Shown: positions 1 to 64,000 of the stretch, in pieces
How the letters are laid out: each line of letters starts with the position of its first letter
Position numbering within the stretch: position 1 is the first letter of the stretch
NCBI GenBank assembly: GCA_964470065.1
Contig: CAYYAR010000004.1
Location: forward strand, 26,329 to 90,328
DNA: 64,000 nt
Reading direction: 5' to 3'
Source of the DNA: an uncultured Verrucomicrobiota bacterium
Lineage (GTDB): Bacteria > Verrucomicrobiota > Kiritimatiellia > CAIVKH01
The notes under the pieces: generated by a model
Database searches by the model: none
What the model was told of the DNA's origin: nothing
The model's input: the letters and a program-made list of their open reading frames with translations, nothing else
Position numbers and translations under genes: made by a program

Positions 1-83
1 ACAACCGAAATACGAGTGTTCATGAGTTGCGGCAGTCTAGGTGAGCAGATGATCGGGGTCAATCACCCATCGCGGATCAAGAT

Positions 84-160
<77 letters not shown>

Positions 161-202
161 ATGCAAAAGGAGAGGGGACAGTAAGAAACGATCTGTGTTT
201 TG

Positions 203-1384
203 TCAATCAGGGCGGGATGTTCGATTTACCAGTGCGAATCCGGCGACGGAAATACACAGCGCAGCGATCAGGATGGCGGCTTTCGCGCCCGCGGTGGATC
301 CGGTTACGTAACCGCCGGCGGCGCCCACGAGGGGGCCGGTGAGCATGCCGAGTCCTATGATCGACTCGTGCCACGCGCCCTGCTCGCCTTTCCGGTCGCT
401 GGCGTCGAGCGAATAATAAATGGACATGTAGTAACTCAACCCGAAGGAAAACCCGAGCAATAGGCATCCGGCAAGGGCGAGAACAACATGCCCGGAGAAG
501 AAAACGACGGCCAGCCAAACCGGTGCCGACCAAAGCGCATACAAACCCCAGCCGCGGTGATAATGCCATCCCTTCCACTGCGCGAGCACAAGAAATCCGG
601 TGGCGCGCGACACCAGTAGCGACGCGCCGAGCCAAATGGTCCATGGCTGGTTGAGGCCAAGGCGTTCGCCGAGATGCGGCGTGAGGGCGGCGAATCCGCT
701 GCCCAGAAAATAGGCAAATCCATTGGAAAGCCATGATAGCCGGGCCAAGCGGCGTTTCTCCCCCGCCTGCACCTCATGGCCGGCGTGTGCATAGTGCATG
801 GCCGTCTCGCCATCGATGCGGTGGCGACCGCGCTGGTGGCATATCCAGCCGAGCTGCAGGGCATGAATGCCGGCGGGAATCCAGAAAATCGAGTGGATGT
901 TCCACTGAAACACAAAGCCGCTCAACAGAAAGCCGGCCGCACCGGCAAATGACCATACCAGGTTGTAAATCCCGAGGCGCTGCGGCATGTTGAGTCGGCC
1001 GGGAATATGCATGCAGCCGGCCTCGAGCACTGGCCAGGTGGTGGCGATGAAAACGGCATAGAGGCAGGAAACCACCATCGGCATCCATCGCGCTTCCGGC
1101 AACCAGCCGAAGGCGCTTGTCAACCATGCGCCGGAAATGCCGGTGATGAGGATCCGGTTGTAACCGGCGCGATCACCGAGGCGCCCGCCGATTTGCGAGG
1201 CCAGCATGTGCGCGATACCTTGCACGGCCCCGAGAGCGAGATTTTCGATGTGACTATATCCGAATCGCGCTTGAGCCCAGAAAAATATGCTCAGCAAGAA
1301 GAGGGTTACGGCAAAGGCGTTGGCGCCTTCCACCAGATAGTAGTCGATCAGCCGTAGCGAAGGCGCGCGTTGTTCAGTACGCAT
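203..1384 (-). CDS. MFS family transporter (12-TM)
   Basis: ORF 203..1462; the start is trimmed to the ATG at 1384 (MRTEQ...), which overlaps the stop of the upstream gene. Hydrophobic multi-TM protein with Gly-rich loops typical of the major facilitator superfamily. Confidence 0.65.
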   Translation of the reverse strand: MRTEQRAPSLRLIDYYLVEGANAFAVTLFLLSIFFWAQARFGYSHIENLALGAVQGIAHMLASQIGGRLGDRAGYNRILITGISGAWLTSAFGWLPEARWMPMVVSCLYAVFIATTWPVLEAGCMHIPGRLNMPQRLGIYNLVWSFAGAAGFLLSGFVFQWNIHSIFWIPAGIHALQLGWICHQRGRHRIDGETAMHYAHAGHEVQAGEKRRLARLSWLSNGFAYFLGSGFAALTPHLGERLGLNQPWTIWLGASLLVSRATGFLVLAQWKGWHYHRGWGLYALWSAPVWLAVVFFSGHVVLALAGCLLLGFSFGLSYYMSIYYSLDASDRKGEQGAWHESIIGLGMLTGPLVGAAGGYVTGSTAGAKAAILIAALCISVAGFALVNRTSRPD

Positions 1385-2783
1385 TGGATCGCGCGAAGAA
1401 CGTGCGGGCGATGATCTTGAAGTCGAGAGCCAACGACCAGTTCTCGAGATAATACAAATCATAATTGATGCGCTCGTGAATGCTGGTGTTGCCGCGCAGA
1501 CCGTTAACCTGTGCCCATCCGGTTAGTCCGGGCCGGTAAAAATGTCGCCACATGTAGCGACTGATGTCTTCCTTGAATTGTTCGACGAAGTGCGGACGCT
1601 CGGGACGCGGACCGACCAGACTCATATCGCCTTTAAGCACATTCCAGAACTGGGGAAGCTCGTCGATGTTGCACTCGCGCATGAAACTGCCAATGACTGT
1701 TCGGCGGTCATCGCCTTCTTCTGCCCACACTGGTCCCGTTTTTTTCTCGGCATCCATCCGCATGGAGCGGAGTTTATAAATGGTGAACGACCGGCCTTTT
1801 TCCCCGCAACGCTCTTGCGAGTAGAACGCCGGGCCGGGCGAGGTGACTTTCACAAGGACGGCAAAGATGGCGATGATGGGCGCAGACAAGATCAAGCCTA
1901 TGGCGCTGCCGATAATATCTTCGAGGCGCTTGGCCAGTCGATTCCAGAAGAGATCAAGCGGCCACTTGGCGGTGCCGAGAATGGGAACCCCGTCGACGCT
2001 CTGGATCTCCATGTTGATGGTGAGCAGGCGGAATAAATCCGGCACAAAATTGAAGGAGATCATCGCCTTCTCGCAGTCGAGAATAATGGCGGCCATGCGG
2101 GCGTGAGGAAGGTTGCCGGGCGAGGACAAGATCACTTGCGACACTCCGCCAGTTTCCAGCAAGCTATGCAAGTCATCGACGGAGCCCTTGATCAAGTCGG
2201 TCGGGATGGAGGGATCCGGCGGTTCATGCCCCACGCGGAGAAAAGCAACCACCGCGGTGCGGAGGCGGGGCTCATGCTCCAGCGCATTGCGCAATCGGCC
2301 GGCCACCGGATCGGTTCCGATAATTACCACGCGATTGGAGACTCGTTTGCCGCGGGCAAGCAGAATTTCGATCCGGAACAAAACAAAACGGAAAACGACC
2401 ACGAACACGGAAATAGTGATGAAGGAAATGCCGATCGTCAGACGGGATAGGGGCGGGTTGAGTTGGAATACGTAAGCCAGCACGACACCGAGAAGAATGC
2501 CGATCCCGATTCCCCGGATCAGCCGGGGAATCCGTTCGCTGAAGGTCCCGAGTTGGGGTCGCGCGTAAAGGCCAAGCGCCTGGAAAATGAAACAAAAAAG
2601 CAGGGGACCCACGATGCTGGCATTAAAGTAGTGTTCGGTCGGAGGAAGCACATCCGGCGTGGCGAATATTCCACCCTGAAAACGAATCCACACCGCGAGC
2701 TTGAATCCCAAAAAAAAGGCCAGCGCATCCCCGGCGACGCCGAGCAACCCGCACATGACATCAAAAGTATCGCGACGTTTCAT
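1374..2783 (-). CDS. Polyprenyl-phosphate sugar-1-phosphate transferase (bacterial sugar transferase, WbaP/EpsB-like)
   Basis: 469 aa with N-terminal TM segments and the conserved C-terminal sugar-transferase block: KLRSM...DELPQFWNVLKGDMSLVGPRPE...NYDLYYLENWSLALDFKII. Confidence 0.85.
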   Translation of the reverse strand: MKRRDTFDVMCGLLGVAGDALAFFLGFKLAVWIRFQGGIFATPDVLPPTEHYFNASIVGPLLFCFIFQALGLYARPQLGTFSERIPRLIRGIGIGILLGVVLAYVFQLNPPLSRLTIGISFITISVFVVVFRFVLFRIEILLARGKRVSNRVVIIGTDPVAGRLRNALEHEPRLRTAVVAFLRVGHEPPDPSIPTDLIKGSVDDLHSLLETGGVSQVILSSPGNLPHARMAAIILDCEKAMISFNFVPDLFRLLTINMEIQSVDGVPILGTAKWPLDLFWNRLAKRLEDIIGSAIGLILSAPIIAIFAVLVKVTSPGPAFYSQERCGEKGRSFTIYKLRSMRMDAEKKTGPVWAEEGDDRRTVIGSFMRECNIDELPQFWNVLKGDMSLVGPRPERPHFVEQFKEDISRYMWRHFYRPGLTGWAQVNGLRGNTSIHERINYDLYYLENWSLALDFKIIARTFFARSNAY

Positions 2784-2913
2784 CTTTAAGGGACAATGTC
2801 GAAAGAGTAGCGCGGAAATCGTCCGACGACAAGCGCCCGGTGCCGGCTGTATGGGGCCGGGGCAGTTGTCTAATCCATAATCAGGCTTATCTTGTCACAA
2901 GGAGAATTAGATT

Positions 2914-3306
2914 ATGAAGGAATTCTGGAGCGAGTTGGGTGTGTTTGGTTTGCGCGTATCGTCCGGGTTGATGATGGCGACGCATGGTTATGCCAAGATC
3001 TTCGGGGGGCGGATGGAAAAGTTCACCGAAGGCGTGGATGCCATGGGATTTCCTTTTCCGGCATTTTTCGCCTGGGCAGCTGCCTTGTCCGAATTGATCG
3101 GCGGGGTGACGCTGGCTCTTGGTCTGGGCACGCGCGTGAGCGCGCTTTTGATTTATATGACCATGCTGGTCGCGGCATTTATCCGCCATGGTCAGGATCC
3201 ATTCGCCAAAAAGGAGCTCGCGCTGCTTTACCTTGCCATTATGTTTTTCTTTCTCTTGTATGGCGGCGGCAAGTGGGCGATCGACCGGTGCCGGCGCCGC
3301 GGATGA
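2914..3306 (+). CDS. DoxX family membrane protein
   Basis: 130 aa, 4-TM, DoxX-like (..ATHGYAKIFGG...LSELIGGVTLALGL..). Confidence 0.7.
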   Translation: MKEFWSELGVFGLRVSSGLMMATHGYAKIFGGRMEKFTEGVDAMGFPFPAFFAWAAALSELIGGVTLALGLGTRVSALLIYMTMLVAAFIRHGQDPFAKKELALLYLAIMFFFLLYGGGKWAIDRCRRRG

Positions 3307-3948
3307 TCAGGCCATGGGCAGATTGAGATGGTACAGGTTTGGTTGTTGCGGATCCTCCTCGAACCCCATTTTTGTGATGTAGCGGATATGTTTAGGCACG
3401 GAGCTGGATATTCTCAGTCGACGAATACCCCGGCGACGAAAATCCTCGTCCAGCGCCTCGCGGATAAGATAGCGGGTATTTTTGAGGTCCCGGTAGGGCG
3501 GGGTGGTGTAGTCGATATCGATCACCGCGCAATCCGCCTCGATGTGATATGAAAAAACGCCGACGGTCACGGCGTTGCGAATAATCAGCGTGTATTGCTG
3601 ATCGGGTGAAAGTTTTTCCGGAAAAAAGCGCGGGAAATGATAACCGATGTCGCGGGTGTAATAGCGGAAAAAATACTGCAGGTAAGGACTTTCCTTGTAC
3701 GTAACGGTGAGATAGTGGAAGTAATCCACCCGCTGGAGCATTTGGGCGATAAAAAACAAATCGATGCCGGCGATGACTCCGTTCAACACCGCCACCGGCG
3801 GGGAGCCGATCATCATGCCATATGCGGAAAATGCCACCGCGCCGACCAGGTTGACCCAGCGAAAATACCACAGGTTGGTGATCAGCAACGAAAGAGCAAT
3901 GATGCCGGAAGCTGCGTAGCCGAGCCATTCGGCGGGGGTAATGTTCAT
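3307..3948 (-). CDS. Hypothetical membrane protein (3-TM N-terminus plus soluble C-terminal domain)
   Basis: 213 aa; the N-terminal ~70 aa form three TM helices (YgjV/LAB_N-like), followed by an uncharacterised ~140 aa domain. Confidence 0.45.
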   Translation of the reverse strand: MNITPAEWLGYAASGIIALSLLITNLWYFRWVNLVGAVAFSAYGMMIGSPPVAVLNGVIAGIDLFFIAQMLQRVDYFHYLTVTYKESPYLQYFFRYYTRDIGYHFPRFFPEKLSPDQQYTLIIRNAVTVGVFSYHIEADCAVIDIDYTTPPYRDLKNTRYLIREALDEDFRRRGIRRLRISSSVPKHIRYITKMGFEEDPQQPNLYHLNLPMA

Positions 3949-4364
3949 AGTTATCCAATCTACGGTTGCGATTGATCACATTCAATCATCATTCCCATCC
4001 CAAGTTCCGCCTCGCCGATGGGGACATAGATGATGCAGCCGGAATGTGCTGCGGTTTATGAACCGCGATCGTGAGGTTTTCCCCGAGTGCGGCGGGAGGT
4101 GGCCCGGAGTACAAATTTTCGCCGTAGATGAAGAAGCGGTGGCCAAAAAAGACCATCCGCAAGGTGTTTGTAATCATTATGTTATAACTGTTACCCCCAT
4201 AAAAAGGTTTTTCCGGGTTGCCAACAACGAATCATTTCGTAGCCTGTTCTGATGTCCGGGAAGCGTGGGGCTTCTGGCGGACAAATTAGATCACGCGTTC
4301 AGCAAAACGATTCGTCAGCGTAACCCGTCGAAACGCTTTACTGAGGGGGAGAAAGGGTTGATCA

Positions 4365-5054
4365 ATGCAGTCGAGAATTAGTGAGTTCAAATTATGGGTG
4401 GTGATCATGTTGATTGGATCGATCGTCCTTTCGACCGAGATCGTCGTCAAGGCGCGCCGTCCTGCGACCGATGTTTGGCGCGAGATGCCAGCCGGTTTAC
4501 CCTCGGCGCCGGCGGTGGTTCCCGAGCTGGAAACCGTTGGCAACAGCGAGGAGCCGGCCGAGCCAACCGAGGAATTGATTACCAGTCTTCTCGTGGAATC
4601 GATCATCCAGATCGAGTCCGCAGGCAAGCCCGGCCTGGTCGGCGCCAAGGGCGAGCGAGGCCTGATGCAGATCATGGCCGGCACCTGGCGAGATACCACC
4701 CGGGACTTGTATGGCAAAACGCTTTCTTTTCACCGCGCCTTCGAGCCGGCGTTGAACCGGGAGGTGGGAACGGCGTATCTCGCCCGGCTCCATCATTTCC
4801 TTCAGCAGAACCGGAGCGAGTGGCGGGCCGATGAACGATCCTTGCTGCTTGCCTGCTACAATGCCGGTCCGCAGCGCGTCGCGCAGGCGAACTTCACGCT
4901 CAAGCATCTGCCGGTTGCGACGCGCGACTACATCGCCCGCGCCTCGGCGTTGCACGATCATTACCTGCAAGAACACGCGCTGCGATTGGCGCCGGCCGAT
5001 CGGTTCGCCATGGAAATCATCCAGGCCGATACGAGCCTCGCCCGCGATTCGTAA
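4365..5054 (+). CDS. Lytic transglycosylase (SLT domain), secreted
   Basis: Signal peptide, then the SLT catalytic block ESIIQIESAGKP...GLMQIMAGTW...AYLARL...CYNAGPQRV. Confidence 0.8.
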   Translation: MQSRISEFKLWVVIMLIGSIVLSTEIVVKARRPATDVWREMPAGLPSAPAVVPELETVGNSEEPAEPTEELITSLLVESIIQIESAGKPGLVGAKGERGLMQIMAGTWRDTTRDLYGKTLSFHRAFEPALNREVGTAYLARLHHFLQQNRSEWRADERSLLLACYNAGPQRVAQANFTLKHLPVATRDYIARASALHDHYLQEHALRLAPADRFAMEIIQADTSLARDS

Positions 5055-5137
5055 TTTTTTCCCTGGAACCGGCTTCCGTTCGCTCACCGAAAATCCTGTA
5101 GACGCGGGCGCCGGCCGCGTCCAATAATCCACCTCGT

Positions 5138-6436
5138 ATGAACGACACCGTCGTTTCCTGTCTGCGCGGCCTGCTGGGTATCGGTGCATTGATCGGCATC
5201 AGCTTCGCCCTTTCCACCAACCGGCGCGCCGTCGACCGGCGCCTGGTCATCACCGGGGTCTTGTTGCAAATCACCATTGCGGTGGCGCTGCTGAAAGTGG
5301 CTTTCCTGCGGGCGGGGTTCGAAAGCGTCTCCCGCTTCTTCATCCGGCTCATGGAGTTTTCCCGTAGCGGCGCGGAATTTCTGTTCGGCGGCCTGATGAA
5401 TCCCGACACCTTCGGATTCATCTTCGCCTTTCAGGTCCTGCCGACCATTGTGTTTTTCTCGGCGCTCACCTCGGCGCTGTATTACCTGAACATACTGCAA
5501 TACATCGTCTATGCCCTCGCGTGGCTTATGCACCGGACCATGCGACTCTCCGGCGCGGAAAGCCTCGCCGCCGCCGCCAACATCTTTATCGGCCAGACCG
5601 AAGCGCCCTTGGTGGTGAAGCCGTATCTGGCAAAAATGACCGCCTCGGAAATGCTCGCACTGATGACCGGCGGCATGGCGACAATTGCCGGCGCCGTGCT
5701 GGTGGCGTATGTCGCGATTCTCGGTGGCGGCGATCCCGGTCGCATGCAGTATTTCGCCACGCATCTGCTCGTCGCCTCGATCATTTCCGCCCCGGCCGCG
5801 CTCCTGACCGCCAAGATCATGTTGCCGCAAACGGAAGAGACCGATCGCGAGTTGTTTGTTCCCCGGCACCGTATGGGCACCAATCTGGTGGACGCCTTGA
5901 CCAGTGGCACCACCGAGGGCGTCAAGCTGGCGGTGAATGTGGCCGCGATGTTGCTGGTCTTCACGGCGATGATTTCGCTGGTCAATTATATCCTGCAGGA
6001 TGGCTTGGGCGCATGGACCGGATTGAACGAGCGAATCCGCTCCTTCGGCGATGGCCGCTATGCGGGATTGACGCTTCAGTTCATTCTTGGCGTCGTGATG
6101 GCGCCCGTGGCATGGGTGATAGGTGTTCCGGCGGGGGATTTGATGGTGGCCGGCCAGCTCATCGGCGAGAAAACCGTGCTGAACGAGTTTTATGCCTATG
6201 TTTCGTTTGGACAATTGAAGGATGCCGGCGTAATCGCGCATGAAAAAACCATCATCATTCTCACGTATGCGCTGTGCGGCTTTGCTAATTTCGCCTCGAT
6301 CGGCATCCAGGTTGGCGGCATCAGCGCCATCGCTCCTGGACAGCGAACCCTGCTGGCCCGGCTAGGCGCGAAGTCCATGATCGCCGGTACGATCGCCGCG
6401 TTGATGACCGCCTGCGTGGCGGGCATGTTGGAGTGA
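5138..6436 (+). CDS. nupC: Concentrative nucleoside transporter (NupC/CNT family)
   Basis: 432 aa; CNT signature FAFQVLPTIVFFSALTSALYYL...SGAESLAAAANIFIGQTEAPLVVKPYL...MTGGMATIAGAVL. Confidence 0.85.
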   Translation: MNDTVVSCLRGLLGIGALIGISFALSTNRRAVDRRLVITGVLLQITIAVALLKVAFLRAGFESVSRFFIRLMEFSRSGAEFLFGGLMNPDTFGFIFAFQVLPTIVFFSALTSALYYLNILQYIVYALAWLMHRTMRLSGAESLAAAANIFIGQTEAPLVVKPYLAKMTASEMLALMTGGMATIAGAVLVAYVAILGGGDPGRMQYFATHLLVASIISAPAALLTAKIMLPQTEETDRELFVPRHRMGTNLVDALTSGTTEGVKLAVNVAAMLLVFTAMISLVNYILQDGLGAWTGLNERIRSFGDGRYAGLTLQFILGVVMAPVAWVIGVPAGDLMVAGQLIGEKTVLNEFYAYVSFGQLKDAGVIAHEKTIIILTYALCGFANFASIGIQVGGISAIAPGQRTLLARLGAKSMIAGTIAALMTACVAGMLE

Positions 6437-6659
6437 GGTTTCCATGGGCGTTTACGATCGCGATTACATGCTCGAAAAAAAGCCGGAGAAGTTGACGCCG
6501 GCATCCACCAGTACTCCGCCGCGTCAACCCCCATCGCGCGCGCCGCTCTGGGCGCGAATCAAGTTCCGGTTGTGGTTATGGGTCAAGGGGCGCGGATAAA
6601 TTCCCCATTTGAAAATACCCCGGCTTCCGATAATCTTTTTCGCCTAAGGAATCACGTTT

Positions 6660-8321
6660 ATGTCCGATGAGCCAACTACCGCCGGGAAACCTTCGCACTT
6701 CATCCGCGATATTATTGCTGCCGATGTGGCCGCCGGCAATCAGGGCGCGCCAATGGTGGTGACGCGGTTTCCCCCTGAACCGAATGGTTACCTCCACATC
6801 GGTCACGCCAAGGCGATCTGCCTCGACTTCGGCATGGCCGCGGAGTTTGGCGGGCGCTGTCATTTACGCATGGACGATACCAACCCGGCCAAGGAGTCGA
6901 TGGAGTACGTCGAGTCCATCATGGAGGACGTGCGCTGGCTCGGCTTTGATTGGGGCGATCACTTTTATTTTTCCGCCGATTATTTCGAGCGGATGTTTGC
7001 GGTGGCCGAGGATTTGATCCGGCGCGGCAAGGCGTATGTGTGTGAACTGACCAGTGACCAGTGGAAGGAATACCGCGGCGTGCCGACGCGGCCGGGCCGT
7101 GAGAGTCCGTTCCGTCACCGCGCGCCGGAGGAGAACCTCGCGCTGTTTCATCGCATGCGTCACGGGGAGTTTCCTGACGGCTCGCTTTGTTTGCGGGCCA
7201 AGATCGATATGGCTTCGCCAAACTTGCATCTGCGCGATCCCGTGTTGTACCGCATCATGCGCGAGGCGCACTACCGCACCGGGGATGCATGGTGCATCTA
7301 TCCGATGTACGATTTTGCCCACCCGCTCGAGGATGCCTTCGAGGGTGTCACGCATTCGCTCTGCACGCTCGAATTCGAGGTGCATCGGCCCTTGTATGAT
7401 TGGGTGGTTGAACAGTTGGATCTGCCTTACCGCCCGCATCAGAACGAATTCGCGCGCTTGAATCTCACCTATACGGTGATGAGCAAGCGCAAGTTGCTCC
7501 AGTTGGTGCAGGAGAACCGGGTGTCGGGCTGGGACGATCCGCGCATGCCCACGATTTGCGGCTTGCGCCGGCGCGGCTATCCGCCGGCGGCGATCCGCGC
7601 GTTTGCCGCGATCATCGGCATCACCAAGTATGAGAGCCTCACTGACGTGGCCTTGCTTGAGCATTGCGTGCGCGATGAATTGAACAAAATCGCCGGACGC
7701 CGGATGGCCGTATTCAAGCCGTTGCGCGTCGTGATCGAGAATGCCTCCGATGTGCCGGCCACCGTGTCCGCGGTGAACAATCCCGAGGATCCTGCCTCCG
7801 GTACCCGCGAAATACCTTTCGGTCCGGAAATCCTGATCGAGCAGGACGACTTCATGCTGGAACCGCCGCCGAAATATTTCCGGTTGGCCCCCGGCCGATC
7901 GGTCCGCATCCGCTACGCGGGATTTCTGACCTGCATCGATGTGGTTCGTGGCGCAGACGGTTCGGTCGATGCACTGCGTTGCCAGTGGTCGCCTCCGGAT
8001 GCGGATCTCAAGGTCAAGGGGACGATTCATTGGGTGCCGGCCTCGGCGCCGGAAGCGCTGGTGCTTTTGTATGACCGTCTTTTTACCGTGCCCGAACCGG
8101 ATGCGGATGGCGAGAAGCCCTTTACGGAATACTTGAATCCGCATTCGCTGGAGGAAACGCAGGTGCGTATCGAGCCGTCGCTGCTGCAGGCCAAGGCCGG
8201 AGATCATTTTCAGTTTGAGCGTATTGGTTACTTCGTTGCCGACGGCAAGGAATTTGCCCCGGAGCGACCGGTCTTTAATCGCACTGTCACGCTGAAAGAC
8301 ACCTGGTCCAGGCAAAAGTGA
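6660..8321 (+). CDS. glnS: Glutaminyl-tRNA synthetase
   Basis: Class I HIGH motif (PEPNGYLHIGHAKA) and KMSKS motif (VMSKR), with GlnRS-like overall architecture (553 aa). Confidence 0.95.
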   Translation: MSDEPTTAGKPSHFIRDIIAADVAAGNQGAPMVVTRFPPEPNGYLHIGHAKAICLDFGMAAEFGGRCHLRMDDTNPAKESMEYVESIMEDVRWLGFDWGDHFYFSADYFERMFAVAEDLIRRGKAYVCELTSDQWKEYRGVPTRPGRESPFRHRAPEENLALFHRMRHGEFPDGSLCLRAKIDMASPNLHLRDPVLYRIMREAHYRTGDAWCIYPMYDFAHPLEDAFEGVTHSLCTLEFEVHRPLYDWVVEQLDLPYRPHQNEFARLNLTYTVMSKRKLLQLVQENRVSGWDDPRMPTICGLRRRGYPPAAIRAFAAIIGITKYESLTDVALLEHCVRDELNKIAGRRMAVFKPLRVVIENASDVPATVSAVNNPEDPASGTREIPFGPEILIEQDDFMLEPPPKYFRLAPGRSVRIRYAGFLTCIDVVRGADGSVDALRCQWSPPDADLKVKGTIHWVPASAPEALVLLYDRLFTVPEPDADGEKPFTEYLNPHSLEETQVRIEPSLLQAKAGDHFQFERIGYFVADGKEFAPERPVFNRTVTLKDTWSRQK

Positions 8322-9769
8322 ACCTGGACACATCCGCCGCGCACCCGCGCGCTCATGCTCCCGGCAGCTACCGGGAGGTCTTTGGTATCGCCTGGCCCCT
8401 GGTGGTCAGCATGGGCAGTTTCACGCTCATGCAGTTTATCGACCGCATGTTTCTCGCCTGGTACAGCCCGGTCTCGATCCAGGCCGCGCTGCCCGCCGGT
8501 ATTTTATCCTTCACGTTTGTATGCACCTTCATGGCGTTGTGTGGCTACGCCAATACATTTGTCGCGCAATACCATGGCGCCGGCGACCCCGCGGGGTGCA
8601 GTCGCTCGACGATGCAGGCGGTGTGGTTATCGGTCATGATCTGGCCGTTTTTGATTGTTTCCATTCCGCTGGGCTGGTGGTTTCTCGAATTGAGTCGTCA
8701 TGCGCCGGAGGTTCTCGCCGAGGAAATCGTTTATTTCACCTGGCTCACGGCGGGCGGGGTGCTGGTGCCGCTGGGCGCGGCGATCAGCAGCTTCTTCACC
8801 GGGCGCGGAGAGACGCGCACGAACATGATCGCATCGATGGCGGGCAATGTCGTGAATCTGGTGCTCGACTACATGTTGATTTTCGGCAAGTGGGGCGCGC
8901 CGGAAATGGGGATTCGCGGCGCGGCGATCGCCACGCTGATCGCCGGACTAGTGGCGCCGGCGATTTTGTTCACGCTGTATTTCTCCCGCCGTTATCATCT
9001 TATGTATCGCACCCGCGAACACCTCCGCATCGAATGGTCGCTCATGATGCGGCTGGTGCGATTTGGTCTGCCGTCCGGGCTTAATTTGTTGATCGATATT
9101 TCCTCGTTCAGTTTATTTATTTTAATTTCCGGCCGCATCGGCGAGCTTGCCCTGGCCGTGAGCAACATGGCGCTGAGCATCAACACGCTCGCCTTTTTGC
9201 CGCTGGTGGGATTGGGCATTGCCGCGGCGACGCTGGTTGGCCAATACCAGGGTCGCGGCGACTCCGCCACTGCGGCGCTGGCCGCGCGCCGGTCGGTAAC
9301 GATTGGATTGATCTACGTGATTGCGATTGGCGTCACCTACATTCTTTTTCCGCGATTGTATTTCTCCTTCTTTACCATGCGGGCGGAAAGCGGCTATTCC
9401 ATCGATGAGCTCATGGTGAGCGGGCGATGGATGCTCGTGATCATGGCGATTTGGGGTGTATTCGATGCGGTGAATATCATTCTCGCCGGCGCCTTGAAGG
9501 GGGCGGGTGATACGCGGTTTGTCTTGATCTATTCCACGCTGGTTTCGTGGGTATTCTGGGTCCCCGGTGTGCTGGTGATTGTGCTCGTGATGAAACTGGG
9601 GCTGCTGACCATGTGGCTGCATGCCGTAGCTTTTGTGGTGATTCTGGCCGCGGGATATGAGATCCGCTTCCGCCGCGGACGCTGGAAATCGATTCAAGTC
9701 ATCGAAACGCCGCCGCCACCCTCGGCGTCGCGCACCGGGGCCGAGGCGATGGCCGTGTCGGGCGATTGA
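8318..9769 (+). CDS. MATE family efflux transporter
   Basis: 483 aa, 12-TM, MATE/NorM-like. GTG start overlapping the glnS stop; stop TGA at 9767-9769. Confidence 0.85.
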   Translation: MNLDTSAAHPRAHAPGSYREVFGIAWPLVVSMGSFTLMQFIDRMFLAWYSPVSIQAALPAGILSFTFVCTFMALCGYANTFVAQYHGAGDPAGCSRSTMQAVWLSVMIWPFLIVSIPLGWWFLELSRHAPEVLAEEIVYFTWLTAGGVLVPLGAAISSFFTGRGETRTNMIASMAGNVVNLVLDYMLIFGKWGAPEMGIRGAAIATLIAGLVAPAILFTLYFSRRYHLMYRTREHLRIEWSLMMRLVRFGLPSGLNLLIDISSFSLFILISGRIGELALAVSNMALSINTLAFLPLVGLGIAAATLVGQYQGRGDSATAALAARRSVTIGLIYVIAIGVTYILFPRLYFSFFTMRAESGYSIDELMVSGRWMLVIMAIWGVFDAVNIILAGALKGAGDTRFVLIYSTLVSWVFWVPGVLVIVLVMKLGLLTMWLHAVAFVVILAAGYEIRFRRGRWKSIQVIETPPPPSASRTGAEAMAVSGD

Positions 9770-9802
9770 ATTTCGCCCCGGTCAGCGGCCGCGGCCACTG
9801 CC
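9692..9802. repeat. Direct repeat copy 1 (111 bp): the last ~25 codons plus stop of the MATE gene and 33 bp downstream
   Basis: Identical, apart from one mismatch (T/C), to 10246..10356. Confidence 0.9.
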
Positions 9803-10245
9803 TTGAGTTCAACATGTCAAACGCCTGCTATTGCAAGTCATTGAATGGCAAGGGTTGAGTTTTTGATCGGGGTCATTTCGGGTGTCTCATGCTATGTGGC
9901 TTGGTATGGCGACCAGTTGATCTGTGGCATCGTCCGTTGGCGCAGGTGATGGCTCGCGGCATCCGGCCGCATCGCGGCGGCCCATTTTGGGCGCTTTCGG
10001 TGTTGGGCTCTCGGTCGCGGACATGAGTCCAGCGACCGTTCGCCCGCCGTGAAATCGCCGCAAACTGGGCCTACCGCGATGCTCATTTCGCGTGCCGCGA
10101 AATGACCGGATGCCACTCGCGCTCACGCATCTATCCGCCGCCGACGGCGGATAGATAAAGAAAGCATCAACAACCGGATTCTCCGCAAGCTGATTCCCGT
10201 AGGCGTATGCTTGTACGTCAGGGTGTCCCATTGTTGAAGTCAGGA
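9803..10245. other. 443-bp non-coding insert between the 111-bp direct repeats; contains a perfect 12-bp-stem palindrome (10129..10156)
   Basis: No convincing ORF. Imperfect ~12-bp terminal inverted sequences (GAGTTCAACATG at the left end; reverse complement GACTTCAACAATG at the right). Palindrome ATCTATCCGCCG-CCGA-CGGCGGATAGAT. Confidence 0.5.
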
Positions 10246-10356
10246 ATTCAAGTCATCGAAACGCCGCCGCCACCCTCGGCGTCGCGCACCGGGGCCGAGG
10301 CGATGGCCGCGTCGGGCGATTGAATTTCGCCCCGGTCAGCGGCCGCGGCCACTGCC
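10246..10356. repeat. Direct repeat copy 2 (111 bp), a duplicate of the MATE 3' end
   Basis: See copy 1. Includes a second copy of the gene's last ~25 codons plus stop, with no upstream coding frame. Confidence 0.9.
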
Positions 10357-10466
10357 AAGGCCTCGTGCATATCCAACGCATCCGGTAGTCCCAACGATCC
10401 GGAGAGGCCCGGCTTCCCGGGCCGGGAGCCTCGCCCTCCCGCACATAAATTCCGGGCCGCTCGAAT

Positions 10467-13400
10467 CTACGGCAATTTGACGCCGGTGCGGTAGTAGCGC
10501 AAATCGGCGCTGTTGGTGATGCTGAAGCTCAGACTGCCACCGTTACCCGGAACATCGTTCCCGATCGCGTTGGTCCAGTCGAGCTCGCCCCCGAGTTGAT
10601 GCACCCAGAAGACATTATAAAGACGGGCGGTAGAGCTTGGATTAATCAAAATAGTGGCCGTGTTGTTCGTGATTTGATTCAAAGCCGCGCGATTAAAGCC
10701 GGCCGGAAGATTGGTCGGATTCACATCAAAGATAAAGGCCTGGCCGTAGGTGATTTCACCTCCCGGCACGAGCGAGCCAGCCTCGTTGGTCGGGCTCACG
10801 CCGGGGTACTTGTTGAACCAGTCATCGGGTATGCCATCGCTGTTGCTGTCGGAGACGGCACTGGAATTACGGGTGACGGTGATGTTGGTGGAGGTGGTCT
10901 GAGTGCCCGTGGTCGTGATGATGTGCGACATTTCACCGATATAGACGTTGCGCGCGGTGTCGGGGCCGGCGTTGTTGTTGTAAAACTCCAGCCAGGTGAT
11001 GGGTCCGCCGGCGCCCAGCGTGCCGATGATTGTCCCTGAGCCGGTGCTCAATGAATATGCGTTATTTGTGCCGAGGGTCAGATTCAGATTTAGTCCGCTG
11101 TCGGTATGTGCGATAGTCGTTACTCGGCCTGTAGGTATATCGGTAATACGATAAAATAATTCGCTGCCAACGAAATAGAATCTGAAACGAACAGAGCCAT
11201 TGCTGTCTCGCATTTCAAAGCCTACTTGTCCGCCATTATCAATCGTATTGTTATCGAAGCGCACGGCGAAGCTGTCACCGGTGCTCATGGGGGTGACGAA
11301 CGAACGCGTCACCGCCGCGCGGCCACCGTTGTTGGCCCACAAGCCGAATCCCTTGGTGGCGCCGACATGCATGTTGGCGGGTGCATCGGCCAGAAACTGG
11401 CCGGCATTGCTGGCGCTGTGATTCATATACCACTCGTTAAATCCGGCGCCTTGTTTTGAACCATTGGTCCATGCGGTGTACAGCATGGCGGAGTCGGAGT
11501 TGGTGATGGCGCCGGCCACATTCGCGATGCCGGTGAAATCAACCTGATTGGTGCCATTATCCAGGTTCAGGTTGGCGTTCCACGCCCAACCATCGATCGA
11601 GGCGTCCAGGGGCCGGTTCAGTATGCCGGTTTGACCCGTCATGCGATTGGACCAGATTACGCTGGAGAAGTTATAGGCGGCGCGACCGCTGAAGGAGGCG
11701 AGGCTGTTGGTGGTGGAGGTGCCGCTTGAAGGGTTGAGCACTTGAATCGTGCCGCTGCTGATCGCGGCAAACGGGGTGGTTACGCTGACTGCGACGGAAG
11801 TAGCCGACAGGCCAATCGCGTTGGTGGCGCGCAGGTGATAGAGGTATGTGGTTTCCGGCTGCAGGTTGTTGTCGGTGTAACTCGTGCTTTGCGGCGAGGC
11901 AATCAGGGCGCCGTCACGATATACCTGGTATGCGGTGGCGAGCGAGGCGGCGTTCCAAATCAATGAGACCGATGAGCTGTCGAGATCTTGCACGCTCAGT
12001 CCGGTCGGCGCGGCGGGAGCATTGGTCACGGGCAAATTGGTTACGTCAATATTCCAGTTGCCGCCGCCGTTGTTGTCCCACACGTTCGCATTGTTGTTGA
12101 ACACGTAGCGGACAATGGTGGCGTTGGAGGGCACGGTGTAGGTGTAGGTCCAGATGCTGCCGGATTTGGTCATCGGCACGCCCGGTACGGGCGTCCAGTT
12201 GGCGGTGACGTTCTCGTTGTAACCATAATGAATGTTCATCGTGGTGGCGGAGGCGAGCGCGCGGCCGGCCGGATTATAGTTCACCGTCACGGATTGACCG
12301 GCCACCGGCGTGAATGGAACCGTCCATACCGGGCCGGAGGGCGCGTCGCAGTCGATGATGGTGGTGGTCCAGTTTTGTCCGCTCCGGCTGTCGATGTTCG
12401 TGCCGCTTTGGAACCAAACGATGGCGGATGGCGCATTGTCGGGCGCCGAGATGGTGTAGCTCCAGACATTCGGGGATGTGTTGGTCATGGCATATGGCGA
12501 CCAGGCGGAGCCATTGTTGAAGCTGATTTGCATGGTCACCGGGCTTAAACCCTCCAGTGGGCCATTGGCCGCCGAATAGGTGACCGTGATGGGCTCGCAG
12601 TCGCGGGGACTGGGAGAGAAGGTGACACTCGATGACGGGGTAAGGCCGTCGTTGGCAACCCAGACGTGTTGAATTTCGGATTTATGCACATTGCCGAGGC
12701 TGTCCGTGGCTTCGATATAATAGTCGATCAACTTGTCGCGGAAGTTCGGCAGCGAGGCGTCATCGATTTTTGCAAAATAGTAATCGGCGATTACCGGGTT
12801 GGCCCAGAAGGCGGGATCGAATACGAAATAGTCGATCTGGCCGTTGGCCGCCGCGGTATTGAGGGCGGTACGGGTTTTCGGCAACACGCGCTTGGTCATG
12901 TTGATGCTGACCCAGGCCCCGACTTCACTTCCGCCGGCATAGGTCTCGTTCTGATTGGAGTTGAGCGGATTGGTGCCGTCGTTGTCGATGCGGACTTTGA
13001 CTTGAATATTGGTGATGCCGTTGATGTCGTAGGCATGCGTCCAGATGTAGAACCACGAGGGCATCTTTTTGAGGAAGTTGTTATTGTTAATGTGGGGTTC
13101 GTTGTTGAACCAGCCGAACGTGTACCAGCCGGGATTGTAGGGGAACCGCTGCGGCTTCAATACGGTGGGCCCGACTTTGTCTTTGGCCTTGCGGGCCGGG
13201 GTCATGAAGCCTTGGAGTTTTTCGATCGCGTTTTTGGTGGCGAGCGCGGGTTTGACTTCGTCGTCATTGCCGAGACCGCCGTAGTAATTGAAACCGGAAT
13301 CGAGGCCTTTCAGGTAGATGTGCCAGGCGAGCTCGACATCGTTGGGATTGGTCCAGGTTCCGTCCCAGTCATACGGCGAGGCGATCTTCCATTCGTTCAC

Positions 13401-14876
13401 CATGTCGTTGCCGCCATTCTCCTCGCGCAGCACCTGCTCGGCGGTTTCCAGCCAGTTCGCGCCAGCCATGAGCGGAGCGTAGCTGAAGAATTTTAGCGCG
13501 AAGCCCGGCGTTTCCATGTCGACTTGCGTGCCGGGATGCGTGGTGATGCCGCGGTTCGCCACGGTGGCGACCGGCGGTTCGATCCACTTGAGGAAGTTCG
13601 GTGAGCCATAACACATTTCCGGGAAGATCCACGCGCCGTCCTCGATGTGTGAGTCGGTGGTGACGCCGGCCTTGGCGGCATTCACGAAATCCTGTGGCGC
13701 CGAGGGAGTATAACCGGCGCTTGCGGAGGAGCCGAACAATTGAGGTGTGGCCTCGTTCCATGAACTACTGCCGCCGCCCCAGGCGTTGTCGCCGTCGGTG
13801 GAGGGAATCACGATGACCGGCACATTGGCGTGCGGGGCAATATGGTCGCCGATTTTCTGGATGCCCTCGTTGGCATACCCGTAGCGGTAGGACAGCACAT
13901 CATCCGAGGGAACCGCATACATCTTTTTCTCTGCGCCGGTTTCCGGATTAACATATTTCACGCGGTGCAGTTGATAAGCGAACGGGGCAATGTTCCACGC
14001 GGCGTTGCCGGGGTTCGGCATGCCGTACCACCACTGATTTATATTGTCGAATCGCGGCGAGATTTGATCGGCCTTGTTGGGCGGGCTGGAATAGATGCCG
14101 AAGCTGCCCTCGGGATTGGCGCGATCGTTGTAGCTCGGACTGGTGCGGCTGATGTGATGACTGGCGACCAGGGTCCACTCATAACCTTCATCCACCAGCA
14201 CATCGACAAGGTGACGCGAGTAGCCCATCTCGGTCGGGAAGAAACCTTTGGAGTGATCGGACAGGTCGCTGTTGCCGCCCCATGCCTTCCACCAGGCTTG
14301 TTTGAATGCCTGGATCTCTTTGCGGAAAACCGATTTGGGAAGCAGCGGGCCGAGCGAGTGATGGTAGGTAAAGCCAAGCATGTCCATGCGGGTGGAGCCG
14401 GCGGGCGTTGTCCAGCCGCGGGCTTCGCGGTAGCCGGCATTCCAGTTGCCGCCGTACCCGAGATGACCGCCACCGCCGAGTTGGCGGACATTATCGATCA
14501 GTGAGCCGGAATAACTGACACCGAAACCGCCCCGGCTGTCAACGCTGGCCAGGGAGTTGCGCGGACCCTGTTGGTACGCGCTCTTGCGGTCATCGAGGCC
14601 AAAGATGTCGGTAAGATTGTTTTCCGGATGCTGGGAAGGACTGATCCCGCCATAGTTTTGACCGGGCTTGAGAACAATGGAGTCCCACGCGTACTGTCCG
14701 CGCTGGTTTTGCGGTCCGTTGCTGTTCCACTCCGGCCAGTAGAGCGGTTGGTGGTTATGCCAGAATCGGGAGACATACACGTTGTTGTTCGCCGGGGACT
14801 GAGCGTTAGCTTCAGCGCTCAACAGTAAAACCAGCAAACCGCTTCCAACTCGCAACGCCATCGAACTCGACTTCAT
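10467..14876 (-). CDS. Large secreted multidomain glycoside hydrolase, GH57-like catalytic N-terminus with an FN3 domain
   Basis: 1469 aa with a signal peptide (MKSSSMALRVGSGLLVLLLSAEANA). N-terminal blocks resemble GH57 conserved regions: FWHNHQP (region I), GFFPTEMGY (Glu nucleophile region), STDGDNAWGG (HDDGEKFG-like acid/base region). A clear fibronectin type III domain (PAAPTGLSVQDLDSSSVSLIWNA...YQVYRDG...TTYLYHLRATN). Asn/Thr/Ser/Gly-rich beta-rich C-terminal domains. Confidence 0.7.
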   Translation of the reverse strand: MKSSSMALRVGSGLLVLLLSAEANAQSPANNNVYVSRFWHNHQPLYWPEWNSNGPQNQRGQYAWDSIVLKPGQNYGGISPSQHPENNLTDIFGLDDRKSAYQQGPRNSLASVDSRGGFGVSYSGSLIDNVRQLGGGGHLGYGGNWNAGYREARGWTTPAGSTRMDMLGFTYHHSLGPLLPKSVFRKEIQAFKQAWWKAWGGNSDLSDHSKGFFPTEMGYSRHLVDVLVDEGYEWTLVASHHISRTSPSYNDRANPEGSFGIYSSPPNKADQISPRFDNINQWWYGMPNPGNAAWNIAPFAYQLHRVKYVNPETGAEKKMYAVPSDDVLSYRYGYANEGIQKIGDHIAPHANVPVIVIPSTDGDNAWGGGSSSWNEATPQLFGSSASAGYTPSAPQDFVNAAKAGVTTDSHIEDGAWIFPEMCYGSPNFLKWIEPPVATVANRGITTHPGTQVDMETPGFALKFFSYAPLMAGANWLETAEQVLREENGGNDMVNEWKIASPYDWDGTWTNPNDVELAWHIYLKGLDSGFNYYGGLGNDDEVKPALATKNAIEKLQGFMTPARKAKDKVGPTVLKPQRFPYNPGWYTFGWFNNEPHINNNNFLKKMPSWFYIWTHAYDINGITNIQVKVRIDNDGTNPLNSNQNETYAGGSEVGAWVSINMTKRVLPKTRTALNTAAANGQIDYFVFDPAFWANPVIADYYFAKIDDASLPNFRDKLIDYYIEATDSLGNVHKSEIQHVWVANDGLTPSSSVTFSPSPRDCEPITVTYSAANGPLEGLSPVTMQISFNNGSAWSPYAMTNTSPNVWSYTISAPDNAPSAIVWFQSGTNIDSRSGQNWTTTIIDCDAPSGPVWTVPFTPVAGQSVTVNYNPAGRALASATTMNIHYGYNENVTANWTPVPGVPMTKSGSIWTYTYTVPSNATIVRYVFNNNANVWDNNGGGNWNIDVTNLPVTNAPAAPTGLSVQDLDSSSVSLIWNAASLATAYQVYRDGALIASPQSTSYTDNNLQPETTYLYHLRATNAIGLSATSVAVSVTTPFAAISSGTIQVLNPSSGTSTTNSLASFSGRAAYNFSSVIWSNRMTGQTGILNRPLDASIDGWAWNANLNLDNGTNQVDFTGIANVAGAITNSDSAMLYTAWTNGSKQGAGFNEWYMNHSASNAGQFLADAPANMHVGATKGFGLWANNGGRAAVTRSFVTPMSTGDSFAVRFDNNTIDNGGQVGFEMRDSNGSVRFRFYFVGSELFYRITDIPTGRVTTIAHTDSGLNLNLTLGTNNAYSLSTGSGTIIGTLGAGGPITWLEFYNNNAGPDTARNVYIGEMSHIITTTGTQTTSTNITVTRNSSAVSDSNSDGIPDDWFNKYPGVSPTNEAGSLVPGGEITYGQAFIFDVNPTNLPAGFNRAALNQITNNTATILINPSSTARLYNVFWVHQLGGELDWTNAIGNDVPGNGGSLSFSITNSADLRYYRTGVKLP

Positions 14877-15045
14877 ATCGCACCTCTAGTTATGGCCAGA
14901 AATTGCCACGCGCAATCAGCCACTAGTCAAACGTTACACCGGACAGATCTTTTGTTAAGGAAGAAAGAGATAAAAGTTAGAAAAAGTTTCAGGAGCAACG
15001 ACGAGTGAAGTTGTAACGCGTTACGGGGTGGTTACTTGTGACGAC

Positions 15046-15933
15046 TTACAAGCCGAGAATCAGTGCGGTGGCCATTCCGTATAAACCGATGGTGACGAGG
15101 AGTGGCCGGTCGGTGAGCAGTACCTGCTCCGGTCGCTCTCCGAGTTGGTGGTGATACACCAGTGAGATGTAGCGGAAGAGCCCGAACATGACAAACGGCA
15201 GAGTAAATCCGAGTCGATGACTTCCAAATTTACTCACGGTGTCCGGCCACTGGGTGTACAGCGCATAGGCTACCAGCGTGGCTGCACCCGTCATGGCGAT
15301 CAGTTGATCGAGCATCTTTTCGTTGTAACCCATGAGCGACGGGCGAGTATCCGGGGCGCGGTCGTTGATGAGCAGGAGTTCCTGGCGTCGTTTGCACAAC
15401 GCCAGAAACATGGCGAGCAACAGGGTGACCAACAAGAGCCACGATGAGATCGGCACGGCAATGGTCACCGCACCGGCGAGCGCGCGCAGCACAAAGCCAA
15501 TGGAAATGACAAATAAATCAACCAGCGTGATGCGCTTGAGCACAAATACATAGGCCAATTGAAGAACAAGATAACCGCCAATGACATAGGCCAGTTTTGG
15601 AGCGACCAGCCAGGCCCCGCCGAGCGAAACACACAACAGCAGCCCCGCCGCCATCAACGCGGAGGAAACCGCGAGCTGACCCGAAGCGATGGGGCGAAAC
15701 TTTTTCTCCGGATGAGCGCGGTCAAGCTCCGCATCTTTGATGTCGTTGAGCAAATAAATCGCGCTGGAGGCGAGGCAGAAAAACAGCACGGCGGCAAGGG
15801 CCGGGAGGATGAGCGAAAAAATATCCAAATGCTGGGAGCGATCACCGGCCGCAAAAACCAACGCGGCAAGCACGACGACGTTTTTCGTCCACTGCTTGGG
15901 CCGCATGGCCTTTAACAACATGACGGGACTCAT
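15046..15933 (-). CDS. UbiA-family prenyltransferase, decaprenyl-phosphate phosphoribosyltransferase (DPPR synthase)-like
   Basis: Start MSPVMLLKAMRPKQWTKN (the RPxQWxKN N-terminus typical of the DPPR-synthase family). UbiA Asp-rich motif NDIKDAELDRAHPEKKFRPIASGQ. 8-9 TM. Its ATG overlaps the stop of the upstream GT2 gene (ATGA). Confidence 0.8.
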   Translation of the reverse strand: MSPVMLLKAMRPKQWTKNVVVLAALVFAAGDRSQHLDIFSLILPALAAVLFFCLASSAIYLLNDIKDAELDRAHPEKKFRPIASGQLAVSSALMAAGLLLCVSLGGAWLVAPKLAYVIGGYLVLQLAYVFVLKRITLVDLFVISIGFVLRALAGAVTIAVPISSWLLLVTLLLAMFLALCKRRQELLLINDRAPDTRPSLMGYNEKMLDQLIAMTGAATLVAYALYTQWPDTVSKFGSHRLGFTLPFVMFGLFRYISLVYHHQLGERPEQVLLTDRPLLVTIGLYGMATALILGL

Positions 15934-16727
15934 GACGCCGCCTTGCCGGCAGGCGCGCCCACACTGCGTGGATTCAGTTTGGCCGGACCGCGTCGCTTCA
16001 TCCCGCAACCGAGCCAGAGCTTCCACACCATCCACAAAGCCTCGCGGATGATCGCCGTGCTCATTTTCGAGGCGCCGGAGCGGCGCTCTTCGAATGTAAT
16101 GGGCACCTCATCGATGATAAATCCCTTCATCCAGGCCTTGTGGCTGAGTTCGATCTGAAAGGAGTAGCCGTTGGAAGTGATCTTGTCCAAATCGATCGAT
16201 TCCAGCACGGCCCGCCGGAAGCACTTGAAGCCGCCGGTGGGATCGCTGACCGGCAGGCCGGTAATCATATGCACGTAAATGGCCGCGCCTTTGCTCAGGA
16301 TCAAGCGCGCCAGCGGCCAGTTAATAACGCGAATGCCACCCTTGTAACGTGTGCCGAGGCATAAATCGGCATTGCGCGCCGCTTCGCGAAAATCGGGTAA
16401 GGCATCCGGATCGTGGGAAAAGTCGGCATCCATTTCGAAGATGAATTCATAATGGCGGGCCAACGCCCAGGTGAATCCGGCGATGTAAGCCCGTCCGAGG
16501 CCGTTCTTTTCCTTGCGATGCAGGACATGGATCCGGGGTTCGCGTTCCCGCATGCGGTCGATCAGTTGGCCGGTTCCGTCGGGCGAGTTGTCGTCGACAA
16601 ACAGCACGTCGGCATGGGGCAAAGCCGCCAACACGGCGTCAGCTATGGGCTGGACGTTGTCGATTTCGTTATAGGTCGGTATGACTACCAGGGTGTCGTT
16701 CATGTTCGCTTTTATCGGACCAGCCAT
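15930..16727 (-). CDS. GT2 polyprenol-phosphate glycosyltransferase (Dpm1/ArnC/GtrB-like)
   Basis: VVIPTYNE...LFVDDNSPDGT...EMDADFSHDP...GGFKCFRR is a classic polyprenol-P sugar synthase GT2 pattern. The long ORF (to 17219) is trimmed to MAGPIK (16727) because the upstream part overlaps def on the other strand. MNDTLVV (16703) is an alternative start. Confidence 0.85.
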   Translation of the reverse strand: MAGPIKANMNDTLVVIPTYNEIDNVQPIADAVLAALPHADVLFVDDNSPDGTGQLIDRMREREPRIHVLHRKEKNGLGRAYIAGFTWALARHYEFIFEMDADFSHDPDALPDFREAARNADLCLGTRYKGGIRVINWPLARLILSKGAAIYVHMITGLPVSDPTGGFKCFRRAVLESIDLDKITSNGYSFQIELSHKAWMKGFIIDEVPITFEERRSGASKMSTAIIREALWMVWKLWLGCGMKRRGPAKLNPRSVGAPAGKAAS

Positions 16728-16769
16728 CCGTGTATAGTGTTCACAGTATAGGAGGCGAGCGCTGCGATT

Positions 16770-17315
16770 GTGAATCATGAAATTAGAATATTCGGCGACC
16801 CGGTGCTTCGGGCCAAAGCCGAGCCGGTGGCCCATGTCGACGACGAATTGCGGGCCCTCGGCCGGGAAATGCTCGAGATCATGCGCAAGTCGGACGGGGT
16901 GGGCCTGGCGGCTCAGCAAATCGGCGAGACCAGGGCGATTTGCGTGATCGAGGTGCCGGAGGAATACGACCATGACGATGACGGGCAGCGATTGAATCCC
17001 GGTTTGCCGATGCCGATGATTCTGATCAACCCCGTGCTCAGTCAGCCTTCCAAAAAAGAGGATTCCCGCGAGGAGGGCTGTTTGAGTTTTCCCGGAATTC
17101 GCGGCGCGATCAGTCGCCCGCGGAGCATCCTGCTCACGTGCCTGAATGAGCATGGCGAGAAAATTGAAACGGAAGTCCGGGGGTTCACTGCCCGGGTGAT
17201 TCAGCATGAGGTTGACCATCTCAACGGTGTGCTGTTTATCGACCGCATGACGGCGGCCAAACGTCTGATGCTGAAGCCCAAGTTGAAGCGCATGCGCGAA
17301 GAGGAACCGTCCTGA
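16770..17315 (+). CDS. def: Peptide deformylase
   Basis: Motifs GVGLAAQQIG, EGCLSFPG, HEVDHLNG. Confidence 0.9.
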   Translation: MNHEIRIFGDPVLRAKAEPVAHVDDELRALGREMLEIMRKSDGVGLAAQQIGETRAICVIEVPEEYDHDDDGQRLNPGLPMPMILINPVLSQPSKKEDSREEGCLSFPGIRGAISRPRSILLTCLNEHGEKIETEVRGFTARVIQHEVDHLNGVLFIDRMTAAKRLMLKPKLKRMREEEPS

Positions 17316-17328
17316 TGCCCGGCCGGGG

Positions 17329-18300
17329 ATGCAGTCGACGATGATGGCCGCGCCGGATCAGGAGGCGATTGATCGTTTTGCCCGGTGGCTGCCCGGCCTG
17401 GGTGAGGTGACCGCGTTTGATTTTTGCCGCGGCGGCGAGGGCGTGCGGTTTCCAAGAGTGGATCAGCCGGGGGCGCTCGCATCGTTCTTTTTCGGCGCGG
17501 CGCATCAGTTTGGTTTTTGGTATCTCGAAGGTGAGCGGTATGCCCGGCCAATGATTGCCCCGGCCGGTGGCGTGCCGCGCAAGGGCTCCGATTTTGTCGC
17601 CTTCTGTGTGCAGCGGGCGCTGAACCGCGATGCGGATTTTTTTCAACCAGCTCATCTTGCCGCGCTTGATGACCGTGCCTGCGCGGAAATTTTTCATGAC
17701 GATCATGGTGTGAATCCGTTGCCGATGTGGCCGGATCATCTCGCCATCATCCGCGCTTACGCGCAATGGTTTCTCACCCATCGCACCAGCCCGGAGGAGG
17801 TGCTGGAGGTCGCGAACAGCAATCTCAAGCCGCTGCGTGCCCTGCTTGCCCAATTGCATATCATTCCCGGGTATGCCGGCGATCCGCTGCAAAAAAAGTC
17901 CATGTTGCTCGCGACGATGCTGGAGAACCGGCCGGAAAAATTCCTGCGCGTGACCGATCCTGCATCGGCCACGCCTATTGTCGATTATCACATTCAACGA
18001 ACGGCGTTGCGCACCGGCCTGGTGCATGTTGCCGATGATGCTTTGCGAAGCAAGCTGGAGACGCGGATGCTTCTGGCGGCGGGCGAGGAGGAAGTGGTGC
18101 GACAAGCCACCTACGAGGCGGTGGGCCGGTTGATCGCGGCCTCGGGCTTGCCGGCGGCGGCGATCGATTACTTCTTTTTCACTAATCGCACGCGCTGCCC
18201 GGAGATGACCGAGCCGGAGTGCGCGGCATGTCCGGTGCAGGAAATCTGTGCACGGCGGACCCGGTTGTTCCAGCCGGTATTTCGCACGACCGCCTATTAG
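17329..18300 (+). CDS. Hypothetical protein with a C-terminal C-x7-C-x2-C-x5-C cluster (Endo III/MutY-like [4Fe-4S] loop)
   Basis: 323 aa and coding-like. The C-terminus CPEMTEPECAACPVQEIC matches the spacing of the FeS-cluster loop of HhH-GPD glycosylases, except the first spacer is 7 rather than 6 residues. No HhH motif recognised by eye. Confidence 0.55.
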   Translation: MQSTMMAAPDQEAIDRFARWLPGLGEVTAFDFCRGGEGVRFPRVDQPGALASFFFGAAHQFGFWYLEGERYARPMIAPAGGVPRKGSDFVAFCVQRALNRDADFFQPAHLAALDDRACAEIFHDDHGVNPLPMWPDHLAIIRAYAQWFLTHRTSPEEVLEVANSNLKPLRALLAQLHIIPGYAGDPLQKKSMLLATMLENRPEKFLRVTDPASATPIVDYHIQRTALRTGLVHVADDALRSKLETRMLLAAGEEEVVRQATYEAVGRLIAASGLPAAAIDYFFFTNRTRCPEMTEPECAACPVQEICARRTRLFQPVFRTTAY

Positions 18301-18320
18301 AAAACCTTCTCGCTGGTGAA

Positions 18321-19172
18321 CTATTCAGCCGCCGGTTCGGGAGCCGAAGGCGGCGCCTCTTCGCTCTGTTCGATGGTCCCGGGCGGAATTTCGGCTTCGT
18401 CCGGAGCCGCCTCGATGCTGATGACGGGTTCTTCCGGTGCGGGAGTTTCTTGGGGGGGAGGCGCTTCGACCAAGGTGGCCGACATGGCGGTGAGCCGGTC
18501 GATGGTTTGCTGGATCAACGCTTTTTGCTCTTCCTTGGATCGTTTGGCCGCTTCGGCGATGGCCTCGCGCTCGGCGGCGAGCGCCAATTCCTTCCCGGTG
18601 ATTTCCCGGGTTTTTTCCTCCAGCACATGGCGCACCTCGCCGCGCACCTGATCGCGCTCTTCACGCACCGCACCGAGTTGTTCATCTACCTTCTTCAGTA
18701 GTCCGGCTTGTGACTCGCGCGAGGAAAGGATTTCGGCTTCCAGCCCGGCCAAGCCTTCGGCCTGGCGTCTGGTTTCGGCGGCGATGGTTTGATTGGCGTC
18801 GCTCACGCTTTTTTCCACCATCAGCAGCGTGTTCGCGGCGATATCGGTCTTCCGGCCCGCATCGTGCACTATGTAGCCCAATCCAATGACAAGCACCAGG
18901 GCGAACGAGCTGGTCAGGATCACGTAACGACTAAGTATGCCCTGGCGTTTAATCGCTTTTTGCATCTGCGCGATGGCCCGTTCCTGGCGCTCCGCTTCGC
19001 GCTGACGGATTTCGGTAAGCTTGCGCAACTGGATCAAGGCATCGTTGAGCATCTCGGCGGAGACTTCCACCCGGGCGGCCTCGGGCTTGATGATCTCGGC
19101 TTCGGGAGCATGGGTATCATTGTTTGCATCGTTCACGGTATGTTCTCCCACGGGGTTTATGTTCTCGGTCAA
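18321..19172 (-). CDS. Hypothetical coiled-coil membrane protein with an acidic Pro/Glu-rich C-terminal tail
   Basis: 283 aa. One TM (YVILTSSFALVLVIGLGYIV), long heptad-like charged stretches, and a tail PPPQETPAPEEPV...EAPPSAPEPAAE. Confidence 0.5.
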   Translation of the reverse strand: MTENINPVGEHTVNDANNDTHAPEAEIIKPEAARVEVSAEMLNDALIQLRKLTEIRQREAERQERAIAQMQKAIKRQGILSRYVILTSSFALVLVIGLGYIVHDAGRKTDIAANTLLMVEKSVSDANQTIAAETRRQAEGLAGLEAEILSSRESQAGLLKKVDEQLGAVREERDQVRGEVRHVLEEKTREITGKELALAAEREAIAEAAKRSKEEQKALIQQTIDRLTAMSATLVEAPPPQETPAPEEPVISIEAAPDEAEIPPGTIEQSEEAPPSAPEPAAE

Positions 19173-19262
19173 TTTTAGGAGCGGGGCGGGACGGGAACAA
19201 GGTGAAAGTCGAGCGTGAGAATCACGCCGGCGAAATGTACAGTTGTTGCTGCCGGCGCCGCA

Positions 19263-19676
19263 TCAGTTGATCGCGATCAAGCCATGCTTGATGGAGATTT
19301 GCCGCCCGGCATGATCGAAGGTGCGCACCCGGACGTTCAGCCGGGAGGGAGCCTCGCATCGGTAGAAGAGGTCATAAAAGTCGCCGCACTCCAAGAGGGT
19401 GGACTCCCCGTCCATCGCGCGCCAGGTGAAGTCGAGGTCGCGACCGAGCTCATCCAATTGCACCAGAATGTCCATCGCAAACAAATCCTCCGCCGCCGGA
19501 TCCATCATCAGCGGTTCGATGGCGAAGGGAATGTGTTGTTCGAGAAGCGCCCGGATGTCGTCATCCAGCGGCGGCCCGGCCGGGACGGCGAATCGCTGAA
19601 GGCGCGCACCCCCGGCCATGATGCCGGCGAACAGCAGGGCCAGGCCGGTCACAATAAATTTGCTCTTAATACTCAT
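19263..19676 (-). CDS. Hypothetical small secreted protein or lipoprotein
   Basis: Start MSIKSKFIVTGLALLFAGIMAGG (signal peptide); ~137 aa, no recognisable domain. Confidence 0.4.
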   Translation of the reverse strand: MSIKSKFIVTGLALLFAGIMAGGARLQRFAVPAGPPLDDDIRALLEQHIPFAIEPLMMDPAAEDLFAMDILVQLDELGRDLDFTWRAMDGESTLLECGDFYDLFYRCEAPSRLNVRVRTFDHAGRQISIKHGLIAIN

Positions 19677-19811
19677 GGCGTGATCCTTTCGTGATTTAAC
19701 TGCCGCCACACTAGCAAGAGACCTATAGCAACTAATGCTATAGGTTAAGAATTAAAAAAATTATTTCTCTTGGTGCCGGTTTCCGTCCTGATTCATAGTT
19801 GGGCCCGTGAC

Positions 19812-20945
19812 ATGAGCACGCCGCCGTTCAATAGCCGTCAGGCATGTATCGCGCTGAATATGCTGGATCAAATCGGTCCGGTGCGAACGCGCAAGATGGT
19901 CGAAGCGCTCGGTTCTCCGGAGGCGATCTTCCAGGCGAGCGAGGACGAGCTCGCCCGCATTCCCGGCGTCGGGCGCGAGGCGGTGCGATCGATCATTGCG
20001 GACGGATCCGGGATCGATCCCGTTGCCGAGGAGAGAAAAGCGGGCAAGCAAGGTATCCGCATCGTGACCTGGATGGAGGCGGAATATCCGGATGCCTTGA
20101 AGGAAATCCACGACCCGCCATTGGCGCTCTATATACAAGGACAGATCCTCCCGGCCGACCGGCATGCGTTGGCGATCGTCGGAACGCGCCATGCCACGCA
20201 TTATGGTTCATCGGTCGCGGACCGGCTGGCCTACGGGCTGGCCAAAGCCGGCTTTACCATCGTCAGCGGTCTGGCCCGGGGGATCGATACCGTGGCTCAT
20301 GAAGCCGCCTTGAAGGCGGGCGGGCGCACCCTCGGGGTGCTCGGCAGCGCGATCGATCAGTTTTATCCGCGGGAAAATCTCGAACTGGGCAAGAAGATGG
20401 CCTCGCAGGGCGCCGTGATCAGCGAGTATCCACTCGGCCGCCCGCCGGACCGGCAAACCTTTCCGTACCGCAACCGCATCGTGGCCGGGATGACCATGGG
20501 GATCATCGTGGTGGAGGCGGGGGAAAAGAGCGGAGCAGTCATCACCGCGAACGCCGCGCTCGAGCAGGGGCGTCACGTGTTTGCCGTGCCGGGACGCATC
20601 GATAACCCGGCCGCACGCGGTTGCCATGGCCTTATAAAATCGGGGGCAAAATTGATTGAAACCATCGACGATATCGTCGATGACCTGCAGATGCTGATAC
20701 CGAAAAAGATTGACCAGCAGGCCACTAATTTGAAAAAGACCCCTGACGTCATGCTCTCGGCCGACGAGGCGGCGATCGTGAAGGCCCTCGGTGGCGGCGG
20801 TCGTCAGGTGGATGAATTGGCCCGCGCCTGCGGGTTGTCGGCCGCCCGGTTGAACAGCCTTTTGCTCGGCCTGGAGATGAAGAAAGTAGTGCGCACGCTG
20901 CCGGGACGCCTGGTGGAGATGCGCGAAATCATGCAAGTGGGATAG
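19812..20945 (+). CDS. dprA: DNA processing protein DprA (Smf)
   Basis: DprA Rossmann-like core IVSGLARGIDTVAHEAALKAGGRTLGVLGSAID...AVPGRID, plus a C-terminal winged-helix region. The ORF begins at 19770; ATG 19812 (MSTPPF) is preferred. Confidence 0.85.
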   Translation: MSTPPFNSRQACIALNMLDQIGPVRTRKMVEALGSPEAIFQASEDELARIPGVGREAVRSIIADGSGIDPVAEERKAGKQGIRIVTWMEAEYPDALKEIHDPPLALYIQGQILPADRHALAIVGTRHATHYGSSVADRLAYGLAKAGFTIVSGLARGIDTVAHEAALKAGGRTLGVLGSAIDQFYPRENLELGKKMASQGAVISEYPLGRPPDRQTFPYRNRIVAGMTMGIIVVEAGEKSGAVITANAALEQGRHVFAVPGRIDNPAARGCHGLIKSGAKLIETIDDIVDDLQMLIPKKIDQQATNLKKTPDVMLSADEAAIVKALGGGGRQVDELARACGLSAARLNSLLLGLEMKKVVRTLPGRLVEMREIMQVG

Positions 20946-20954
20946 CGAAGTATC

Positions 20955-23504
20955 ATGGCAAAAAATCTCGTCATCGTAGAGTCGCCGGCCAAGGCGAAGA
21001 CCATCAACAAAATACTCGGCAAGGATTACGTGGTGAAGGCCTCGATGGGCCATGTCCGTGATCTCCCGGAAAAGGAAATCGGCGTCGACCTCGAGAAGAA
21101 TTTCAAGCCAAAGTACGTCAATATCAAGACCCGCGACAAGGTGGTGAAGGAATTGAAGTCCGCCGCCGACGGGGTGGAAACGATCATTCTCGCGCCCGAT
21201 CCCGACCGCGAGGGAGAGGCCATCGCCTGGCACCTTATGGCCGCGCTGAAGGGCACGGTGCCTCCGGAAAATTTCCAGCGCGTGACCTACAACGAAATTA
21301 CCGCCCCGGCCATCCGGGAAGCTTTCGCCCGCCCCCGGAAAATCAATCAGCACAAAGTCGACGCCCAGCAGGCCCGGCGCGTGTTGGACCGGATTGTCGG
21401 CTACCAGGTCAGTCCGCTCTTGTGGCGGCGCATCCGCGGCGCATCGAGCGCGGGACGGGTGCAGTCGGTGGCGTTGCGCATTGTGTGCGACCGGGAAAAG
21501 GAAATCATGAACTTCAAGCCCGAGGCCTACTGGCTGATGGGCGCCCGCGTGAAGAAACAGACGCCGCCGGTGGAGCCGTTTGCCATCAAACTCGCCCGCA
21601 TGGACGGCGAGAAGGCCGACATCAAATCCGCCGAACAAGCCGAAGCCATCCGGCGCGATCTGGAGGGCCGCACGATCCGGGTCAGCGCGTTGGCCTCGCG
21701 GGAAATCTCCAAACGGCCGCAACCCGCCTACATCACCAGTTCATTGCAGCAGGCCGGCAACCGGTTTTATGGTTTCCCTCCCACCCGCACCATGCGCATT
21801 GCGCAGAAGCTCTATGAAGGTGTCGATGTCGGTCAGGGCGTGGTTGGTTTGATTACCTACATGCGTACCGACTCGGTCAACATTTCGCCCCTGGCGCAAC
21901 AGGCCGCGAGGGAATTTATTCATCGCGAATTCGGTACGGAGTTTCTACCCGACCGCCCGCCCGTCTACAAAAGCAAGGACAACGCTCAGGAGGCCCACGA
22001 GGCCATCCGCCCGACCGACGTGAACCTCACGCCCGAGAAGGTGGCCCACGCGCTCGATCCCGAGGCGCTGAAGCTGTACCGCATCATCTGGCAGCGGTTT
22101 GTGGCCAGTCAGATGGCGCCAGCCAAAATTGCCCAGCGCACCGCGGAGTTTGAAGCGATCGCCGGCGATCGCCCGGGCACGCACAGCTATCTGTTCCGCG
22201 CCTCCGCCTCGGATGTGGTTTTTCCCGGCTATATGAAGGTAACCGGAATCGAGAAGGAAAAGAAAAGCGAAGCCGAGGATGTCGAAGGCGAGGAAGAGGA
22301 CATAGCACTTCCGCCCCTGACCGAGGGCGAGCCACTCGACCACGTGGAGTGGCTCGAGGAGCGCAAAGAGACCCAGCCACCGCCGCGCTATACCGAATCA
22401 TCGCTGGTGAAGGCGCTCGAAGACAACGGGGTGGGCCGTCCCAGCACCTATGCACAGACCGTGTCGACGATCGTCGATCGCGACTATGTCTCGAAAGACA
22501 AGCGCACGCTCAAGCCGACCTCGCGCGGCATGCAGGTGAATGACTTTCTTGCCCGCTATCTGCCCGACCTGTTCGATATCGGTTTCACCGCCGGCATGGA
22601 AAAGGAACTCGATGAAATCGAAGAGGGCAAGGTGGTGTGGACCGACATGCTGGGCCGGTTCTACGGATCCTTCCTGGGCTGGGTCGATAAAGCCAAATCG
22701 CCACCGGCCGATCTCAAGGTGGTCGACGGACTGATCGAGTTGTTGTCGGGCGTCAAGGAGTGGGCGCCCGCTACCAAGCGTGGCAAGAAAACCTACAGCG
22801 ACGAGAAATTTGTCCAGTCCGTCCACGAGCAAAAGGTGAGCAACGATCCGCCGCTTACCGATCGCCAGCAGGAAGCGCTGGTGAAAATGGCGATGCGATA
22901 CAAGGAGCAGTTGCCCTCGCTGGAGGCGAGATTCCATGATCTGGGACTGACCGAGGAACTGGTCAAGTATCACGAATCCACCCTGCCGCCGCGCCCTGAA
23001 AGTATTCTGAAGCTGGCGTTGTTGCGCGGGGTCGACTGCGATCCGCCGCGGCAGGTTGGCAAGAAGACCTATAGCGACAAGGAGTTCATCGCCTCGCTCG
23101 ACCAGCAAGTCACGGGCGGCAAGCGGCTCAGTGAAAACCAACTCAAGTACCTCGACCGTTTGGTGCTGAAGTATGCGCATCAGATTCCTGATTTCGAGAG
23201 CCGCAAGGCCGAGTTGAAAATCGAGGAAGGTCCGCCGGTCGAGACCGATCCGCAGGCCGGGGAGATCCTCGAATTGATCGGCAAAATCACCGAGTGGAAA
23301 GAACCGGTGAAACGCGGCAAGCGCGTCTGGGACGACAAGGAATTTTACCAGTCGCTCGACCGCCAGTTCCGCCAGAAAAAAAGCCTTTCGCCGCGCCAGG
23401 TCGCGGCCATGCGCAAAATGGCCGCCCGCTACGCCGGCGCGATTCCGGGTTACGCGGATCACGCCGAGCGGTTGAATCTGAAGGCGGGCAAGGCTAGGGA
23501 GTAG
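20955..23504 (+). CDS. topA: DNA topoisomerase I with three C-terminal ~80-aa repeats instead of zinc ribbons
   Basis: Toprim N-terminus MAKNLVIVESPAKAKTINKILG and a type IA core. The C-terminus contains three repeats (KRGKKTYSDEKFVQSV..., GKKTYSDKEFIASL..., KRGKRVWDDKEFYQSL...) typical of the topoisomerase C-terminal repeat family. Confidence 0.95.
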   Translation: MAKNLVIVESPAKAKTINKILGKDYVVKASMGHVRDLPEKEIGVDLEKNFKPKYVNIKTRDKVVKELKSAADGVETIILAPDPDREGEAIAWHLMAALKGTVPPENFQRVTYNEITAPAIREAFARPRKINQHKVDAQQARRVLDRIVGYQVSPLLWRRIRGASSAGRVQSVALRIVCDREKEIMNFKPEAYWLMGARVKKQTPPVEPFAIKLARMDGEKADIKSAEQAEAIRRDLEGRTIRVSALASREISKRPQPAYITSSLQQAGNRFYGFPPTRTMRIAQKLYEGVDVGQGVVGLITYMRTDSVNISPLAQQAAREFIHREFGTEFLPDRPPVYKSKDNAQEAHEAIRPTDVNLTPEKVAHALDPEALKLYRIIWQRFVASQMAPAKIAQRTAEFEAIAGDRPGTHSYLFRASASDVVFPGYMKVTGIEKEKKSEAEDVEGEEEDIALPPLTEGEPLDHVEWLEERKETQPPPRYTESSLVKALEDNGVGRPSTYAQTVSTIVDRDYVSKDKRTLKPTSRGMQVNDFLARYLPDLFDIGFTAGMEKELDEIEEGKVVWTDMLGRFYGSFLGWVDKAKSPPADLKVVDGLIELLSGVKEWAPATKRGKKTYSDEKFVQSVHEQKVSNDPPLTDRQQEALVKMAMRYKEQLPSLEARFHDLGLTEELVKYHESTLPPRPESILKLALLRGVDCDPPRQVGKKTYSDKEFIASLDQQVTGGKRLSENQLKYLDRLVLKYAHQIPDFESRKAELKIEEGPPVETDPQAGEILELIGKITEWKEPVKRGKRVWDDKEFYQSLDRQFRQKKSLSPRQVAAMRKMAARYAGAIPGYADHAERLNLKAGKARE

Positions 23505-23553
23505 ACTCCCCGGGGAGTTTGACGACCTGCGGTATTTAGGCTAGATTGCCCAT

Positions 23554-23799
23554 ATGAAAACAACCATTGATATTGCTAGCAATATTATGGAGCGGGCCAA
23601 GGGTGTGGCGCATGCGGATGGCGTAACCTTTCGTGAGTTGGTGGAAGAGGGACTTCTTCTCGCGGTTCGACAACGGGAAGTCAGGGCCAACAAGCCCATC
23701 AAGCCTGTCACCGTGAAGGGTAAAGGGTTGCACGAAGCTTTTCGCCACGGAGGCTGGGAGCAAATTAGAAATGCCGCGTATCAGGGACGCGGTGCATGA
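23554..23799 (+). CDS. Type II antitoxin (VapB-like)
   Basis: 81 aa; its stop overlaps the start of the downstream PIN toxin (ATGA). Confidence 0.65.
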   Translation: MKTTIDIASNIMERAKGVAHADGVTFRELVEEGLLLAVRQREVRANKPIKPVTVKGKGLHEAFRHGGWEQIRNAAYQGRGA

Positions 23800-24233
23800 T
23801 CGCCGTCGACACGAATCTTCTCGTGTATGCGCATCGCGAGGATTCGGACTTTCATAAATCCGCACTCTCTGCCTTGTTGGGTTTGGCTGAGGGTAGTCGA
23901 GCTTGGGGCATCCCGTGGCCTTGCGTGCACGAATTCATCGCGATAGTGACCCATCCATCGATTTACAGCCCGCCTACCGATCCAGCAACCGCTCTGGCGG
24001 CGATACGGGTTTGGATCAAATCGCCGCTGTGCCGGATGATCGGCGAAGGGCCCGGCTACCTAGACCGCCTGGAAAAACTGACGCTTCATGCCAAGGTGCG
24101 CGGCCCGATGATTCACGATGCGCGTGTGGCGGCGATTTGTCTTCACAACGGCGTGACGGAACTGTGGTCGGCCGATCGGGACTTCTCTCGCTTCGGATCG
24201 CTCAAGGTTGTGAATCCGCTTATTGGGCGATAA
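23796..24233 (+). CDS. vapC: PIN-domain toxin VapC
   Basis: MIAVDTNLLVYA...D...HD signature acidic residues of PIN domains; 145 aa. Confidence 0.8.
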   Translation: MIAVDTNLLVYAHREDSDFHKSALSALLGLAEGSRAWGIPWPCVHEFIAIVTHPSIYSPPTDPATALAAIRVWIKSPLCRMIGEGPGYLDRLEKLTLHAKVRGPMIHDARVAAICLHNGVTELWSADRDFSRFGSLKVVNPLIGR

Positions 24234-24312
24234 AAAATGCCCCGCGCCCTCTTGGGTCAGGTCATACGCATTCTGCCGGCGCGACTAATCTGCGTCCTCA
24301 TACAGTAATCAA

Positions 24313-24345
24313 AGGCTTCGCGGCGGCTGGGCCGCGAAGCCTTTT
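24313..24345 (+). terminator. Rho-independent terminator after vapBC
   Basis: GGCTTCGCGGC-GGCTGG-GCCGCGAAGCC (11-bp stem) followed by TTTTT. Confidence 0.6.
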
Positions 24346-24478
24346 TCATGGCCGCATTTGACGGTATTCCGGCTAGTCGATAGTCTGGACGCATGAAACT
24401 AGCCAATCGTGGCACCTCGGCCGCGAATTCAATCCGCTTCACGGTCCCCGGCCGTCATGCTGCAGGGGTGCCGATAGC

Positions 24479-25429
24479 ATGACCCCGGACCCTGCCATGG
24501 AGGCGTTTGTCGCTTATTTGCGCGCCGAGCGCGATGCGAGTGAGCACACGATTGCGAATTACCTGATGGATATTCGCCAATTCATCGCGATCACCTGGGG
24601 CGAGAACGCCGCGCCACCGTTTGCCTGGAAGCGGGTGGATCGATTTGCCGCGCGTGGATTTCTGGTGCACCAGCAGAAGGCGGAAAAAACGCCGACCACG
24701 GCGCGCCGCAAATTGTCCAGCCTCCGGTCGTTCTTCAAGTTCATGATGCGCGAGGATCTCGTGACGCTGAATCCGTTCAGTGGACTGGTCATGCCCAAGC
24801 TGGCCCGCCGTCTGCCGAAGGTCCTGAGTATCGACGAAATAGGTCGTTTGTTGAATGCCCCGTTTCTTGACCGGGTCGAGCACGCCGAGCCGAAAAACAA
24901 GACATGGGATACGTATGCCCGCGATCGCGATGTGGCGATTCTCGAGTTGTTGTACTCGACCGGTGCGCGCTTGAGTGAAATTGCCGGACTCAAAGAAACG
25001 CAGCTCGATCTTCTCTCCGGGGTTCTAACCGTGCGCGGCAAAGGTAAAAAAGAGCGCATGTGTCCGTTGGGTAATCCGGCCGTCAAGGCGCTTCGACGGG
25101 CTCTCGATGCCCGCGAGGCGGTCTGGATAACCTTGGGCAAAACCGCCCGCCCGCCCGCCCTGTTTCTGAATAAATTCGGTGGCCGGCTCACCCCGCGCTC
25201 GATCGAACGCATGATGAAAAAATATTTAATCTCGTCCGGGTTGAATCCGGACTTGTCGCCGCACGCTTTGCGGCATAGCTTTGCCACCCATCTGCTCGAT
25301 GCCGGGGCGGATTTACGTAGTGTGCAGGAGCTGCTCGGCCATGCCAACCTCTCGACCACGCAAATCTATACCCACATCACGGTGGAACGTCTGCGCGAGG
25401 TGTACGACAAGGCGCACCCGAGGGCGTGA
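24479..25429 (+). CDS. xerC: Tyrosine site-specific recombinase XerC/XerD
   Basis: N-terminal SAM-like domain plus C-terminal catalytic RHSFATHLL...LGHANLSTTQIYTH (R..H..R..Y motifs). Lies in the conserved dprA-topA-xerC neighbourhood. Confidence 0.9.
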   Translation: MTPDPAMEAFVAYLRAERDASEHTIANYLMDIRQFIAITWGENAAPPFAWKRVDRFAARGFLVHQQKAEKTPTTARRKLSSLRSFFKFMMREDLVTLNPFSGLVMPKLARRLPKVLSIDEIGRLLNAPFLDRVEHAEPKNKTWDTYARDRDVAILELLYSTGARLSEIAGLKETQLDLLSGVLTVRGKGKKERMCPLGNPAVKALRRALDAREAVWITLGKTARPPALFLNKFGGRLTPRSIERMMKKYLISSGLNPDLSPHALRHSFATHLLDAGADLRSVQELLGHANLSTTQIYTHITVERLREVYDKAHPRA

Positions 25430-25434
25430 TACAT

Positions 25435-26745
25435 ATGATTTGGAAAATTTATAACATTTTATTTGCCCTCGTTTTTCCGCTGATGTTGCCGCGCTTTTTT
25501 TTGCGCATGCTCAAGCGAGGCGGCTACGGGAGGGATTTCGGGCAACGGATCGGCTGGTTCAGTCCGTCCGTGCTGGCACAATTGGGCGGATTGCCGCGGG
25601 TGTGGGTGCATGCCGTCAGCGTGGGCGAATTGTATGTGGCGCTGGAGCTGATGAAGGCGTGGCGCGCCCGCGAGCCGGACGTGCGTTTTGCCCTTACCAC
25701 CACCACGTCCACGGCCTATGCCCTGGCCCGCCGGGCCATGAGCGCTCCGGATGTGGTTCTGTATTTCCCGGTCGACTTCCCGCCGGTGATGCAACGCGTT
25801 TTTCGCGCGATCAATCCCCGCATGCTGGTCCTGGTCGAGGTCGAGTTGTGGCCCAACCTGATCCGCATGGCGCGCGCCCGCTTTCTACCGGTGTTTCTCG
25901 TCAACGCGCGCATGAGCGACCGCTCGTTTACCCGCTACCGGAAAGTCGGCTTCCTGACGCGAAAATTGCTGCCGGAGTTTGACCTGATCGCCGCGCAATC
26001 GGCCGAGGACGTCCGGCGTTTTGTCGCACTGGGCGCAAACCCTGCGTTGACCATCAACCTCGGTAGCGCAAAGTATGACGTGGCCTTGGCGACACCGGCC
26101 GGCGAAAGCGCGAAGGCGCTTGCCGTCATGCGCGCGGCCGGCATCACGCCGGAACATCGCGTGATTCTTGGCGGATCCACCTGGCCCGGCGAGGAGGATG
26201 CGTTGGTGGATGTGTATCGCGGCCTGAAAACGCGCTACCGCAATCTGGTGCTGGTGATCGCGCCGCGGCACGTCGAGCGCACCCCGGACATCGTCAGCGC
26301 GCTGAAGGCCCGGGTCGGCAAGCTGGTGTTGCGATCCAGCGTGCCGGACAAACCGTCCCCTGCAGCATCCCCGCCGCCCGATGTGTTGTTGATCGACACC
26401 ACCGGCGAGTTGAAACATTTTTACGCCTGTGCCGATGTGATTTTCGTCGGCAAGAGCCTGACCCGGCATGGCGGTCAGAACATCATCGAGCCGGCGCTCT
26501 ACGGCAAGCCCGTCCTCGTCGGGCCCCACATGGAAAATTTCCCGGCCATCATGGATGATTTTCTCGCCGCCGGCGCAATCATGCAGGTGAAGGATCTACA
26601 AGGTTTGCGGCGCGCCGCGGATGATTTGATATGCTCGCCGGAGAAACGGGCGGAAATGGGCGCCGCCGCCCGCAAGGTCGTCGAGGACAAGAGCGGTTCG
26701 TTGCATTTGTTTCTCGATCGGTTGCTCAAGGCGGTTGCTCCGTGA
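25435..26745 (+). CDS. waaA: 3-deoxy-D-manno-octulosonic acid (Kdo) transferase
   Basis: HAVSVGE motif near the N-terminus and a GT30 C-terminal domain. GTG at 25426 overlapping the xerC stop is an alternative start. Confidence 0.85.
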   Translation: MIWKIYNILFALVFPLMLPRFFLRMLKRGGYGRDFGQRIGWFSPSVLAQLGGLPRVWVHAVSVGELYVALELMKAWRAREPDVRFALTTTTSTAYALARRAMSAPDVVLYFPVDFPPVMQRVFRAINPRMLVLVEVELWPNLIRMARARFLPVFLVNARMSDRSFTRYRKVGFLTRKLLPEFDLIAAQSAEDVRRFVALGANPALTINLGSAKYDVALATPAGESAKALAVMRAAGITPEHRVILGGSTWPGEEDALVDVYRGLKTRYRNLVLVIAPRHVERTPDIVSALKARVGKLVLRSSVPDKPSPAASPPPDVLLIDTTGELKHFYACADVIFVGKSLTRHGGQNIIEPALYGKPVLVGPHMENFPAIMDDFLAAGAIMQVKDLQGLRRAADDLICSPEKRAEMGAAARKVVEDKSGSLHLFLDRLLKAVAP

Positions 26746-26951
26746 AAACCGTCGCCTCGGTCAACTGGATTCATCAGGCGGACCGCATCCGCATGTTTCT
26801 TGAGGCCCACGGCATCGAGGCGTTCATTCCCGACGAGGGCATGGCCACGGCCAATCCCTTGATGGGCACCGCCATCGGTGGTATTAGGGTACAGGTACCG
26901 GATGAGTCGTTCGACGAGGCCATTCAATTACTAAAGGCTTTTCAATCATGA
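26742..26951 (+). CDS. DUF2007-family small protein (putative signal-transducing protein)
   Basis: GTG start overlapping the waaA stop (GTGA). 69 aa, VKTVASVNWIHQADRIRMFLEAHGIEAFIPDE...IRVQVPDESFDEAIQLL. The stop overlaps the next start (ATGA). Confidence 0.55.
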   Translation: MKTVASVNWIHQADRIRMFLEAHGIEAFIPDEGMATANPLMGTAIGGIRVQVPDESFDEAIQLLKAFQS

Positions 26952-27481
26952 GTATTACAACCAAAGTAGGCGATCGCGGAACCACATTTCTGTTTTCCGG
27001 CGAAGAAGTTTCCAAGGATTGTGCCCGCACCAATGCCTACGGCGATGTGGACGAACTGGTAAGCGTGCTGGGCGTGGCCCGGGCCCAATCCGCCAAGGTC
27101 GACATTCGCGAGACGATTTTCTGGATTCAGTGTGAATTATTCGTCGTGGCCGCTGAGCTCGCTACGGAGACTGATGCCATCAACCTGATCAAGGAGCGCA
27201 TCGATGAGACGCGTCTTGGCCAGCTGGATCAGCGACGCGATGCGCTGGAGCTGAAAATCAAGATGCCCACCGGTTTCATCATTCCCGGTGGCACGCCGGT
27301 GGCGGCGATGATCGATCATGCCCGCACCGTGGCCCGGCGCTGTGAACGCCGCGCCGTCGGACTGCATAACGAAGGCTTGATTCACAATGCGCACCTGCTG
27401 GTCTGGCTCAACCGGTTGTCCGATTTTCTCTGGCTGCTTGCCCGTTACGAAGAGGGCAACGCCACTGTCCTCAAGCCATGA
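26948..27481 (+). CDS. ATP:cob(I)alamin adenosyltransferase, PduO/MMAB type
   Basis: MSITTKVGDRGTTFLFSGEEVSKDCARTNAYGDVDEL is the typical PduO-type N-terminus; 177 aa. Confidence 0.8.
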   Translation: MSITTKVGDRGTTFLFSGEEVSKDCARTNAYGDVDELVSVLGVARAQSAKVDIRETIFWIQCELFVVAAELATETDAINLIKERIDETRLGQLDQRRDALELKIKMPTGFIIPGGTPVAAMIDHARTVARRCERRAVGLHNEGLIHNAHLLVWLNRLSDFLWLLARYEEGNATVLKP

Positions 27482-28398
27482 CCTTGGCCGACGAGCTGGC
27501 CGGACGCGGCGTCCGCACGATTACCGGCGCCCGGCTTGCCGACTTCACCACCTTCCGGCTCGGCGGCGCCTGCCCGGTGCTGGTCGATTGTGACTCGGAA
27601 CATTCCTTCAGCTCGGTGTGGCCACTTTTGGGTCCATCAGAGGCAATATTGTTGGGCGGGGGATCCAATCTGCTGGTGAGCGACGCGGGTTTAACCAGCC
27701 CGGTGGTGCGGTACGTTTCCACCCGGCCGGAAATATATTTCGATGGCACGGCTGTTCGCGTAAGCGCCGGCACACTGCTCGATGATCTGGCTCGCATCAC
27801 GGCGGAGCGCGGACTCGACGGCATGGTCATGTGTTCGGGCATTCCAGGAACCGTGGGAGGCGCCGTGGCCGGAAATGCCGGAGCATTCGGCGAACAGATC
27901 GGGGATCGCGTGGTGGTCGTGCAGACGATGGATCGTCGCGGACACAAGCGCGAGCGGGTGCCGTCCGGACTGGCGTTTGCTTACCGCCGGTCGGCGCTGG
28001 CCGGCCTGGATGAGGTCATCGTGTCGGTGCGGTTGCAACTCGATGCCGGCGACCGGGAAAAACTGTTGGCGCGCCGCGCCGGGATTCTTGCCTTGCGCGC
28101 ATCGAAACATCCGGACTGGCGCGTGGTGCCGACGGCCGGGAGTTTTTTCAAGAATATCGAACCGACCTCGAAGGCGGATCGGCGTCAGGCCGCCGGGTGG
28201 TTTCTCGAACAGGCGGGTGCCTTGCGCATGAGCGTCGGGAGCGCCCGGACGTTTGAGCGACACGCCAATATCATTGTGTCCGGTCCGGGCGGCCGGTCAA
28301 GGGATGTGGCCCGGTTGTCGGAGATGATGGCCGGTGCGGTGGAAGAAAAGTTTGGATTGCGCCTCGAGCGCGAAGTGAAAATGCTGGGAGCGTTCTGA
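27478..28398 (+). CDS. murB: UDP-N-acetylenolpyruvoylglucosamine reductase
   Basis: FAD-binding domain LGGGSNLLVSD... and a MurB C-terminal domain; start overlaps the previous stop (ATGA). Confidence 0.85.
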   Translation: MTLADELAGRGVRTITGARLADFTTFRLGGACPVLVDCDSEHSFSSVWPLLGPSEAILLGGGSNLLVSDAGLTSPVVRYVSTRPEIYFDGTAVRVSAGTLLDDLARITAERGLDGMVMCSGIPGTVGGAVAGNAGAFGEQIGDRVVVVQTMDRRGHKRERVPSGLAFAYRRSALAGLDEVIVSVRLQLDAGDREKLLARRAGILALRASKHPDWRVVPTAGSFFKNIEPTSKADRRQAAGWFLEQAGALRMSVGSARTFERHANIIVSGPGGRSRDVARLSEMMAGAVEEKFGLRLEREVKMLGAF

Positions 28399-29084
28399 TG
28401 TTGGCAGGTGAATTCAAAGAAGTGATGAAGGTGCGGGACCTTCGCTGGTTCGGGCAGGATGTGTTTGAATTATCCCTCGAGCGCGAGGGTCTTGACTTCA
28501 CGCCGGGTGATTGCCTCGCGCTGTTTGCCGCAGATGGCCGGGTGTCGCGCCCCTACAGCATCGCGTCGGGTAACCGGGAAGATGCCATCCGTTTTATCAT
28601 TCGACTCATGCCGGGCGGCGAGGTGACGCCCTTTCTGGCTTCGCGCCGTCCGGGCGACGCGGTCCGGGTGAGTCCGCCGTTCGGCTGGTTTCGTCCCGGC
28701 GAGCACGCGGCGGAGCGGCCGTGTGTCTTTATCGCCACGGGAACCGGCATAGCCCCCTTTCGCTCCGTCTTGCGCAGCCAGCCGTCGCTTAAGCCGGCCG
28801 CGCTTCTCTATGGCGTGCGCAAGAAGGAGGACCTTGTCGATCCGGAGTGGCTGGTCGAGCGGGCCGGGGCGATGTTGGCGGTCTCGCGCGAGCAGGTGCC
28901 CGGTTGTTTCCACGGGCGCGTAACCCAGTTGCTCGACAGTCTCGGCGAACTCGGCGAGGCGGATTATTATCTTTGCGGTCTCGATACGATGATCGACGAA
29001 GTAACGAATTGGCTGGAAGCTCGCGGCACCGGAATCGTCCGCATTCATCGCGAATGTTTTTTTAACGCGTCGTATTACACCTAA
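28398..29084 (+). CDS. Ferredoxin-NADP reductase-like FAD/NAD(P)-binding oxidoreductase
   Basis: RPYSIAS FAD-binding motif and the GTGIAPF NAD(P)-binding motif. Confidence 0.75.
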   Translation: MLAGEFKEVMKVRDLRWFGQDVFELSLEREGLDFTPGDCLALFAADGRVSRPYSIASGNREDAIRFIIRLMPGGEVTPFLASRRPGDAVRVSPPFGWFRPGEHAAERPCVFIATGTGIAPFRSVLRSQPSLKPAALLYGVRKKEDLVDPEWLVERAGAMLAVSREQVPGCFHGRVTQLLDSLGELGEADYYLCGLDTMIDEVTNWLEARGTGIVRIHRECFFNASYYT

Positions 29085-29098
29085 CGGGGCCCGGTTGA

Positions 29099-30070
29099 TC
29101 AGGGCGCGGCGGGTCCGAGGTTCTCGATAACCTCGGCATCCGCGGCCCGGGAGTTGGCGCGCACGATGCGAATGCGCACGCGGTCATCGACCTTTGATTC
29201 CGGAACAAACACAATGTAATTGTTGATGCGGGCCACACCGTTGACCGCGGGATTCCGGCGGTCCACTTCGGAGATGACGACTTCGTACTCCTCGCCGGGT
29301 TGCACCGGGATATACGGTTGGGCACCATCCGCGCTGGTAGCCTCTTCGCGCTTTTGCTCCGTCGCCACGGCGGATGCGCCGGTAGTTAATTCACCGCGGG
29401 CAAATCGTCCGACGTCCTCCACGATGCGGAATTCCACCTGCTCGCCCAGGGAGGCGCCGGCCACGAAGACCACCTTGCCGTCGACTTTGGCGATGCCATC
29501 ACCCTCGCGTCCGATGGCTTCGATGGTGGCCTGGTGCACTTGACCAACCATGCCATCGATGCGGGAATCCGCTTCATCCGCTGATTCGACTCCGGCGCGG
29601 CCGGGCACCGGGCGACCGGTTTCGAGCGTCTCAATCAACGAGGACTCGGCTGTGCTGCGCTTCAGTCGCGTGACTTCTATGATGGCCACATCGCCGGGGC
29701 GGGAGTCGGGGACAAACGTCAGCAGGCCGCCAATCCGGGTCACTCCGGCATTCCCCTCCCGGCGGGATTCATCCATCACCAGCACCTTGTAGCGCTGACC
29801 CTCAACCGCGGCAGCGTCCGGATTCTCGATAGCGTCAATAATCTCCTCCGCGGAACTTTCTTCTACCACGGGAGGAGGCGCTGTTTCCTCGACCGCAGGG
29901 GCACGTTCGATGGCGGGGGCGGGGGGCAACGAGGCGGGGGCTGTCACCTCCCGGGTTTTTTCCTCTTGGCCGGTCACCAGATAAATCACGGCGCCGGCGC
30001 CGGTGAGTGTGATCAACAACAGCGCGATAATTACAGTACGTGTTCCGGTGTCCGGCTTGGATGATGTCAT
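29099..30070 (-). CDS. Membrane-anchored protein with three tandem TRAM domains
   Basis: Start MTSSKPDTG, preceded by GAGGGGGAG (Shine-Dalgarno-like). One TM (VIIALLLITLTGAGAVIYLV), a Pro/Ala/Glu-rich linker, then three TRAM-like repeats (GQRYKVLVMD...GVTRIGGLLTFVP..., GQVHQATIEA...GIAKVDGKVVFVAG..., GEEYEVVISEV...GVARINNYIVFVPE...). Confidence 0.65.
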   Translation of the reverse strand: MTSSKPDTGTRTVIIALLLITLTGAGAVIYLVTGQEEKTREVTAPASLPPAPAIERAPAVEETAPPPVVEESSAEEIIDAIENPDAAAVEGQRYKVLVMDESRREGNAGVTRIGGLLTFVPDSRPGDVAIIEVTRLKRSTAESSLIETLETGRPVPGRAGVESADEADSRIDGMVGQVHQATIEAIGREGDGIAKVDGKVVFVAGASLGEQVEFRIVEDVGRFARGELTTGASAVATEQKREEATSADGAQPYIPVQPGEEYEVVISEVDRRNPAVNGVARINNYIVFVPESKVDDRVRIRIVRANSRAADAEVIENLGPAAP

Positions 30071-30234
30071 GGTTTTTCTCCCCCTCGGGCTAAAAGGATT
30101 CATGAAAGATCCGGCGCCGGCAATAAAAATTCGGAGCTGGTTGGGCGCGTGACATGCCCCGGAGCGCGCCATCGTCCCGGCCGCAAATTAAACGCTATTG
30201 TCAGGATCGCGGCACAAACGTATCTTTCCGCGCC

Positions 30235-31701
30235 ATGGCCACCAAAACCAAATCAGCGGCTCCACCGCCGGTAATCAGCTTGATCAGTCTTGGCTGTGCG
30301 AAAAACGAGGTCGATTCCGAACGCATCCTCGGCAAGCTTGCCACGGCAGGATTTCTCATCGCGGAAGATCCCGCCGAGGCCGATGTGTGCCTGGTCAACA
30401 CGTGTGGTTTTATCACGGACTCGCGCGAGGAGTCGGCGGGCGTATTGAACGAGTTGCAGCGGCTGAAGTCGCAGGGCCGCGTCAAATCGGTGGTGGCTCT
30501 GGGTTGTCTGGTCGAGCGGGCGGCCGGTGCTCCCGAAACGAATCACTACCTCGGCGGTGCGGATGCGCTGGTCGGCTTTCAGGATTATCCCAAACTGGAG
30601 GAAATCTGCCGCACGCTGGCGAACAGTGAAGCAAAGACCAAGTCGCCACGCCAGAACGATGGCATTCCAGTCACGATCGGCGACAAGCGCTTCTCCGGCC
30701 TCGCCGCCCAAGCGCAATCATTTGCGGCCAGCTACAATAAATTTCTTGCCGCTCCCCGCCTGCGCGTGGGTTCGCCCCACATCGCCCATCTCAAAATCAG
30801 CGAGGGCTGCTCGAATTTTTGCAAGTTCTGCTCCATTCCCTACATCCGCGGCGTGCAGGTCAGTCGCCCGGTCGAGCATATCGTCACGGAGGCGCGCCAG
30901 CTTATCGACACCGGCGCGAAGGAGATCAGCCTCATCGCCCAGGACACCACCAGCTACGGACGCGACCTGTACGGCGATTACCGTTTGTCGGCGTTGCTGA
31001 AATCCCTTTTCGCCATCGAAGCCGGTGATATCTGGTTTCGTCTGATGTATGCGTTCCCGCGCTTCCTGACCGATGACATGCTGGCCACGTTGGCTTCCGA
31101 TCCGCGGATGTGTCCATACATCGACATGCCGCTCCAGCATATTGCCGACAAGATGCTGAGCGACATGGGACGCGGCATGCTGAAAAAGGAGACCATCGCG
31201 CTGCTCGATCGCATTCATACCGTGTGGCCGCAAGGCGCCATTCGCACCACCTTCATTGTCGGTTATCCCGGCGAGACGGACGCGCATTTTGAAGAGTTGT
31301 TGTCGTTTGTCCGGGAGGGACGTTTCTCCCATGTCGGCGTATTCATGTATTCGCACGAGCCGAAGACGCCCTCGGCGAAATTGCCTGATCAGATTCCGTT
31401 GGTCGAAAAAAAGCGCCGGCGCGATGCAATCATGTCCGCGCAGTTGGCGGTGTCGAGGCGCCGGCTGAAGGCCATGGTGGGCGGACAACGGCGCGTGATG
31501 GTTGATGGCCCGCCCGGGCCGGGCATGGCGATTCCCCGGGGCGTGCATGCCATGGGTCGAAGCCAGCTCGAGGCGAGCGATGTCGACGGCGTGATTTTTC
31601 TCAAGGGCCGGGCCGCCGCCCGGTTGGAACCGGGCACCATGGTCGATACGCGCATCGAACAGAGCCTGGATTACGATCTCGTCGCGCGCATGGTGGAGTA
31701 G
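30235..31701 (+). CDS. rimO: Ribosomal protein S12 methylthiotransferase RimO (radical SAM MTTase)
   Basis: MTTase N-terminal domain ISLISLGCAKNEVDSE...VNTCGFI, radical SAM CxxxCxxC (CSNFCKFC), and a C-terminal TRAM. Long N-terminal Ala/Pro-rich extension plus an internal insertion. Confidence 0.85.
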   Translation: MATKTKSAAPPPVISLISLGCAKNEVDSERILGKLATAGFLIAEDPAEADVCLVNTCGFITDSREESAGVLNELQRLKSQGRVKSVVALGCLVERAAGAPETNHYLGGADALVGFQDYPKLEEICRTLANSEAKTKSPRQNDGIPVTIGDKRFSGLAAQAQSFAASYNKFLAAPRLRVGSPHIAHLKISEGCSNFCKFCSIPYIRGVQVSRPVEHIVTEARQLIDTGAKEISLIAQDTTSYGRDLYGDYRLSALLKSLFAIEAGDIWFRLMYAFPRFLTDDMLATLASDPRMCPYIDMPLQHIADKMLSDMGRGMLKKETIALLDRIHTVWPQGAIRTTFIVGYPGETDAHFEELLSFVREGRFSHVGVFMYSHEPKTPSAKLPDQIPLVEKKRRRDAIMSAQLAVSRRRLKAMVGGQRRVMVDGPPGPGMAIPRGVHAMGRSQLEASDVDGVIFLKGRAAARLEPGTMVDTRIEQSLDYDLVARMVE

Positions 31702-31705
31702 GGAC

Positions 31706-32101
31706 ATGTCCGCGCGTCATCCCGCCGTGCTGAAGTGGGAGCAGGACTTGAAGCGCATCTTCGACGGCATTGATCACGAATTGGAAGAGCGTTATGGCGC
31801 CGATTACGCGTTGCGACCCAATCGTCCCGAACGCGGCGCCACGGCGAATCCGGAAGATGACGGACTCTTTAATGTCGGCGCCTCGTTTTCCGCCGGCTAC
31901 GGATCCAAACGCGGACGCGGCTATATTATCAGCGTACGGATGGCGACCATAAACCGGATACCGCCGCCGGTGCAGGATCACATGGAAGAGGAAGTGGCGG
32001 CCATGCTTCGCGCGCGGCTGCCGGAGGCTTTTCCGGGCCGGGACTTGCGCGTCGAGCGCGACGGCCATGTGTTCAAGATCACCGGTGACTTGCGTTTGTG
32101 A
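31706..32101 (+). CDS. Hypothetical protein
   Basis: 131 aa immediately downstream of rimO in the same orientation; no recognisable domain. Confidence 0.4.
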   Translation: MSARHPAVLKWEQDLKRIFDGIDHELEERYGADYALRPNRPERGATANPEDDGLFNVGASFSAGYGSKRGRGYIISVRMATINRIPPPVQDHMEEEVAAMLRARLPEAFPGRDLRVERDGHVFKITGDLRL

Positions 32102-32141
32102 TCGCGTGGAACAATGGAGGCCACGTTGCTCCGGGCAAACG

Positions 32142-33194
32142 CTATGCCACCGCCACTGGCCGGCCGCCCGGTGCGCCCTCGCGACCGGACAAGCAGCAAT
32201 TCACCGGACACACGTCATGCTTGGGCGGACGATTTCCGATCACGCGCTTCGGCTTGGCGGGATCCATGCGTTCCTCGATCAAATCGGCAATCATGGAAAC
32301 AAACAGCGGGTGCGTGCCGGGTGTGGCGGCGCGATGCATCGTGATGCCAAGCTCGTGGCAAAGATCGATTGCTTCATGGTCGAGGTCATACATGACTTCC
32401 ATGTGGTCGGAAATAAATCCGACCGGATGCACGATGATCTCCCTCACGCCCCGGCCGTGCAGCTCGCGAATGTGATCACAGATATCCGGCCCCAACCACG
32501 GTTGATGCGGCGGTCCGCTCCGGCTCTGATACACCAGTTTCCAGTTTGTGATCCCCGCCATTTCTGCGGCAAGCTCGCAGGTGTTTTCCAGTTGCACCGC
32601 ATAATCGCACTTGTCCGCCATCGTTTGCGGAATGCTGTGCGCCGTGAACGCCGTGTGAATATGTTCGCGGCGGGCGGCCGGAAAGCGATCGCGGGCCTGC
32701 TCCCAATGATCGGCGCAAACCCGGATGAAGTCGGGATGGTTGTAATAGACGCGAATCTTGTCAAACGATGGCCCGCCTTCCCCGAGCGCCTCGCAGGCGC
32801 GCATCATGTCTTCCCGGTATTGACGGCAACCGGAATAACAACTGAATCCCGAGGTCACGAACGCGAGAAACTTCTTCACGCCGGTATCGCGCATCTCGCG
32901 CACGACATCGCCGACAAATGGTTTCCAGTTGCGATTGCCAAGATACACCGGCGTCGTGATGCCGCGCCGGCAAAGCTCCGCGACCAGTGCCTCCCGGAGC
33001 GCGCTGTTTTGCCGGTTGATCGGGCTGACCCCGCCGAACATTTCATAGTGATGCGCCACTTCGCGTTTGCGCTCTTCGGGCACGCCGCGCCCGCGCAAGA
33101 CATTGTCGAGAAAGGGCATCACATCGTTCATGCCTTCCGGGCCGCCGAAAGACATCATTAAAATCGCATCATAGGGGTTGGGATTCATATCCAT
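32142..33194 (-). CDS. hemH: Ferrochelatase
   Basis: N-terminus ILMMSFGGPEG and conserved ferrochelatase blocks; 350 aa. Confidence 0.9.
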   Translation of the reverse strand: MDMNPNPYDAILMMSFGGPEGMNDVMPFLDNVLRGRGVPEERKREVAHHYEMFGGVSPINRQNSALREALVAELCRRGITTPVYLGNRNWKPFVGDVVREMRDTGVKKFLAFVTSGFSCYSGCRQYREDMMRACEALGEGGPSFDKIRVYYNHPDFIRVCADHWEQARDRFPAARREHIHTAFTAHSIPQTMADKCDYAVQLENTCELAAEMAGITNWKLVYQSRSGPPHQPWLGPDICDHIRELHGRGVREIIVHPVGFISDHMEVMYDLDHEAIDLCHELGITMHRAATPGTHPLFVSMIADLIEERMDPAKPKRVIGNRPPKHDVCPVNCCLSGREGAPGGRPVAVA

Positions 33195-33281
33195 ACTATG
33201 GACCAGGGTGGAGCTCTTTTCAACCGTCCGGGGAGATGACGCACGCGGCGCGTGCGAGCCTCCATCAGCATCGGTGCTGTT

Positions 33282-34271
33282 TCACTCCGGTTTCGGTGGA
33301 CGGCCCATCAGCGCTTGCACCGCCTCCCGCGGGTCTTTGCCCTCGTAGAGCACGGCGTGCACTTCGCTGGTAATGGGCAGGTCGATCCCTAACTCGGCGG
33401 CGAGTAACTTCGCCGCCTTGGCCGTCCACACACCCTCCGCCACTTGCACCATACCGCCGAGAATGCTGGCTATGCTTTCGCCCTTGCCGATGCGTTCGCC
33501 CACGCCGCGATTGCGGCTGTGCCGGCTCATTCCTGTCACCATCAAATCGCCGATCCCGCTCAATCCGCTGAACGTCTGGGCCTGCGCACCCATGCGCGCG
33601 CCGAGCCGGGCAATCTCGGCAATGCCGCGGGTCATCAGCGCGGCCTTGGTGTTGTCGCCAAAGCCGAGCCCGTCGCAAATCCCCGCCGCCAATGCGATCA
33701 CATTTTTCAACGCGCCGCCTACCTCGACACCGATGATGTCGTCCGACGTGTAGACGCGAAACGTGCGGTTGTTAAAGGCCTCCTGCCAGAACAGCGCCTC
33801 GGCGGCTTGCTCGCTCGCCACCGTCACCACCGTCGGCACGCCGCGCGCCGATTCTTCGGCATGGCTCGGGCCGGACAACGCGGCCACACCGGGATGGTTC
33901 CACACCCCGGCAGCCAGTGCGCTCAACCGTTGATGGGATTCCGGATCAAACCCCTTGGATACGCTGACGGCGTGAAAGCGGGCGGGGAGATGGGGCAGGA
34001 AGCGGCGCAAGGTGGCTTTGTAAAAGCGTGACGGTATCGCCAGTACAATCGCCTCCGCGCCCGCCATGGCTTCCGCCTCGCTGGCGGTCCACCGCAGGCC
34101 GGAGGGGAGCTTCACCCCGGAAAGAAATTTTTTGTTCTCGCCGGTCCGGGCCACGTCGTCAAGGTAGGCGGCATCCGGGCCCCAAATGGTTACCTGATGG
34201 CCGTTGCCATGAAGGATGATGCCAAGCGCGCTGCCCCAGCCGCCGTCGCCGATGATGGCTATTCGACTCAT
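33282..34271 (-). CDS. gpsA: NAD(P)H-dependent glycerol-3-phosphate dehydrogenase
   Basis: MSRIAIIGDGGWGSALG Rossmann N-terminus and a GpsA C-terminal domain. Confidence 0.9.
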   Translation of the reverse strand: MSRIAIIGDGGWGSALGIILHGNGHQVTIWGPDAAYLDDVARTGENKKFLSGVKLPSGLRWTASEAEAMAGAEAIVLAIPSRFYKATLRRFLPHLPARFHAVSVSKGFDPESHQRLSALAAGVWNHPGVAALSGPSHAEESARGVPTVVTVASEQAAEALFWQEAFNNRTFRVYTSDDIIGVEVGGALKNVIALAAGICDGLGFGDNTKAALMTRGIAEIARLGARMGAQAQTFSGLSGIGDLMVTGMSRHSRNRGVGERIGKGESIASILGGMVQVAEGVWTAKAAKLLAAELGIDLPITSEVHAVLYEGKDPREAVQALMGRPPKPE

Positions 34272-34933
34272 GACACACCCTCTCCCGGCGATCTGTTTTT
34301 GTTCCGGTCAAACCTGCTTTCGCGCCCGCCGAGCAGCCGGAGAATGTTGGAGCGGTGGCGGATGATCACCAGAAAAACCAGGAGGGACAGAACCGAGGGC
34401 AAGAGCAGCGTATCTTGCGCGTAGCGCCACCATCCGACGCCGGCGACGACCAGCGCGGCAATAATCGAGGCGAGCGAGACATAGCGTGTGAGCTTGAAGG
34501 CAATTCCCCAACTTGCCAGTCCGAAGATCGCGGCGAAAGGCGCCATCCCGATCAAGGCGCCGGCGCTGGTGGCTACACCCTTGCCGCCCTTGAAGCGAAG
34601 ATACACCGGAAAGCTGTGCCCGATCACCGCGGCCACGCCGCAAAAAATCCCCAGTGCCACCGGATCCAGGTTGGTCATGGGCAATCGATTTGCGATCGGC
34701 GGCAATACATCCACCGGCAGCCATCCCTTCAGCGCATCCAGCGCGAAGGTGGCCAACCCGGCCTTTTTGCCCAGGATGCGCATGACGTTGGTCGCCCCGA
34801 TGTTGCCGCTGCCAAATTGGCGGATATCGATGCCGTGATACCGGGCGATGAATAATCCAAATGGTATGGCGCCAATCAGGTAGGCGAGCACAATCATAAT
34901 CACGTCCACGAGATGGGGCATGGCAATGTTCAT
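34268..34933 (-). CDS. plsY: Glycerol-3-phosphate acyltransferase PlsY
   Basis: IGAIPFG...QFGSGNIGATN motifs; the start is trimmed to MNIAMPHL. Confidence 0.9.
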   Translation of the reverse strand: MNIAMPHLVDVIMIVLAYLIGAIPFGLFIARYHGIDIRQFGSGNIGATNVMRILGKKAGLATFALDALKGWLPVDVLPPIANRLPMTNLDPVALGIFCGVAAVIGHSFPVYLRFKGGKGVATSAGALIGMAPFAAIFGLASWGIAFKLTRYVSLASIIAALVVAGVGWWRYAQDTLLLPSVLSLLVFLVIIRHRSNILRLLGGRESRFDRNKNRSPGEGVS

Positions 34934-35631
34934 GGTTTTCCTGTTTCCACCCAACGCACGGCTTCGCGCAACATTTGCGCGGCGTCTTCGCAGCCGAGTT
35001 TCTTTTTGATGTTTGCGCGATGCACCTCCACGGTGCGTTCGCTCAAGTTGAATTTCTCGGCGATCTTCCGGGTCGAAAGCCCGTCGCCGACACACTCGAA
35101 AATTTCCCGCTCGCGCTCGGTGAGCGACGCCACGCCGGCGGCGCCGGATTTTTCACCGGAGGAAAGCTGGCGAATCAGGCGGCTCGACATCGCGGGGCTC
35201 ACATACAGTTCACCGGAAAGCACGTGGCGGATGGCGCTCACGATCACCTCGTCGGCATCCTCTTTCATCACATAGCCGCGCGCGCCGGCGCGAAGAGCCC
35301 GGTCCGCATATTCCGCTTCATCGTGCATCGAGAGCACCAGCGCGCGCACGTCCGGAACGCGGGTGCGCATTTCGCGGATGAGCTCAAGGCCGTTGCGGTC
35401 CTTGAGGGTGATGTCGACGACGGCGACGTCCGGTTGTTCCGCGGCGGCCAGCGCGAGGGCTTCGTCGTAGGTCCCCGCCTCACCGCAGACCGACATGTCC
35501 TGTTCCTTGTTTAAGAGCATGGCCAGGCCGTGCCGGACGATGGAATGATCATCGATGACGATGATGCGATGCGGAGTTGTCGGATGGTTGACCACAATCT
35601 GAAGTATGGCGAGCGGCAGGGGGTGGAGCAA
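34930..35631 (-). CDS. Two-component response regulator, NarL/LuxR family (REC + LuxR HTH)
   Basis: REC domain (IVIDDHSIVRHGL...DVAVVDITLKDRNGLEL) and a LuxR-type HTH (LTEREREIFECVGDGLSTRKIAEKFNLSERTVEVHRANI). Confidence 0.9.
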   Translation of the reverse strand: MLHPLPLAILQIVVNHPTTPHRIIVIDDHSIVRHGLAMLLNKEQDMSVCGEAGTYDEALALAAAEQPDVAVVDITLKDRNGLELIREMRTRVPDVRALVLSMHDEAEYADRALRAGARGYVMKEDADEVIVSAIRHVLSGELYVSPAMSSRLIRQLSSGEKSGAAGVASLTEREREIFECVGDGLSTRKIAEKFNLSERTVEVHRANIKKKLGCEDAAQMLREAVRWVETGKP

Positions 35632-35748
35632 TTAGGATTTTACTTTAAACGCAGCGAGTGCACAGAAGCGTGGTGATTTTTTGTGGAATCTCAGACCGCT
35701 CGTTTGTTTTATGCATTCCGCAGCCTGAGTCCATGGCCGGCAAGCGCG

Positions 35749-37407
35749 TCAATACTGGCATTCGACCCGCACTCCGCCGTCCCGGCGCCGCTCGAACTCC
35801 ACGCGCCCCCCGAACATGCTCGCGCGAAATTGCATGATGCGCAGGCCCATGCCTCCGGACTGGGTGGCGTTCGGGTCCAGGCCCTTGCCGTTGTCTTCAA
35901 TCGTCAACTCGCCTTTGTCGCCGCGCCGCGACCATTCGATGATGACCTCGGTGGCCTGACCATGACGTACCGCATTGGTTACCGCCTCCATCGCGATGGC
36001 ATAGAGATGGTGGGCCACTTTATTTGCCGGCGCCGGCGCCTCCTCGTGCGGATGAAATACACAGGTGATTCCGTATACCGAGGAGGTTTCCTCCGCCAGT
36101 CGTCCGAGCGCACCGGCAAGACCCTCCTGGCCCAGTTCCACCGGTGACAGCCCCCGCGCCATGCGTCGCACCTGCGCTACCGACTCCTTTAGGATTTCGT
36201 TGATGCGCATGGACTGTCGACGGACTTCCTCGTCGGCGTGGCCGGGGTGATCGCTCAAGGCCCGGCTCAAAAAAACCGCGCCGGTGAGTTTCTGGCCCAA
36301 CGAGTCGTGCAGGTCCTGGCCGACCTGTTGCTTTTCCCGGTCGCTGATTTCCAAAATGTCCCGCTCCAGGCGCATGCGTTCTTTCATGGATGCTTCGAGT
36401 TCACGCGTGCGCTCCTGCACCGCAGCCTCGATGCGCACCGTTCGTCCGGCCAGCGTCCAGATCACCATCGACAACAGCAGGGTGCTGACGCTGCCGGAAA
36501 GTAAAATCAGGTGTGGCATCATGGTTGGTCGCGCGGCGAGGTATTCCGGCGCGGCGCGCGTTTCGAAGGTCCATTCGCGATCCGCCACCGTGATGGGAGC
36601 GGTGTGGGCCACCTCCTGCGTGGACGGGGCGTCGCCCGGCCAGGTCTCGTCGAAGAACCGGACCAGGATGTCGTTGGGCGCCACATCGGCAAGGGCGCGT
36701 TCGAGGATGATCTGCGGCCATAGAATCGACACCGTGAAGCCGGACAATCTGGCTTCGACTATGCCCGGCGAATCAAACAACGGCGAGAAGACGAAGTAGC
36801 CATCCTGATCTTGCGGGTCTTTGATGCGCAACGAGCGGGCGATTGAAGGTCCGCGCCGGCTTTCCATGGTGAAAATCGCTTCCGCGGCGCCGGGCAACGC
36901 CGCCATGTCTATCCCGTTGGGAAAACTCAACGCGCCTTCCGGTTGCTGGGAAACGAGGGGAAAGTATTCCGGCCGGGCGCCGGCGATGATCATCCGGCCA
37001 TCCGGGCCCGGCTCGGTGATGTCGGCAAAAAAACCGCCGCCCGCCTTCATTTCCTCGCGCAGGGCGTGAGGTAAGCGTTGCACGAAACCATACGCGTTTA
37101 GCAGCCGGCGCTGGAATTGCATGCCCTTCGCGGCGAACTCCTCGAAGTCCTCCATGCTGATGCGGTCCGACAACTCGCGCAGGGCGCCGATCGAATTCAG
37201 CACGTCAAAGAAAAGCGCCAGTTGGCGCGCCACCGACTGCCGCATAGCTTCGGACTCCGCCGTGAACACGCGCATCACTTCCCGCTCGTGGCGCTTTTCA
37301 GCGATGCGGGCGGCGAGGAGGGTTGCGCCAATACCGGCGAGCAGCACGGAAAGCGCGAAAATGCGGGCGAAGCGCGACGTGCTGCGTTGGGATGACGGTG
37401 AGACCAT
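35749..37407 (-). CDS. Sensor histidine kinase (HisKA_3 type, NarX/DegS-like) with a periplasmic sensor domain
   Basis: HDSLGQKLTG H-box and an HATPase_c C-terminus. The start is trimmed to MVSPSS (the ORF begins at 37560). Same operon as the LuxR-family regulator. Confidence 0.8.
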   Translation of the reverse strand: MVSPSSQRSTSRFARIFALSVLLAGIGATLLAARIAEKRHEREVMRVFTAESEAMRQSVARQLALFFDVLNSIGALRELSDRISMEDFEEFAAKGMQFQRRLLNAYGFVQRLPHALREEMKAGGGFFADITEPGPDGRMIIAGARPEYFPLVSQQPEGALSFPNGIDMAALPGAAEAIFTMESRRGPSIARSLRIKDPQDQDGYFVFSPLFDSPGIVEARLSGFTVSILWPQIILERALADVAPNDILVRFFDETWPGDAPSTQEVAHTAPITVADREWTFETRAAPEYLAARPTMMPHLILLSGSVSTLLLSMVIWTLAGRTVRIEAAVQERTRELEASMKERMRLERDILEISDREKQQVGQDLHDSLGQKLTGAVFLSRALSDHPGHADEEVRRQSMRINEILKESVAQVRRMARGLSPVELGQEGLAGALGRLAEETSSVYGITCVFHPHEEAPAPANKVAHHLYAIAMEAVTNAVRHGQATEVIIEWSRRGDKGELTIEDNGKGLDPNATQSGGMGLRIMQFRASMFGGRVEFERRRDGGVRVECQY

Positions 37408-37599
37408 GGATGGCAGTATAGCGGCCAGGCGGGGGCCATGGGATGTTTTTTTAATCACCCCGGCGTCCTTTCCAGGTCCAAACCATCTTGCTTCGTCCGG
37501 TAAACAGCGGCCGGCTCCCGGGCGACCTGCGGTTTCTGCTTGATGCTTTCGACGTCCCAAGGTTTTTGAATGCGCGACCCGCCGAGAAAAAAACAGACA

Positions 37600-38250
37600 T
37601 CCCGCAAATCGCTGACCTGCTGGAGTCGCTTTGAAATCGCCTTGGGCGACATGTCAACCGCTGACATTTGGCTCACCACTCAATTTTTCTACATAGTCAC
37701 GATCCAAGCCAGATCCTTGGCGCGTCCGGTGACACGTTTGTTTTTGGTGTAAGCGGTTTTCTCGATGAAGTGAACGGGAACATCCCCATAGTGCCCGTTT
37801 TCCTTGCCGGCCACCGCCACCTCCCGGGTTATTCCGGTAAGCGAGGTAATAATGTATTAACGAACCGGAGGCACGCCCAACTGAACAACCTGCTCCGGCG
37901 TTTGAAAATCACCCGCGGTCAGGCCCAGCGACCCAAAGCCAAAATCGTTCAGCGCCTGAAGCACGTGCGCGGCGTTTTCCGGGGTTGCGCGCACCAGCAG
38001 GTAGATGTCACCGGTAAAACGGGGCGCGCCGTGAAAGGCGAGGGCGTAGACGCCCATGACCAGATACTCAACCTCGCGAGCGTTATACAACGCGAGCACT
38101 ACTTTGAAGTCGGGCTGTGTTTCAATGAAATTGACGCCTTAAACGTTCAACCGCGTCGAGTCGTTGGGCCGGCGATTGTGCAAGCCAAAACGCGAGACTC
38201 ACGCGCACATCACCCTCGGAGCACAAGGGCACTCGTTTGATCACCGGCTC
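37600..38250 (-). pseudogene. Decayed type II TA module (MntA-like nucleotidyltransferase plus HepT/HEPN-like remnants)
   Basis: Minus-strand frames broken by stops. ...AQRLDAVERLRRQFH* then ...LAFHGAPRFTGDIYLLVRATPENAAHVLQALNDF (minimal-nucleotidyltransferase-like GS/ARG...DIDLLV pattern) then ...KENGHYGDVPVHFIEKT (HEPN R/KxxxxHxY-like). Lower GC than the surrounding DNA. Confidence 0.35.
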
Positions 38251-38513
38251 TATCACGCACGCAGCTTATCCGGCTAAAACAATCAGGAAAGGCGCAAAAC
38301 CCGGAAAGAATGGCCGCCGCGAATCGGCTGATCTCTCCTGACTTCAACAATGGGATTCCCCGACGTACATGTATTCGGGAATCAGCTTGCGGAGAATCCG
38401 GGTGTTGATTTTTTCCTCATCTATCCGCCACCTGCGGCGGAAAAAATTTAAACTGTTCTCCCTCAACATCTTGTGCAACAGATAAAAAATATCAAAAAAT
38501 CCTGAACTACGTA

Positions 38514-38542
38514 TTGACACGTAGAGGCGCTAAGGGTTATCA
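38514..38542 (+). promoter_or_regulatory. Candidate sigma-70-like promoter (TTGACA-N17-TTATCA) upstream of the island's first gene
   Basis: A -35 hexamer TTGACA with 17-bp spacing to TTATCA, ~90 bp upstream of the start at 38632, in an AT-rich region. Confidence 0.3.
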
Positions 38543-38631
38543 ATTACAAGCATGCGAGCACGTAAAGTCTTTGCATAATTTCATGGACGAAACGAAACGA
38601 ACAGTATTAAATGCGTAACGTTGGAGAAAAA

Positions 38632-39315
38632 ATGAAAAAAATAACCGCTACACTATTGGGCACGCTGATTGCAAGTTCAGCCGCGCTCGCTCAGACCAAC
38701 CAGGTTTTGAGCCGAAATGCCGTGGGGTATGTGAAAATCAATGTGCCAGCCAGCAACAGCTTGGCTCTTGTCAGCAATCCGTTTGTAGCGTTGGACGAAG
38801 GAAGTGCTCGTATAACAAACGTATTTGCAAGTTTGGTGAACAACAGCACAGTTTCTGTATGGAACGAAGCCAGTCAAAGTTACCTTAATTACGCGAAAAA
38901 CAGTCGCGGTGGTTGGGTTGGTACAGGCGTTACAACTGTGCAGTTTGCCAGAGCTGACGCAGCATTCATCAGGTCTGCAGGAACTTCAACAGTGTTCTTC
39001 ATGGGCGAAGTCCCTGATTCAACTACTGCACCCACGACCACTCAATCGAGAGCTGCCGGGATCACAATGCTTGGAAATCCCTATCCGGTTGAGGTAGCAG
39101 TCACAAATTCATCAATCGGGTTGAGTCTGCCCGCCGGTGGTACAATTAGTATTTGGAATAGCGTTAGTAATAAATACGACAACTTTGCCAAAAACTCCCG
39201 CGGTGCTTGGGTCGGTACGATCACGGCGACAATAAAACCTGGAGACGGACTTGTTATTCGTGCAACCAATGCTACTGCGAACTTTTCAACGACAAAACCC
39301 TACAATTGGCCATAG
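38632..39315 (+). CDS. Secreted protein with two tandem ~95-aa repeats (unknown family)
   Basis: GGAG Shine-Dalgarno 6 nt upstream; signal peptide MKKITATLLGTLIASSAALA. Internal duplication (SNPFVALDEG...SVWNEASQSYLNYAKNSRGGWVGTGVTT versus GNPYPVEVAV...SIWNSVSNKYDNFAKNSRGAWVGTITAT). Lower GC. Confidence 0.65.
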   Translation: MKKITATLLGTLIASSAALAQTNQVLSRNAVGYVKINVPASNSLALVSNPFVALDEGSARITNVFASLVNNSTVSVWNEASQSYLNYAKNSRGGWVGTGVTTVQFARADAAFIRSAGTSTVFFMGEVPDSTTAPTTTQSRAAGITMLGNPYPVEVAVTNSSIGLSLPAGGTISIWNSVSNKYDNFAKNSRGAWVGTITATIKPGDGLVIRATNATANFSTTKPYNWP

Positions 39316-39333
39316 AATCATGGAGGAAAAAAT

Positions 39334-39942
39334 ATGAAAAAAACATCACTAATCATTGCGCTTCTTACAACTCTGTCGTTAAACGCCCAAGCTGGAATCA
39401 ATGTTCTGGTTTCTGGTCTTACGGGATTTTATCGTTCTGATGACACCACGGGTTTGTTGCAAGCGCCCGGCGGCCTTAATGGCTGGATACAATTTATTTA
39501 CTCCACAACAGGAGTAGTTGCCGGACCTGCTGGAATCGGAGGCACTGTAGACGGGAGCGAGTCCATTCTCGATCAGTTTGGTCTAACAAACGCCGGTAAC
39601 TCAGACGATTACGGAACTTTTGTTTACGGTTTAGTTGCTCCGCAGACAACCGGTTTTTGGTACGCTCGGTTATTCGAAGGCGGAAGTTCCACTACCGGAG
39701 CATCAGCCGATAATATCACCGCAGGTACATGGTACTATGAAAGCGCTGTTTATGCTGTGATTAACAACACAGACCCCGCTTCACCAGACGCCCAGTCAAT
39801 TCAAGGAAATAATCCTACCATTCTTCAAACTGCATTCGGTGGCGACTTCGTGAACTACCAAGTCGTTCCTGAGCCTTCCGTCCTTGCCTTCTTAGGCCTT
39901 GGAGGTTTGGCTTTGGCGGCTCGCCGTCGCTTCATCGCTTAA
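39334..39942 (+). CDS. PEP-CTERM sorting-signal secreted protein
   Basis: Signal peptide MKKTSLIIALLTTLSLNAQA; the C-terminus VVPEPSVLAFLGLGGLALAARRRFIA has the VPEP motif, a hydrophobic stretch and basic residues (exosortase signal). Lower GC. Confidence 0.8.
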   Translation: MKKTSLIIALLTTLSLNAQAGINVLVSGLTGFYRSDDTTGLLQAPGGLNGWIQFIYSTTGVVAGPAGIGGTVDGSESILDQFGLTNAGNSDDYGTFVYGLVAPQTTGFWYARLFEGGSSTTGASADNITAGTWYYESAVYAVINNTDPASPDAQSIQGNNPTILQTAFGGDFVNYQVVPEPSVLAFLGLGGLALAARRRFIA

Positions 39943-39970
39943 TCAGCGATTTTGTTTATGGCCATTTGAA

Positions 39971-39998
39971 AGCGCCCTCTCCGGAGGGCGCTTTTTTG
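39971..39998 (+). terminator. Rho-independent terminator after the PEP-CTERM gene
   Basis: AGCGCCCTC-TCCG-GAGGGCGCT followed by TTTTTT. Confidence 0.7.
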
Positions 39999-40035
39999 TT
40001 TTCCAACCGCGTCTCCCGCATTAACCTCATCGACT

Positions 40036-42984
40036 ATGTTTTGGATATCCATCGTCTTCTTTTTATCCGGCCTCTCCGCGCTGGTGTACCAACTGCTCTG
40101 GATGCGCCACCTCGGATTCATCTTTGGCAATACCATCTATGCCAGCGCGACCGTGTTAACCGCGTTCATGGGTGGCTTGGCGATTGGTTCGCATCTATTT
40201 GGTCGTTGGGCGGAGCGGCTTAAGGATCCGCTGAAAGCATTTGCCATTCTCGAGTGGGTCGTGGCCGCTTATGCCGTTCTGCTTCCGTTCCTCTTTTATG
40301 GCCTACAGCTTGTCTACCGGATGGCCTATCAATCGATTTCCCAGGAACTGATTTTTCTTACGCCACTACGTTTCATTCTTGCTGTCATCATTCTTTTGAT
40401 TCCGACCATCGCGATGGGTGGCACCTTGCCGGTATTGATTCGCGGGCTGGCGCATGACGAACCGAACTTTGGTTCGCGTCTCGGCTGGCTTTACGGCGTG
40501 AATACACTGGGCGCGGTGGCCGGTGTTTTCCTGAGCGGATTTTACCTTATCCCGGCGATCGGGCTGACCAACACCAATCTGCTCGCCGCCGCGACGGATT
40601 TAATTGCCGGCATTGGCGCGTGGCTCATCGCTTCGCGGCACCGCGTGCCTCATACCGATTATCAGGAACCCAAGCGTGCCTCGTACCCGTGGCGAAGCAT
40701 GACGTTCAACTCGCGCTATGCGGTCGTGGTGGCGACGTTTTGCGGATTCATCTCGCTGGCGCTCGAAGTTATCTGGTTCCGCGCGCTGATCCTCGTTTTC
40801 GGTTCCACCACATATTCTTTCACGGTGATGTTGGGCGTGTTCCTGCTCGGCATCGCGCTGGGTTCACTGTTGATCGCTCCTTTTCTTGACCGGATGAAAT
40901 TGCTGGTTCCCGCGCTCGCCGCGACACTCGTTCTCATCGGTGGTTACACGCTCTGGTCGATGTATCGCTTTGATGGCGGACCGGAATTTTTGTTGAATTA
41001 TCTAAATCAGCGCTCGTTCACGTGGTCGGCCATGAATCAGGCGCGGTTTATAATCGCGGTTTCTCATCTGGCCGTTCCCGCGTTGCTTTTCGGAATTAGC
41101 TTCACCATCGCAACTCGCATCGTGCGTCGCGATGAATCAAGCTCATCTGCTGCGGTCGGCATGGTTTACGCGCTCAATACCATCGGTGCGGTTGCGGGTT
41201 CATTCGCAGGCGGATTCCTCATGCTGCCGAATCTCGGGATGGAGGGCTCTCTGCTTGTTATTGCCGGTGCGGCATCGTTATCCGGCTTTGTTTCGCTGAT
41301 CCTTTGGGGTGGTGCCATCCCGATGCGTCTGGCCGCCGGCGCTGGTACCCTAGCATTAGCTTTGTATGTTATCTTTTTTCCACCGGTTTGGAACAAGACG
41401 GTGCTTTCCGCGGGCGCTTTCTTCGGGGCGTTTAACTTTGTTTCCGAAGGCAAAATCATTTTCCGCGAAAAGGTTCTTGCTGATCGTTTGCTTCATTACC
41501 GGGAGTCGATAGCCTCGACCGTTTCCGTGCACATCAGTGAGGATGAGCAGAAGTATTTTTGCGTGGATGGAAAAACCGAAGCCGACCAAGGCACCCGCGG
41601 CATGGTTGTTCAACGGATGATCGGTCACCTGCCGATGTTGTTTCATCCGAACGCAAAGAAAGCCATGAATCTTGGACTTGGTGCCGGAGTGAGCTTTGGC
41701 GCCTTGGGGTGCCATCCTCTCGATCATCTCGAAGTCGTCGAAATTGAGCCCGCAGTATCGATAGCCGCCAAGGTTTGGGGAGATTTGAATCACAACATTC
41801 TCGATAATCCCAAGGCAATAGTCACCGTGAATGACGGACGCAATCATCTTTTTTGCACCACAAATTACTACGATGTCATTACGTCCGACCCGTTTGAGCC
41901 AGTTGTCGGAGGGGCTGGCCATCTTTTCACCGTGAACCATTTCAAGAATGCCAAACAGCGCCTGAACGATGGCGGCATCATGTGCCAGTGGATCCCGATG
42001 TATGAGATGACCTCCGAGGATTATCTGACGATTGTGCGGTCGTTTGTGTCGGTATTTCCTCAGACGACACTTTTCTATACGGGTTTTGACACGCTGCTTC
42101 TCGGGTTCAAAGATGAGATGCGGCTGGACCCGGAAGTTTTGCGGCGTAATTTTGAGATACCGGCCGTGAAAGCCTCGCTGGCGGATGTAGGATTTACGTC
42201 GCCCGAAATGATTTTGGGGATGTTCGTAGCGGACTTGAGCAAAATGCCGGAGTTTACCGGTTCTGGACCGGTGAACACCGATGACAAACCGATTATTGAG
42301 TTTTCCACACCCAAGAGCCAGCTACGTTACACGACCGACGAAAATCAGGCCGCGCTGCTAGCTCATTTCACGCCGATTCCTGATGTTTGGCTTGATGGCC
42401 TCGACGACGCCACGTCTCAGCAATTAAAGCAGGAGCATGAGGCGGTTCGTCTTATGCTGGAATCGGGAGTTTTGCGGGCGAGGGGAGACACTGAGAAAGC
42501 CTTTATGCAGCTCGCGAAGGCGAATGAGATTTCACCGGCCAATCCGGTAGTTAAAAATGAGATGGTGGCGATGCTGACGGTTTCGGCTCAGACGTTGCGC
42601 AAGAGCGGGGAGCGGGATGAGGCGGCGCGACAATTCCAGACGGCGTTGCAGTTGGATCCGGGTGATTTTTGGTCGCTGTATTATCTGGTCGAACTGGGAA
42701 TGCAGGCGGGGCAGGTGGAGTTTGCCGGGAAGATGCTGGAGGAGGCGGTGGCGCGTTATCCGGAGTCGCCGCTGGTAAAGGGGTTGAAGGCGAAATATTT
42801 GTTCACGCAGGGCGATCAGGCCAGTGCGTTTGAGTTCTTCAAGCAGGCCGTGATTGAACAGCCCGGAAGCCGGATGTTGTGGAATGATTTCATGCGGGTG
42901 GCAATGGCGGCGGGTGACCAAGTCCTCACCGCGTATGCGCAACAGAATCTCGACCGGTTGAATGCGTATATCGAGGGGAAATAA
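40036..42984 (+). CDS. Fused polytopic membrane (MFS-like) / spermidine-synthase-like / TPR protein
   Basis: 982 aa. ~13 TM N-terminal domain (MFWISIVFFLSGLSALVYQLLWMRHLGF...). The central domain resembles aminopropyltransferases, retaining the DVITSDPFEPVVGGAGHLFT block (compare E. coli SpeE DSTDPIGPGESLFT), but the Gly-rich dcSAM motif is changed to NLGLGAGVSFGALG. C-terminal TPR-like helical repeats. Confidence 0.85.
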   Translation: MFWISIVFFLSGLSALVYQLLWMRHLGFIFGNTIYASATVLTAFMGGLAIGSHLFGRWAERLKDPLKAFAILEWVVAAYAVLLPFLFYGLQLVYRMAYQSISQELIFLTPLRFILAVIILLIPTIAMGGTLPVLIRGLAHDEPNFGSRLGWLYGVNTLGAVAGVFLSGFYLIPAIGLTNTNLLAAATDLIAGIGAWLIASRHRVPHTDYQEPKRASYPWRSMTFNSRYAVVVATFCGFISLALEVIWFRALILVFGSTTYSFTVMLGVFLLGIALGSLLIAPFLDRMKLLVPALAATLVLIGGYTLWSMYRFDGGPEFLLNYLNQRSFTWSAMNQARFIIAVSHLAVPALLFGISFTIATRIVRRDESSSSAAVGMVYALNTIGAVAGSFAGGFLMLPNLGMEGSLLVIAGAASLSGFVSLILWGGAIPMRLAAGAGTLALALYVIFFPPVWNKTVLSAGAFFGAFNFVSEGKIIFREKVLADRLLHYRESIASTVSVHISEDEQKYFCVDGKTEADQGTRGMVVQRMIGHLPMLFHPNAKKAMNLGLGAGVSFGALGCHPLDHLEVVEIEPAVSIAAKVWGDLNHNILDNPKAIVTVNDGRNHLFCTTNYYDVITSDPFEPVVGGAGHLFTVNHFKNAKQRLNDGGIMCQWIPMYEMTSEDYLTIVRSFVSVFPQTTLFYTGFDTLLLGFKDEMRLDPEVLRRNFEIPAVKASLADVGFTSPEMILGMFVADLSKMPEFTGSGPVNTDDKPIIEFSTPKSQLRYTTDENQAALLAHFTPIPDVWLDGLDDATSQQLKQEHEAVRLMLESGVLRARGDTEKAFMQLAKANEISPANPVVKNEMVAMLTVSAQTLRKSGERDEAARQFQTALQLDPGDFWSLYYLVELGMQAGQVEFAGKMLEEAVARYPESPLVKGLKAKYLFTQGDQASAFEFFKQAVIEQPGSRMLWNDFMRVAMAAGDQVLTAYAQQNLDRLNAYIEGK

Positions 42985-43054
42985 ACCGGCGAGAGACAAA
43001 GGGGCCGCGTCGAGGATAAGATTTCCAGAGGTTGGAAAAATCACCTCCAAAAAT

Positions 43055-43075
43055 TTCCAATGATTGGAATTTTTT
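43055..43075 (+). terminator. Weak AT-rich hairpin plus T-run terminator after the fused gene
   Basis: TTCCAA-TGA-TTGGAA followed by TTTTTT. Confidence 0.4.
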
Positions 43076-43381
43076 GTAACCATCATCGTATGGCGCGAAA
43101 ATGGCTATTCGTCTTTACCCGTCCATCCCCCGAAAACCTTAGATAATAGCTCGATCCTGCTCCAACCGGTATGACGGCTGTTCCTGCTCCGGAGCAGGCG
43201 CGTTTCTGATCAGCGTAATTTTTCGAAGCGGGTTCCGCTTCCGGGTTTGATCCGAAGGTACCCGGCCCGGAAAGCCGGGCCGCTCCAACGTGGTCGTGCA
43301 TGCTACGCGCTTGGTCGCGACCCATGAGTAGCGAACGATGGTGTTTTGGTGTAATCCGCTCCGCCTAATCGCGATGCACCC

Positions 43382-45523
43382 TCAGCTACCTTGCTCCATC
43401 TCGAGGATGGTCCGTCGGGATTTGGTGCCATCGAGGACTTCGCGCACTTTGGCCGAGATGGTTCCGATCGAGAATGGTTTTTGCATGTAGTTGATATCCG
43501 AGTCCAGCACGCCGCGGCTGATGTTGGCGTTGGCGGTATAGCCGGACATGTACAAAACTTTCATGCCGGGCCGTGACGCGGATAGCGTGTCGAACAGCGC
43601 CCGCCCATTCATGCCCGGCATTACTACATCCGTGACCAGAATGTCGATCGGTTCGTCAAATTCCTCCGCCAGTTTAATGGCATCCTGGGGGTCCCCGGCG
43701 GCGAGCACTTTATATCCGGCGTCGCGCAGAGTTTCCTTGATCAGCTCGAGCACGAGCTTCTCGTCTTCGCACAGCAGGATGGTTTCCTTGCCGCTCACGG
43801 TCTTGGCCACGGGGCGATCAAACTTGTTGTCGGGCAGTTGTTCCAATGTCCGCGGCAGATAAATTAAAAACGTGGTGCCCTGACCCGGCTTGCTCTGCAC
43901 ATCGATGAATCCCTTGTTCTGCTTGATAACGCCATAAACCGAGGCGAGGCCCAATCCGGTGCCGCGCCCCACCTCTTTGGTGGTGTAAAACGGCTCGAAG
44001 ATATGGCGGAGTTGCTCCTGGGTCATGCCGGCGCCGGTGTCGGCGATGCTGATCATCACATATTCGCCGGACGCAACATCGGGATAGCGACCCGCCGTGT
44101 GGTCATCCACCTTGATGTTCGCCGTGGCGAGGGTGATTTTTCCCACATCGGGCATGGCATCGCGCGCGTTGAGGGCGAGATTGACCAGCACCCGGTCGAT
44201 TTGAGACGCATCCGTCATCACATTCCACAGCTCATTCCCGGGTCGCCACTCGACCTCGATATCCTCGCCGACCATGTTTTTGATCATCTTGAGCATGTGC
44301 GCGATGGTGTTGTTGAGGTTGAGCACCTCGGGCAACAATGTTTGTTTGCGGGCAAACGCCATGAGCTGCAAGGTGAGTTGCGCCGAGTGGCGCGCGGCTT
44401 TCCTGATCTCGCCGAGATAACCGCGCAAACGGGGACGGCCAATCGCCTCTTTCTCCGCCATTTCGGCAAATCCCAGCACTGCCTGCAGCTTGTTGTTGTA
44501 GTCGTGGGCGACGCCCCCGGCCAGCCAGCCCACGGCCTCCATTTTCTGGGCCTGCTGAAGCTGATCCTCCAGTCGCTTCTGATCGGTGATATCATGAACA
44601 AGGGCATACTGCAGATGACGCCCATCCAGCGTGATTTGATCGCTGTAGATTTCGACATCGCGCACTTGCCCATGCGCCAGATGGCGGGTCGTGACCGGTT
44701 CGCCCGCCCGCGCCGGCAAGATCAACTTCGGGGCGTCGCCGGATGATCCGTCGGCGGACGGCATCAGTTCAACCATCCGGCGCTTGCGCAATTCCTCGCG
44801 TGTTTGACCGTAAAACACGGCGGCGGCGTTGTTTGCCTCGACGATTTGTCCGTCCTGCGGATCAAGCAGCAGGATGATGGTGTGATTGTTCTCGAACAAG
44901 CTGCGATGCCTGGACTCGCTCTCGCGCACCAACCGGGCATCGCGCTCGCGTTGGAGGCGGAGGGCAAGCATGCGACAAAAAAACATGGTGATCAGGGGGT
45001 ACACCGCAATCACGGGAATCCAGGTTTTCATCAGCACGTCGATCGCCTCGTCGGCGGGCATCAGGTAAAACATGTTCAAGATCGTGGCGTGAACAACGAG
45101 ACCGAAGAGGTACAGCTCCGTCCAGGAAAGATCGGCGAGTCGTTTGGTAAGGAAACCACGCCAGACCATACCGATCAGTCCCGAGGCAAGGATGATGGCC
45201 GTGCCGGTGGGCGCGCCCGGTCCTCCCTGCAGCCAGGCGAAAATACCGGTCAGGGTCATGGCGATCACGGTCGGCACAACGCCCAGGTATAAACCCGATC
45301 CGGCGAGCAAAATGGAGCGGGAGTCGAACTTGATGCCGGCCTCCGGCTCGTACGACAGAAGCATGATGGATAACCCGATGGCGCCGACGACCAATCCCAT
45401 GAACATGCGCAGAAATGTCGAGGTGCGACCCTCTTCGTAGACGGAGATGAGGCTGTACGCGTACCCGAGGGTCATGAGCAGCGCGGCGTTGTTGATCAAG
45501 AGCAAGAAGACCGAATCAGACAT
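43382..45523 (-). CDS. Hybrid sensor histidine kinase/response regulator with an N-terminal 5TMR-LYT membrane sensor, PAS, HisKA, HATPase and REC domains
   Basis: N-terminal multi-TM module of LytS/YhcK 5TM-receptor type, a PAS region, H-box (GGVAHDYNN), HATPase_c (GTGLGL) and a C-terminal receiver (ILLCEDEKLV...DILVTDVVMPGMNG). Confidence 0.85.
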   Translation of the reverse strand: MSDSVFLLLINNAALLMTLGYAYSLISVYEEGRTSTFLRMFMGLVVGAIGLSIMLLSYEPEAGIKFDSRSILLAGSGLYLGVVPTVIAMTLTGIFAWLQGGPGAPTGTAIILASGLIGMVWRGFLTKRLADLSWTELYLFGLVVHATILNMFYLMPADEAIDVLMKTWIPVIAVYPLITMFFCRMLALRLQRERDARLVRESESRHRSLFENNHTIILLLDPQDGQIVEANNAAAVFYGQTREELRKRRMVELMPSADGSSGDAPKLILPARAGEPVTTRHLAHGQVRDVEIYSDQITLDGRHLQYALVHDITDQKRLEDQLQQAQKMEAVGWLAGGVAHDYNNKLQAVLGFAEMAEKEAIGRPRLRGYLGEIRKAARHSAQLTLQLMAFARKQTLLPEVLNLNNTIAHMLKMIKNMVGEDIEVEWRPGNELWNVMTDASQIDRVLVNLALNARDAMPDVGKITLATANIKVDDHTAGRYPDVASGEYVMISIADTGAGMTQEQLRHIFEPFYTTKEVGRGTGLGLASVYGVIKQNKGFIDVQSKPGQGTTFLIYLPRTLEQLPDNKFDRPVAKTVSGKETILLCEDEKLVLELIKETLRDAGYKVLAAGDPQDAIKLAEEFDEPIDILVTDVVMPGMNGRALFDTLSASRPGMKVLYMSGYTANANISRGVLDSDINYMQKPFSIGTISAKVREVLDGTKSRRTILEMEQGS

Positions 45524-45613
45524 GGCGGGTTTCCCGGGTTGCGCAATGCATGGTGCAATCTTGGCGCGGAATTGAAACCTCAACAAGGTAAATGTGAGGT
45601 GCTCGCCCTGGCG

Positions 45614-47383
45614 TCAGCGCTGCGGCCAACGCGGGCGGTCGGTGAGAAATATCTGATCGCGGCCGCTGATACGCAGCGCTTCGGTGAGCGGAAAGTCCGC
45701 CGGAATCATCTCGCGGAAGATGGGGTACCACGAGCTGTAAGGGCCGGTCATTAAACTGCTGACATAAGGCAAGTCGCGGGTAAGCGTGGTGAAGTAAAGG
45801 CCGCCGATCCGCTTTTGCATGTCGTTGATGCGGTAAAATTCCTCGATGGTGTTGGGGATGAGCAGGGAGCTGCGATCGCCATACCACGCGGTTGCCCAGG
45901 GCATATCGGTTCCCAGCAGTTCATCTGCGGTCATCATGTTGCAGACCATCGATACATAGGTCGGGTAGTAAGGCGGGTAGGGGTATCCGCTGCGGGGGGG
46001 CATCAGCTTCAAGATTAACGGCACCGCGGTAAGCAAGATCAGCAATCCGATCAGACCTGTTCGCAACACCGGAATGGCAATCTGCATGCGGTCGAGCAAC
46101 AGATAGAAAAAGGCGAGCCCGTACAAAATGATGAAGGGACGAAAGATCGCCATGGCCCGGAGGCTTGAGTTGTCAAACAGGCACGCGACAAGAAACAGGC
46201 CGATCATCGCGGCAAGCATGGCAAAGCGCAGAACATGCACCTGATTGCGGGCGAACCGGAAGAAGAACATCGCGATGAACAAGGCGGCGAGGATACCGTT
46301 GTTCGAGGACGAAAGCACCGTGTCGTAATGGCGGGCGATGTTACTCGTCCACTTTGTTTTGAGGGCATCGCCGGCGCCGGAGGGGAGGGGATTGCCGGTT
46401 CGTTCGAACGAATGGGTGATGGCCGGGCTGTCGATGTTGTGCACCAGTTGCGGCGTGAGGCCGAACGGTTTGCCGCAGACCTGGATATTGCGAATGATCC
46501 ATGGCGATACAAACAGCGCGGTTAACGCGAGAAATGCGAGGGCAATTTTCCATCCGCGTTGCGGAATCAAAAAGGTGATCAGCAAACCGCACGCCACCAG
46601 CATCCATCCGGCGGAGTAACGGGTCAGAAAGGCAAGTGCGCAGGCCAGGCTGGCGAGCGTGAAGGGCAGAATCCATCGCCAAGTCACGGCGCCGTCAGAG
46701 GTCCGCTCGATGGCGACAAGGGTGAGATAAACGGCCAGGGTGGTAAGGAGCGTGGCCAGCGAAACACTGAGGCCGGATATACCGTCCGCCCAAACCTGAT
46801 CGGAAACAAAAAACAGGGTGGTGGCGATAAGGGCCAGGCGCGGCTCGAAAAAGCGGCGACCAATCAAAAAGATCAGCAGCCCGGTCAGGATGGTCGCTAC
46901 ATTGCCCACCGGCACAATCGCCCATTGTTCGGGGGGATAAGCCCGAACCTTCTGGCCGGCGTCAAATGATCCGCCCACCCACAGATATGCCTTCGACAAG
47001 ATCCACGGATAAACCGGCGGATGCACGATATCCGGTTGTTGGAGCATGATGCCCGGGGATTCCAGGCCGTGCTGATCAAATACGCGCAACGCGGCCGGGC
47101 GAATAACCTTGGTCGAGAACGATCCATCGGTCATCAATTGGCGGGCAATTTGCGCCTGGTCCATCGCCTCGGCTTCCTTTAGCCCCCAGAACTCGGACAG
47201 CCAGTACAGCGACATCAGAGTGATGACGAAAAACACGTACAGGGCGAGTTTGATGAACTGGCTGCCGACGCCCTCGTCCACATTGTAAATCAGATCCTGA
47301 ACGCGGGACTCGAAGCTCTTGTGGACATTGACTGTCTCTGACTTCACGAGACGGACTTTATACGGCGGCGATGAGGTCGGCAA
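45614..47383 (-). CDS. GT-C fold membrane glycosyltransferase (ArnT/PMT-like, GT39/83-type)
   Basis: 589 aa, ~12 TM. The first periplasmic loop carries a DE motif (YNVDEGVG). Long loops and overall architecture of polyprenol-P-sugar-dependent GT-C enzymes. Confidence 0.65.
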   Translation of the reverse strand: MPTSSPPYKVRLVKSETVNVHKSFESRVQDLIYNVDEGVGSQFIKLALYVFFVITLMSLYWLSEFWGLKEAEAMDQAQIARQLMTDGSFSTKVIRPAALRVFDQHGLESPGIMLQQPDIVHPPVYPWILSKAYLWVGGSFDAGQKVRAYPPEQWAIVPVGNVATILTGLLIFLIGRRFFEPRLALIATTLFFVSDQVWADGISGLSVSLATLLTTLAVYLTLVAIERTSDGAVTWRWILPFTLASLACALAFLTRYSAGWMLVACGLLITFLIPQRGWKIALAFLALTALFVSPWIIRNIQVCGKPFGLTPQLVHNIDSPAITHSFERTGNPLPSGAGDALKTKWTSNIARHYDTVLSSSNNGILAALFIAMFFFRFARNQVHVLRFAMLAAMIGLFLVACLFDNSSLRAMAIFRPFIILYGLAFFYLLLDRMQIAIPVLRTGLIGLLILLTAVPLILKLMPPRSGYPYPPYYPTYVSMVCNMMTADELLGTDMPWATAWYGDRSSLLIPNTIEEFYRINDMQKRIGGLYFTTLTRDLPYVSSLMTGPYSSWYPIFREMIPADFPLTEALRISGRDQIFLTDRPRWPQR

Positions 47384-47462
47384 GTGAAAGCAATGCGCGA
47401 GGAACCCCGCGTGGATCGGGTGGCGAGTGCGGCCTTGTCAGGCCCGCGTGAACGAGATTGCG

Positions 47463-48836
47463 TCAGCCTTGATCATCTCCGCGCAATCCGTACTCGTTGA
47501 GTTTGCGGTGGAGGGTGCGCCGGCTGATGCCGAGTTGCTCGGCCGCCTTGGTCCGATTGTCGTTGCTGGCCTTCAGCGCTTTGATGATGAGGTTCTTTTC
47601 CGCCTGCTCCATGGAGAGCGGCAAGGCCCCGCCGTTTCCGCTCGAAGCTCCCGCTCCGGCGCGCTCGCGGATTTCCGGGGGAAGATCCCGCAAGGTGATG
47701 CGGCGATTGCGGGTAAGCACCACCATGCGCTCAACGGCGTTGCGCAGCTCGCGGACATTGCCCGGCCAGGGATAGGCCTGCAGGGCCTGGATCGCATCGG
47801 GCGTGATGGCCTCGATCTCGCGGTGATTGTCGCGGGTGCTTTGCTGGAGAAAATGATTCAGCAGGAGCGGAATATCGCCGGCGCGCTCGCGCAACGGCGG
47901 CAGCCGCAGCACCACCACGAACAGGCGATAGAATAAATCCTCGCGAAATTTGCCCTGATCCATCATCTCGCGAAGATTCCGGTTCGTCGCGGCAATCAGG
48001 CGCGTGTCGGTCTCGATGGTTTCCTGCCCGCCGACGCGTTCGAAGGCGCGCTCCTCAAGCACGCGCAAAATTTTCACCTGGATGGCGGCGTCGATCTCGC
48101 CGATTTCATCGAGAAACAAACTGCCGCCGTCGGCCATTTCGAAGCGGCCGCGCCGTCGCTCGGTGGCCCCGGTGAAGGCGCCTTTTTCATGACCAAACAA
48201 CTCGCTCTCGAGAAGGTTGGCGCTGAGGGCCGCACAATGCACCGCCACAAACGGGCCCTTCGTGCGTGTGCTCAGGCGATGGATCGCGTGGGCGACGAGT
48301 TCCTTGCCGGTGCCGCTCTCCCCTTCGATGAGGACGGTGGCTCGGGTGTCGGCCACTTGCTTGATGGTATCGAACACGTCCTGCATCGCGGAGGATTGAC
48401 CGATAATGCTTTCGAGGCCGTACTTGGAATTGAGTTGTTCGCGCAGCGAGCGATTTTCCTGTTCGACATCGCGTGTGCGCAGCGCCTGTTTCAGGGTAAT
48501 GTCGAGCTGATCGAGGTTGATTGGTTTGGTCATGAAATTATAGGCGCCGCGCCGCATGGCCTCCACCGCCATGTCGATTGATCCGTAGGCGGTCAGCATG
48601 ATGCAGACGGGCGGATGGGGCAGGGCGAGGACGCGTTGGAGCAAGACCAGACCATCCATGCCGGGCATGCGGACATCGCTGAGCATCGCATCGACTTTTT
48701 CTTTCTGGAGAATTTCGAGCGCGCGGTTTCCGTTTTCGGCGAGAAGGGTGGCGTAGCCCCGCTGCAAGGCGCGGGCGATCCCTTCGCGGGCGTTCTTTTC
48801 GTCGTCGACAATCAGGATGACTGGCTTGGCGCTCAT
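47463..48836 (-). CDS. Sigma-54-dependent response regulator (NtrC family)
   Basis: REC domain, AAA+ sigma-54 activator domain (GESGTGKE Walker A, GAFTGA motif) and a C-terminal Fis-type HTH. Confidence 0.9.
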   Translation of the reverse strand: MSAKPVILIVDDEKNAREGIARALQRGYATLLAENGNRALEILQKEKVDAMLSDVRMPGMDGLVLLQRVLALPHPPVCIMLTAYGSIDMAVEAMRRGAYNFMTKPINLDQLDITLKQALRTRDVEQENRSLREQLNSKYGLESIIGQSSAMQDVFDTIKQVADTRATVLIEGESGTGKELVAHAIHRLSTRTKGPFVAVHCAALSANLLESELFGHEKGAFTGATERRRGRFEMADGGSLFLDEIGEIDAAIQVKILRVLEERAFERVGGQETIETDTRLIAATNRNLREMMDQGKFREDLFYRLFVVVLRLPPLRERAGDIPLLLNHFLQQSTRDNHREIEAITPDAIQALQAYPWPGNVRELRNAVERMVVLTRNRRITLRDLPPEIRERAGAGASSGNGGALPLSMEQAEKNLIIKALKASNDNRTKAAEQLGISRRTLHRKLNEYGLRGDDQG

Positions 48837-50026
48837 GGTGCGTTCCCGGCAGAATGGTGATCGTTTTTGGGCGCCCGCAGCAGGCGGATACGCGCCTCTT
48901 CGCGGGGCAAATAAATAGTGAAGGTCGCGCCGGCCTTGGGTTCGCTGTGAATTTCCAATTCACCGCCGTGATCGCGCACGATGCGTTGTACGATCATCAA
49001 TCCGAGGCCCGAGCCTTCGCTCTTGGTGGTGAAGTAGGGTTCGAAGATGGCGCCGAGGTCGCCGGCGGGAATGCCGGGTCCGGTGTCGGTGAACGAGATG
49101 AAGACAAAGCGATCGTTGAAACCGAGGGTGATTTTCAGCAAGCCGCCGTTGGGCATGACCTGGATGGCATTGCGGATGATATTGAAGAAGGCTTGCTTCA
49201 TCTGGTTGGCGTCGATGCGGACGGTCGGGACGTCTTCGACCTCGTCCACTTCCACGAGCACATCGCGGTCCTTGATTTCCTGCTTCAGGAAGGCGAGCGT
49301 TTCGTTCAGCACATCGCCGAGTTGGCGCGGTTCGAGTTGGGGTTGGCTGGGGCGGAGGGCCCGCAGGAACTGGGTGATGATCTGGTCGAGGCGCTCAACT
49401 TCGCGTTGCGCCACTTCGACGAGTTCTTGCATCGGCGGGCGGTCGGCTTCGGCGAGGTGCTTCAGTTCGCGGTCGAGGAGTTGGAGGTGGATGGTAAGGG
49501 AGTTCAGCGGGTTGCCGATTTCGTGGGCCACGCCGGCGGCGAGGAGGGTGATGGCGTGGAGGCGTTCGGATTCGATGGTTTGGGTTTCCGCGTGGCGTTC
49601 GCGGGTGATGTCGCGGAGGATCATCACCGCGCCGCGCTCCTTGGCGTTCACGGCGGCGAGGGGGACCACGTAGAAGTCGACGAAACGATGCTTGGGGTAA
49701 TTAATTTCTATTTCGCGGCTGACCAGGCGCGACCATTCCTGTTCGTCTAATTTGAGCACCTGGCTCCATTCGATGTCGGGCAGAAAACGGGAAATGGTTG
49801 TGCCTTGCGCCGAGGACAGGCTGAAGCCTAGCATGTTTTCCGCCGCGCGGTTGGCGTAGGAAATATGTCCCTTGCCATCGAGGACGATGAGACCCTCTTG
49901 AATCGCGTGGAAAATGGTCTCGAGCAATCCCTTCTCGCCGGCCAAACGCAGGAATTGCGTCTGCAAACTCCCGGCATCCAATTTATCCAACCGCTCGATC
50001 AGCTTATCCAAAAACCCCGATTTCAT
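48833..50026 (-). CDS. Sensor histidine kinase (PAS + HisKA + HATPase, NtrB-like, cytoplasmic)
   Basis: H-box HEIGNPLNSL and N/G1/G2 boxes; no TM segments. The stop overlaps the start of the downstream sigma-54 regulator. Confidence 0.85.
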   Translation of the reverse strand: MKSGFLDKLIERLDKLDAGSLQTQFLRLAGEKGLLETIFHAIQEGLIVLDGKGHISYANRAAENMLGFSLSSAQGTTISRFLPDIEWSQVLKLDEQEWSRLVSREIEINYPKHRFVDFYVVPLAAVNAKERGAVMILRDITRERHAETQTIESERLHAITLLAAGVAHEIGNPLNSLTIHLQLLDRELKHLAEADRPPMQELVEVAQREVERLDQIITQFLRALRPSQPQLEPRQLGDVLNETLAFLKQEIKDRDVLVEVDEVEDVPTVRIDANQMKQAFFNIIRNAIQVMPNGGLLKITLGFNDRFVFISFTDTGPGIPAGDLGAIFEPYFTTKSEGSGLGLMIVQRIVRDHGGELEIHSEPKAGATFTIYLPREEARIRLLRAPKNDHHSAGNAP

Positions 50027-50082
50027 GGGCGCAAGCTACCACGGCTGCGCCAAATTGTCACTCGTTGGTGTTCGGAGTTCAA

Positions 50083-50122
50083 GGTTCGGGGTTCAGCAAC
50101 GTGGACCCCCGAACTCCGAACC
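50083..50122. repeat. Inverted repeat / hairpin (12-bp stem with one G.U wobble, 16-nt loop)
   Basis: GGTTCGGGGTTC ... GAACTCCGAACC, in the 5' leader region of the HK/sigma-54 operon. Confidence 0.5.
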
Positions 50123-50205
50123 CCAGAGGCACATAGGAACATACACTTTACCCCTCACAATCTTCCAGATGAAGAAGGCGTAGCTGAGTCGGTTGATGTG
50201 AGGTT

Positions 50206-50592
50206 CTACCAGATCCGTTTTAATGCGTAGCGCTCGAATATCGTATCCCGGCTGATAACCTGCCAGCCGCGCCGACGGGCTTGCACGACCATCAGGCGAT
50301 CAAATGGGTCGCCGTGATGGCGTTCCAAGGTTTGAATCATGGTTGTGTCTTCCCAGGTCAAGGGGAGCACTTGGAAACCATTTTCTTCAATCAGACGAGG
50401 GAGATCGCCGTCGAGGCGATAGGGCAATACAAGTTTTCCCAAGCCGATTTTTATGGCGGCCTCCCACACACCAATCAGCGGGATGAAGCATGAGAATGAT
50501 GATGTGCTCATGATTGACTTGGCGCTTTCACCGAAGTTCGCGTCGCCTTCGAAAAATCCAATCCAGGCATTGGTATCAACCAGATAATTCAC
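50206..50592 (-). CDS. vapC: PIN-domain toxin VapC
   Basis: MNYLVDTNAWIGFFEGD...; PIN acidic residues; 128 aa; its start overlaps the antitoxin stop. Confidence 0.8.
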   Translation of the reverse strand: MNYLVDTNAWIGFFEGDANFGESAKSIMSTSSFSCFIPLIGVWEAAIKIGLGKLVLPYRLDGDLPRLIEENGFQVLPLTWEDTTMIQTLERHHGDPFDRLMVVQARRRGWQVISRDTIFERYALKRIW

Positions 50593-50825
50593 TGGTATTC
50601 CTTGAAATCATCCAATGGAGCGTCAAAATCAGGCGCCATGTAGAACGTCTCACCCTTCGCGCATCCGAACTTGGCTGGTACCGCAAGGTTGGCCGGGCGC
50701 AACTCCGCCACCGGCTTGCCGTGGCGTGTGATGATAACACTCCCGCCCTTCTCGACCTCGTCCAACAGTCGGGACAAATGCGTTTTGGCTTCAAAAGCGC
50801 CAACTTCATGTCGTGTAGCAATCAT
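50589..50825 (-). CDS. Phd/YefM-family antitoxin
   Basis: 78 aa, AFEAKTHLSRLLDEVEKGGSVIITRHGKPVAEL (Phd/YefM fold signature). Confidence 0.75.
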   Translation of the reverse strand: MIATRHEVGAFEAKTHLSRLLDEVEKGGSVIITRHGKPVAELRPANLAVPAKFGCAKGETFYMAPDFDAPLDDFKEYQ

Positions 50826-51026
50826 GAAATTAAACTAGTTCAACTGGTTTAAATGTCAAGCATCGAGTCAACTTTTTTGGGGACATGTACGAGTTCAGCG
50901 TTGATGCCGGTTTGGCGAATGGGTACCAGTTCACTCATAGATCAATCTCGTGCGGTATCGACCAAATAAATACAGATTCGTCTTCCGGGGTGGGCGAGGT
51001 GGGCGCTTTCCGCAGCATAGCTGGCG

Positions 51027-51785
51027 GTGATCGCGATGACGGCGAGTCGCGGGGCGATGGCGGGCAGTGTCGTGGCGTTTATGGGGCTGTTGTTGTCGCG
51101 AAAAGGAATCCGTTCCGGGGGATGGGCTGCGGGTCTTGAGATGCTGATGTTTATTGGAACGCTCGTAATGGCGAATCCAACCACCCGCGGGCGACTGCAC
51201 GAGATCGTCGTGCTCGGCGCAGAGGCTCCGGCAATTGCCTCGCGCTTGTGGCTGCAGAAGGTTGCCTGTTCCATGTGGACTGAGCGCCCATGGACGGGTT
51301 GGGGGCCAGGTGCGTATGCCATTCAATACACGGAGCGGCTGGGCGATGTTTTGCCGGAAGAAAAAAACCATGCGATTCTGAAGAGCCTTGTGCATGCGCG
51401 TGAGCCGCATCATGACTTGCTGCAGTTCGGGGCCGAGTTTGGTCTCATTGGTGCTGCGTTGGCGGCGGATTTGCTGGCGCGCAGGATGGAATTGTGGCCG
51501 GAAAAAGATGCAGCGGCGCTTGGCCGGCTGGCCACGCTTTATCACCGGGCTGGGGAGTACGAAAAAGTTCTCTGGGCGGTCTACCGGTTGCGCCCGCGGA
51601 TGGATGTATATGTCGAAGAGCTCTATCCGGAAACCATGAATCTGGCCGGTGCGACGTTGATTCAACTCGGCCGGCCGGACGAAGCCGTCGTGTGGCTGGA
51701 GCGAGCGCTGGTCAAAAATCCTCAGCTCTTAAGTGCGCAGAAGAATTTGGAAAATTTACGTGGTGCGAGGGGCGAAGGTCCTTAA
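51027..51785 (+). pseudogene. O-antigen ligase (Wzy_C/WaaL)-like C-terminal fragment with a TPR tail; N-terminal TM region absent
   Basis: Contains the ligase periplasmic-loop motif (ERPWTGWGPGAY...HAREPHHDLLQFGAEFGLIGAALAA) but only 2 of the ~10 N-terminal TM helices. The ORF begins right after an in-frame stop. TPR-like C-terminus. Confidence 0.5.
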
Positions 51786-51819
51786 TAATGAAAGGTGATC
51801 AATAATTAAGGAGTGCATC

Positions 51820-52062
51820 ATGAGCGAGCCGGTTGTTGCCCAAAAGGCACCGTGTGCGGTGGAAGTAAAAAAGGGGGAGACGTATTACTGGTGCTCGTGC
51901 GGCAAAAGCGCCACGCAGCCGTTTTGCAATGGCTCGCACAAGGGTGGTCCGTTCCGGCCGTTGGCCTACACCGCCGAGGAAACCACAACCGTTTATTTCT
52001 GCGGCTGCAAGCATACCAAGGGTTCACCGCATTGCGACGGATCGCATAAAAACCTCCGCTAA
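51820..52062 (+). CDS. CDGSH iron-sulfur domain protein (two CDGSH motifs)
   Basis: 80 aa with C-x-C-x-S-x(5)-C-NGSHK and C-x-C-x(7)-C-DGSHK patterns. Confidence 0.85.
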   Translation: MSEPVVAQKAPCAVEVKKGETYYWCSCGKSATQPFCNGSHKGGPFRPLAYTAEETTTVYFCGCKHTKGSPHCDGSHKNLR

Positions 52063-52145
52063 GCGGCCGGTTTTTGCCGTTTGACATGAGCGGGGTGGAT
52101 CACTATATTCGCACCTTTGTTTTACGTGGGGAAAGAGAGCTGATT

Positions 52146-52388
52146 ATGAACGTTACCTATCTTGAAAAGGCCAAGGGCCGCATTTCGAACGTACCGCTGT
52201 TGATCAACATGGTCTCGCGACGGGTGCGTCAGCTCAACCGCGGCCAGCGTCCGCTGGTCAAGCCCGACCACAATCAGCAGGCCCATCTCGACATCGCGCT
52301 GAAGGAAATTGCCGAGGGCAAGTTGACGGCGGAGTTTACCGCCACCGCCTCGACTAATACCGCGCTCGATAATCTGATCGCGCTTTAA
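52146..52388 (+). CDS. rpoZ: DNA-directed RNA polymerase omega subunit-like
   Basis: ...LLINMVSRRVRQLNRGQRP resembles the RpoZ core (LVxLAAKRARQL); its position upstream of smpB is suggestive only. Confidence 0.5.
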   Translation: MNVTYLEKAKGRISNVPLLINMVSRRVRQLNRGQRPLVKPDHNQQAHLDIALKEIAEGKLTAEFTATASTNTALDNLIAL

Positions 52389-52414
52389 TCCGGGTTCAGC
52401 CCGGTGCCGCGCCC

Positions 52415-52900
52415 ATGACCGCCGGCTCATCCAAACACTCCGATGCCGGCGGCGTCCTGGCGACCAACCGCAAGGCATCGTTTTCGTACCATCTCCTCGA
52501 AAAATTCGAAGCGGGTATTGAACTGCGCGGCGCCGAAGTGAAGTCGATCCGCGAAGGGAAAGTCAGCCTGAACGAAAGTTTTGCCCGCCTGGAAGGACAA
52601 CAAGTCTACATCTACGGCATGCATGTGCTGCCGTACGTTCACAGTCGTCTGGAGACCCAGGACCCCGTGCGACCCCGCCGTTTGCTGTTGCATCGCAGCG
52701 AAATCAACAAGCTGACCGGGCAGGTGGCGGAAAAGGGACGCACACTGGTTCCGGTGAAGCTGTACCTGAAACGCGGATTCATCAAGCTGGAGATTGCGCT
52801 TGGCAAGGGCAAGGAGCTTGTCGACAAGCGTGAAACCATCAAGCGTCGCACGACCGAGCGCGAGACCGCGCGCGAAGTGGCGCGACATGCCCGCCGATAA
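52415..52900 (+). CDS. smpB: SsrA-binding protein
   Basis: NRKASFSYHLLEKFEAGIELRGAEVKS...VPVKLYLKRGFIKLEIALGKGK, a typical SmpB. Confidence 0.9.
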   Translation: MTAGSSKHSDAGGVLATNRKASFSYHLLEKFEAGIELRGAEVKSIREGKVSLNESFARLEGQQVYIYGMHVLPYVHSRLETQDPVRPRRLLLHRSEINKLTGQVAEKGRTLVPVKLYLKRGFIKLEIALGKGKELVDKRETIKRRTTERETAREVARHARR

Positions 52901-52917
52901 GCCCTCCGGCCGGCGCG

Positions 52918-54765
52918 TTACATTCTCAGCTGCTGCCCCTGAACCATCTCCCGGAAGAGGCCCTCCATCGCGACAAGTTCGTCGTAGGCGCCGTCCTGGA
53001 CGATTCGTCCCTGCTGCATGACCAGGATCCGGTCGCATGTTTTCACCGTGGCCAGGCGATGGGCAATAAACAGCGCCGTGCGTCCGGCGCTTTCCGCTTC
53101 GAGGCTGGCTTGAATGAGTTGCTCGCTGACGGTGTCGAGCGCGCTGGTGGCCTCGTCAAAGATGAGCACCGCGGGCGACTGGAGCAGCACGCGCGCAATG
53201 GCCAAACGTTGGCGCTGGCCGCCGCTCAAGGTGGAGCCGCCCTCGCCGACAAGTTCGTCTAGCTGTCCGGGCAGCTCGCGAATAAACTCCCACGCATGCG
53301 CCCGTTCGCACGCGCGCACGATTTCCGCATCGGTGGCATCCGGCCGCGCCACACGTACGTTATCACGTACGCTTGCGCGGAACAGGAAGGGGTCCTGCGG
53401 GACCACGCCGACCCGGCGGCGTATGGCCGCGCCCTCGCAATTCCGCAGGTCGATTCCGCCCATTGTCAATCGCCCCTGCTGGGGATCATACAACCGCAAA
53501 ACGAGTTGCATCATGGTGCTTTTCCCCGCGCCGGATGGACCGACCAGGGCTACGCGTTGACCTTGCGGCAACACTAAGTCGATGTCGTGCAACGCCGGTT
53601 CGCGGTTGTCTTCATACCGAAACGTCACATGCTCGTAGACCAGTTCGCCACCCGCCGGAGCCGTAACGCGATCCGCCGGCCGCGGATCCGGTGTGGTGCT
53701 CGCGGTTTTGAGGACATGGCCAATTCGCTCCAGCGATGCCTGCGCGCCGCCATACAGCGAGAACGAGGTGAAAAGTTGGGTCAGCGGACCGGTGATGCCG
53801 TTGAAGGCGTTGAGGTAGGCGGCAATGACGCCCGCATCGGCATGGCCGCTCATGTAGCGCACGCCGGCAACGATGATCAGTACAGCGTAGGCGATATAGG
53901 TCACCGTCTCCTGTTTCATGTATTCGATGTGACCCTTCACCGCGAGTTCGTAGCTTTTGTTTCCAATTCGGGTGGCTTCCGCCTCGAATTTATCCGCGAT
54001 GTGTTCCTCCATGGCATACAGTTTTACCGCGCGATTTCCCCGCAGAAGATCCGCGGTGTGACCGGCTACATCGCCCTCGGCCTGCTGGTAATCCTTGTTC
54101 AACTCGCGCATGCGCTTCCGCGCCTGGTTCATCACGATGACATTTCCAAGCGCGGTCAGGAAAAGCACCCCGGTCAGGACCGGATCCCATAGCCCAAGCA
54201 TGACGAGGGTCGCGAGCAGCGTGAACAGGGCTCCCGGTACGCCCATGGAACTATGCTGATAAAATTGAATCACCTGATTGAGGGGCGCGCCAAAAAGATA
54301 ATTGAACAATTCGCCGGATGAATGTTTGCCGTGAAAGCGCAGGCAGAGGTGATTGACGTGGCGGAAGAAATAACTCCGCATGACAAAAAGCACACGTTCG
54401 CGGACATGGGTAAAGAAGCGGTAACCGGTGTGCCAGGAAAGCATGCGGCCGAAGGTCGACACGATGAAATACACGCCGGCGAGAAGCAACAGGCGGGTGA
54501 TGCGCTCGCGCGGGCTCAGGCCGTCAAGCATGAGAATATCGCTGATCAGCCATTTCGGCGTGAGATTTTGAAATGCCACGGCCATGCCGTGCAGGGCGTT
54601 GAGCGCGATCGCGGCGAGAAGGTGGGGTATCCAGGGACGAAGCATCGGGCGAGCCAGTGACATCGCCGTGACGTGATCATGGGTGGCGATGGCCTGCTCC
54701 ATGAGCATTTCCGCGCTGCGGATTCTCGGGTTATCTCTCATGGGAAAAAGCGATCCTTGGTCCAC
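52918..54765 (-). CDS. ABC exporter, fused permease/ATPase (MsbA-like)
   Basis: 6-TM domain plus an NBD with Walker A GPSGAGKST, LSGGQRQR signature, and Walker B ILIFDEATSALD. Confidence 0.85.
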   Translation of the reverse strand: MDQGSLFPMRDNPRIRSAEMLMEQAIATHDHVTAMSLARPMLRPWIPHLLAAIALNALHGMAVAFQNLTPKWLISDILMLDGLSPRERITRLLLLAGVYFIVSTFGRMLSWHTGYRFFTHVRERVLFVMRSYFFRHVNHLCLRFHGKHSSGELFNYLFGAPLNQVIQFYQHSSMGVPGALFTLLATLVMLGLWDPVLTGVLFLTALGNVIVMNQARKRMRELNKDYQQAEGDVAGHTADLLRGNRAVKLYAMEEHIADKFEAEATRIGNKSYELAVKGHIEYMKQETVTYIAYAVLIIVAGVRYMSGHADAGVIAAYLNAFNGITGPLTQLFTSFSLYGGAQASLERIGHVLKTASTTPDPRPADRVTAPAGGELVYEHVTFRYEDNREPALHDIDLVLPQGQRVALVGPSGAGKSTMMQLVLRLYDPQQGRLTMGGIDLRNCEGAAIRRRVGVVPQDPFLFRASVRDNVRVARPDATDAEIVRACERAHAWEFIRELPGQLDELVGEGGSTLSGGQRQRLAIARVLLQSPAVLIFDEATSALDTVSEQLIQASLEAESAGRTALFIAHRLATVKTCDRILVMQQGRIVQDGAYDELVAMEGLFREMVQGQQLRM

Positions 54766-54805
54766 TCATTGCCGGGTTTGATGGAAGCTAACGCGCGCAT
54801 GCTTA

Positions 54806-55951
54806 TCACTCGTTTCGCAAGGCATCGGCCGGTGTCAACGAGGCGGCGGTGTGGGCGGGATACCACGAGAAGATCAAGCCGAGCAACATGGAGGCGATCA
54901 GCGGCACAACAAAAACCGGCCAGGTCCATGCCGCCGGCAACGCCATGGTTTCACGCGCGAGAAAGAGCAAACCAATCCCGGACAGCATGCCGACGGCGCC
55001 GGCGGCACATGTGGTGATTATTCCCTCGCACAGAAACAGCAGGAAAATATCCCGCCATGATCCGCCGATCGCCATACGCAAGCCGATTTCCGCCACGCGT
55101 TGCTGGATGCTTACCATCATCAGGCTGAACAAGGTCACGCCGCCGAGCGCCAGACAAAGTCCGGCCACGCTCCCGTAGACCATGCGGATGGTGCGCATCA
55201 TGTTGCGCGTGCTGGCAATCAGGGTTTCCGGTGTGACCACGGATAACGCGGCCCCGTGGCGCCGCTGATCGGACTCTAAGTCCCGCTGCAGCCTGGTCAC
55301 GACATAATCGATTTCCATCTCCGCTGGTTTCTTCACATACACCCGGTCGTAGGTGATCAGCGTCTGCGACTCGATATTCCACCAGGCCGGCGCGGTGACG
55401 GGAAGAAGCAGCAGCGCTTCGCGCACATTGCTGATGATGCCGATAACTTGCAGCGCGGTTTCGCGCACGATGAGCGGGTCACCGGGTTGGAGGTGCAGTC
55501 GTTCGGCGAGTCCGGCGCTGATTACGGCGTACGGGGCCCGTGCGGACAGGTCGCGAACATCCAGCCAGCGGCCAGTGGCCAGTCGCCAGCCCCGCACGGC
55601 GGGATGGTGTGCATCCGTGGCCAGCACGGTGACGGAACCGAGGAGCGCGTCCTCGTTGAGCGAGTACATCCGGACACCCGAAGCGAGGGCGCCCGGGGCA
55701 AGTTGCTCCAGCCGGATCAGCGATTCCGGGTTCAGCCAGCGGTCCGGTCCCGGCGGATGTTCGATCATGATCACATCCGCTCCGATCTCGGCAATTTGTG
55801 ATCGTGCGCGTTCCTGCAAACCGGCGAGAATCGCCAACAGCATGCAGAGCGCCAGCATGCCGATAGCCACCGACACAAACGTGAGCGCGGTCTTGAGCGG
55901 GCGGGTGAGGAGGCTTTCCTGCACATCCCGCCAGAACCAGGATCGATTCAT
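54806..55951 (-). CDS. ABC transporter permease, FtsX/MacB-type
   Basis: Start MNRSWFWRD (ATGA overlap with the ATPase stop). N-terminal TM, a large periplasmic domain and a C-terminal 3-TM FtsX domain. Confidence 0.8.
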   Translation of the reverse strand: MNRSWFWRDVQESLLTRPLKTALTFVSVAIGMLALCMLLAILAGLQERARSQIAEIGADVIMIEHPPGPDRWLNPESLIRLEQLAPGALASGVRMYSLNEDALLGSVTVLATDAHHPAVRGWRLATGRWLDVRDLSARAPYAVISAGLAERLHLQPGDPLIVRETALQVIGIISNVREALLLLPVTAPAWWNIESQTLITYDRVYVKKPAEMEIDYVVTRLQRDLESDQRRHGAALSVVTPETLIASTRNMMRTIRMVYGSVAGLCLALGGVTLFSLMMVSIQQRVAEIGLRMAIGGSWRDIFLLFLCEGIITTCAAGAVGMLSGIGLLFLARETMALPAAWTWPVFVVPLIASMLLGLIFSWYPAHTAASLTPADALRNE

Positions 55952-56625
55952 GCCACCGGCCACAAGGCGCCCTCCCGGCATTCGTAGTGCGTTCCCGCGT
56001 AGGCGAGCAGCGATGGATTGTGGGTGACCAGCAACACGGCGATGCCCTGCGCGTGGATGCCGGCCAGTGCGTTCATGACCGCGCTGGCCGCGGCGCGATC
56101 GAGATTGCCCGTGGGCTCGTCGGCCACCAGCAGCGCGGGCGGAATCAGCAGGGCCCGGGCGATGGCTACGCGTTGCATTTCGCCTCCGGACAGAAGACGC
56201 ACGGCGCGGTCCGCGATGCCGGAAAGGCCCAGTTGATCCATGATGCTCCGCGCGCGATCGGCCAGCGTCTCGTCCGGTTGCTCGATGTAGCGGGCGCGGA
56301 AAAGCACATTCTCCCATGCGGTGCGATGGGGCAGCAGACAGAATTTTTGAAAAATCATGCCGATCTTGTGTTTGCGTACCTCGATCCGTGCTTGCTCGTC
56401 CGCATGTTGCACCTCGCGGCCTTCGACATAAATTTCACCCCGGGTGGGTTGATCGAGAAGGCTGATCAGATTCAGCAAGGTGGTTTTGCCGGAACCGGAT
56501 GGCCCGGTGATGGCGCAGAATTCGCCCGCCCGCAACTGCCAGTTAACGCCGCGGAGTACCGGTACCGGTCCGCCGGGCGTCAGGTAGGTCTTGTGCAGGT
56601 CGCGAACCTCGATCACCGGGGTCAT
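55948..56625 (-). CDS. ABC transporter ATP-binding protein (MacB/LolD-like NBD)
   Basis: Walker A GPSGSGKTTLLN, signature LSGGEMQRVAIARAL, Walker B LLVADEPTGNLD. Confidence 0.9.
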   Translation of the reverse strand: MTPVIEVRDLHKTYLTPGGPVPVLRGVNWQLRAGEFCAITGPSGSGKTTLLNLISLLDQPTRGEIYVEGREVQHADEQARIEVRKHKIGMIFQKFCLLPHRTAWENVLFRARYIEQPDETLADRARSIMDQLGLSGIADRAVRLLSGGEMQRVAIARALLIPPALLVADEPTGNLDRAAASAVMNALAGIHAQGIAVLLVTHNPSLLAYAGTHYECREGALWPVA

Positions 56626-57875
56626 GGCGTTGGATCAGGCGTTTGCACCACATCGCCTTCATCGAGTCCAGTGCGCACGACAAAGTGTGTTTCGTTGCCG
56701 GGGCCGAGCTCAAGGGTGCGTCGTCCGGCTCGACCGGAAGCGCGGACGATACACCAGGGCTGGCCCCGCTCCCAGCCTACCATGGCGCGGGGCACGAGCA
56801 GCGCTTGCGCCTCGGCCTGCGACAGTATTTGCACTGTCACTGTCATGCTCGAACGCAAACGTTCGTCGGTTTCATCAAGTCGTATGACCACGTTGAAGAA
56901 TTTTTGCCACGCCGGTTTGCCGGCCACCGACACGGCTACGGACCCGACGGATTCCACGCGGCCACCGAGTTGCAGGCCGGGAAATGCAATGGGGGAAATC
57001 AGCGCTGGATTTCCCGGCGTTACCAGCGAGACGCTCGACTCCGGCACCTGACAATGCACCAGCAGCGAGCTCATGTCGGCGATCTGGGTGATCTTCTGGC
57101 TGCGGAAAAGCGTGTCGCCTTCGCGCACATTCCGGAACTCGCCGTCGATATGTACCGGCAAATGCACCACCATGCCGGAGATGGGCGCGGTCATGCGGGC
57201 GCCCTCCACTTGTTCACGCACCACGTGCAACTGGCGCTCGGTGGCTTCAATTTGCGCGCGTATTTTTGCTTCGCGGGCGGGGTGAGTGACATCACGCATG
57301 CTGGCGAGACGGCTTTCTTGAAAAGCGACCTTCATGGTCAGGTTGGTGAGCAACATCTGTTGGCTTTCCTCCTCGGATGCGGAGACCAGCCCTTCCGCCC
57401 GGAGTCGCCCGGTATTCTCCACAATCCGCCGCTGTTTTTGCTCGTCATAGCGCAGGGTGGCCAACTCATTTTCCGCCGAGGTTAACTCGCCGGGAATATC
57501 CGCGCGCAGCAGGGTTTGGAGTTCGCTTTTCGCCAGCGTATAATCCCGCTCGAGACCGGCGAGCGTTTGATCGAGCGAGGACCGGTCAAGCTCGGCGACC
57601 AGATCGCCGGTTTCAACCAGGCTCCCCTCGGGAGCAAGAAAAAGCACGGCCGAAGGCTGGCTGATTTTCGAGTACATCGGCGCGCGACGCTCCGCTTGCA
57701 CGCTGCCCTCGAACATGGACCATACGGTAAACTCGCCGCGCGTGATAACATGGGTTTGAATGCGGCCGGCCGCGGATGGCCGGCGGCAACGGATCACGCC
57801 GAGCGCCACCACTATGACCACCGCCATCCACGGCACCAAGCGACGGAAAAATTTATTTTTCAGGTTTGAGTTCAT
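56622..57875 (-). CDS. Efflux periplasmic adaptor (HlyD/MFP family)
   Basis: Start MNSNLKNKFF with an N-terminal TM, coiled-coil hairpin and beta-barrel regions typical of membrane fusion proteins. The ORF N-terminal extension is rejected. Confidence 0.8.
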   Translation of the reverse strand: MNSNLKNKFFRRLVPWMAVVIVVALGVIRCRRPSAAGRIQTHVITRGEFTVWSMFEGSVQAERRAPMYSKISQPSAVLFLAPEGSLVETGDLVAELDRSSLDQTLAGLERDYTLAKSELQTLLRADIPGELTSAENELATLRYDEQKQRRIVENTGRLRAEGLVSASEEESQQMLLTNLTMKVAFQESRLASMRDVTHPAREAKIRAQIEATERQLHVVREQVEGARMTAPISGMVVHLPVHIDGEFRNVREGDTLFRSQKITQIADMSSLLVHCQVPESSVSLVTPGNPALISPIAFPGLQLGGRVESVGSVAVSVAGKPAWQKFFNVVIRLDETDERLRSSMTVTVQILSQAEAQALLVPRAMVGWERGQPWCIVRASGRAGRRTLELGPGNETHFVVRTGLDEGDVVQTPDPTP

Positions 57876-59280
57876 CCGGTACGTCCAGCAGGGTACCAAG
57901 CGCATTAAGCAAGCGGTATCCCGAAAGCGAGGCCTCGGCGCGGGCGGCGAGTTCGGCGGATACCGCGGCGGCATGAGCCGCCTCGGCGTCGGTGACGCTG
58001 AAGTTGTCGCCCTGGCCCATGCGGAACATCGATTCGGCGAGCGACAGGCGCTTCCACGCCAATTCCGTGTTGCGGCTTGAAATGCGATAATCCGCGGCCG
58101 CGCGATGATAGGCGCGGATCTGCTGTTTGACATCGCGCTCGATGGTGTGATCGAGGTCGGCAAGGCTGATCAGGACTTGATCGCGTTGACTGCGGGCGCG
58201 GAGGAGTCCGGCGCGCTTTTCATAGCGGTTCAGATCCGGTTCGATGGTCAGGCCGGCGAACCAGGCTTCCTCGGTCAGATCGGTGGAGGAGCGGTCCTCC
58301 TCGCCGCCACGCATCCGGTAATTGCCAATCACGCTGACATCAGGCTGTAGCTCTTTTCCGGCGATGCGTATTTGCCGCTCCGCGGTGTCGAGCTGATCGA
58401 GTGCGCGCGCGTAATCGAGCCGGTTGGAAAAGGCGGTGGCCACGGCGGCGCGCGGATCCGGAATTTCCATGGCCAGCAGCGGCGCGGGCGTGAAAGCGAC
58501 ATCGGTGGATTGTGTCCAGCCAATCAACTGAAAAAAATCATCGCGTTCCAGGGCGAGCAACTCGCGACTGCCTTCCAGTGCGGTCTCCGCTTCGCCTCGT
58601 TGCAGCTCCACGCGTAGCGTGTCCAGCCGGCCGGCTCCGCCCGTCTCTTCGCGGGCGCGCGTCAAGGTGAGCAACTCGTTCAATCGCTCCAGCGCCTTGC
58701 CATCCACCTCCACTTGTCGCTCGTAGCGAAGCACCGACTCATAGCTGCGCACGACATCGATCACCATTTCCATGCGGCGAAGATGAAACGAGCGGCGCGC
58801 GTCGAGTTCCGACTGCTCGGCGCGGGTCACGGGCTCGCGGTTGATCAACGCGCCGGCCCGGCGCAGCAGGGGCTGGCGGACATCGATGCGCACATACGCC
58901 GTCTCATCGCCTTCGGTCGAGGTCATGCCTCCGCTGACACCCACCTCTCCGCCGGTCATGAACGACCGCCGGGCTTGAAGTCCATACGCGAGGATGTCTT
59001 CGTCCGCCGAGGTGGAAACCGATCCTTCCGGTCCCCAACGAACGGTAAATTCAGCAAGACTTTCGCGGACGCCGATGCCGGCCTCGGCAGCCGTGAGATC
59101 GGCCAGCATCACCTGACGATTGAATTGAAGCCCGTGATTGATGGCGTCGACCAGCGGGAGTTCAAAGGCATCGTTCGATGCGTTGGTCATGCCATGAACG
59201 GGCGCGGCGAGGCCCGCCAGCAGGAGTGGAAGATGACTCCACGAGAGGTTGTGACCGCGATGTTTCGCCATGCCCGCCAA
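57853..59280 (-). CDS. TolC-family outer membrane efflux protein
   Basis: Signal peptide and two repeated coiled-coil/beta segments typical of the outer membrane factor (OMF) family; first gene of the efflux operon. Confidence 0.8.
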   Translation of the reverse strand: MAGMAKHRGHNLSWSHLPLLLAGLAAPVHGMTNASNDAFELPLVDAINHGLQFNRQVMLADLTAAEAGIGVRESLAEFTVRWGPEGSVSTSADEDILAYGLQARRSFMTGGEVGVSGGMTSTEGDETAYVRIDVRQPLLRRAGALINREPVTRAEQSELDARRSFHLRRMEMVIDVVRSYESVLRYERQVEVDGKALERLNELLTLTRAREETGGAGRLDTLRVELQRGEAETALEGSRELLALERDDFFQLIGWTQSTDVAFTPAPLLAMEIPDPRAAVATAFSNRLDYARALDQLDTAERQIRIAGKELQPDVSVIGNYRMRGGEEDRSSTDLTEEAWFAGLTIEPDLNRYEKRAGLLRARSQRDQVLISLADLDHTIERDVKQQIRAYHRAAADYRISSRNTELAWKRLSLAESMFRMGQGDNFSVTDAEAAHAAAVSAELAARAEASLSGYRLLNALGTLLDVPDELKPEK

Positions 59281-59383
59281 AACTAGCGGATCAGGAGGGG
59301 CGGGTCAACGGCCGCGCCGGGAGGTTTTGATTGGCGCAGGCCGTTGATCTGCGATAGGGTGCCGGGGTCGAAAGGAGATCAGC

Positions 59384-60178
59384 ATGTTTCATCTTTTTCG
59401 CTTGTGGATTGTGCTCGCCATGGCGGGTTGGGTCACTGGTTGCGCGACGTCGCCCCCGTCGCCGGGCAAGCCGCCGCGCAAGGACGAGGTGGCGCCTCTT
59501 CGCGTGGGCGTGACGCCCAACTTTCCTCCGTTGGTTTTTAATCAGCAGGGCACGCTGGCCGGTGTCGAGGTGGATCTGATGCGCATCGTGGGGCGCGAGC
59601 TGGGCCGCCCGGTGAGCGCCGTCGTTTTGCCGTGGGAGGAAATTATCGATTCGCTTCTGAGTGGTCATATCGACGTCATCATGTCCGGTATCTCCGTGAC
59701 GCCGGCGCGGACCATGCGCGTGGCCTTTACCGATCCGTGGATGACCAGCGGACTGATGGCGGCGATGCGCCAGACGGACACGGGCAACATCAAAAGCATC
59801 GACGATGTGAAAAATTTTTACGGCCGGATCGGCGTGCTGTCCGGGACCACCGGCCACGACTTTGTGCGGCGCAACTGTCCGAATGCCAGGCTTGTGAAGA
59901 TTGCCTCCGCCGGGGATGCGGCGGTGCAATTGCAGCGCAATCAAGTGGATCTGTTTGTGGACGACATCCCATCGATTCTCTGGCAGGTCTCGGTATACGA
60001 GGCGGAGCTTGCGCCGCTGATGGAGCGATTAACCGAGGATCAGATTGCCTGGGCGGTTCGGCGTGACAATATGACGTTAATGCAGCAGCTCAACGACGTG
60101 ATCCGCAAGGGCAAGCAGGACGGCACCATTGACGCGGCCATCCTGAAGTGGATTCCGTATTACGAGAGCATCAAGTAG
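59384..60178 (+). CDS. ABC transporter substrate-binding lipoprotein (polar amino acid, SBP_bac_3 family)
   Basis: Lipobox LAMAGWVTGCA; typical type-2 periplasmic binding protein domain. Confidence 0.8.
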   Translation: MFHLFRLWIVLAMAGWVTGCATSPPSPGKPPRKDEVAPLRVGVTPNFPPLVFNQQGTLAGVEVDLMRIVGRELGRPVSAVVLPWEEIIDSLLSGHIDVIMSGISVTPARTMRVAFTDPWMTSGLMAAMRQTDTGNIKSIDDVKNFYGRIGVLSGTTGHDFVRRNCPNARLVKIASAGDAAVQLQRNQVDLFVDDIPSILWQVSVYEAELAPLMERLTEDQIAWAVRRDNMTLMQQLNDVIRKGKQDGTIDAAILKWIPYYESIK

Positions 60179-61118
60179 TCGCCGCGTTGCCGCCGAAGGC
60201 GGCGATATCCGGCGGCACCGGCGCCTCGAAGGTCATGGCCTCGCCGGTTTTGGGGTGGAGAATCGTCAGTTGCCAGGCATGCAATAATTGCCGGTTGACC
60301 GGATGTGGCAAAGCGGGAGGACGTTTGGGTCCATAGGTGGCATCTCCCACCACGGGATGTTTGATGTGGGCAAGATGAACGCGGATCTGATGTGTGCGGC
60401 CAGTCTCAATCAACAGCTCGAGTAGCGAAACCGGCGCCGCTTGTTTGCGCAGGCGATAATGGGTCACGGCCGGGCGGCCTCGTCCGGAGCGCACGCTCAT
60501 TTTCTTTCGGTGAACGGGATCGCGGCCGATGGCTGCGCGGATGGTTCCCGAGGCTGGCGATGGGGTGCCCCACACGACGGCGAGATATTTTTTTCGCGTC
60601 ACGCGCTCCTTGAATTGCCGGGCGAGCGCGAGCATGGCGCTTTCGCTTTTGGCGATAATCAGGACGCCGCTGGTGTCGCGATCCAGGCGGTGGACAATTC
60701 CGGGGCGCAATTCTCCGCCGATGCCGGCGAGGTCCGTGCAGTGATGCAAGAGCGCGTTGACGAGGGTTCCCGATGCATGCCCGGGCGCCGGGTGTACGAC
60801 GAGTCCGGGTGGCTTGTTGATCACGATGATGTCCGGATCTTCATGCAAAATCGACAGATCGATATCTTCCGCGACGAGTTCGGTTGATTGGGGCGGCGGA
60901 ATCATTGCCTGCGCGCGCAAACCTGCGCGCACCGCATCGTTTGGTTTGGGAACCACCCCTTCGACGGTCACCGCGCCGTCGCGAATCAGTTTTTGCCACC
61001 GCGCACGAGACAGGGCGGCGTGTCGCCGGGCCAGCCAGGCATCAAGACGAACCCCCGCCTCGTCCGGGGTGGCGGGACCGATGATCCATGGTTCGTTTGT
61101 GTGTTCTGGCACATTCAT
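60171..61118 (-). CDS. rluD: RluA-family 23S rRNA pseudouridine synthase (RluD-like)
   Basis: S4 domain N-terminus; catalytic HRLDRDTSGVLIIAKS motif. Confidence 0.9.
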   Translation of the reverse strand: MNVPEHTNEPWIIGPATPDEAGVRLDAWLARRHAALSRARWQKLIRDGAVTVEGVVPKPNDAVRAGLRAQAMIPPPQSTELVAEDIDLSILHEDPDIIVINKPPGLVVHPAPGHASGTLVNALLHHCTDLAGIGGELRPGIVHRLDRDTSGVLIIAKSESAMLALARQFKERVTRKKYLAVVWGTPSPASGTIRAAIGRDPVHRKKMSVRSGRGRPAVTHYRLRKQAAPVSLLELLIETGRTHQIRVHLAHIKHPVVGDATYGPKRPPALPHPVNRQLLHAWQLTILHPKTGEAMTFEAPVPPDIAAFGGNAATT

Positions 61119-61187
61119 GGTGATATCGATCGCGCAGTGACAACGGCAACAACCATCAAGCCGTGGTTCGGGCGCCGGGGCACACGA

Positions 61188-61979
61188 CTATGGAAGTTGG
61201 CGGAAGTCCTTCCGCTGGCGCAATTGCAACTCCCACAACTTCGCGTATTTCAAGAAGGCGCCATAACCGTTGGTAACGGCAATGATGAATCCGGGCATGC
61301 CGTCGAGAAAGCCGGCGCGAAAAATATAGCCTTTGACGAAGCGAAATACCGGGCGAAACAAAAGGTCAATCCACCGGAAGGATGAGTCTTTGACAAATTT
61401 TTGTTGCGCGGTGATGGTGGAAAATCGGTTCAGGGTCTCGTTCTGGTCGCGAATATCATCATAGGTGTAGTGAAAGATGGGGCCTTTCAGACGCTTCACC
61501 GGCCCGCGCACATACACCCGGTCGTGCGGTTCTTCACCCTCGGTGCGTCCAAAGTCTTTATGGAACAGGCGCAACTTCACATCCGGATACCATTCCCCGT
61601 GCTTGATCCACCGGCCGAGAAAAAACACCAACCGCGGAAACTCATAGCCGAGATGCTTGCGATCCGGCTTGGCGAACTCCGCCAGAATTTCGTCGCGCAG
61701 CTCGGGCGATACCTCCTCGTCGGAATCAAGATACAGGATCCACGAGTGCGAGGCTTTATCGCGGATCATGTTGCGCTGGCCGACATAGCCCAGCCACACA
61801 TGCTGGTAGACGTGGGGGGTGAATTCGCGCGCAATTTCAACGGTGCGGTCGGTGCTGAAGCTGTCCATCACGACGATTTCATCGCACCAGGTCACGCTTT
61901 GCAGGCAACGGCGAATCTTGTCCTCTTCGTTGAAGACAATAATACAGGCTGAAATTTTTTCGCGGACGACCGGGGGCAT
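61188..61979 (-). CDS. GT2 family glycosyltransferase (LPS core-type, WaaE/KdtX-like)
   Basis: ACIIVFNEEDKI...VVMDSFSTDRT...DSDEE signature; 263 aa. The start overlaps the stop of the FHA protein. Confidence 0.85.
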   Translation of the reverse strand: MPPVVREKISACIIVFNEEDKIRRCLQSVTWCDEIVVMDSFSTDRTVEIAREFTPHVYQHVWLGYVGQRNMIRDKASHSWILYLDSDEEVSPELRDEILAEFAKPDRKHLGYEFPRLVFFLGRWIKHGEWYPDVKLRLFHKDFGRTEGEEPHDRVYVRGPVKRLKGPIFHYTYDDIRDQNETLNRFSTITAQQKFVKDSSFRWIDLLFRPVFRFVKGYIFRAGFLDGMPGFIIAVTNGYGAFLKYAKLWELQLRQRKDFRQLP

Positions 61980-63445
61980 CAGAATGTTTGTCCGCTAGCC
62001 GGCTCGGACTGGTTGTTGGCGGTCTGGACGGCGAGGCCGGCGGACTGAAGGATGGCGGGATCCAGCAGGTTGGCCGGTCTCGCCTGTTCATCGATCAGGT
62101 TGTCGAAATAGTGAAGCCGGGCAATGAAACCATAATACCGTTGACGACTGGTGTTGAGGTCGCGCTGGTAATAACCCTTGGGTGCCACGTAATTGACCGC
62201 GCAGGAAAAAAGATTCTCGGCGGCCTGGGGGAGCGCGGAGAGGTTGGCCTCGGCATAAGGTTGCACCGAGCTAAGGGCAACGCGGCGCGTATCGATGTCC
62301 TGCTCAAAAAAGTAAACGAGCAGGCGGACGCCTTTTGGATCGATCGGACCGAGGTTCCGGTCATAGCTGAGCTGGATGTTGATGGTGCGCATCTCGTCGT
62401 GGTCGGCGGACTCCGGGAAGCGAACCGGGTCAACCGACTTGATGCGCACGGCTTCGTGGGCGCTCGGAAGCTGACGGCTTTCCACGCGGCTCAACCGCAA
62501 GCGCTCCATGGCGGCCCGCCGGTAGAGCTCGGACCCGGTGGAACGCTTCAGGATTGCGCTCCATTGTTCGAGGGCGCGATCAGGCATGTTCTGTTCCTCG
62601 AACACGCGGGCGCGCAACTCATAGGCTGGAAGATAGTCGGGATACTCGAGCTGGAGGTGCTCCAGAAAAACATCGGCGCCGGCAAAATCGGATGATTCCA
62701 GCGCTTGGCGTGCGGCGGTCATCGATACCTCGATATCATCCACATCATTCCGGCCGGAAGCGCTGACCGGTTCTGCAGGCGGGGTGCTTTCCTGACTGCT
62801 GAGAAGCGTGGCCGTGTTGTTCAGCTGCTGGATATGCTCCTGGATGGAGGAAAGATCCTCGCGAATTTTTTTGAGCTCATCATCGATGGCGGGCTTTTCA
62901 ACAATAACGATTTCTTCGACGGGCGGAATGGCCGCTGCCGCCGGCGGAATCTCTACTTCGGCGGGCTGAGGATCAATGGCCACGGCGACCACAAGTTCTT
63001 CCGCCGCCTGTTCTATTGTCGGTTCATCGCGGCCCATAATGGCAAAGGTCGCCCCGGCCAGCAGAAGCAACGACGCTGCGATGGCCAATAGGCGTTTGCG
63101 TCCGCGGTTGACGTGCACTTCGTGGATTTCGTTCGACGATTGAACTTCTGCCTGCACAATCGCCTCGACCAGCAACCGGGTCCGCCCCAGTTCGAAAATG
63201 TCGCCGTGTTTGAGCCGCGAATGTTGCACCTCGTGCTTGTTCAAGATGATCTTGTTCATCGAGCCGAGGTCGGAAATGAACAATTCGCTGCCGCGCTGTT
63301 CGATTCGGGCGTGATGAAGGGCAATTTCCTCGTCCGGAAGGCTGATGTCGCAATCGGTCTCGCGACCCAAGGTCATCGGATCGGGATCAATAGTGATCCG
63401 GGTGCCCTTGGCTGCGCCATTTAAAACTATGAGCCGGTAAATCAT
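61979..63445 (-). CDS. FHA-domain membrane protein
   Basis: Start MIYRLIVLNG. N-terminal FHA domain (GRETDCDISLPDEEIALHHARIE...LFISDLGSMNKIILN), one TM (LLAIAASLLLLAGATFAIM), and an uncharacterised periplasmic domain of ~330 aa. Confidence 0.75.
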   Translation of the reverse strand: MIYRLIVLNGAAKGTRITIDPDPMTLGRETDCDISLPDEEIALHHARIEQRGSELFISDLGSMNKIILNKHEVQHSRLKHGDIFELGRTRLLVEAIVQAEVQSSNEIHEVHVNRGRKRLLAIAASLLLLAGATFAIMGRDEPTIEQAAEELVVAVAIDPQPAEVEIPPAAAAIPPVEEIVIVEKPAIDDELKKIREDLSSIQEHIQQLNNTATLLSSQESTPPAEPVSASGRNDVDDIEVSMTAARQALESSDFAGADVFLEHLQLEYPDYLPAYELRARVFEEQNMPDRALEQWSAILKRSTGSELYRRAAMERLRLSRVESRQLPSAHEAVRIKSVDPVRFPESADHDEMRTINIQLSYDRNLGPIDPKGVRLLVYFFEQDIDTRRVALSSVQPYAEANLSALPQAAENLFSCAVNYVAPKGYYQRDLNTSRQRYYGFIARLHYFDNLIDEQARPANLLDPAILQSAGLAVQTANNQSEPASGQTF

Positions 63446-63512
63446 ATGGCTTGCGGATAGGAAAAACCTCCTGCACCGCCAAGTCAATCCTTAGAATGGC
63501 CAAAATAATAAA

Positions 63513-64000
63513 TTAACGCAATAGGCAGGTTTCGATGGAGCGGGCCATTCCGTCTATAAATGCTTGACCACCAAGTCGTTCCGCCTGTGCGCGTATTTGC
63601 TCCGGTGCCCATGACTGCTCCAGCGCCGACGCGATGCAGCGATTCAAGTCCGGCGCCGACTGGGTGTCAAAAAACCGGCCGGTGACCCCGTCAATTACGG
63701 TCTCCGTGACACCGCCCCGGCGATAGGCCAACACGGGCATTCCGCACGCCATGGCCTCAACCGGTACGATCCCGTAATCTTCCTCACCCGGAAAAACGAG
63801 GAAGCGGCAACGCCGGTAGTAATCCCGGATCACGTCGTCGGGTTGCCAACCGGTGAAACGGATATTCGGACCAGCCATCGCCCTCAGGCGGTTGAACCCG
63901 GTTCCCGTGCCAACGACGACCAGCGCGCGGCCATTTGCATTGTAGGCTTGGACTGCGATATCAATCTTTTTGTAGGGAACCAGAGCCGAGACGATTAAAT
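63513..64000 (-). CDS. GT4 (glycosyl transferases group 1) family protein, 5' end beyond the window
   Basis: C-terminal GT-B motif FPGEEDYGIVPVEAMACGMPVLAYRRGGVTETV. The in-frame minus-strand translation continues to the window edge (...ALVVVGTGTGFNRLRAMAGPNIRF...). Confidence 0.75.
   Translation of the reverse strand, partial: LIVSALVPYKKIDIAVQAYNANGRALVVVGTGTGFNRLRAMAGPNIRFTGWQPDDVIRDYYRRCRFLVFPGEEDYGIVPVEAMACGMPVLAYRRGGVTETVIDGVTGRFFDTQSAPDLNRCIASALEQSWAPEQIRAQAERLGGQAFIDGMARSIETCLLR

What the first reader, a model, noticed from the sequence alone, without database searches (positions are those of the whole stretch)
29099..30070. Membrane-anchored protein with three tandem TRAM domains, divergently paired with rimO
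TRAM domains are small RNA-binding beta-barrels, normally found at the C-terminus of tRNA/rRNA-modifying enzymes or as free archaeal cold-shock-like proteins. Here a single N-terminal TM helix and a Pro/Ala/Glu-rich linker precede three consecutive TRAM-like repeats. The gene shares a ~160-bp divergent promoter region with rimO, a TRAM-containing S12 methylthiotransferase. A membrane-tethered triple-TRAM protein next to rimO has no obvious described role. Possibilities include membrane tethering of ribosomes/S12 or of tRNA, or a non-RNA ligand.
Basis: partly seen in the sequence, partly recalled or inferred. Interest (0 to 1): 0.6.

Follow-up and report, generated by a model that had tools for sequence, protein, structure and literature searches.

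The report
Membrane-anchored triple-TRAM protein of Kiritimatiellia
The gene is real and encodes a membrane anchor followed by three TRAM beta-barrels, but its position next to rimO is an accident of this one lineage: in most relatives the same gene opens an operon ending in the DNA-uptake channel ComEC, and the barrels most likely face the periplasm.

Summary
Observation confirmed. Window 29099-30070 (-) encodes 323 aa: one TM helix, a Pro/Ala/Glu-rich linker and three TRAM domains. Each domain alone passes Pfam's threshold. AlphaFold2 gives three separate beta-barrels whose nearest solved folds are TRAM domains.

The rimO reading is not supported. rimO is genuine and divergent (164-bp spacer), but it is absent from 26 related loci (240 kb). 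In the closest syntenic relative the TRAM gene sits at the same place in the opposite orientation, next to rpoN.

The family has about 76 clusters at 50% identity and 2-6 TRAMs. The 12 full-length genome loci come from Kiritimatiellia or other PVC/Verrucomicrobia-labelled MAGs, plus one unclassified.

In 15 of 19 distinct lineages the gene opens a tightly packed operon: TM-TRAM, a membrane-tethered NERD nuclease, two small membrane proteins, and a 1150-aa ComEC with a degenerate nuclease site.

Flank charges, long cytoplasmic N-tails and distant relatives carrying a cleavable signal peptide or a lipobox all place the TRAMs outside the cytoplasm. That excludes ribosomes, S12 or tRNA as ligands.

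Best reading (inference, about 0.4): a periplasmic, membrane-tethered nucleic-acid receptor for ComEC, analogous to ComEA. The ligand is untested. I found no description of it in the searchable literature. Moderately interesting.

The parts
29099..30070 (-). Gene for the 323-aa membrane-anchored triple-TRAM protein (stop codon included)
   Evidence: ORF list. Pfam TRAM E = 6.9e-27. 29 homologues (30 hits including the window's own protein) with the same architecture.
30078..30086 (-). Shine-Dalgarno-like GAGGGGGAG, 8 nt upstream of the ATG at 30070
   Evidence: Read directly from the sequence. It supports the start at 30070 rather than 30172.
29969..30037 (-). Single transmembrane helix (residues 12-34), a signal-anchor type segment
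   Evidence: Hydrophobicity scan. AlphaFold2 helix at residues 9-33 with pLDDT above 90. Present in 70 of 76 family representatives.
29852..29968 (-). Acidic Pro/Ala/Glu-rich disordered linker (residues 35-73)
   Evidence: 59% P/A/E. pLDDT below 50. Net charge of residues 35-85 is -10 in the window and averages -6.9 in the family.
29615..29851 (-). TRAM repeat 1 (residues 74-152), including a conserved N-terminal extension (IDAIENPD)
   Evidence: Pfam 29.9 bits alone. pLDDT about 97. Invariant G91, Y94, G106, G109, I113, G115, T118, G126, A141.
29381..29557 (-). TRAM repeat 2 (residues 172-230)
   Evidence: Pfam 45.6 bits alone. Aligns to TRAM0076 (1yvc) residues 14-66. Invariant G187, G190, D191, K199, V201, F202, G205, G209.
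29111..29305 (-). TRAM repeat 3 (residues 256-320), with the family-specific DRRNP insertion
   Evidence: Pfam 38.9 bits alone. Aligns to MM1357 (1yez) residues 9-68. Invariant V264, R271, P274, G278, R281, E316.
30071..30234 (.). 164-bp spacer shared with divergent rimO. This is a lineage-specific juxtaposition, not a conserved regulatory unit
   Evidence: Sequence. Only one weak sigma-70-like match. No Rfam match. The arrangement is absent from all relatives.
30235..31701 (+). rimO (S12 methylthiotransferase): a neighbour, not part of the system
   Evidence: TIGR01125 at 394 bits against a 357 cut-off. Pfam UPF0004 + Radical_SAM + TRAM_2. No significant similarity between its TRAM_2 domain and the three repeats (best blastp E = 0.12).
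28398..29084 (+). Ferredoxin-NADP reductase-like gene, convergent, stop codons 14 bp apart. It is the only neighbour shared with the syntenic relative L002/L095
   Evidence: Pfam FAD_binding_6 + NAD_binding_1. 73% identical protein in L002 directly upstream of the TRAM gene.

Best explanation
The protein is a type II (N-in, C-out) inner-membrane protein. A short basic N-tail and one TM helix anchor it. A flexible acidic linker of about 50 residues then holds three independent TRAM beta-barrels in the periplasm, like beads on a string.

It belongs to a family so far found almost only in Kiritimatiellia/PVC metagenome bins. The ancestral position of the family's gene is first in a translationally coupled operon: TM-TRAM(n), a membrane-hairpin NERD (PD-(D/E)xK) nuclease, two small membrane proteins, and ComEC.

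I infer that it is the extracytoplasmic nucleic-acid-binding subunit of that ComEC machine. It would capture or hold incoming DNA at the outer face of the inner membrane and hand it to the ComEC channel. This is the role ComEA plays elsewhere, carried out here with TRAM barrels instead of helix-hairpin-helix motifs.

The ComEC of these operons has lost most metal ligands of its own nuclease domain. The operon's NERD nuclease, predicted to be cytoplasmic, probably processes or degrades the imported strand.

In the window's lineage the gene has been separated from the operon and inverted. It ended up next to rimO by chance and presumably acts in trans.

Shown here: the architecture, the fold, the operon linkage, and the absence of rimO linkage. 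Inferred: the topology (strongly), the DNA ligand and the ComEA-like role (weakly).
For: **1. Operon linkage.**
- 15 of 19 lineages, all below 80% mutual identity, carry TM-TRAM followed by the other operon genes: L001, L003, L004, L005, L007, L008, L009, L011, L012, L081, L083, L088, L090, L091 and L093.
- Exceptions: L012 lacks NERD, and the L009 contig ends before comEC.
- In the six loci with called genes, the gaps are 2-5 bp after the TRAM gene; four of the six loci have gaps of -17 to +2 throughout, and L081 and L090 have one wider gap (97 and 15 bp).
- Linked members lie on deep and separate branches of the tree. Unlinked ones sit in a clade that also holds the linked P0008. Linkage is therefore ancestral.

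**2. Topology.**
- Over 70 representatives the N-flank has K/R 170 and D/E 66. The C-flank has K/R 161 and D/E 201 (window family).
- 8 representatives have N-tails of 30 to 188 residues with no preceding signal sequence.
- Distant relatives of the same TRAM subtype are secreted. P0100 has a cleavable signal peptide, and P0122 has an LFGC lipobox.

**4. Binding residues.** The basic residue equivalent to TRAM0076 R35 is an Arg in TRAM1 and TRAM3 (24/25 and 25/25) but variable in TRAM2 (R 8, K 7, H 7 of 25), and F42 is kept in all three repeats. TRAM3 carries invariant R271 and R281 and near-invariant R299, R301 and R308.

**5. ComEC nuclease site.** It is degenerate: STHPDADHIGG aligns to LTSPLPERSAG, and VGQGD to VGYGS. 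The precedent is S. pneumoniae, which has an inactive ComEC nuclease domain plus a separate membrane nuclease, EndA (PMC12455585).

**6. NERD.** It keeps an invariant D...ExK motif.

**7. Window content.** The window's genome carries dprA (255 bits).
Against: - No binding data exist for this family.
- Archaeal stand-alone TRAMs bound RNA but neither ssDNA nor dsDNA (PMC5572242).
- Of the five residues essential for TRAM0076 activity (R35, F39, F42, F63, F65; PMC6705878), the repeats keep only 2-3. The beta6 aromatic pair is lost in TRAM1 and TRAM3.
- The barrels are neutral to acidic, with family mean net charges of +0.4, -2.4 and -0.2.
- Secreted distant relatives are fused to ankyrin or FGE-sulfatase domains and are not next to comEC. 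The barrel may therefore be a general periplasmic binding module.
- The predicted cytoplasmic side for NERD does not fit a simple 'EndA replacement'.
- The window itself holds no NERD or comEC. The link is by homology only.
- Whether these genomes also have a canonical ComEA was not tested.
- Topology rests on sequence rules, not on a dedicated predictor or an experiment.
Confidence: 0.4

Rival explanations
1. A periplasmic TRAM-like module that binds something other than nucleic acid, such as an envelope glycan, peptidoglycan or a partner protein. It would act as a scaffold or spacer of a membrane complex that includes ComEC, or of the envelope more generally.
For: - The aromatic RNA-binding patch is degenerate and the barrels are acidic to neutral.
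- Secreted relatives combine the same barrels with ankyrin repeats, MORN + FGE-sulfatase or GYF_2 domains. One of them sits next to PEGA and ankyrin proteins, not comEC.
- Four lineages, including the window, carry the gene away from comEC.
- The NERD membrane protein SmdA of S. aureus acts in cell morphology, not DNA uptake (PMC9040797).
Against: - Conserved Arg-rich positions sit on the face equivalent to the RNA-binding face.
- The operon partners are a nuclease and a DNA channel.
Confidence: 0.25
2. The orientation is the reverse (N-out, C-in). The TRAM barrels would be cytoplasmic and tethered at the membrane. There they would bind the single strand emerging from ComEC, or RNA, and pass it to the membrane-tethered cytoplasmic NERD nuclease.
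For: - NERD is predicted to be cytoplasmic, with K/R-rich flanks on both sides of a two-helix hairpin. A cytoplasmic partner would be tidy.
- All TRAM domains characterised so far are cytoplasmic RNA binders.
- An R or K directly follows the TM helix in most members.
Against: - The net-charge difference across the helix favours N-in.
- N-tails of up to 188 charged residues cannot be exported without a signal sequence.
- Relatives with a cleavable signal peptide or a lipobox carry the same barrels outside the cytoplasm.
Confidence: 0.15
3. One reading: a partner of RimO that tethers ribosomes, S12 or tRNA to the membrane, co-regulated with rimO through the shared divergent promoter region.
For: - Physical adjacency with a 164-bp divergent spacer in this window.
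- Both proteins contain TRAM-type barrels.
Against: - rimO is absent from 26 related loci covering 240 kb.
- The gene is inverted in place relative to L002/L095, where it is co-directional with the FNR-like gene and followed by rpoN.
- RimO's TRAM_2 domain shows no specific similarity to the repeats (best E = 0.12).
- The predicted periplasmic location excludes ribosomal or tRNA ligands.
Confidence: 0.02

Closest known systems
Archaeal stand-alone TRAM proteins (MM1357 / PDB 1yez; TRAM0076 / PDB 1yvc), which are RNA chaperones
   Different: - Those are soluble cytoplasmic proteins of about 70 aa with a single domain. This protein has a TM anchor, three specialised non-interchangeable repeats and a predicted periplasmic location.
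- Two to three of the five residues essential for RNA unfolding are replaced.
- The genomic context is comEC, not translation or cold shock.
ComEA, the membrane-anchored or periplasmic DNA receptor of natural transformation (comEA-comEB-comEC operon of Bacillus)
   Same: Both have an N-terminal membrane anchor, a flexible linker and an extracytoplasmic nucleic-acid-binding-fold module. Both are the first gene of an operon that ends in comEC. The description of ComEA comes from PMC12455585.
   Different: There is no helix-hairpin-helix or SLBB domain and no sequence or fold relationship. DNA binding is not shown. This is an analogy of position and architecture, not membership.
TRAM domains of RNA-modifying enzymes (RumA/RlmD, RlmCD, MiaB, RimO)
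   Different: There is no catalytic domain, the barrel is present in tandem copies, and the protein is membrane-anchored and predicted to be extracytoplasmic.
[quoted passage not shown]
   Same: The ComEC of the Kiritimatiellia operons has lost most metal ligands. A separate membrane-bound nuclease, NERD, is encoded alongside it. The precedent is cited from PMC12455585.
   Different: NERD is a PD-(D/E)xK-type domain, not an EndA-type one. It is predicted to face the cytoplasm, so it may act on the imported strand rather than on the strand that is not transported.
Multi-barrel nucleic-acid binders (ribosomal protein S1, SP_0946, HIN-200, Unr cold-shock repeats)
   Same: They share the beads-on-a-string arrangement of OB-like barrels. 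These are the top whole-chain Foldseek matches.
   Different: Those use different barrel families (S1, HIN, CSD), are cytoplasmic or nuclear, and have no membrane anchor.

Membership tests
TRAM domain (Pfam PF01938) | Sequence match above the Pfam gathering threshold for each putative repeat | tested here: met
   The repeats score 29.9, 45.6 and 38.9 bits against a threshold of 21. The whole protein scores 93.5 bits in 3 stretches.
TRAM domain (Pfam PF01938) | Small five-stranded antiparallel beta-barrel superposable on solved TRAM domains | tested here: met
TRAM domain (Pfam PF01938) | RNA binding through the basic and aromatic surface (R35, F39, F42, F63, F65 of TRAM0076) | tested here: inconclusive
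   The equivalents of R35 and F42 are kept in all three repeats. F63 is kept only in repeat 2. F39 is L, K or F/L and F65 is D, R or D/N/R in repeats 1, 2 and 3 respectively (residues from PMC6705878). Binding itself cannot be tested here.
Archaeal TRAM RNA chaperone (NCBIfam NF053605 PyTRAM, equivalog) | Stand-alone protein of about 56-70 aa with a single cytoplasmic TRAM domain | tested here: not met
   The score of 110.6 exceeds the 85 cut-off only as the sum of three stretches. The protein has 323 aa, a TM helix and three repeats. It is not an equivalog.
ComEA (DNA receptor of natural transformation) | C-terminal helix-hairpin-helix DNA-binding domain (HHH_3), often with an SLBB domain | tested here: not met
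ComEA (DNA receptor of natural transformation) | Extracytoplasmic location, anchored to or near the inner membrane | tested here: inconclusive
   Charge bias, long N-tails and secreted relatives predict N-in, C-out. No dedicated predictor or experiment was available.
ComEA (DNA receptor of natural transformation) | Genetic linkage to comEC | tested here: met
   Linked in 15 of 19 lineages of the family. Not linked in the window itself.
ComEA (DNA receptor of natural transformation) | Binds double-stranded DNA and is required for DNA uptake | not testable with these tools
   This needs EMSA or anisotropy with the purified ectodomain, plus genetics.
RimO-associated / S12-modification system | Conserved gene neighbourhood with rimO | tested here: not met
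   tblastn with the window's RimO found no hit in 26 related loci covering 240 kb. The orientation differs in the syntenic relative.
Known anti-phage defence systems (PADLOC) | Match of the protein or its operon partners to a defence-system model | tested here: not met
   The TRAM protein, both small proteins and ComEC gave no hit. NERD hits only the N-terminal NERD region of PglW and MkoA.

The most novel reading that the evidence does not exclude
Kiritimatiellia use a DNA-uptake module of a kind not yet described. The periplasmic DNA receptor is built from tandem extracytoplasmic TRAM barrels instead of ComEA. The ComEC channel has a dead nuclease domain. A membrane-tethered NERD nuclease on the cytoplasmic side processes the imported strand, possibly for DNA scavenging as food rather than for transformation. 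This would also be the first TRAM domain shown to work outside the cytoplasm and on DNA.
Probability: 0.3. Interest if true: 0.7.

Novelty: new variant of a known kind. Interest (0 to 1): 0.5.

Why it matters
TRAM is regarded as a cytoplasmic RNA-binding module of modification enzymes and of archaeal chaperones. A family in which 2-6 TRAM barrels hang from a membrane anchor on the periplasmic side, and which is inherited together with ComEC, would widen the known range of this fold.

It would also give a testable candidate for how a poorly studied PVC lineage captures DNA at the inner membrane. The ComEC of this lineage lacks an intact nuclease site.

It also matters as a caution. The eye-catching pairing with rimO, another TRAM-containing protein, results from a single-gene inversion in one lineage and carries no functional signal.

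Tried and rejected
- **First genome-collection scan.** A scan with the single protein found nothing. The alignment-based scan worked.
- **Exact look-up of the window protein's contig.** Nothing was on record, so I could not ask whether the same genome carries NERD-comEC elsewhere. tblastn found neither gene in the 64-kb window.
- **Inverted repeats flanking the gene**, which could explain the inversion. Only weak pairs of 12-22 nt and 77-92% complementarity turned up. I did not consider them meaningful.
- **Regulatory RNA or promoter in the spacer.** There was no Rfam match and only one weak sigma-70-like site, 9 nt before the rimO start.
- **Defence-system reading of the operon.** Rejected, because PADLOC hits only the generic NERD region.
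- **'NERD replaces the external ComEC nuclease, like EndA'.** Weakened, because the hairpin anchor with basic flanks on both sides predicts a cytoplasmic NERD.
- **Recent duplication of RimO's TRAM.** Rejected, because there is no significant similarity.
- **Literature.** Searches for TRAM+ComEC, NERD+ComEC and Kiritimatiell*+comEC found nothing relevant.
- **AFDB50 fold search.** The library was not available.
Full report
**1. The observation**

The mechanical ORF on the minus strand runs from 29099 to 30172. All 24 aligned homologues start at the Met encoded at 30070. That ATG is preceded at 8 nt by GAGGGGGAG.

- Pfam finds TRAM (PF01938) with E = 6.9e-27 in three stretches and nothing else of note.
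- Scanned separately, the three segments score 29.9, 45.6 and 38.9 bits against a gathering threshold of 21.
- Repeats 2 and 3 are 27% identical. Repeat 1 is too diverged to pair by BLAST.
- An AlphaFold2 model built on 25 family sequences has mean pLDDT 82. It shows a helix at residues 9-33, three separate barrels with pLDDT above 90, and disordered linkers. The pTM of 0.38 means there is no fixed arrangement between the domains.
- The linker after the helix is 59% Pro/Ala/Glu.
- rimO is genuine: TIGR01125 scores 394 bits against a cut-off of 357. Its probable start at 30235 leaves a 164-bp divergent spacer.

**2. The family**

A word-indexed search found 29 other clusters with the same architecture. 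They are 37-53% identical over 74-100% of the query and mostly 284-405 aa long. Where they are named at all, they are called only 'TRAM domain-containing protein [Kiritimatiellia bacterium]'.

An exhaustive profile search found 76 representatives (50% identity clusters) with E <= 1e-30.

- 70 of the 76 have one hydrophobic helix before the first TRAM.
- Counting those 70, 1 has one TRAM, 23 have two, 40 have three, 5 have four and 1 has six.

The genome-collection scan returned 12 full-length loci. Eleven come from Kiritimatiellia/Kiritimatiellae, Verrucomicrobia-labelled or 'PVC group' metagenome bins, and one comes from an unclassified bin.

The three repeats are not interchangeable. Each has its own invariant residues across the family. 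The four-TRAM forms duplicate repeat 2. The two-TRAM forms keep repeats 1+3 or 1+2.

**3. Gene neighbourhood**

tblastn with the window's RimO found no match in 26 related loci covering 240 kb. What is conserved is a five-gene operon:

1. TM-TRAM(n).
2. A protein of about 251 aa with two N-terminal hydrophobic segments and a NERD domain (Pfam 97 bits). Its D...ExK signature (AQIDH...ETKNW) is invariant in 12 sequences.
3. Two small membrane proteins of about 62-76 aa each.
4. A ComEC of about 1090-1160 aa with DUF4131 + Competence domains. TIGR00360 scores 50.9 against a cut-off of 36.5.

| Context | Loci |
|---|---|
| Operon present | L001, L003, L004, L005, L007, L008, L009 (contig ends before comEC), L011, L012 (no NERD), L081, L083 |
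| Operon present | L088 |
| Operon present | L090 |
| Operon present | L091 |
| Operon present | L093 |
| Elsewhere | The window |
| Elsewhere | L002/L095 |
| Elsewhere | L086 |
| Elsewhere | L010 (a two-TRAM form) |

That is 15 of 19 lineages with the operon. No two of the 19 proteins are 80% identical. In the six loci with called genes, the gaps are 2-5 bp after the TRAM gene; four of the six loci have gaps of -17 to +2 throughout, and L081 and L090 have one wider gap (97 and 15 bp).

In a neighbour-joining tree the operon-linked members occupy deep and separate branches. The unlinked window, P0005 and L002 lie in one clade that also contains the linked P0008. Linkage is therefore the ancestral state, and separation is secondary.

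**4. How the gene came to lie beside rimO**

L002/L095 shares the window's upstream gene order: xerC, kdtA, DUF2007, a PduO-type adenosyltransferase, murB and the FNR-like gene, with 66-86% protein identity. There the TRAM gene follows on the same strand and is followed by rpoN.

A nucleotide comparison shows that the FNR-like gene aligns colinearly while the TRAM gene aligns in reverse. One of the two lineages has therefore inverted this single gene in place.

The 'divergent promoter shared with rimO' is thus a recent, lineage-specific juxtaposition.

- The spacer holds no Rfam element.
- It has only one weak promoter-like match.
- RimO's own TRAM_2 domain has no specific similarity to the repeats.

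**5. Which side of the membrane**

No topology predictor was available, so this section is inference from four observations.

- **(a) Flank charges.** In 70 representatives the 15 residues before the helix hold 170 K/R and 66 D/E. The 15 residues after it hold 161 K/R and 201 D/E. The 25-sequence alignment gives 47/31 against 38/84. The charge-difference rule gives N-in, C-out.
- **(b) Long N-tails.** Eight representatives have N-tails of 30-188 residues that are hydrophilic, charged and without a signal sequence. Examples are P0050, P0079, P0102 and P0104. Tails like these cannot be exported.
- **(c) GYF_2 forms.** P0112 and P0101 place a GYF_2 domain before the helix.
- **(d) Secreted relatives.** More distant members of the same TRAM subtype are plainly secreted. 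They share the 'VIDAT...RYKV...' extension of repeat 1 and match the family profile with E = 6e-34 to 1e-20.
  - P0100 begins with a classical cleavable signal peptide (…LPFSAFA|R), followed by ankyrin repeats and three TRAMs.
  - P0122 begins with a lipoprotein signal (…LFGC), followed by MORN repeats, an FGE-sulfatase domain and two TRAMs.

I put the probability that the window's TRAMs are periplasmic at about 0.75-0.8. If so, ribosomes, S12 and tRNA are excluded as ligands.

**6. What the barrels might bind**

TRAM0076 needs R35, F39, F42, F63 and F65 for RNA unfolding (PMC6705878). I mapped these positions through the HMMER alignments to 1yvc and 1yez and counted them in the family.

| TRAM0076 residue | Repeat 1 | Repeat 2 | Repeat 3 |
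|---|---|---|---|
| R35 | R in 24/25 | R, K or H | R in 25/25 |
| F39 | L | invariant K | F, L or M |
| F42 | F in 23/25 | F in 25/25 | F in 24/25 |
| F63 | T | F | A or S |
| F65 | D | R | D, N or R |

The basic residue and one aromatic residue persist, but the beta6 aromatic pair is gone from repeats 1 and 3. Repeat 3 has extra conserved arginines: the invariant DRRNP insertion plus R281, R299, R301 and R308.

Net charges of the barrels are near zero or negative.

Archaeal TRAMs bound RNA but not DNA (PMC5572242).

The sequence therefore does not decide between DNA, RNA and another ligand. It shows only that the surface has been remodelled relative to the RNA chaperones.

**7. The partners**

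Aligned to solved ComEC nuclease domains (9ic4, 30bt), the operon's ComEC reads as follows:

- VGYGSS where they have VGQGDA.
- LTSPLPERSAG where they have STHPDADHIGG.
- VPGHGA where they have VPHHGS.

Most metal ligands are replaced. The literature gives a precedent. S. pneumoniae ComEC lacks some catalytic residues, and the membrane nuclease EndA degrades the non-transported strand (PMC12455585).

Here, however, NERD has basic flanks on both sides of a two-segment hairpin and no signal sequence, so it is predicted to be cytoplasmic. It would then act on the imported strand. That fits nutritional DNA scavenging or processing better than an EndA-like role. This step is speculative.

PADLOC gives no support for a defence system. 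The window itself encodes dprA but neither NERD nor comEC.

**8. Most likely mechanism**

Committing to one reading at confidence about 0.4: the protein is a type II membrane protein. Its acidic linker holds three TRAM barrels in the periplasm. There they bind incoming nucleic acid and deliver it to ComEC.

This makes it a positional and architectural analogue of ComEA, which has a membrane anchor, a linker and a DNA-binding module and is the first gene of a comEC operon. It is not a ComEA family member, because no HhH domain is present.

| Status | Steps |
|---|---|
| Shown | Architecture, fold, family, operon linkage, absence of rimO linkage, degenerate ComEC nuclease site |
| Strongly inferred | Periplasmic orientation |
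| Weakly inferred | DNA as the ligand, the hand-over to ComEC, the role of NERD |

Rivals:

- A periplasmic non-nucleic-acid binding or scaffold module (0.25). The ankyrin and FGE-sulfatase fusions and the degenerate aromatic patch favour it.
- Reverse topology with cytoplasmic strand handling (0.15).
- The rimO/S12 idea (0.02).

**9. Novelty and score**

Full-text searches for TRAM with ComEC, NERD with ComEC, and Kiritimatiell* with comEC found nothing relevant. The proteins carry only generic names.

The domain and the ComEC machinery are both known. Three things appear to be undescribed: the tandem, membrane-anchored, apparently extracytoplasmic use of TRAM, its inheritance with comEC and NERD, and the dead ComEC nuclease site. 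I class this as a new variant of a known kind.

As a family, it is a moderately interesting and experimentally tractable lead. The interest score is 0.5.

Noticed in passing
L083:10126-13590 (also L081, L088, L090, L012 comEC genes): The ComEC of about 1150 aa in the Kiritimatiellia operons has a degenerate metallo-beta-lactamase nuclease site. STHPDADHIGG of solved ComEC aligns to LTSPLPERSAG, VGQGD to VGYGS, and VPHHGS to VPGHGA. The protein is also about 350 aa longer than typical ComEC.
   Followed up: partly
L083:8957-9712 and orthologues in 11 other loci: A membrane-hairpin NERD protein with an invariant D...ExK motif is translationally coupled between the TRAM gene and comEC. The charge pattern predicts a cytoplasmic nuclease domain. 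Two conserved small membrane proteins of about 62-76 aa each, with no family match, follow it.
   Followed up: partly
P0100, P0122, P0119, P0112, P0101 (profile-search hits; locus L096 for P0100): Distant relatives carry the same TRAM subtype behind a cleavable signal peptide or lipobox. They are fused to ankyrin repeats, MORN + FGE-sulfatase or GYF_2 domains. P0100 lies among uncharacterised genes together with ankyrin, YccF and PEGA proteins, not comEC.
   Followed up: partly
window 28398-30070 versus L002 5302-6933: There is a single-gene inversion. The FNR-like gene aligns colinearly, but the TRAM gene aligns in reverse between the two lineages. No convincing flanking inverted repeats were found.
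   Followed up: yes
window 31706-32101 (+): A 131-aa ORF starts 4 nt after the rimO stop on the same strand. It has no Pfam or NCBIfam match and was not found in the related loci.
   Followed up: no
window 19770-25429 (+): dprA (TIGR00732, 255 bits) is followed by a likely topA (20955-23504) and a xerC/xerD-type recombinase (24479-25429). The xerC-kdtA-...-FNR-like block is syntenic with L095.
   Followed up: partly
window 38000-43000: GC falls to 0.485-0.54 against about 0.60 elsewhere. The region holds a 234-aa secreted-looking protein with no family match, a PEP-CTERM protein (39334-39942) and a 982-aa fusion of an MFS-like membrane region, a spermidine-synthase domain and TPR repeats (40036-42984).
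   Followed up: no
window 50206-50592 (-): A PIN-domain (VapC-like) toxin gene of 128 aa. A short upstream partner ORF is likely but was not examined.
   Followed up: no
window 10467-14876 (-): A 1469-aa secreted-looking protein with weak GH57, CBM53 and fn3 matches. This fits the polysaccharide-degrading lifestyle of Kiritimatiellia.
   Followed up: no
window 87-160 (-): A single tRNA gene, the only Rfam gathering-level match in the whole window.
   Followed up: no
window 32067-33161 (+): A 364-aa ORF lies antisense to the ferrochelatase gene (32142-33194, -; Pfam 287 bits). It is almost certainly a high-GC shadow ORF, not a gene.
   Followed up: partly

What the first reader, a model, noticed from the sequence alone, without database searches (positions are those of the whole stretch)
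38300..43080. Lower-GC ~4.7 kb island: two secreted repeat/PEP-CTERM proteins plus a fused membrane / spermidine-synthase-like / TPR protein
This stretch is visibly more AT-rich than the flanking ~60%+ GC DNA. It has a sigma-70-like promoter and strong Shine-Dalgarno sites, unlike most genes in the window, and both genes end in clean hairpin plus T-run terminators. It encodes three proteins. The first is a signal-peptide protein with two tandem ~95-aa repeats. The second is a PEP-CTERM (VPEP) protein. The third is a 982-aa protein that fuses a ~13-TM domain to an aminopropyltransferase-like domain and a TPR tail. On its left border sits a decayed HepT/MntA-like TA remnant, and on its right a cluster of hairpins, after which the high-GC two-component genes resume. 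This reads as a horizontally acquired cassette whose function is unknown. One candidate is a membrane-bound transferase acting on, or alongside, exosortase-sorted surface proteins; the aminopropyl/SAM chemistry could act on something other than a soluble polyamine.
Basis: partly seen in the sequence, partly recalled or inferred. Interest (0 to 1): 0.75.

Follow-up and report, generated by a model that had tools for sequence, protein, structure and literature searches.

The report
Conserved Kiritimatiellia surface-protein locus, not island
The AT-rich stretch is not foreign DNA but an old, class-wide Kiritimatiellia gene cluster: a tightly controlled two-gene operon for secreted surface proteins, next to its likely two-component regulator and an unusual membrane enzyme of unknown chemistry.

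Summary
The sequence features are real. The window's lowest-GC stretch is at about 38.3-39.7 kb. It holds three ORFs: p1 (227 aa, secreted, two beta-domain repeats, no known family), p2 (202 aa, PEP-CTERM) and p3 (982 aa: MFS fold, SpeE fold, TPR).

The same genes lie at the same place, beside the same GpsA-PlsY-NarL-type RR-CHASE histidine kinase block, in many diverged Kiritimatiellia genomes. Their p1/p2 orthologues are also low in GC3, so the odd composition is an old, maintained trait.

New findings:
- p1-p2 is a self-contained operon. An invariant 16-bp palindrome, TACGTATTGACACGTA, has NarL-like 7-2-7 geometry and carries the -35 box. It lies 87-179 nt upstream of p1 in 30 loci. A strong terminator follows p2 in 10 of 10 loci.
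- The palindrome co-occurs with the adjacent two-component system.
- p3 is transcribed separately but is linked to p1-p2 across the class. In relatives a TMEM260/PMT-like GT-C/TPR protein often follows it.
- p3's SpeE-like domain keeps invariant nucleotide-binding and acidic residues. It has lost the Asp and Tyr needed for dcSAM aminopropyl transfer, and it is predicted to face the periplasm.

Function remains inferred: a regulated surface-protein module with periplasmic modifying enzymes.

The parts
34930..35631 (-). NarL/LuxR-type response regulator (Response_reg + GerE HTH). It is the candidate binder of the p1 operator.
   Evidence: Pfam Response_reg 85.7 bits and GerE 64.7 bits. Best NCBIfam hits are MctR, MadR and NarL, all below equivalog cutoffs. 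Orthologues lie next to p1 in many loci.
35749..37560 (-). Sensor histidine kinase with a periplasmic CHASE domain, HisKA_3 and HATPase_c. It is divergent from p1.
   Evidence: Pfam CHASE 44.4 bits, HisKA_3 44.3 bits, HATPase_c 46.1 bits. Orthologues at 36-57% identity lie 200-1300 nt upstream of p1 in at least 14 loci.
37700..38110 (-). Interrupted reading frame, probably a pseudogene, between the HK and the p1 promoter. It is not part of the conserved unit.
   Evidence: The frame is broken by a stop ('...QLGVPPVR*YIITSLTGI...'). No Pfam hit at E<=1. In L004 an unrelated 23S_rRNA_IVP gene sits at this spot, and in most loci nothing does.
38508..38523 (+). Invariant 16-bp palindromic operator TACGTAT-TG-ACACGTA (7-2-7 inverted heptamers) that contains the -35 box TTGACA (38514-38519).
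   Evidence: It occurs once in the window, against 0.05 expected. The exact match occurs once in each of 30 loci, always on the p1 strand and 87-179 nt upstream of the p1 ATG. It co-occurs with the adjacent TCS (19/9/0/9, Fisher p=4e-4). In metagenomes p1 is the only recurrent downstream gene. The NarL 7-2-7 geometry is described in PMC4549865.
38537..38543 (+). -10 box of the distal promoter (TTATCAA; family consensus GGG-TAnnnT, 17-18 nt after TTGACA).
   Evidence: Extended consensus from 28 loci. TAnnnT is present at 17/18-nt spacing in 11 of 13 p1-linked metagenome hits, against 19 of 107 others.
38584..38610 (+). Possible second, proximal promoter (TGGACG ... TATTAA).
   Evidence: Conserved blocks 'nTnGACa' and 'TAnAAn' in the alignment of 22 upstream regions. 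Status uncertain.
38632..39315 (+). p1: a 227-aa secreted protein with two tandem ~95-aa beta domains. Invariant VLSxNAVGY near the mature N-terminus, MGEVPD linker, C-terminal KPYxWP. It belongs to an unannotated family.
39334..39942 (+). p2: a 202-aa secreted PEP-CTERM protein (VPEP at residues 178-181, hydrophobic helix, RRRF tail).
   Evidence: PF07589 26.0 > 20.7 and TIGR02595 19.2 > 16. P-E-P and RR are invariant in 8 orthologues. Not related to p1 beyond the signal peptide.
39968..40002 (+). Intrinsic terminator that ends the p1-p2 transcription unit.
   Evidence: 12-bp stem with 7 GC pairs plus a T-run. -24.3 kcal/mol, z=-5.05. An equivalent hairpin plus T-run lies 20-40 nt after the p2 stop in 10 of 10 loci, whatever gene follows.
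40036..41385 (+). p3 membrane domain: an MFS fold made of two duplicated 6-helix halves, plus a 13th helix.
41386..42405 (+). p3 SpeE-fold domain with an altered cofactor site: GLGAGV instead of GGGDGG, V-Q-R instead of Y-(H/Q)-E, and acidic pair D618/E621 retained.
42406..42984 (+). p3 C-terminal TPR domain.
   Evidence: TPR_19 55.6 bits and TPR_14 42.7 bits. All-helical repeats 791-979 in AF2.

Best explanation
The low-GC stretch is the window's copy of an old, vertically inherited cell-envelope locus of the class Kiritimatiellia.

Its core is a two-gene operon. p1 is a secreted protein built of two small beta domains. p2 is a small PEP-CTERM protein. The operon has its own invariant promoter/operator and its own strong terminator. 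It sits beside a CHASE-sensor histidine kinase and a NarL-type response regulator. A third gene, p3, is transcribed separately. In relatives p3 is usually followed by a GT-C (TMEM260/PMT-like) glycosyltransferase with a TPR tail.

Proposed working:
1. The kinase senses an extracytoplasmic cue. The phosphorylated regulator binds the 7-2-7 palindrome TACGTAT-TG-ACACGTA, which overlaps the -35 box, and sets p1-p2 transcription. (Inferred.)
2. p1 and p2 are made in large amounts and exported by Sec. (Signal peptides, strong ribosome binding sites and the terminator are shown; abundance is inferred.)
3. p2 is processed and anchored through its PEP-CTERM signal by an exosortase encoded elsewhere. 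(Inferred.)
4. p3 is an MFS-fold transporter of the amine/drug-exporter type. It is fused through a 13th helix to a SpeE-fold domain and a TPR domain, both predicted to lie in the periplasm. It acts there on the exported proteins or on the polymer or lipid they attach to. The transporter half supplies a small amine-type substrate or cofactor. The chemistry is not canonical dcSAM aminopropyl transfer. (Architecture, residue changes and gene linkage are shown; compartment, substrate and target are inferred.)

The A/U-ending codon usage of p1-p2 is a long-maintained property of these genes, probably tied to their expression, and not a mark of foreign origin.
For: Vertical, conserved locus.
- p3 has full-length orthologues at 43-80% identity across Kiritimatiellia, including Pontiella. 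p1 has 141 homologues, nearly all from Kiritimatiellia or 'Verrucomicrobia' MAGs.
- The order GpsA-PlsY-RR-HK | p1 | p2 | p3 | GT-C/TPR is seen in L004, L044 and L047. Variants are seen in L005, L006, L009, L013, L018, L045 and L046.
- Among 37 loci with a full p1, an HK and/or RR is adjacent in 19, p3 is within 5 kb in 11, and the GT-C/TPR gene is within 6 kb in 16. L047 adds one more to each count.
- Low GC (13 of 14 loci, window included) and low GC3 (13 of 13 relatives) of p1/p2 are conserved.

Operon definition.
- The exact 16-mer occurs once in the window (0.05 expected) and once in each of 30 loci, 87-179 nt upstream of p1.
- Terminator after p2 in 10 of 10 loci.
- p1 and p2 share the same GGAG-A5-ATG start region.

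Regulator link.
- The RR has a GerE/NarL-type HTH.
- The site has NarL 7-2-7 geometry and TAC...GTA ends (PMC4549865).
- Operator and TCS co-occur, with none of the 9 operator-less loci having the TCS (Fisher p=4e-4).
- In metagenomes the operator is dedicated to p1.

Surface-protein character.
- Sec signal peptides, no Cys or His, Thr/Ser/Asn/Gly-rich composition.
- PEP-CTERM domain above both thresholds and invariant in orthologues.

p3.
- 13 TM helices and positive-inside bias in 30 of 30 orthologues.
- Invariant GxGAGV, E569, D600-G601 and D618/E621, but the loop Asp is Ala and the Tyr is Val/Leu.
- Mutating that Asp abolishes aminopropyl transfer in two characterised enzymes (PMC3725402).
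Against: - No exosortase gene was found in the 64-kb window or in about 700 kb of related loci. The sorting step rests on the motif alone.
- Binding of the adjacent RR to the palindrome is untested. The palindrome centre, about -33 relative to the distal promoter, fits a repressor at least as well as an activator. A second promoter-like element closer to p1 leaves the promoter architecture ambiguous.
- The link between p3 and p1-p2 is not universal. In L001 (p3 74% identical) p3 lies among polysaccharide genes with no p1-p2 within 10 kb. In L006 and L018 it is on the far side of the TCS block.
- Pontiella, L046 and six further loci lack both the operator and the TCS.
- A periplasmic AdoMet-fold domain has no obvious cofactor supply. 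The topology is a prediction.
- High expression is not shown. The one ribosomal-protein control (rplS in L001) shows no clear GC3 drop.
- Congruence of p1 with GpsA divergence is only weak (Mantel r=0.30, 149 of 5000 permutations).
Confidence: 0.55

Rival explanations
1. One reading: the 4.7-kb stretch is a recently acquired foreign cassette inserted between two-component genes.
For: Lowest GC in the window, and GC3 0.42-0.45 against 0.69-0.78 elsewhere. An interrupted ORF lies on the left border.
Against: The same genes lie at the same locus in relatives down to about 30-40% p1 identity. The compositional anomaly is itself conserved and tracks each genome's GC with an offset. There are no bracketing direct repeats, no adjacent tRNA and no integrase. 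The regulatory DNA is shared class-wide.
Confidence: 0.03
2. p3 is functionally independent of p1-p2. It is a membrane-bound polyamine enzyme coupled to an MFS exporter that makes or modifies a polyamine and exports it. Its nearness to p1-p2 is inherited gene order without a shared function.
For: It is separated from p1-p2 by a strong terminator. It is unlinked in L001 and lies across the TCS block in L006 and L018. The best MFS matches are amine/drug exporters such as VMAT2, VAChT and NorA. The acidic amine-binding pair D618/E621 is invariant. In L046, genes resembling carboxyspermidine dehydrogenase and decarboxylase lie 5-8 kb downstream.
Against: p3 stays within 5 kb of p1-p2 in 12 diverged lineages, in at least three different arrangements, including Pontiella. 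That is more than expected from drift of gene order at 44% identity. The dcSAM-specific Asp and the Tyr are lost. All SpeE equivalog scores are far below cutoff. The enzyme domain is predicted to be outside the cytoplasm. The TPR tail suggests a protein partner.
Confidence: 0.22
3. p1-p2 are not structural surface proteins. They are a regulated periplasmic or outer-surface binding or sensing pair, for example glycan-binding proteins, induced by the CHASE kinase in response to a substrate.
For: Kiritimatiellia are polysaccharide specialists (my own knowledge). p1 consists of two small beta-sandwich-like domains with weak resemblance to cupin or lectin-like folds. The pair is under dedicated TCS control.
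Against: There is no match to any carbohydrate-binding or solute-binding family. The pair is not next to glycoside hydrolases or transporters in the loci examined. The linkage is to GT-C/TPR and p3, not to catabolic genes. PEP-CTERM proteins are typically matrix or surface components.
Confidence: 0.12
4. The conserved palindrome is only an unusually strong promoter, or is bound by a regulator other than the neighbouring RR. The adjacent TCS regulates something else.
For: It contains a perfect TTGACA with a -10 box at 17 nt. Nine loci have the motif but no TCS within reach.
Against: Twelve invariant bases flank and extend the hexamer symmetrically in the 7-2-7 pattern. Sigma-factor contacts alone do not explain that. 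None of the 9 loci without the motif has the TCS. Many of the 'motif only' loci are short contigs.
Confidence: 0.2

Closest known systems
PEP-CTERM/exosortase protein-sorting systems. The example is the Zoogloea PepA floc protein, controlled by the PrsK/PrsR two-component system (NCBIfam NF033554, TIGR02916, TIGR02915; the biology is from my own knowledge).
   Same: A small, abundant-looking secreted protein with a C-terminal PEP motif, TM helix and Arg cluster, encoded next to a dedicated two-component system. p2 passes the PEP-CTERM domain models.
   Different: The regulator here is a CHASE/HisKA_3 kinase with a NarL-type RR and a sigma-70-like promoter, not PrsK with sigma-54-dependent PrsR. 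p2 is below the cutoff of every named PEP-CTERM subfamily (best FxDxF 28.7 < 50; PepA 20 < 80). It is always paired with the unrelated p1. No exosortase, EpsI or PrsT lies nearby.
NCBIfam NF037959 'fused MFS/spermidine synthase', and membrane-anchored SpeE-like proteins of the PRK03612 type.
   Same: Score above the family cutoff (109.2 > 40). MFS fold plus SpeE fold in one chain.
   Different: The family has no described function that I could find. This clade adds a TPR tail, has a clearly duplicated 6+6 membrane core (E=5e-21) plus a 13th helix, and has GLGAGV instead of GGGDGG.
Spermidine synthase / polyamine aminopropyltransferase (SpeE; PDB 1inl, 1uir, 2o06).
   Different: The loop Asp that binds the aminopropyl amine of dcSAM is an invariant Ala. 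The active-site Tyr is Val/Leu. The second Asp is Glu. The domain is fused to a transporter and predicted to be periplasmic. Equivalog scores are 75 against a cutoff of about 250.
Putrescine N-methyltransferase, a SAM methyltransferase that evolved from spermidine synthase (PMC3725402).
   Same: A SpeE fold in which the GGGDGG Asp is replaced by a hydrophobic residue while the acidic amine-binding site is kept. This is the kind of change that moves the enzyme from dcSAM towards SAM.
   Different: Plant, soluble and cytosolic. p3 keeps the Gln that PMT changes to Thr, and it has an Arg next to it. Methyl transfer by p3 is only a possibility and was not tested.
NarL/NarP 7-2-7 operator sites (PMC4549865).
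   Same: Two inverted heptamers beginning with TAC, separated by 2 bp (TACGTAT-TG-ACACGTA versus TACCCCT-AA-AGGGGTA). A NarL-family RR is encoded next door.
   Different: The heptamer sequence is TACGTRT, not TACYYMT. The site is merged with the -35 hexamer. The organism and the signal (a CHASE sensor) are unrelated to nitrate control.
GT-C protein O-mannosyltransferases with TPR domains (TMEM260, TMTC, PMT; PMC10214176).
   Same: In relatives the cluster includes a ~1050-aa TMEM260_N/PMT_2 + TPR protein beside secreted beta-domain proteins. TMEM260 glycosylates folded beta-sandwich (IPT) domains.
   Different: That gene is not at this locus in the window. Glycosylation of p1 or p2 is conjecture.

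Membership tests
PEP-CTERM sorting-signal proteins (PF07589 / TIGR02595) | Domain HMM score above the curated cutoff | tested here: met
   PF07589 26.0 bits against 20.7; TIGR02595 19.2 against 16.
PEP-CTERM sorting-signal proteins (PF07589 / TIGR02595) | C-terminal P-E-P motif, then a hydrophobic helix, then a basic cluster, together with an N-terminal signal peptide | tested here: met
   p2 has VPEP-SVLAFLGLGGLALAA-RRRF at residues 178-200 and the signal peptide MKKTSLIIALLTTLSLNAQA. P-E-P and RR are invariant in 8 orthologues.
PEP-CTERM sorting-signal proteins (PF07589 / TIGR02595) | An exosortase (EpsH/Xrt) encoded in the same genome | not testable with these tools
   None among 30 window genes scanned, and none among the multi-TM ORFs of about 700 kb of related loci. 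The rest of the genome is not available.
Named PEP-CTERM subfamilies (FxDxF NF038126, PepA NF033554 and others) | Full-length HMM score above the subfamily cutoff | tested here: not met
   Best scores are 28.7 against 50 (FxDxF), 23.7 against 80 and 20 against 80 (PepA).
Fused MFS/spermidine synthase (NF037959) | HMM score above the cutoff | tested here: met
   109.2 bits against 40.
Fused MFS/spermidine synthase (NF037959) | N-terminal domain with the MFS fold | tested here: met
Fused MFS/spermidine synthase (NF037959) | C-terminal SpeE-fold domain | tested here: met
Polyamine aminopropyltransferase (SpeE; TIGR00417, NF002010, NF002956) | Equivalog HMM score above the cutoff | tested here: not met
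   75 against 249.55; 74.3 against 260; 92.4 against 472.
Polyamine aminopropyltransferase (SpeE; TIGR00417, NF002010, NF002956) | GGGDGG loop whose Asp binds the dcSAM aminopropyl amine | tested here: not met
   The loop is GLGAGV, and the Ala is invariant in 30 of 30 orthologues. D103I in Datura SPDS and D101I in T. maritima SpeE abolish or strongly reduce activity (PMC3725402).
Polyamine aminopropyltransferase (SpeE; TIGR00417, NF002010, NF002956) | Catalytic Asp (T. maritima D170) and ribose-binding Glu | tested here: met
   D618 and E569 are invariant.
Polyamine aminopropyltransferase (SpeE; TIGR00417, NF002010, NF002956) | Active-site Tyr of the Y-(H/Q)-E motif | tested here: not met
   The motif is V/L-Q-R in all 30 orthologues.
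Polyamine aminopropyltransferase (SpeE; TIGR00417, NF002010, NF002956) | Cytoplasmic location, giving access to dcSAM | tested here: inconclusive
   13 TM helices and a positive-inside bias in 30 of 30 orthologues predict a periplasmic domain. There is no experimental topology.
Genomic island / recent horizontal acquisition | Composition deviates from the host genome | tested here: met
   GC 0.46-0.49 against 0.59; GC3 0.42-0.45 against 0.69-0.78.
Genomic island / recent horizontal acquisition | Absent from the orthologous site in related genomes | tested here: not met
   Present beside the same HK/RR/PlsY/GpsA block in many relatives. The compositional deviation is also conserved.
Genomic island / recent horizontal acquisition | Insertion hallmarks: flanking direct repeats, a tRNA target, integrase or transposase | tested here: not met
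   No bracketing repeats. The only tRNA is at 87-160. The nearest integrase-family gene is at 24479-25429.
NarL-type 7-2-7 operator | Two inverted heptamers separated by 2 bp, with TAC...GTA ends | tested here: met
   TACGTAT-TG-ACACGTA at 38508-38523; geometry as described in PMC4549865.
NarL-type 7-2-7 operator | Bound by a NarL-family response regulator | not testable with these tools
   Only indirect evidence: an adjacent GerE-type RR and co-occurrence with p=4e-4.
XrtA/PEP-CTERM regulatory and accessory set (PrsK, PrsR, PrsT) | Equivalog HMM scores above the cutoffs | tested here: not met
   Hybrid HK against PrsK: 75.5 against 300. Sigma-54 RR at 47463-48836 against PrsR: 431.4 against 502.6, with AtoC scoring higher. 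p3 TPR against PrsT: 39.3 against 312.2.

The most novel reading that the evidence does not exclude
p3 and its relatives are a new kind of extracytoplasmic transferase. An MFS exporter half delivers an AdoMet-like or amine substrate across the membrane to its own SpeE-fold domain in the periplasm. That domain, positioned by the TPR tail, covalently modifies the exosortase-sorted surface proteins p1/p2 or their glycan or lipid anchor. In most genomes it works together with a neighbouring TMEM260-like protein glycosyltransferase. This would be a previously unknown surface-protein maturation pathway, under a dedicated CHASE/NarL-type switch, shared by a whole bacterial class.
Probability: 0.12. 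Interest if true: 0.85.

Novelty: new variant of a known kind. Interest (0 to 1): 0.5.

Why it matters
Kiritimatiellia are widespread degraders of complex and sulfated polysaccharides in sediments, oceans and guts. Almost nothing is known about their cell surface. This locus gives a concrete, class-wide handle on it:
- An unannotated secreted protein family (p1, about 2,900 clusters at 50% identity) with no recognisable fold relative.
- Its constant PEP-CTERM partner.
- A precisely defined 16-bp operator, with an obvious candidate regulator that can be tested by gel shift.
- A member of the uncharacterised 'fused MFS/spermidine synthase' family whose conserved active site has lost the residues needed for aminopropyl transfer and which is predicted to face the periplasm.

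The case also carries a methodological lesson. A 30-point GC3 drop, usually read as horizontal transfer, can be a conserved property of native genes over the depth of a whole class.

Tried and rejected
- **Conserved RNA structure in the p1 5'UTR.** Hairpins were visible by eye, but RNAalifold on 22 UTRs gave no consensus pairs and Rfam found nothing in the region. Dropped.
- **p1 and p2 as distant homologues.** hhalign matches only the signal peptides.
- **HepT/MntA identity of the left-border remnant.** No Pfam hit at E<=1.
- **Exosortase hunt.** Pfam scans of 30 window genes and of the multi-TM ORFs in related loci found none.
- **Translational selection as the cause of low GC3.** The codon shift (A/U-ending in four-fold boxes, more C-ending for Asp and Tyr) fits. 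The only ribosomal-gene control available (rplS in L001) was uninformative. Left unexplained.
- **A wider regulon for the operator.** In 120 metagenome matches the only recurrent downstream gene with promoter features is p1. The other matches look like background, for example inside release-factor genes.
- **Sigma-54 promoter upstream of p1, as for Zoogloea pepA.** No GG-N10-GC element seen by eye.
- **Direct repeats or insertion scars around the region.** None.
- **Literature.** Searches for the fused family, and for PEP-CTERM or exosortase in Kiritimatiellota, found nothing relevant.
- **Shared TPR origin of p3 and the GT-C/TPR protein.** Only generic TPR similarity (E=0.001).


Full report
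**1. What is in the sequence**

The composition profile shows GC dropping from 0.58-0.66 in the flanks to 0.456-0.486 between 38250 and 39750. GC is 0.50-0.57 over the rest of the region. The lowest 1300-nt stretch of the entire window starts at 38351 (0.462; window mean 0.588, sd 0.031).

Three ORFs fill the region:
- **p1**, 38611/38632-39315. The ATG at 38632, behind GGAG, is the likely start and gives 227 aa.
- **p2**, 39334-39942, 202 aa.
- **p3**, 40036-42984, 982 aa.

p1 has a signal peptide and two internal repeats (36% identity over 72 aa, E=8e-13). It matches no Pfam or NCBIfam model. p2 passes both PEP-CTERM models (PF07589 26.0 > 20.7; TIGR02595 19.2 > 16). p3 passes NF037959 'fused MFS/spermidine synthase' (109.2 > 40), PF01564 (65.2 > 22.9) and TPR models.

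Some sub-claims are weaker:
- p3 is only moderately low in GC (GC3 0.637, against 0.45 for p1 and 0.42 for p2, and 0.69-0.78 for 15 other genes).
- The hairpin after p3 is weak (z=-1.8), whereas the one after p2 is strong (-24.3 kcal/mol, z=-5.05).
- The 'HepT/MntA remnant' is an interrupted minus-strand frame with no family hit.
- The right-hand hairpins are a few short inverted repeats in a convergent intergenic region.

**2. Where it comes from, and whether it is an island**

Homologues of p3 and p1 are named Kiritimatiellia or Kiritimatiellales wherever a source gives a name. p3 has full-length relatives at 43-80% identity, including cultured Pontiella species. The rest of the window carries housekeeping genes (GlnRS, TopA, DprA, KdtA, MurB, RimO, GpsA, PlsY), so this is chromosome.

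Genomic contexts settle the island question.
- In L004 (p3 67% identical) the order is GpsA-PlsY-RR-HK | p1 | p2 | p3 | a 1053-aa TPR protein. This matches the window gene for gene on the left.
- L044 (64%) and L047 (p1 38% identical) show the same order, followed by a TMEM260_N/PMT_2 + TPR protein.
- L006 and L018 (p3 about 48%) carry p3-GpsA-PlsY-RR-HK | p1 | p2 | GT-C/TPR.
- L005 has p1-p2-p3 in a different neighbourhood. The two small genes were simply not called in that record.

A scan of species-representative genomes with a p1 alignment gave 35 loci. A tblastn table covers 37 non-redundant loci with a full p1. It shows the same HK and/or RR adjacent in 19, p3 within 5 kb in 11, and the GT-C/TPR gene within 6 kb in 16. 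A p2-like gene lies directly downstream in most. L047 adds one more to each count.

The compositional anomaly is conserved too. p1 is 5-18 GC points below its flanking genes in 13 of 14 loci, the window included. GC3 of p1/p2 is 7-35 points below neighbours in all 13 relatives, tracking each genome's GC with an offset. No direct repeats bracket the region, and there is no nearby tRNA or mobility gene.

p1 identities correlate only weakly with those of GpsA (Mantel r=0.30, 149 of 5000 permutations). Synteny, not tree congruence, is therefore the main evidence.

**3. The p1-p2 operon and its control region**

Aligning the DNA upstream of p1 across loci revealed an invariant element. The 16-mer TACGTRTTGACACGTA occurs once in the window, at 38508-38523, against 0.05 expected. 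It occurs exactly once in each of 30 loci. It is always on the p1 strand and 87-179 nt upstream of the p1 start, in lineages where p1 itself is only about 30-40% identical.

It is a palindrome of two inverted heptamers separated by 2 bp (TACGTAT-TG-ACACGTA) and contains a perfect -35 hexamer. Seventeen nucleotides further on lies GGG-TAnnnT. Many loci have a second short palindrome (TACGnGTA) in between, and an A/T-rich tract lies upstream.

NarL-family output domains prefer exactly this 7-2-7 geometry, and such sites can either activate or repress (PMC4549865). The neighbouring regulator is a Response_reg + GerE protein, and its kinase has a CHASE sensor domain.

The operator and the TCS co-occur. 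Nineteen loci have both, 9 have the operator only (many on short contigs), none has the TCS only, and 9 have neither. Fisher p=4e-4, without phylogenetic correction.

A metagenome scan for the exact 16-mer stopped at 120 rows. In 19-20 of 109 usable matches, a p1 homologue lies 102-199 nt downstream. No other downstream gene recurs with promoter features. The element therefore appears dedicated to this operon.

A strong hairpin plus T-run follows p2 within 20-40 nt in 10 of 10 loci, whatever gene comes next. p1 and p2 share the same GGAG-A5-ATG start region. p1-p2 is therefore a discrete bicistronic unit, and p3 is transcribed on its own or by read-through.

A possible second, proximal promoter leaves the exact architecture open. 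A conserved RNA structure in the UTR was tested and not found.

**4. The proteins**

An exhaustive profile search finds 2913 clusters at 50% identity with E<=1e-3 and 239 with E<=1e-30. Nearly all are 215-250 aa. No source gives these proteins a name.

*p2.* The orthologues share a signal peptide, a ~150-aa domain and an invariant P-E-P...RR tail. p2 is unrelated to p1 and scores below the cutoff of every named PEP-CTERM subfamily.

Both proteins lack Cys and His and are rich in Thr, Ser, Asn, Ala and Gly. From my own knowledge, this composition is typical of abundant extracellular structural proteins.

Their codon shift is towards A- and U-ending codons in four-fold boxes, while Asp and Tyr become more C-ending. 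That resembles translational selection more than foreign origin. The single ribosomal-gene control was uninformative, so the cause stays open.

*p3.* The AF2 model (pLDDT 87.6, pTM 0.86) has 13 membrane helices, an alpha/beta domain and a TPR tail.

Loops on the N-terminal side carry 18.4 K+R on average, against 7.5 on the other side, in 30 of 30 orthologues. With 13 helices, this predicts that the SpeE-like and TPR domains lie in the periplasm.

Aligned to T. maritima SpeE, p3 keeps the ribose-binding Glu (E569), the Asp-Gly (D600-G601) and the catalytic acidic pair (D618, with E621 in place of the second Asp). It replaces GGGDGG by GLGAGV and Y-H-E by V-Q-R. All of these residues are invariant in 30 orthologues at 43-80% identity, except the former Tyr position, which is Val or Leu.

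Mutation of the loop Asp abolishes aminopropyl transfer in Datura SPDS and lowers kcat about 2000-fold in the T. maritima enzyme. In the Datura enzyme it gives weak SAM methyltransferase activity (PMC3725402). All SpeE equivalog scores are far below cutoff.

I conclude that p3 belongs to the named fused family and has a selected, nucleotide-binding-type active site, but it is unlikely to be a spermidine synthase.

**5. How it most likely works**

*Shown:*
- A conserved locus.
- A bicistronic p1-p2 unit with an invariant operator/promoter and a terminator.
- An adjacent CHASE kinase and NarL-type regulator that co-occur with the operator.
- A PEP-CTERM signal on p2.
- A separately transcribed p3, linked to the pair in a dozen lineages, with an MFS + altered SpeE + TPR architecture.
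- A GT-C/TPR neighbour in most relatives.

*Inferred:*
- The regulator binds the palindrome and switches p1-p2.
- p1 and p2 are abundant exported envelope or matrix proteins.
- p2 is anchored by an exosortase encoded elsewhere.
- p3, and the GT-C/TPR enzyme where present, act in the periplasm on these proteins or on what they attach to.
- The MFS half feeds the enzyme domain with a small amine-type substrate or cofactor.

TMEM260, the eukaryotic namesake of the neighbouring GT-C domain, is a protein-specific O-mannosyltransferase for folded beta-sandwich domains (PMC10214176). That makes glycosylation of p1/p2 a reasonable guess for relatives. That gene is not at this locus in the window.

*Main weaknesses:*
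- No exosortase in any DNA I could see.
- No binding or expression data.
- p3 is unlinked from p1-p2 in L001.
- Nine loci, including both Pontiella genomes, lack both the operator and the TCS.
- There is no cofactor source for a periplasmic AdoMet-fold domain.

The chief rival for p3 is an independent polyamine-related enzyme-exporter whose adjacency to p1-p2 is only inherited gene order.

**6. Comparison with what is known, and verdict**

The pieces belong to known kinds: PEP-CTERM proteins, the NCBIfam fused MFS/spermidine-synthase family, NarL-type operators and two-component control of a PEP-CTERM protein (as in Zoogloea PepA).

The combination is not described in any paper I could find. 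It consists of:
- the constant unannotated partner p1, with no fold relative;
- the operator merged with the -35 box and conserved across a class;
- the altered SpeE site, predicted to face the periplasm;
- the recurring GT-C/TPR neighbour.

I rate it a new variant of a known kind and of moderate interest (0.5). The island interpretation is wrong. What lies there is a coherent, uncharacterised and readily testable envelope module.

Noticed in passing
window 38584-38610: A second promoter-like pair (TGGACG ... TATTAA) lies closer to p1. It is conserved as 'nTnGACa' and 'TAnAAn' blocks in 22 related upstream regions. This means either tandem promoters, or that the upstream palindrome is a regulator site for this proximal promoter.
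   Followed up: partly
window 38623-38641 and 39325-39343: p1 and p2 have almost the same translation-initiation sequence (GGAG/GGAA-A5-(T)ATG-A6/7, encoding Met-Lys-Lys). This suggests matched, efficient initiation for both cistrons.
   Followed up: no
window 37700-38110 (- strand): A reading frame interrupted by a stop ('...GDIYLLV...QLGVPPVR*YIITSLTGI...') with no Pfam hit. From memory it resembles small nucleotidyltransferase-like proteins. In L004 an unrelated 23S_rRNA_IVP gene sits at the same HK | p1 junction, so this spot seems to tolerate small insertions.
   Followed up: partly
window 47463-50026 (- strand): A sigma-54-dependent response regulator scores 431 bits against the PEP-CTERM-box regulator PrsR model (cutoff 502.6), although AtoC scores higher. 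Next to it are a PAS/HisKA kinase and a 589-aa protein (45614-47383) with no family hit. I did not examine a possible link to PEP-CTERM regulation.
   Followed up: no
L046 17678-21420: About 5-8 kb downstream of p3 in this relative lie UDP-glucose pyrophosphorylase, a saccharopine-dehydrogenase-family gene and an Orn/DAP/Arg-decarboxylase-family gene. The last two resemble the carboxyspermidine dehydrogenase/decarboxylase route to spermidine. This hints that these bacteria make polyamines without SpeE.
   Followed up: no
L010 and L012 (same MAG); L015 10725-12158; L038 9379-11587: The p1-p2 unit can be multi-copy. Two separate p1 loci occur in one MAG. Two tandem p2-like genes occur in L010, L012 and L015. 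Two tandem p1 copies occur in L038.
   Followed up: no
L013 13131-16074: The p3 orthologue matches in two adjoining pieces in different frames (residues 1-276 and 276-979). This is either a frameshift or pseudogene, or an assembly error.
   Followed up: no
window 40036-41385 (p3 residues 1-450): The two halves of the MFS domain are unusually similar for an MFS protein (28% identity, no gaps, E=5e-21). The single-module PRK03612 profile aligns to the second half plus the SpeE domain. This suggests that the 13-TM form arose by duplication of a 6-TM module from a 7-TM ancestor.
   Followed up: partly
window 10467-14876 (- strand): A 1469-aa protein combines GH57, CBM53 (starch-binding) and fibronectin type III domains. 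It is a large secreted or surface glycan-active enzyme, typical of the polysaccharide lifestyle of this group.
   Followed up: no
L003 12979-17288 (Pontiella desulfatans): A DDE transposase and a 688-aa gene lie between p3 and the p1-like/PEP-CTERM pair. In P. agarivorans (L045) the pair follows p3 directly. The insertion therefore looks recent and lineage-specific.
   Followed up: no
L044 19014-22034: A second TMEM260_N + TPR gene lies 6 kb beyond the first. These GT-C/TPR proteins form a small paralogous family in some genomes.
   Followed up: no

What the first reader, a model, noticed from the sequence alone, without database searches (positions are those of the whole stretch)
40036..42984. 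The SpeE-like domain keeps the substrate-binding block but alters the Gly-rich cofactor motif
The central domain aligns by eye with spermidine synthase around DVITSDPFEPVVGGAGHLFT (SpeE: DSTDPIGPxESLFT, which contains the catalytic Asp region). Where SpeE has GGGDGG, this protein has NLGLGAGVSFGALG. The domain is also fused to a large polytopic membrane domain and a TPR tail. This suggests a membrane-embedded enzyme, with possibly altered cofactor specificity or a non-catalytic role. It is not a canonical cytosolic polyamine synthase.
Basis: partly seen in the sequence, partly recalled or inferred. Interest (0 to 1): 0.6.

Follow-up and report, generated by a model that had tools for sequence, protein, structure and literature searches.

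The report
Membrane transporter fused to methyltransferase-like enzyme
This gene encodes a 13-helix transporter-fold membrane protein whose spermidine-synthase-like domain probably faces outside the cytoplasm and has lost the residue needed to make polyamines, so it most likely methylates secreted proteins; it belongs to a very large, named bacterial family whose function has never been tested.

Summary

This holds across the family. In 146 diverse relatives the Asp position is never acidic, while E569 and D600 are essentially invariant. That argues for a working cofactor site with changed specificity, not a dead domain.

The membrane part is a true 12-helix major facilitator (MFS) fold, with a 13th helix. 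Charge bias and MFS convention place the SpeE-like and TPR domains in the periplasm.

The protein passes NCBIfam NF037959, "fused MFS/spermidine synthase". The closest characterised analogue is fungal NHMT, a 7-helix membrane protein with a SpeE-like domain lacking the same Asp. NHMT methylates secreted proteins.

Orthologues in Kiritimatiellia sit near a conserved pair of secreted and PEP-CTERM protein genes, and often near GT-C/TPR glycosyltransferase genes.

Best reading (confidence about 0.45): a periplasm-facing, SAM-dependent N-methyltransferase for envelope proteins. The MFS domain may supply SAM. All of this is computational.

The parts
40036..42984 (+). Whole gene: 982-aa fused MFS / SpeE-like / TPR protein. 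It passes NCBIfam NF037959.
   Evidence: ORF. NF037959 scores 109.2 bits against a cut-off of 40. Homologues of about 980 aa cover 100% of the length.
40036..40635 (+). MFS N-terminal half, TM1-TM6 (aa 1-200). The cytoplasmic TM2-TM3 loop carries a motif-A-like G56-R-x-x-E-R61.
40705..41307 (+). MFS C-terminal half, TM7-TM12 (aa 224-424). It is an internal duplicate of TM1-TM6.
   Evidence: BLASTP of aa 6-192 against aa 230-416: 28% identity, ungapped, E 6e-21. Conserved W-x-R...G and Y-x-x-N-T-x-G-A-x-x-G motifs occur in both halves.
41317..41385 (+). TM13 (aa 428-450). This extra helix carries the chain from the cytoplasmic C-terminus of the MFS fold to the other side of the membrane.
   Evidence: AF2 helix 428-447. 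Hydropathy 1.74. K+R averages about 20.3 in the predicted inside loops and about 6.6 in the outside loops over 48 homologues.
41461..42135 (+). SpeE-like (PABS/Rossmann) domain, aa 476-700, including the N-terminal beta-hairpin subdomain.
41668..41688 (+). Motif I, N545-L-G-L-G-A550-G551. Ala550 replaces the dcSAM-binding Asp of GGGDGG.
   Evidence: Alignment to 1inl. Ala in 48/48 close homologues. Ser/Ala/Thr/Gly/Cys/Val and never Asp/Glu in 146 diverse relatives.
41740..41742 (+). Glu569, the post-I acidic residue that binds the cofactor ribose. It is equivalent to E121 of T. maritima SpeE, E524 of METTL13 and E340 of NHMT.
   Evidence: Glu in 144/146. Mutational importance in METTL13 and NHMT.
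41833..41838 (+). Asp600-Gly601, the 'DG' motif that hydrogen-bonds the adenine N6.
   Evidence: Asp in 146/146. The motif is described for SpdS and METTL13 in PMC6109062.
41887..41901 (+). Post-II motif D618-P-F-E621-P, the catalytic and acceptor-amine site, equivalent to SpeE D170-S-T-D173-P. The loop 621-626 that follows corresponds to SpeE's flexible gatekeeping loop.
   Evidence: Alignment. D618 and E621 in 48/48 close homologues. In the wider family: Glu/Asp/Gln at 618 and Asn/Glu/His at 621. This loop is the only stretch with pLDDT below 50.
42136..42405 (+). C-terminal subdomain and linker (aa 701-790), with the conserved N-T-D-D-x-P-x-x-E755-F motif.
   Evidence: E755 is invariant in 100 diverse relatives; D749, P752 and P759 are conserved.
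42406..42972 (+). TPR tail, about 10 helices (aa 791-979).
   Evidence: Pfam TPR_19, TPR_14 and TPR_16. AF2 helices. A periodic G-x4-A-x6-A-x4-P consensus appears in the family alignment.
38611..39315 (+). Upstream secreted protein ('SEC', 234 aa as ORF; 227 aa from M8). It is a candidate substrate or partner. Its family is lineage-restricted and unannotated.
   Evidence: No Pfam or NCBIfam hit. 272 homologues, all named hypothetical. Found within 10 kb of the fused gene in 23 of the 43 loci compared.
39334..39942 (+). Upstream PEP-CTERM protein (202 aa), paired with SEC.
   Evidence: PF07589 E 9e-6. TIGR02595 scores 19.2 bits against a cut-off of 16. The family occurs in 20 loci.
39968..39995 (+). 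Terminator-like hairpin (12-bp stem followed by a T-run) between the PEP-CTERM gene and the fused gene.

Best explanation
The gene encodes a single-chain, envelope-facing alkyl-transfer enzyme, most likely a methyltransferase.

Shown by sequence and predicted structure:
- A 12-helix MFS-fold domain built from two duplicated 6-helix halves.
- A 13th transmembrane helix.
- A spermidine-synthase-fold domain, then a TPR tail.

Inferred:
- The MFS termini are cytoplasmic, so TM13 places the SpeE-like and TPR domains in the periplasm.
- The SpeE-like domain keeps every residue that holds the adenosine part of the cofactor, and it keeps the catalytic acid. It has lost the Asp that pairs with the amine of decarboxylated SAM and repels the carboxylate of SAM. 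It therefore most likely binds SAM and transfers a methyl group to an amine nitrogen.
- The acceptor is most likely a secreted protein, such as an N-terminal residue or a lysine, recruited by the TPR tail.
- In this lineage the likely clients are the products of the conserved neighbouring gene pair (SEC and a PEP-CTERM protein).
- The fused MFS domain is proposed to bring SAM from the cytoplasm to the outward-facing active site.
For: Fold and family:
- NF037959 scores 109 bits against a cut-off of 40.

Cofactor site:
- D101 is replaced by Ala550.
- Across 146 diverse relatives the position is never acidic, while E569 (144/146), D600 (146/146), G547 and G551 are kept.
- D103I in plant SPDS abolishes aminopropyl transfer and yields methyltransferase activity. 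T. maritima D101I lowers kcat about 2000-fold (PMC3725402).

Fungal NHMT precedent:
- NHMT has 7 TM helices and a SpeE-like domain with Ile at the Asp position.
- It methylates His1 of secreted proteins after signal-peptide cleavage, and it is inactive without its membrane domain (PMC10349129).
- Its rebuilt sequence passes NF037959 (61.5 bits against 40), while speE models give only 24-35 bits.
- It matches this family's profile at 39 bits and hhalign 94% probability.

Topology:
- 13 helices.
- K+R averages 20.3 inside and 6.6 outside over 48 homologues.
- MFS fold with 350-365 aligned residues.
- Motif-A-like loops between TM2-TM3 and TM8-TM9.

Genomic context:
- The SEC and PEP-CTERM gene pair lies within 10 kb in about 22 loci, in varied order and strand.
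- GT-C (TMEM260-like or PMT_2) genes with TPR tails are adjacent in about 12 loci.
- Autotransporter genes occur in 7 loci.
Against: - No biochemical data exist for any bacterial member (literature searches).
- To my knowledge SAM is not known to be available in the periplasm, so this reading needs an unproven export step.
- I could not inspect model coordinates to see whether the cofactor pocket faces the MFS cavity.
- The soluble domain alone scores higher against true speE models (78 bits) than against NF037959 (35 bits, below cut-off). It is therefore not specifically NHMT-like, and NF037959 membership is carried by the membrane domain.
- NHMT's 7-TM domain shows no detectable sequence similarity to this membrane domain.
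- Q526 and D618, which are 2 of the 3 residues that hold the dcSAM amine in SpdS, are retained. Aminopropyl or 3-amino-3-carboxypropyl transfer is therefore not excluded.
- The SEC/PEP-CTERM link is limited to Kiritimatiellia-type orthologues. It is absent in the closest relative with full flanks (L007) and in distant members.
- The mature N-terminal residue of SEC is not strictly conserved.
Confidence: 0.45

Rival explanations
1. The architecture and location are the same, but the acceptor is not a protein. The MFS domain flips or presents an amine-bearing lipid or glycan, such as a phosphatidylethanolamine-type head group, an aminosugar or a lipid-linked intermediate. The SpeE-like domain then N-alkylates it at the outer face.
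Against: The TPR tail and the conserved secreted-protein neighbours point to protein clients. The only characterised relatives with the Asp loss (NHMT, METTL13-C) act on proteins. PMT, however, acts on putrescine.
Confidence: 0.2
2. It still transfers the propyl chain rather than a methyl group. That would be aminopropyl from dcSAM bound in an altered way, or 3-amino-3-carboxypropyl from SAM, now tolerated because the repelling Asp is gone. The product would be a polyamine-like or acp modification on an envelope component.
For: The soluble domain is closer to true speE models (78 bits) than to NF037959. It keeps the SpeE N-terminal beta-hairpin subdomain, Q526, D618 and E621. Simply tolerating the SAM carboxylate is the smallest chemical step away from SpeE (inference).
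Against: Loss of this Asp abolishes aminopropyl transfer in plant SPDS. In T. maritima SpeE it lowers kcat about 2000-fold (PMC3725402). Scores lie far below every aminopropyltransferase equivalog cut-off. No SpeE-fold acp transferase is known to me.
Confidence: 0.15
3. The SpeE-like domain is a non-catalytic ligand-binding or scaffolding module, that is, a pseudoenzyme. It sits on an MFS transporter and senses or gates transport, or merely docks TPR-bound partners.
For: The canonical Asp, Tyr76 and Gln46 equivalents are lost. A periplasmic location would deprive the domain of cofactor. H. pylori SpeE is known to serve as a FliM partner (5x0z is listed).
Against: The cofactor-binding and catalytic positions are among the most conserved in a family of more than 9,500 clusters at 50% identity: E569 144/146, D600 146/146, 618 acidic or Gln, P619 and P622. 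Such conservation is not expected for a scaffold.
Confidence: 0.12
4. The topology prediction is wrong, and the enzyme domain is cytoplasmic. It would be a membrane-tethered SAM-dependent enzyme working on the inner face, with the MFS domain exporting its product.
For: SAM is available only in the cytoplasm (own knowledge). Topology here is inferred, not measured. Related single-module proteins (PRK03612 type) are annotated as aminopropyltransferases.
Against: Thirteen confident helices. A strong positive-inside bias over 48 homologues. A canonical MFS fold whose termini are cytoplasmic, with motif-A-like loops on the same side. Neighbours are secreted or periplasm-acting proteins.
Confidence: 0.08

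Closest known systems
Fungal N-terminal histidine methyltransferase NHMT (Aspergillus nidulans AN4663; PMC10349129)
   Same: - A polytopic N-terminal membrane domain with an odd helix count, followed by a SpeE-fold domain.
- A non-acidic residue at the GxG(D/E)G position: Ile322 in NHMT, Ala550 here.
- The post-I Glu is kept (E340 and E569), as is the post-II Asp.
- NHMT acts on proteins that have crossed the membrane, and its membrane domain is needed for activity.
- Both proteins pass NCBIfam NF037959.
- The catalytic cores align at 36% identity over 124 columns.
   Different: - NHMT has 7 helices; this protein has 12+1 in a full MFS fold.
- The membrane domains show no detectable sequence similarity.
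- NHMT has no TPR tail.
- NHMT is eukaryotic and sits in the ER; this protein sits in a bacterial inner membrane.
- NHMT passes NF037959 through its catalytic part. This protein passes mainly through its membrane part.
- The NHMT substrate, His1 of LPMOs, has no evident counterpart here.
Canonical spermidine synthase SpeE (for example T. maritima 1inl/1jq3, T. thermophilus 1uir)
   Same: - Same ribose-binding Glu, adenine-binding Asp-Gly and catalytic Asp.
- A flexible gatekeeping loop in the same place.
   Different: - The dcSAM-specific Asp is Ala, Tyr76 is Val and Gln46 is Ser.
- Scores are about 75 bits against cut-offs of about 250-260.
- The domain is fused to an MFS domain and a TPR tail, and is predicted to be extracytoplasmic rather than soluble and cytosolic.
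METTL13 C-terminal domain (5WCJ) and plant putrescine N-methyltransferase: SpeE-fold enzymes that switched from dcSAM to SAM
   Same: - Loss of the acidic residue in the Gly-rich loop, as in PMT (Ile).
- The acceptor is an amine nitrogen.
   Different: - Both are soluble cytosolic enzymes without membrane or TPR domains.
- Sequence relationship to this protein is only at superfamily level.
NCBIfam NF037959 'fused MFS/spermidine synthase' and PRK03612-type membrane SpeE proteins
   Same: - The whole protein passes the NF037959 cut-off (109.2 against 40).
- Residues 227-670 (TM7-13 plus the SpeE-like domain) align to PRK03612 profile positions 20-434.
   Different: - Those models describe one membrane module plus the enzyme domain (about 480-520 positions). 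This protein has two tandem modules forming a complete MFS fold, plus a TPR tail.
- No member has an experimentally defined function in bacteria in the literature I could search.
GT-C protein O-mannosyltransferases with TPR tails (TMEM260-like, PMT_2, TMTC-like)
   Same: - Overall logic: a large polytopic membrane domain, an extracytoplasmic catalytic region and a TPR tail.
- Genes of this type lie next to the fused gene in about 12 loci.
   Different: - The fold and chemistry are unrelated: a lipid-linked sugar donor instead of a SAM-type Rossmann site.
- The TPR tails are not specifically similar.

Membership tests
Canonical spermidine synthase / aminopropyltransferase (TIGR00417 speE, PRK00811) | PABS/Rossmann fold with an N-terminal beta-hairpin subdomain | tested here: met
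   [not shown]
Canonical spermidine synthase / aminopropyltransferase (TIGR00417 speE, PRK00811) | Acidic residue in the GxG(D/E)G loop that binds the dcSAM amine and excludes SAM | tested here: not met
   The loop reads G-L-G-A550-G. Ala in 48/48 close homologues. Never Asp or Glu in 146 diverse relatives.
Canonical spermidine synthase / aminopropyltransferase (TIGR00417 speE, PRK00811) | Score above the curated equivalog cut-off | tested here: not met
   TIGR00417: 75 bits for the whole protein and 78 bits for the domain alone, against a cut-off of 249.55. PRK00811: 74 bits against 260. PRK03612: 92 bits against 472.
Canonical spermidine synthase / aminopropyltransferase (TIGR00417 speE, PRK00811) | Catalytic Asp (Tm D170) and second acidic residue (Tm D173) in the post-II loop | tested here: met
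   D618 and E621, both 48/48 in close homologues.
Canonical spermidine synthase / aminopropyltransferase (TIGR00417 speE, PRK00811) | Tyr76 and Gln46 (Tm numbering), which support the attacking amine and the cofactor | tested here: not met
   V525 and S494 by the alignment to 1inl. The family has Thr/Leu/Asn and Ala/Ser/Thr at these positions.
Canonical spermidine synthase / aminopropyltransferase (TIGR00417 speE, PRK00811) | Makes spermidine or another polyamine from dcSAM | not testable with these tools
   Needs an enzyme assay or polyamine profiling of a mutant.
NCBIfam NF037959 fused MFS/spermidine synthase | Whole-protein HMM score at or above the curated cut-off of 40 bits | tested here: met
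   109.2 bits over 3 stretches. Caveat: the soluble domain alone scores 35.1 bits, so the membrane domain carries the match.
NCBIfam NF037959 fused MFS/spermidine synthase | MFS-type membrane domain N-terminal to a SpeE-like domain in one chain | tested here: met
   [not shown]
NHMT-type membrane-anchored SpeE-fold protein methyltransferases | Non-acidic residue at the GxG(D/E)G position, with the post-I Glu retained | tested here: met
   A550 and E569 here; I322 and E340 in NHMT.
NHMT-type membrane-anchored SpeE-fold protein methyltransferases | Odd number of TM helices, placing the catalytic domain on the extracytoplasmic or lumenal side | tested here: inconclusive
   Thirteen helices and a strong positive-inside bias predict this. 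No experimental topology exists, and I could not inspect coordinates.
NHMT-type membrane-anchored SpeE-fold protein methyltransferases | Homology of the membrane domain to the NHMT 7-TM domain | tested here: not met
   hmmsearch with the family profile and hhalign with A1 align only the catalytic core, NHMT residues 313-449.
NHMT-type membrane-anchored SpeE-fold protein methyltransferases | SAM-dependent methylation of the N-terminal residue of secreted proteins | not testable with these tools
   Needs mass spectrometry of candidate substrates with and without the gene.
Major facilitator superfamily | 12-TM fold made of two homologous 6-TM halves | tested here: met
   [not shown]
Major facilitator superfamily | Motif A (G-x-x-x-D-R-x-G-R-R type) in the cytoplasmic TM2-TM3 loop | tested here: inconclusive
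   A related G-[RK]-x-x-[DE]-R pattern is conserved in the TM2-3 and TM8-9 loops. It is not the textbook motif.
Major facilitator superfamily | Transport activity | not testable with these tools
   Needs proteoliposome or whole-cell transport assays.
PEP-CTERM/exosortase-associated components (for example PrsT, TIGR02917) | Score above the PrsT equivalog cut-off | tested here: not met
   39.3 bits against 312.2. The similarity is generic to TPR repeats.
PEP-CTERM/exosortase-associated components (for example PrsT, TIGR02917) | Conserved gene neighbourhood with PEP-CTERM proteins | tested here: met
   A PEP-CTERM gene is adjacent in the window, and the family occurs in 20 related loci. I did not look for an exosortase gene.

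The most novel reading that the evidence does not exclude
The fused MFS domain exports SAM, or channels it directly into the outward-facing SpeE-fold active site. That would make this very large bacterial family the first example of SAM-dependent methylation carried out in the periplasm. In Kiritimatiellia the clients would be a dedicated pair of secreted and PEP-CTERM surface proteins. The single-module 7-TM relatives, and possibly fungal NHMT, would work the same way as dimers that rebuild an MFS-like conduit.
Probability: 0.25. Interest if true: 0.8.

Novelty: new member of a known kind. Interest (0 to 1): 0.55.

Why it matters
Thousands of bacterial genes are labelled 'spermidine synthase' or 'fused MFS/spermidine synthase': at least 9,587 clusters at 50% identity match this protein at E <= 1e-30. 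This analysis indicates that the labelled chemistry is wrong for the family. The dcSAM-binding Asp is absent throughout, while the rest of the cofactor site is under strong constraint.

If the enzyme domain is periplasmic and active, cofactor must be supplied across the inner membrane. To my knowledge that has not been described for SAM in bacteria. The fused MFS fold makes the idea directly testable in one polypeptide.

The analysis also gives a bacterial counterpart to fungal NHMT, whose membrane domain was reported as unique to fungi. It further points to a concrete candidate substrate pair for experiments in Kiritimatiellia.

Tried and rejected
- Foldseek against afdb50 was not available. 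I could not retrieve AlphaFold models of NHMT or of single-module relatives.
- Homology between the NHMT 7-TM domain and this membrane domain was sought by hmmsearch with a 146-sequence profile and by hhalign. Only the catalytic cores aligned. I make no claim that the membrane domains are homologous.
- I first took NHMT passing NF037959 as evidence that the two catalytic domains are specific sisters. The control with the soluble domain alone rejected this: speE 78 bits, NF037959 35 bits.
- I tested whether the TPR tail is specifically similar to the TPR tails of adjacent GT-C proteins. There was no hit at E 1e-2.
- A Pfam scan of 100 diverse relatives, meant to census C-terminal domains, exceeded the residue limit. 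I used only the periodic TPR-like consensus in the alignment.
- Literature searches for bacterial members found no functional study. The terms were fused MFS/spermidine synthase, PEP-CTERM plus spermidine synthase, COG4262, and periplasmic methyltransferase plus SAM transporter.
- The position three residues after the Asp site (Ser553; Thr in 124/146) matches the V106T change that improves SAM use in PMT. T. maritima SpeE also has Thr there, so I did not use it as evidence.
The geometry between the MFS cavity and the cofactor pocket could not be examined.


Full report
**The observation**

The ORF at 40036-42984 (+) is real.

- Pfam finds a Spermine_synth domain at residues 524-687 (E 7.3e-18), several TPR families at about 810-960, and a weak MFS_1 match over residues 6-310.
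- The best solved relatives by sequence are spermidine synthases: T. maritima 1inl at E 1.7e-14, and B. subtilis 1iy9.
- An AlphaFold2 model built on 48 homologues is confident (mean pLDDT 89.9, pTM 0.88).

The similarity is therefore not a by-eye coincidence.

**Residue mapping**

The HMMER alignment to 1inl reproduces the published T. maritima numbering. It gives these equivalences:

| T. maritima SpeE | This protein |
|---|---|
| G98-G-G-D101-G-G103 | G547-L-G-A550-G-V552 |
| Y76-H77-E78 | V525-Q526-R527 |
| Q46 | S494 |
| E121 (ribose) | E569 |
| N152-G153 (Asp-Gly in human SpdS and METTL13; adenine N6) | D600-G601 |
| D170-S-T-D173-P | D618-P-F-E621-P |

The only low-confidence stretch of the model is 621-626. 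That is where SpeE has its mobile gatekeeping loop.

The one qualification is that the Tyr76 equivalent is also lost.

**The feature is family-wide**

- The word-indexed search returned 2,012 relatives. All of the top 120 are about 980 aa with the same architecture, and those that carry a source name are from Kiritimatiellia or Lentisphaerae.
- The exhaustive search of 50%-identity representatives found 30,699 hits at E <= 1e-3 and 9,587 at E <= 1e-30. The top 150 are mostly 800-1,200 aa and match over most of the query length.

In an alignment of 146 of these diverse representatives:

| Position | Residues observed |
|---|---|
| 550 (SpeE Asp) | Ser 84, Ala 44, Thr 7, Gly 5, Cys 3, Val 1; never Asp or Glu |
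| E569 | Glu 144, Asp 2 |
| D600 | Asp 146 |
| G547, G551 | 142 and 144 Gly |
| 618 | Glu 67, Asp 52, Gln 18 |
| P619, P622 | 137 and 133 Pro |

In the 48 close homologues, A550, D618 and E621 are invariant.

A site kept like this across thousands of lineages argues against a dead domain. Only the residue that discriminates dcSAM from SAM is consistently replaced, which points to a working cofactor pocket with a different specificity.

**What the Asp loss means (from the literature)**

- In plant spermidine synthase, D103I abolishes aminopropyl transfer and creates a low putrescine N-methyltransferase activity. Further changes in the pocket raise that activity. The same paper cites a roughly 2000-fold loss of kcat for T. 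maritima D101I (PMC3725402).
- Fungal NHMT (A. nidulans AN4663) is the most relevant case (PMC10349129).
  - It has seven TM helices followed by a SpeE-like domain in which Ile322 replaces the Asp.
  - It resides in the ER.
  - It methylates His1 of secreted LPMOs, and only after signal-peptide cleavage.
  - It is inactive without its membrane domain.

**Direct comparison with NHMT**

I rebuilt the NHMT protein from the DNA printed in the paper's supplement.

- Thirteen of the OCR'd 10-nt blocks had one base too many or too few and were repaired.
- The product is 558 aa, as published.
- One repair was corrected by hand so that the sequence reads GLGIG, as the paper states.

The rebuilt protein gave these results:

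- It scores 61.5 bits on NCBIfam NF037959, above the cut-off of 40. It scores only 24-35 bits on true speE models.
- It matches a profile of this family at 39 bits. It aligns to the close-homologue alignment with 94% hhalign probability and 36% identity over 124 columns.

Two cautions apply.

- The membrane domains do not align at all.
- The soluble domain of the window protein on its own scores higher on speE models (78 bits) than on NF037959 (35 bits).

The window protein therefore enters NF037959 mainly through its membrane domain. Its catalytic domain is not a specific sister of NHMT's. NHMT is a close functional analogue and a superfamily relative. It is not a demonstrated orthologue.

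**The membrane domain**

- Hydropathy and the model agree on 13 helices.
- Residues 6-192 and 230-416 are 28% identical without gaps (E 6e-21). The first twelve helices are therefore a tandem duplication of a 6-helix module.
- No solved chain covers both the MFS and the SpeE parts.
- Both halves carry strongly conserved polar motifs within the bilayer: W-x-R...G, M-G-x-T-L-P, Y-x-x-N-T-x-G-A-x-x-G, E73 and E244.
- Both halves have a G-[RK]-x-x-[DE]-R pattern in the TM2-3 and TM8-9 loops. This resembles MFS motif A.

The domain is too conserved to be a mere anchor.

**Topology (inferred)**

- Over 48 homologues, the loops on the side of the N-terminus carry about 20.3 Lys+Arg on average. The opposite loops carry about 6.6.
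- MFS proteins have cytoplasmic N- and C-termini, and their motif-A loops are cytoplasmic (established knowledge).
- TM13 should therefore deliver the SpeE-like and TPR domains to the periplasm.
- Residues 227-670 (TM7-13 plus the enzyme domain) align to the single-module PRK03612 model. The 6+1 arrangement is therefore the ancestral unit.

**Genomic context**

In the window, two genes lie immediately upstream of the fused gene.

- The first encodes a 234-aa secreted protein with no family match ('SEC', 38611-39315).
- The second encodes a 202-aa PEP-CTERM protein (39334-39942).
- A strong terminator-like hairpin at 39968-39995 lies between the pair and the fused gene. The pair may be a separate, strongly expressed unit.

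Among 41 related genome loci plus three looked up by identity:

- The SEC family is the most frequent neighbour (23 of the 43 loci compared), and the PEP-CTERM family is second (20 loci). All other neighbour families occur in 10 loci or fewer.
- The pair occurs upstream, downstream or on the opposite strand. It has therefore survived rearrangement.
- Among orthologues at 43% identity or more with at least 5 kb of flank on both sides, 13 have the pair and 2 do not. This is my count.
- More distant members at 29-37% identity lack the pair.
- The next most frequent neighbours are GT-C glycosyltransferases (TMEM260-like or PMT_2) with TPR tails. They occur in about 12 loci, including an Acidobacteriota member. 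Autotransporters occur in 7 loci.
- The window itself has a weak PMT_2-like gene at 45614-47383.

Every recurrent neighbour is a secreted protein or an enzyme that acts on the outer face of the inner membrane. This fits a periplasmic role and protein clients.

**Most likely mechanism**

- Shown: fold, motifs, family-wide conservation, helix count and gene neighbourhood.
- Inferred, step 1: the enzyme domain is periplasmic.
- Inferred, step 2: it binds SAM rather than dcSAM.
- Inferred, step 3: it methylates an amine nitrogen. D618 and E621 would position and deprotonate the acceptor, as D170 and D173 do in SpeE.
- Inferred, step 4: the TPR tail recruits protein substrates. In this lineage these are probably the SEC and PEP-CTERM proteins.
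- Inferred, step 5: the MFS domain supplies SAM across the membrane.

Step 5 is the weakest. It follows only from the need for cofactor on the outside and from the fusion itself. The NHMT authors raise the same supply problem for the ER.

**Rivals**

- A lipid or glycan acceptor presented by the MFS domain.
- Retained propyl-chain transfer, either aminopropyl or 3-amino-3-carboxypropyl. This is not excluded, because Q526 and D618 are kept and the domain is closer to true SpeE than to NHMT.
- A non-catalytic binding module. This is disfavoured by the conservation pattern.
- A wrong topology.

**Novelty**

- The protein is an ordinary member of a named and very large family (NF037959), so it is not a new kind of object.
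- The loss of the Asp has already been interpreted for the fungal enzyme.
- In the library I could search, I found no functional study of any bacterial member. I also found no statement linking the bacterial family to NHMT, and none saying that the membrane part is a full MFS fold that places the enzyme outside the cytoplasm.
- I therefore rate it a new member of a known kind. Interest is moderate to good because of the cofactor-supply question.

Noticed in passing
[not shown]
   Followed up: partly
window 39968-39995 (+): A strong intrinsic-terminator-like hairpin (12-bp stem, 7 G-C pairs, then TTTTTTGTTTT) lies between the PEP-CTERM gene and the fused gene, 41 nt before its start codon. The layout resembles a highly expressed structural gene followed by read-through into a modifying or assembly gene.
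   Followed up: no
window 38001-40000: G+C falls to 0.485 over the SEC/PEP-CTERM genes, against about 0.58-0.62 in the flanking regions. It stays lower (0.54-0.55) across the fused gene.
   Followed up: no
window 40051-40611 vs 40723-41283 (aa 6-192 vs 230-416): The two halves of the MFS domain are unusually similar for an MFS protein: 28% identity, ungapped, E 6e-21. The second half plus TM13 and the enzyme domain aligns to single-module models (PRK03612). This suggests a fairly recent tandem duplication of a 6-TM module. It also raises the possibility that single-module relatives dimerise into an MFS-like bundle.
   Followed up: partly
NHMT (A. nidulans AN4663), sequence rebuilt from the supplement of PMC10349129: The characterised fungal N-terminal histidine methyltransferase passes the bacterial NCBIfam model NF037959, 'fused MFS/spermidine synthase' (61.5 bits against a cut-off of 40). 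The paper described its membrane domain as confined to Pezizomycotina.
   Followed up: yes
window 45614-47383 (-) and 51027-51785 (+): Two further envelope-modification genes lie nearby. One is a 589-aa polytopic protein with a weak PMT_2 (GT-C) match. The other is a 252-aa ORF with an O-antigen-ligase (Wzy_C) domain plus TPR repeats, and it looks truncated.
   Followed up: no
L026, L027, L029, L030, L042, L004 (downstream of the SEC/PEP-CTERM pair): In the Pontiella-like loci the order is fused gene, SEC, PEP-CTERM, and then an autotransporter of about 1,000-1,200 aa (Autotransporter beta-domain, E 2.5e-25). The autotransporter family occurs in 7 loci in all, so the cluster may include a further surface protein.
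   Followed up: partly
window 42136-42405 (aa 701-790): The motif N-T-D-D-x-P-x-(I/L)-E-F lies just after the Rossmann core. It includes E755, which is invariant in 100 diverse relatives, and T. thermophilus SpeE has a faint counterpart (T-D-Q-N-P). Its role is unknown, and it may contribute to the active site.
   Followed up: no
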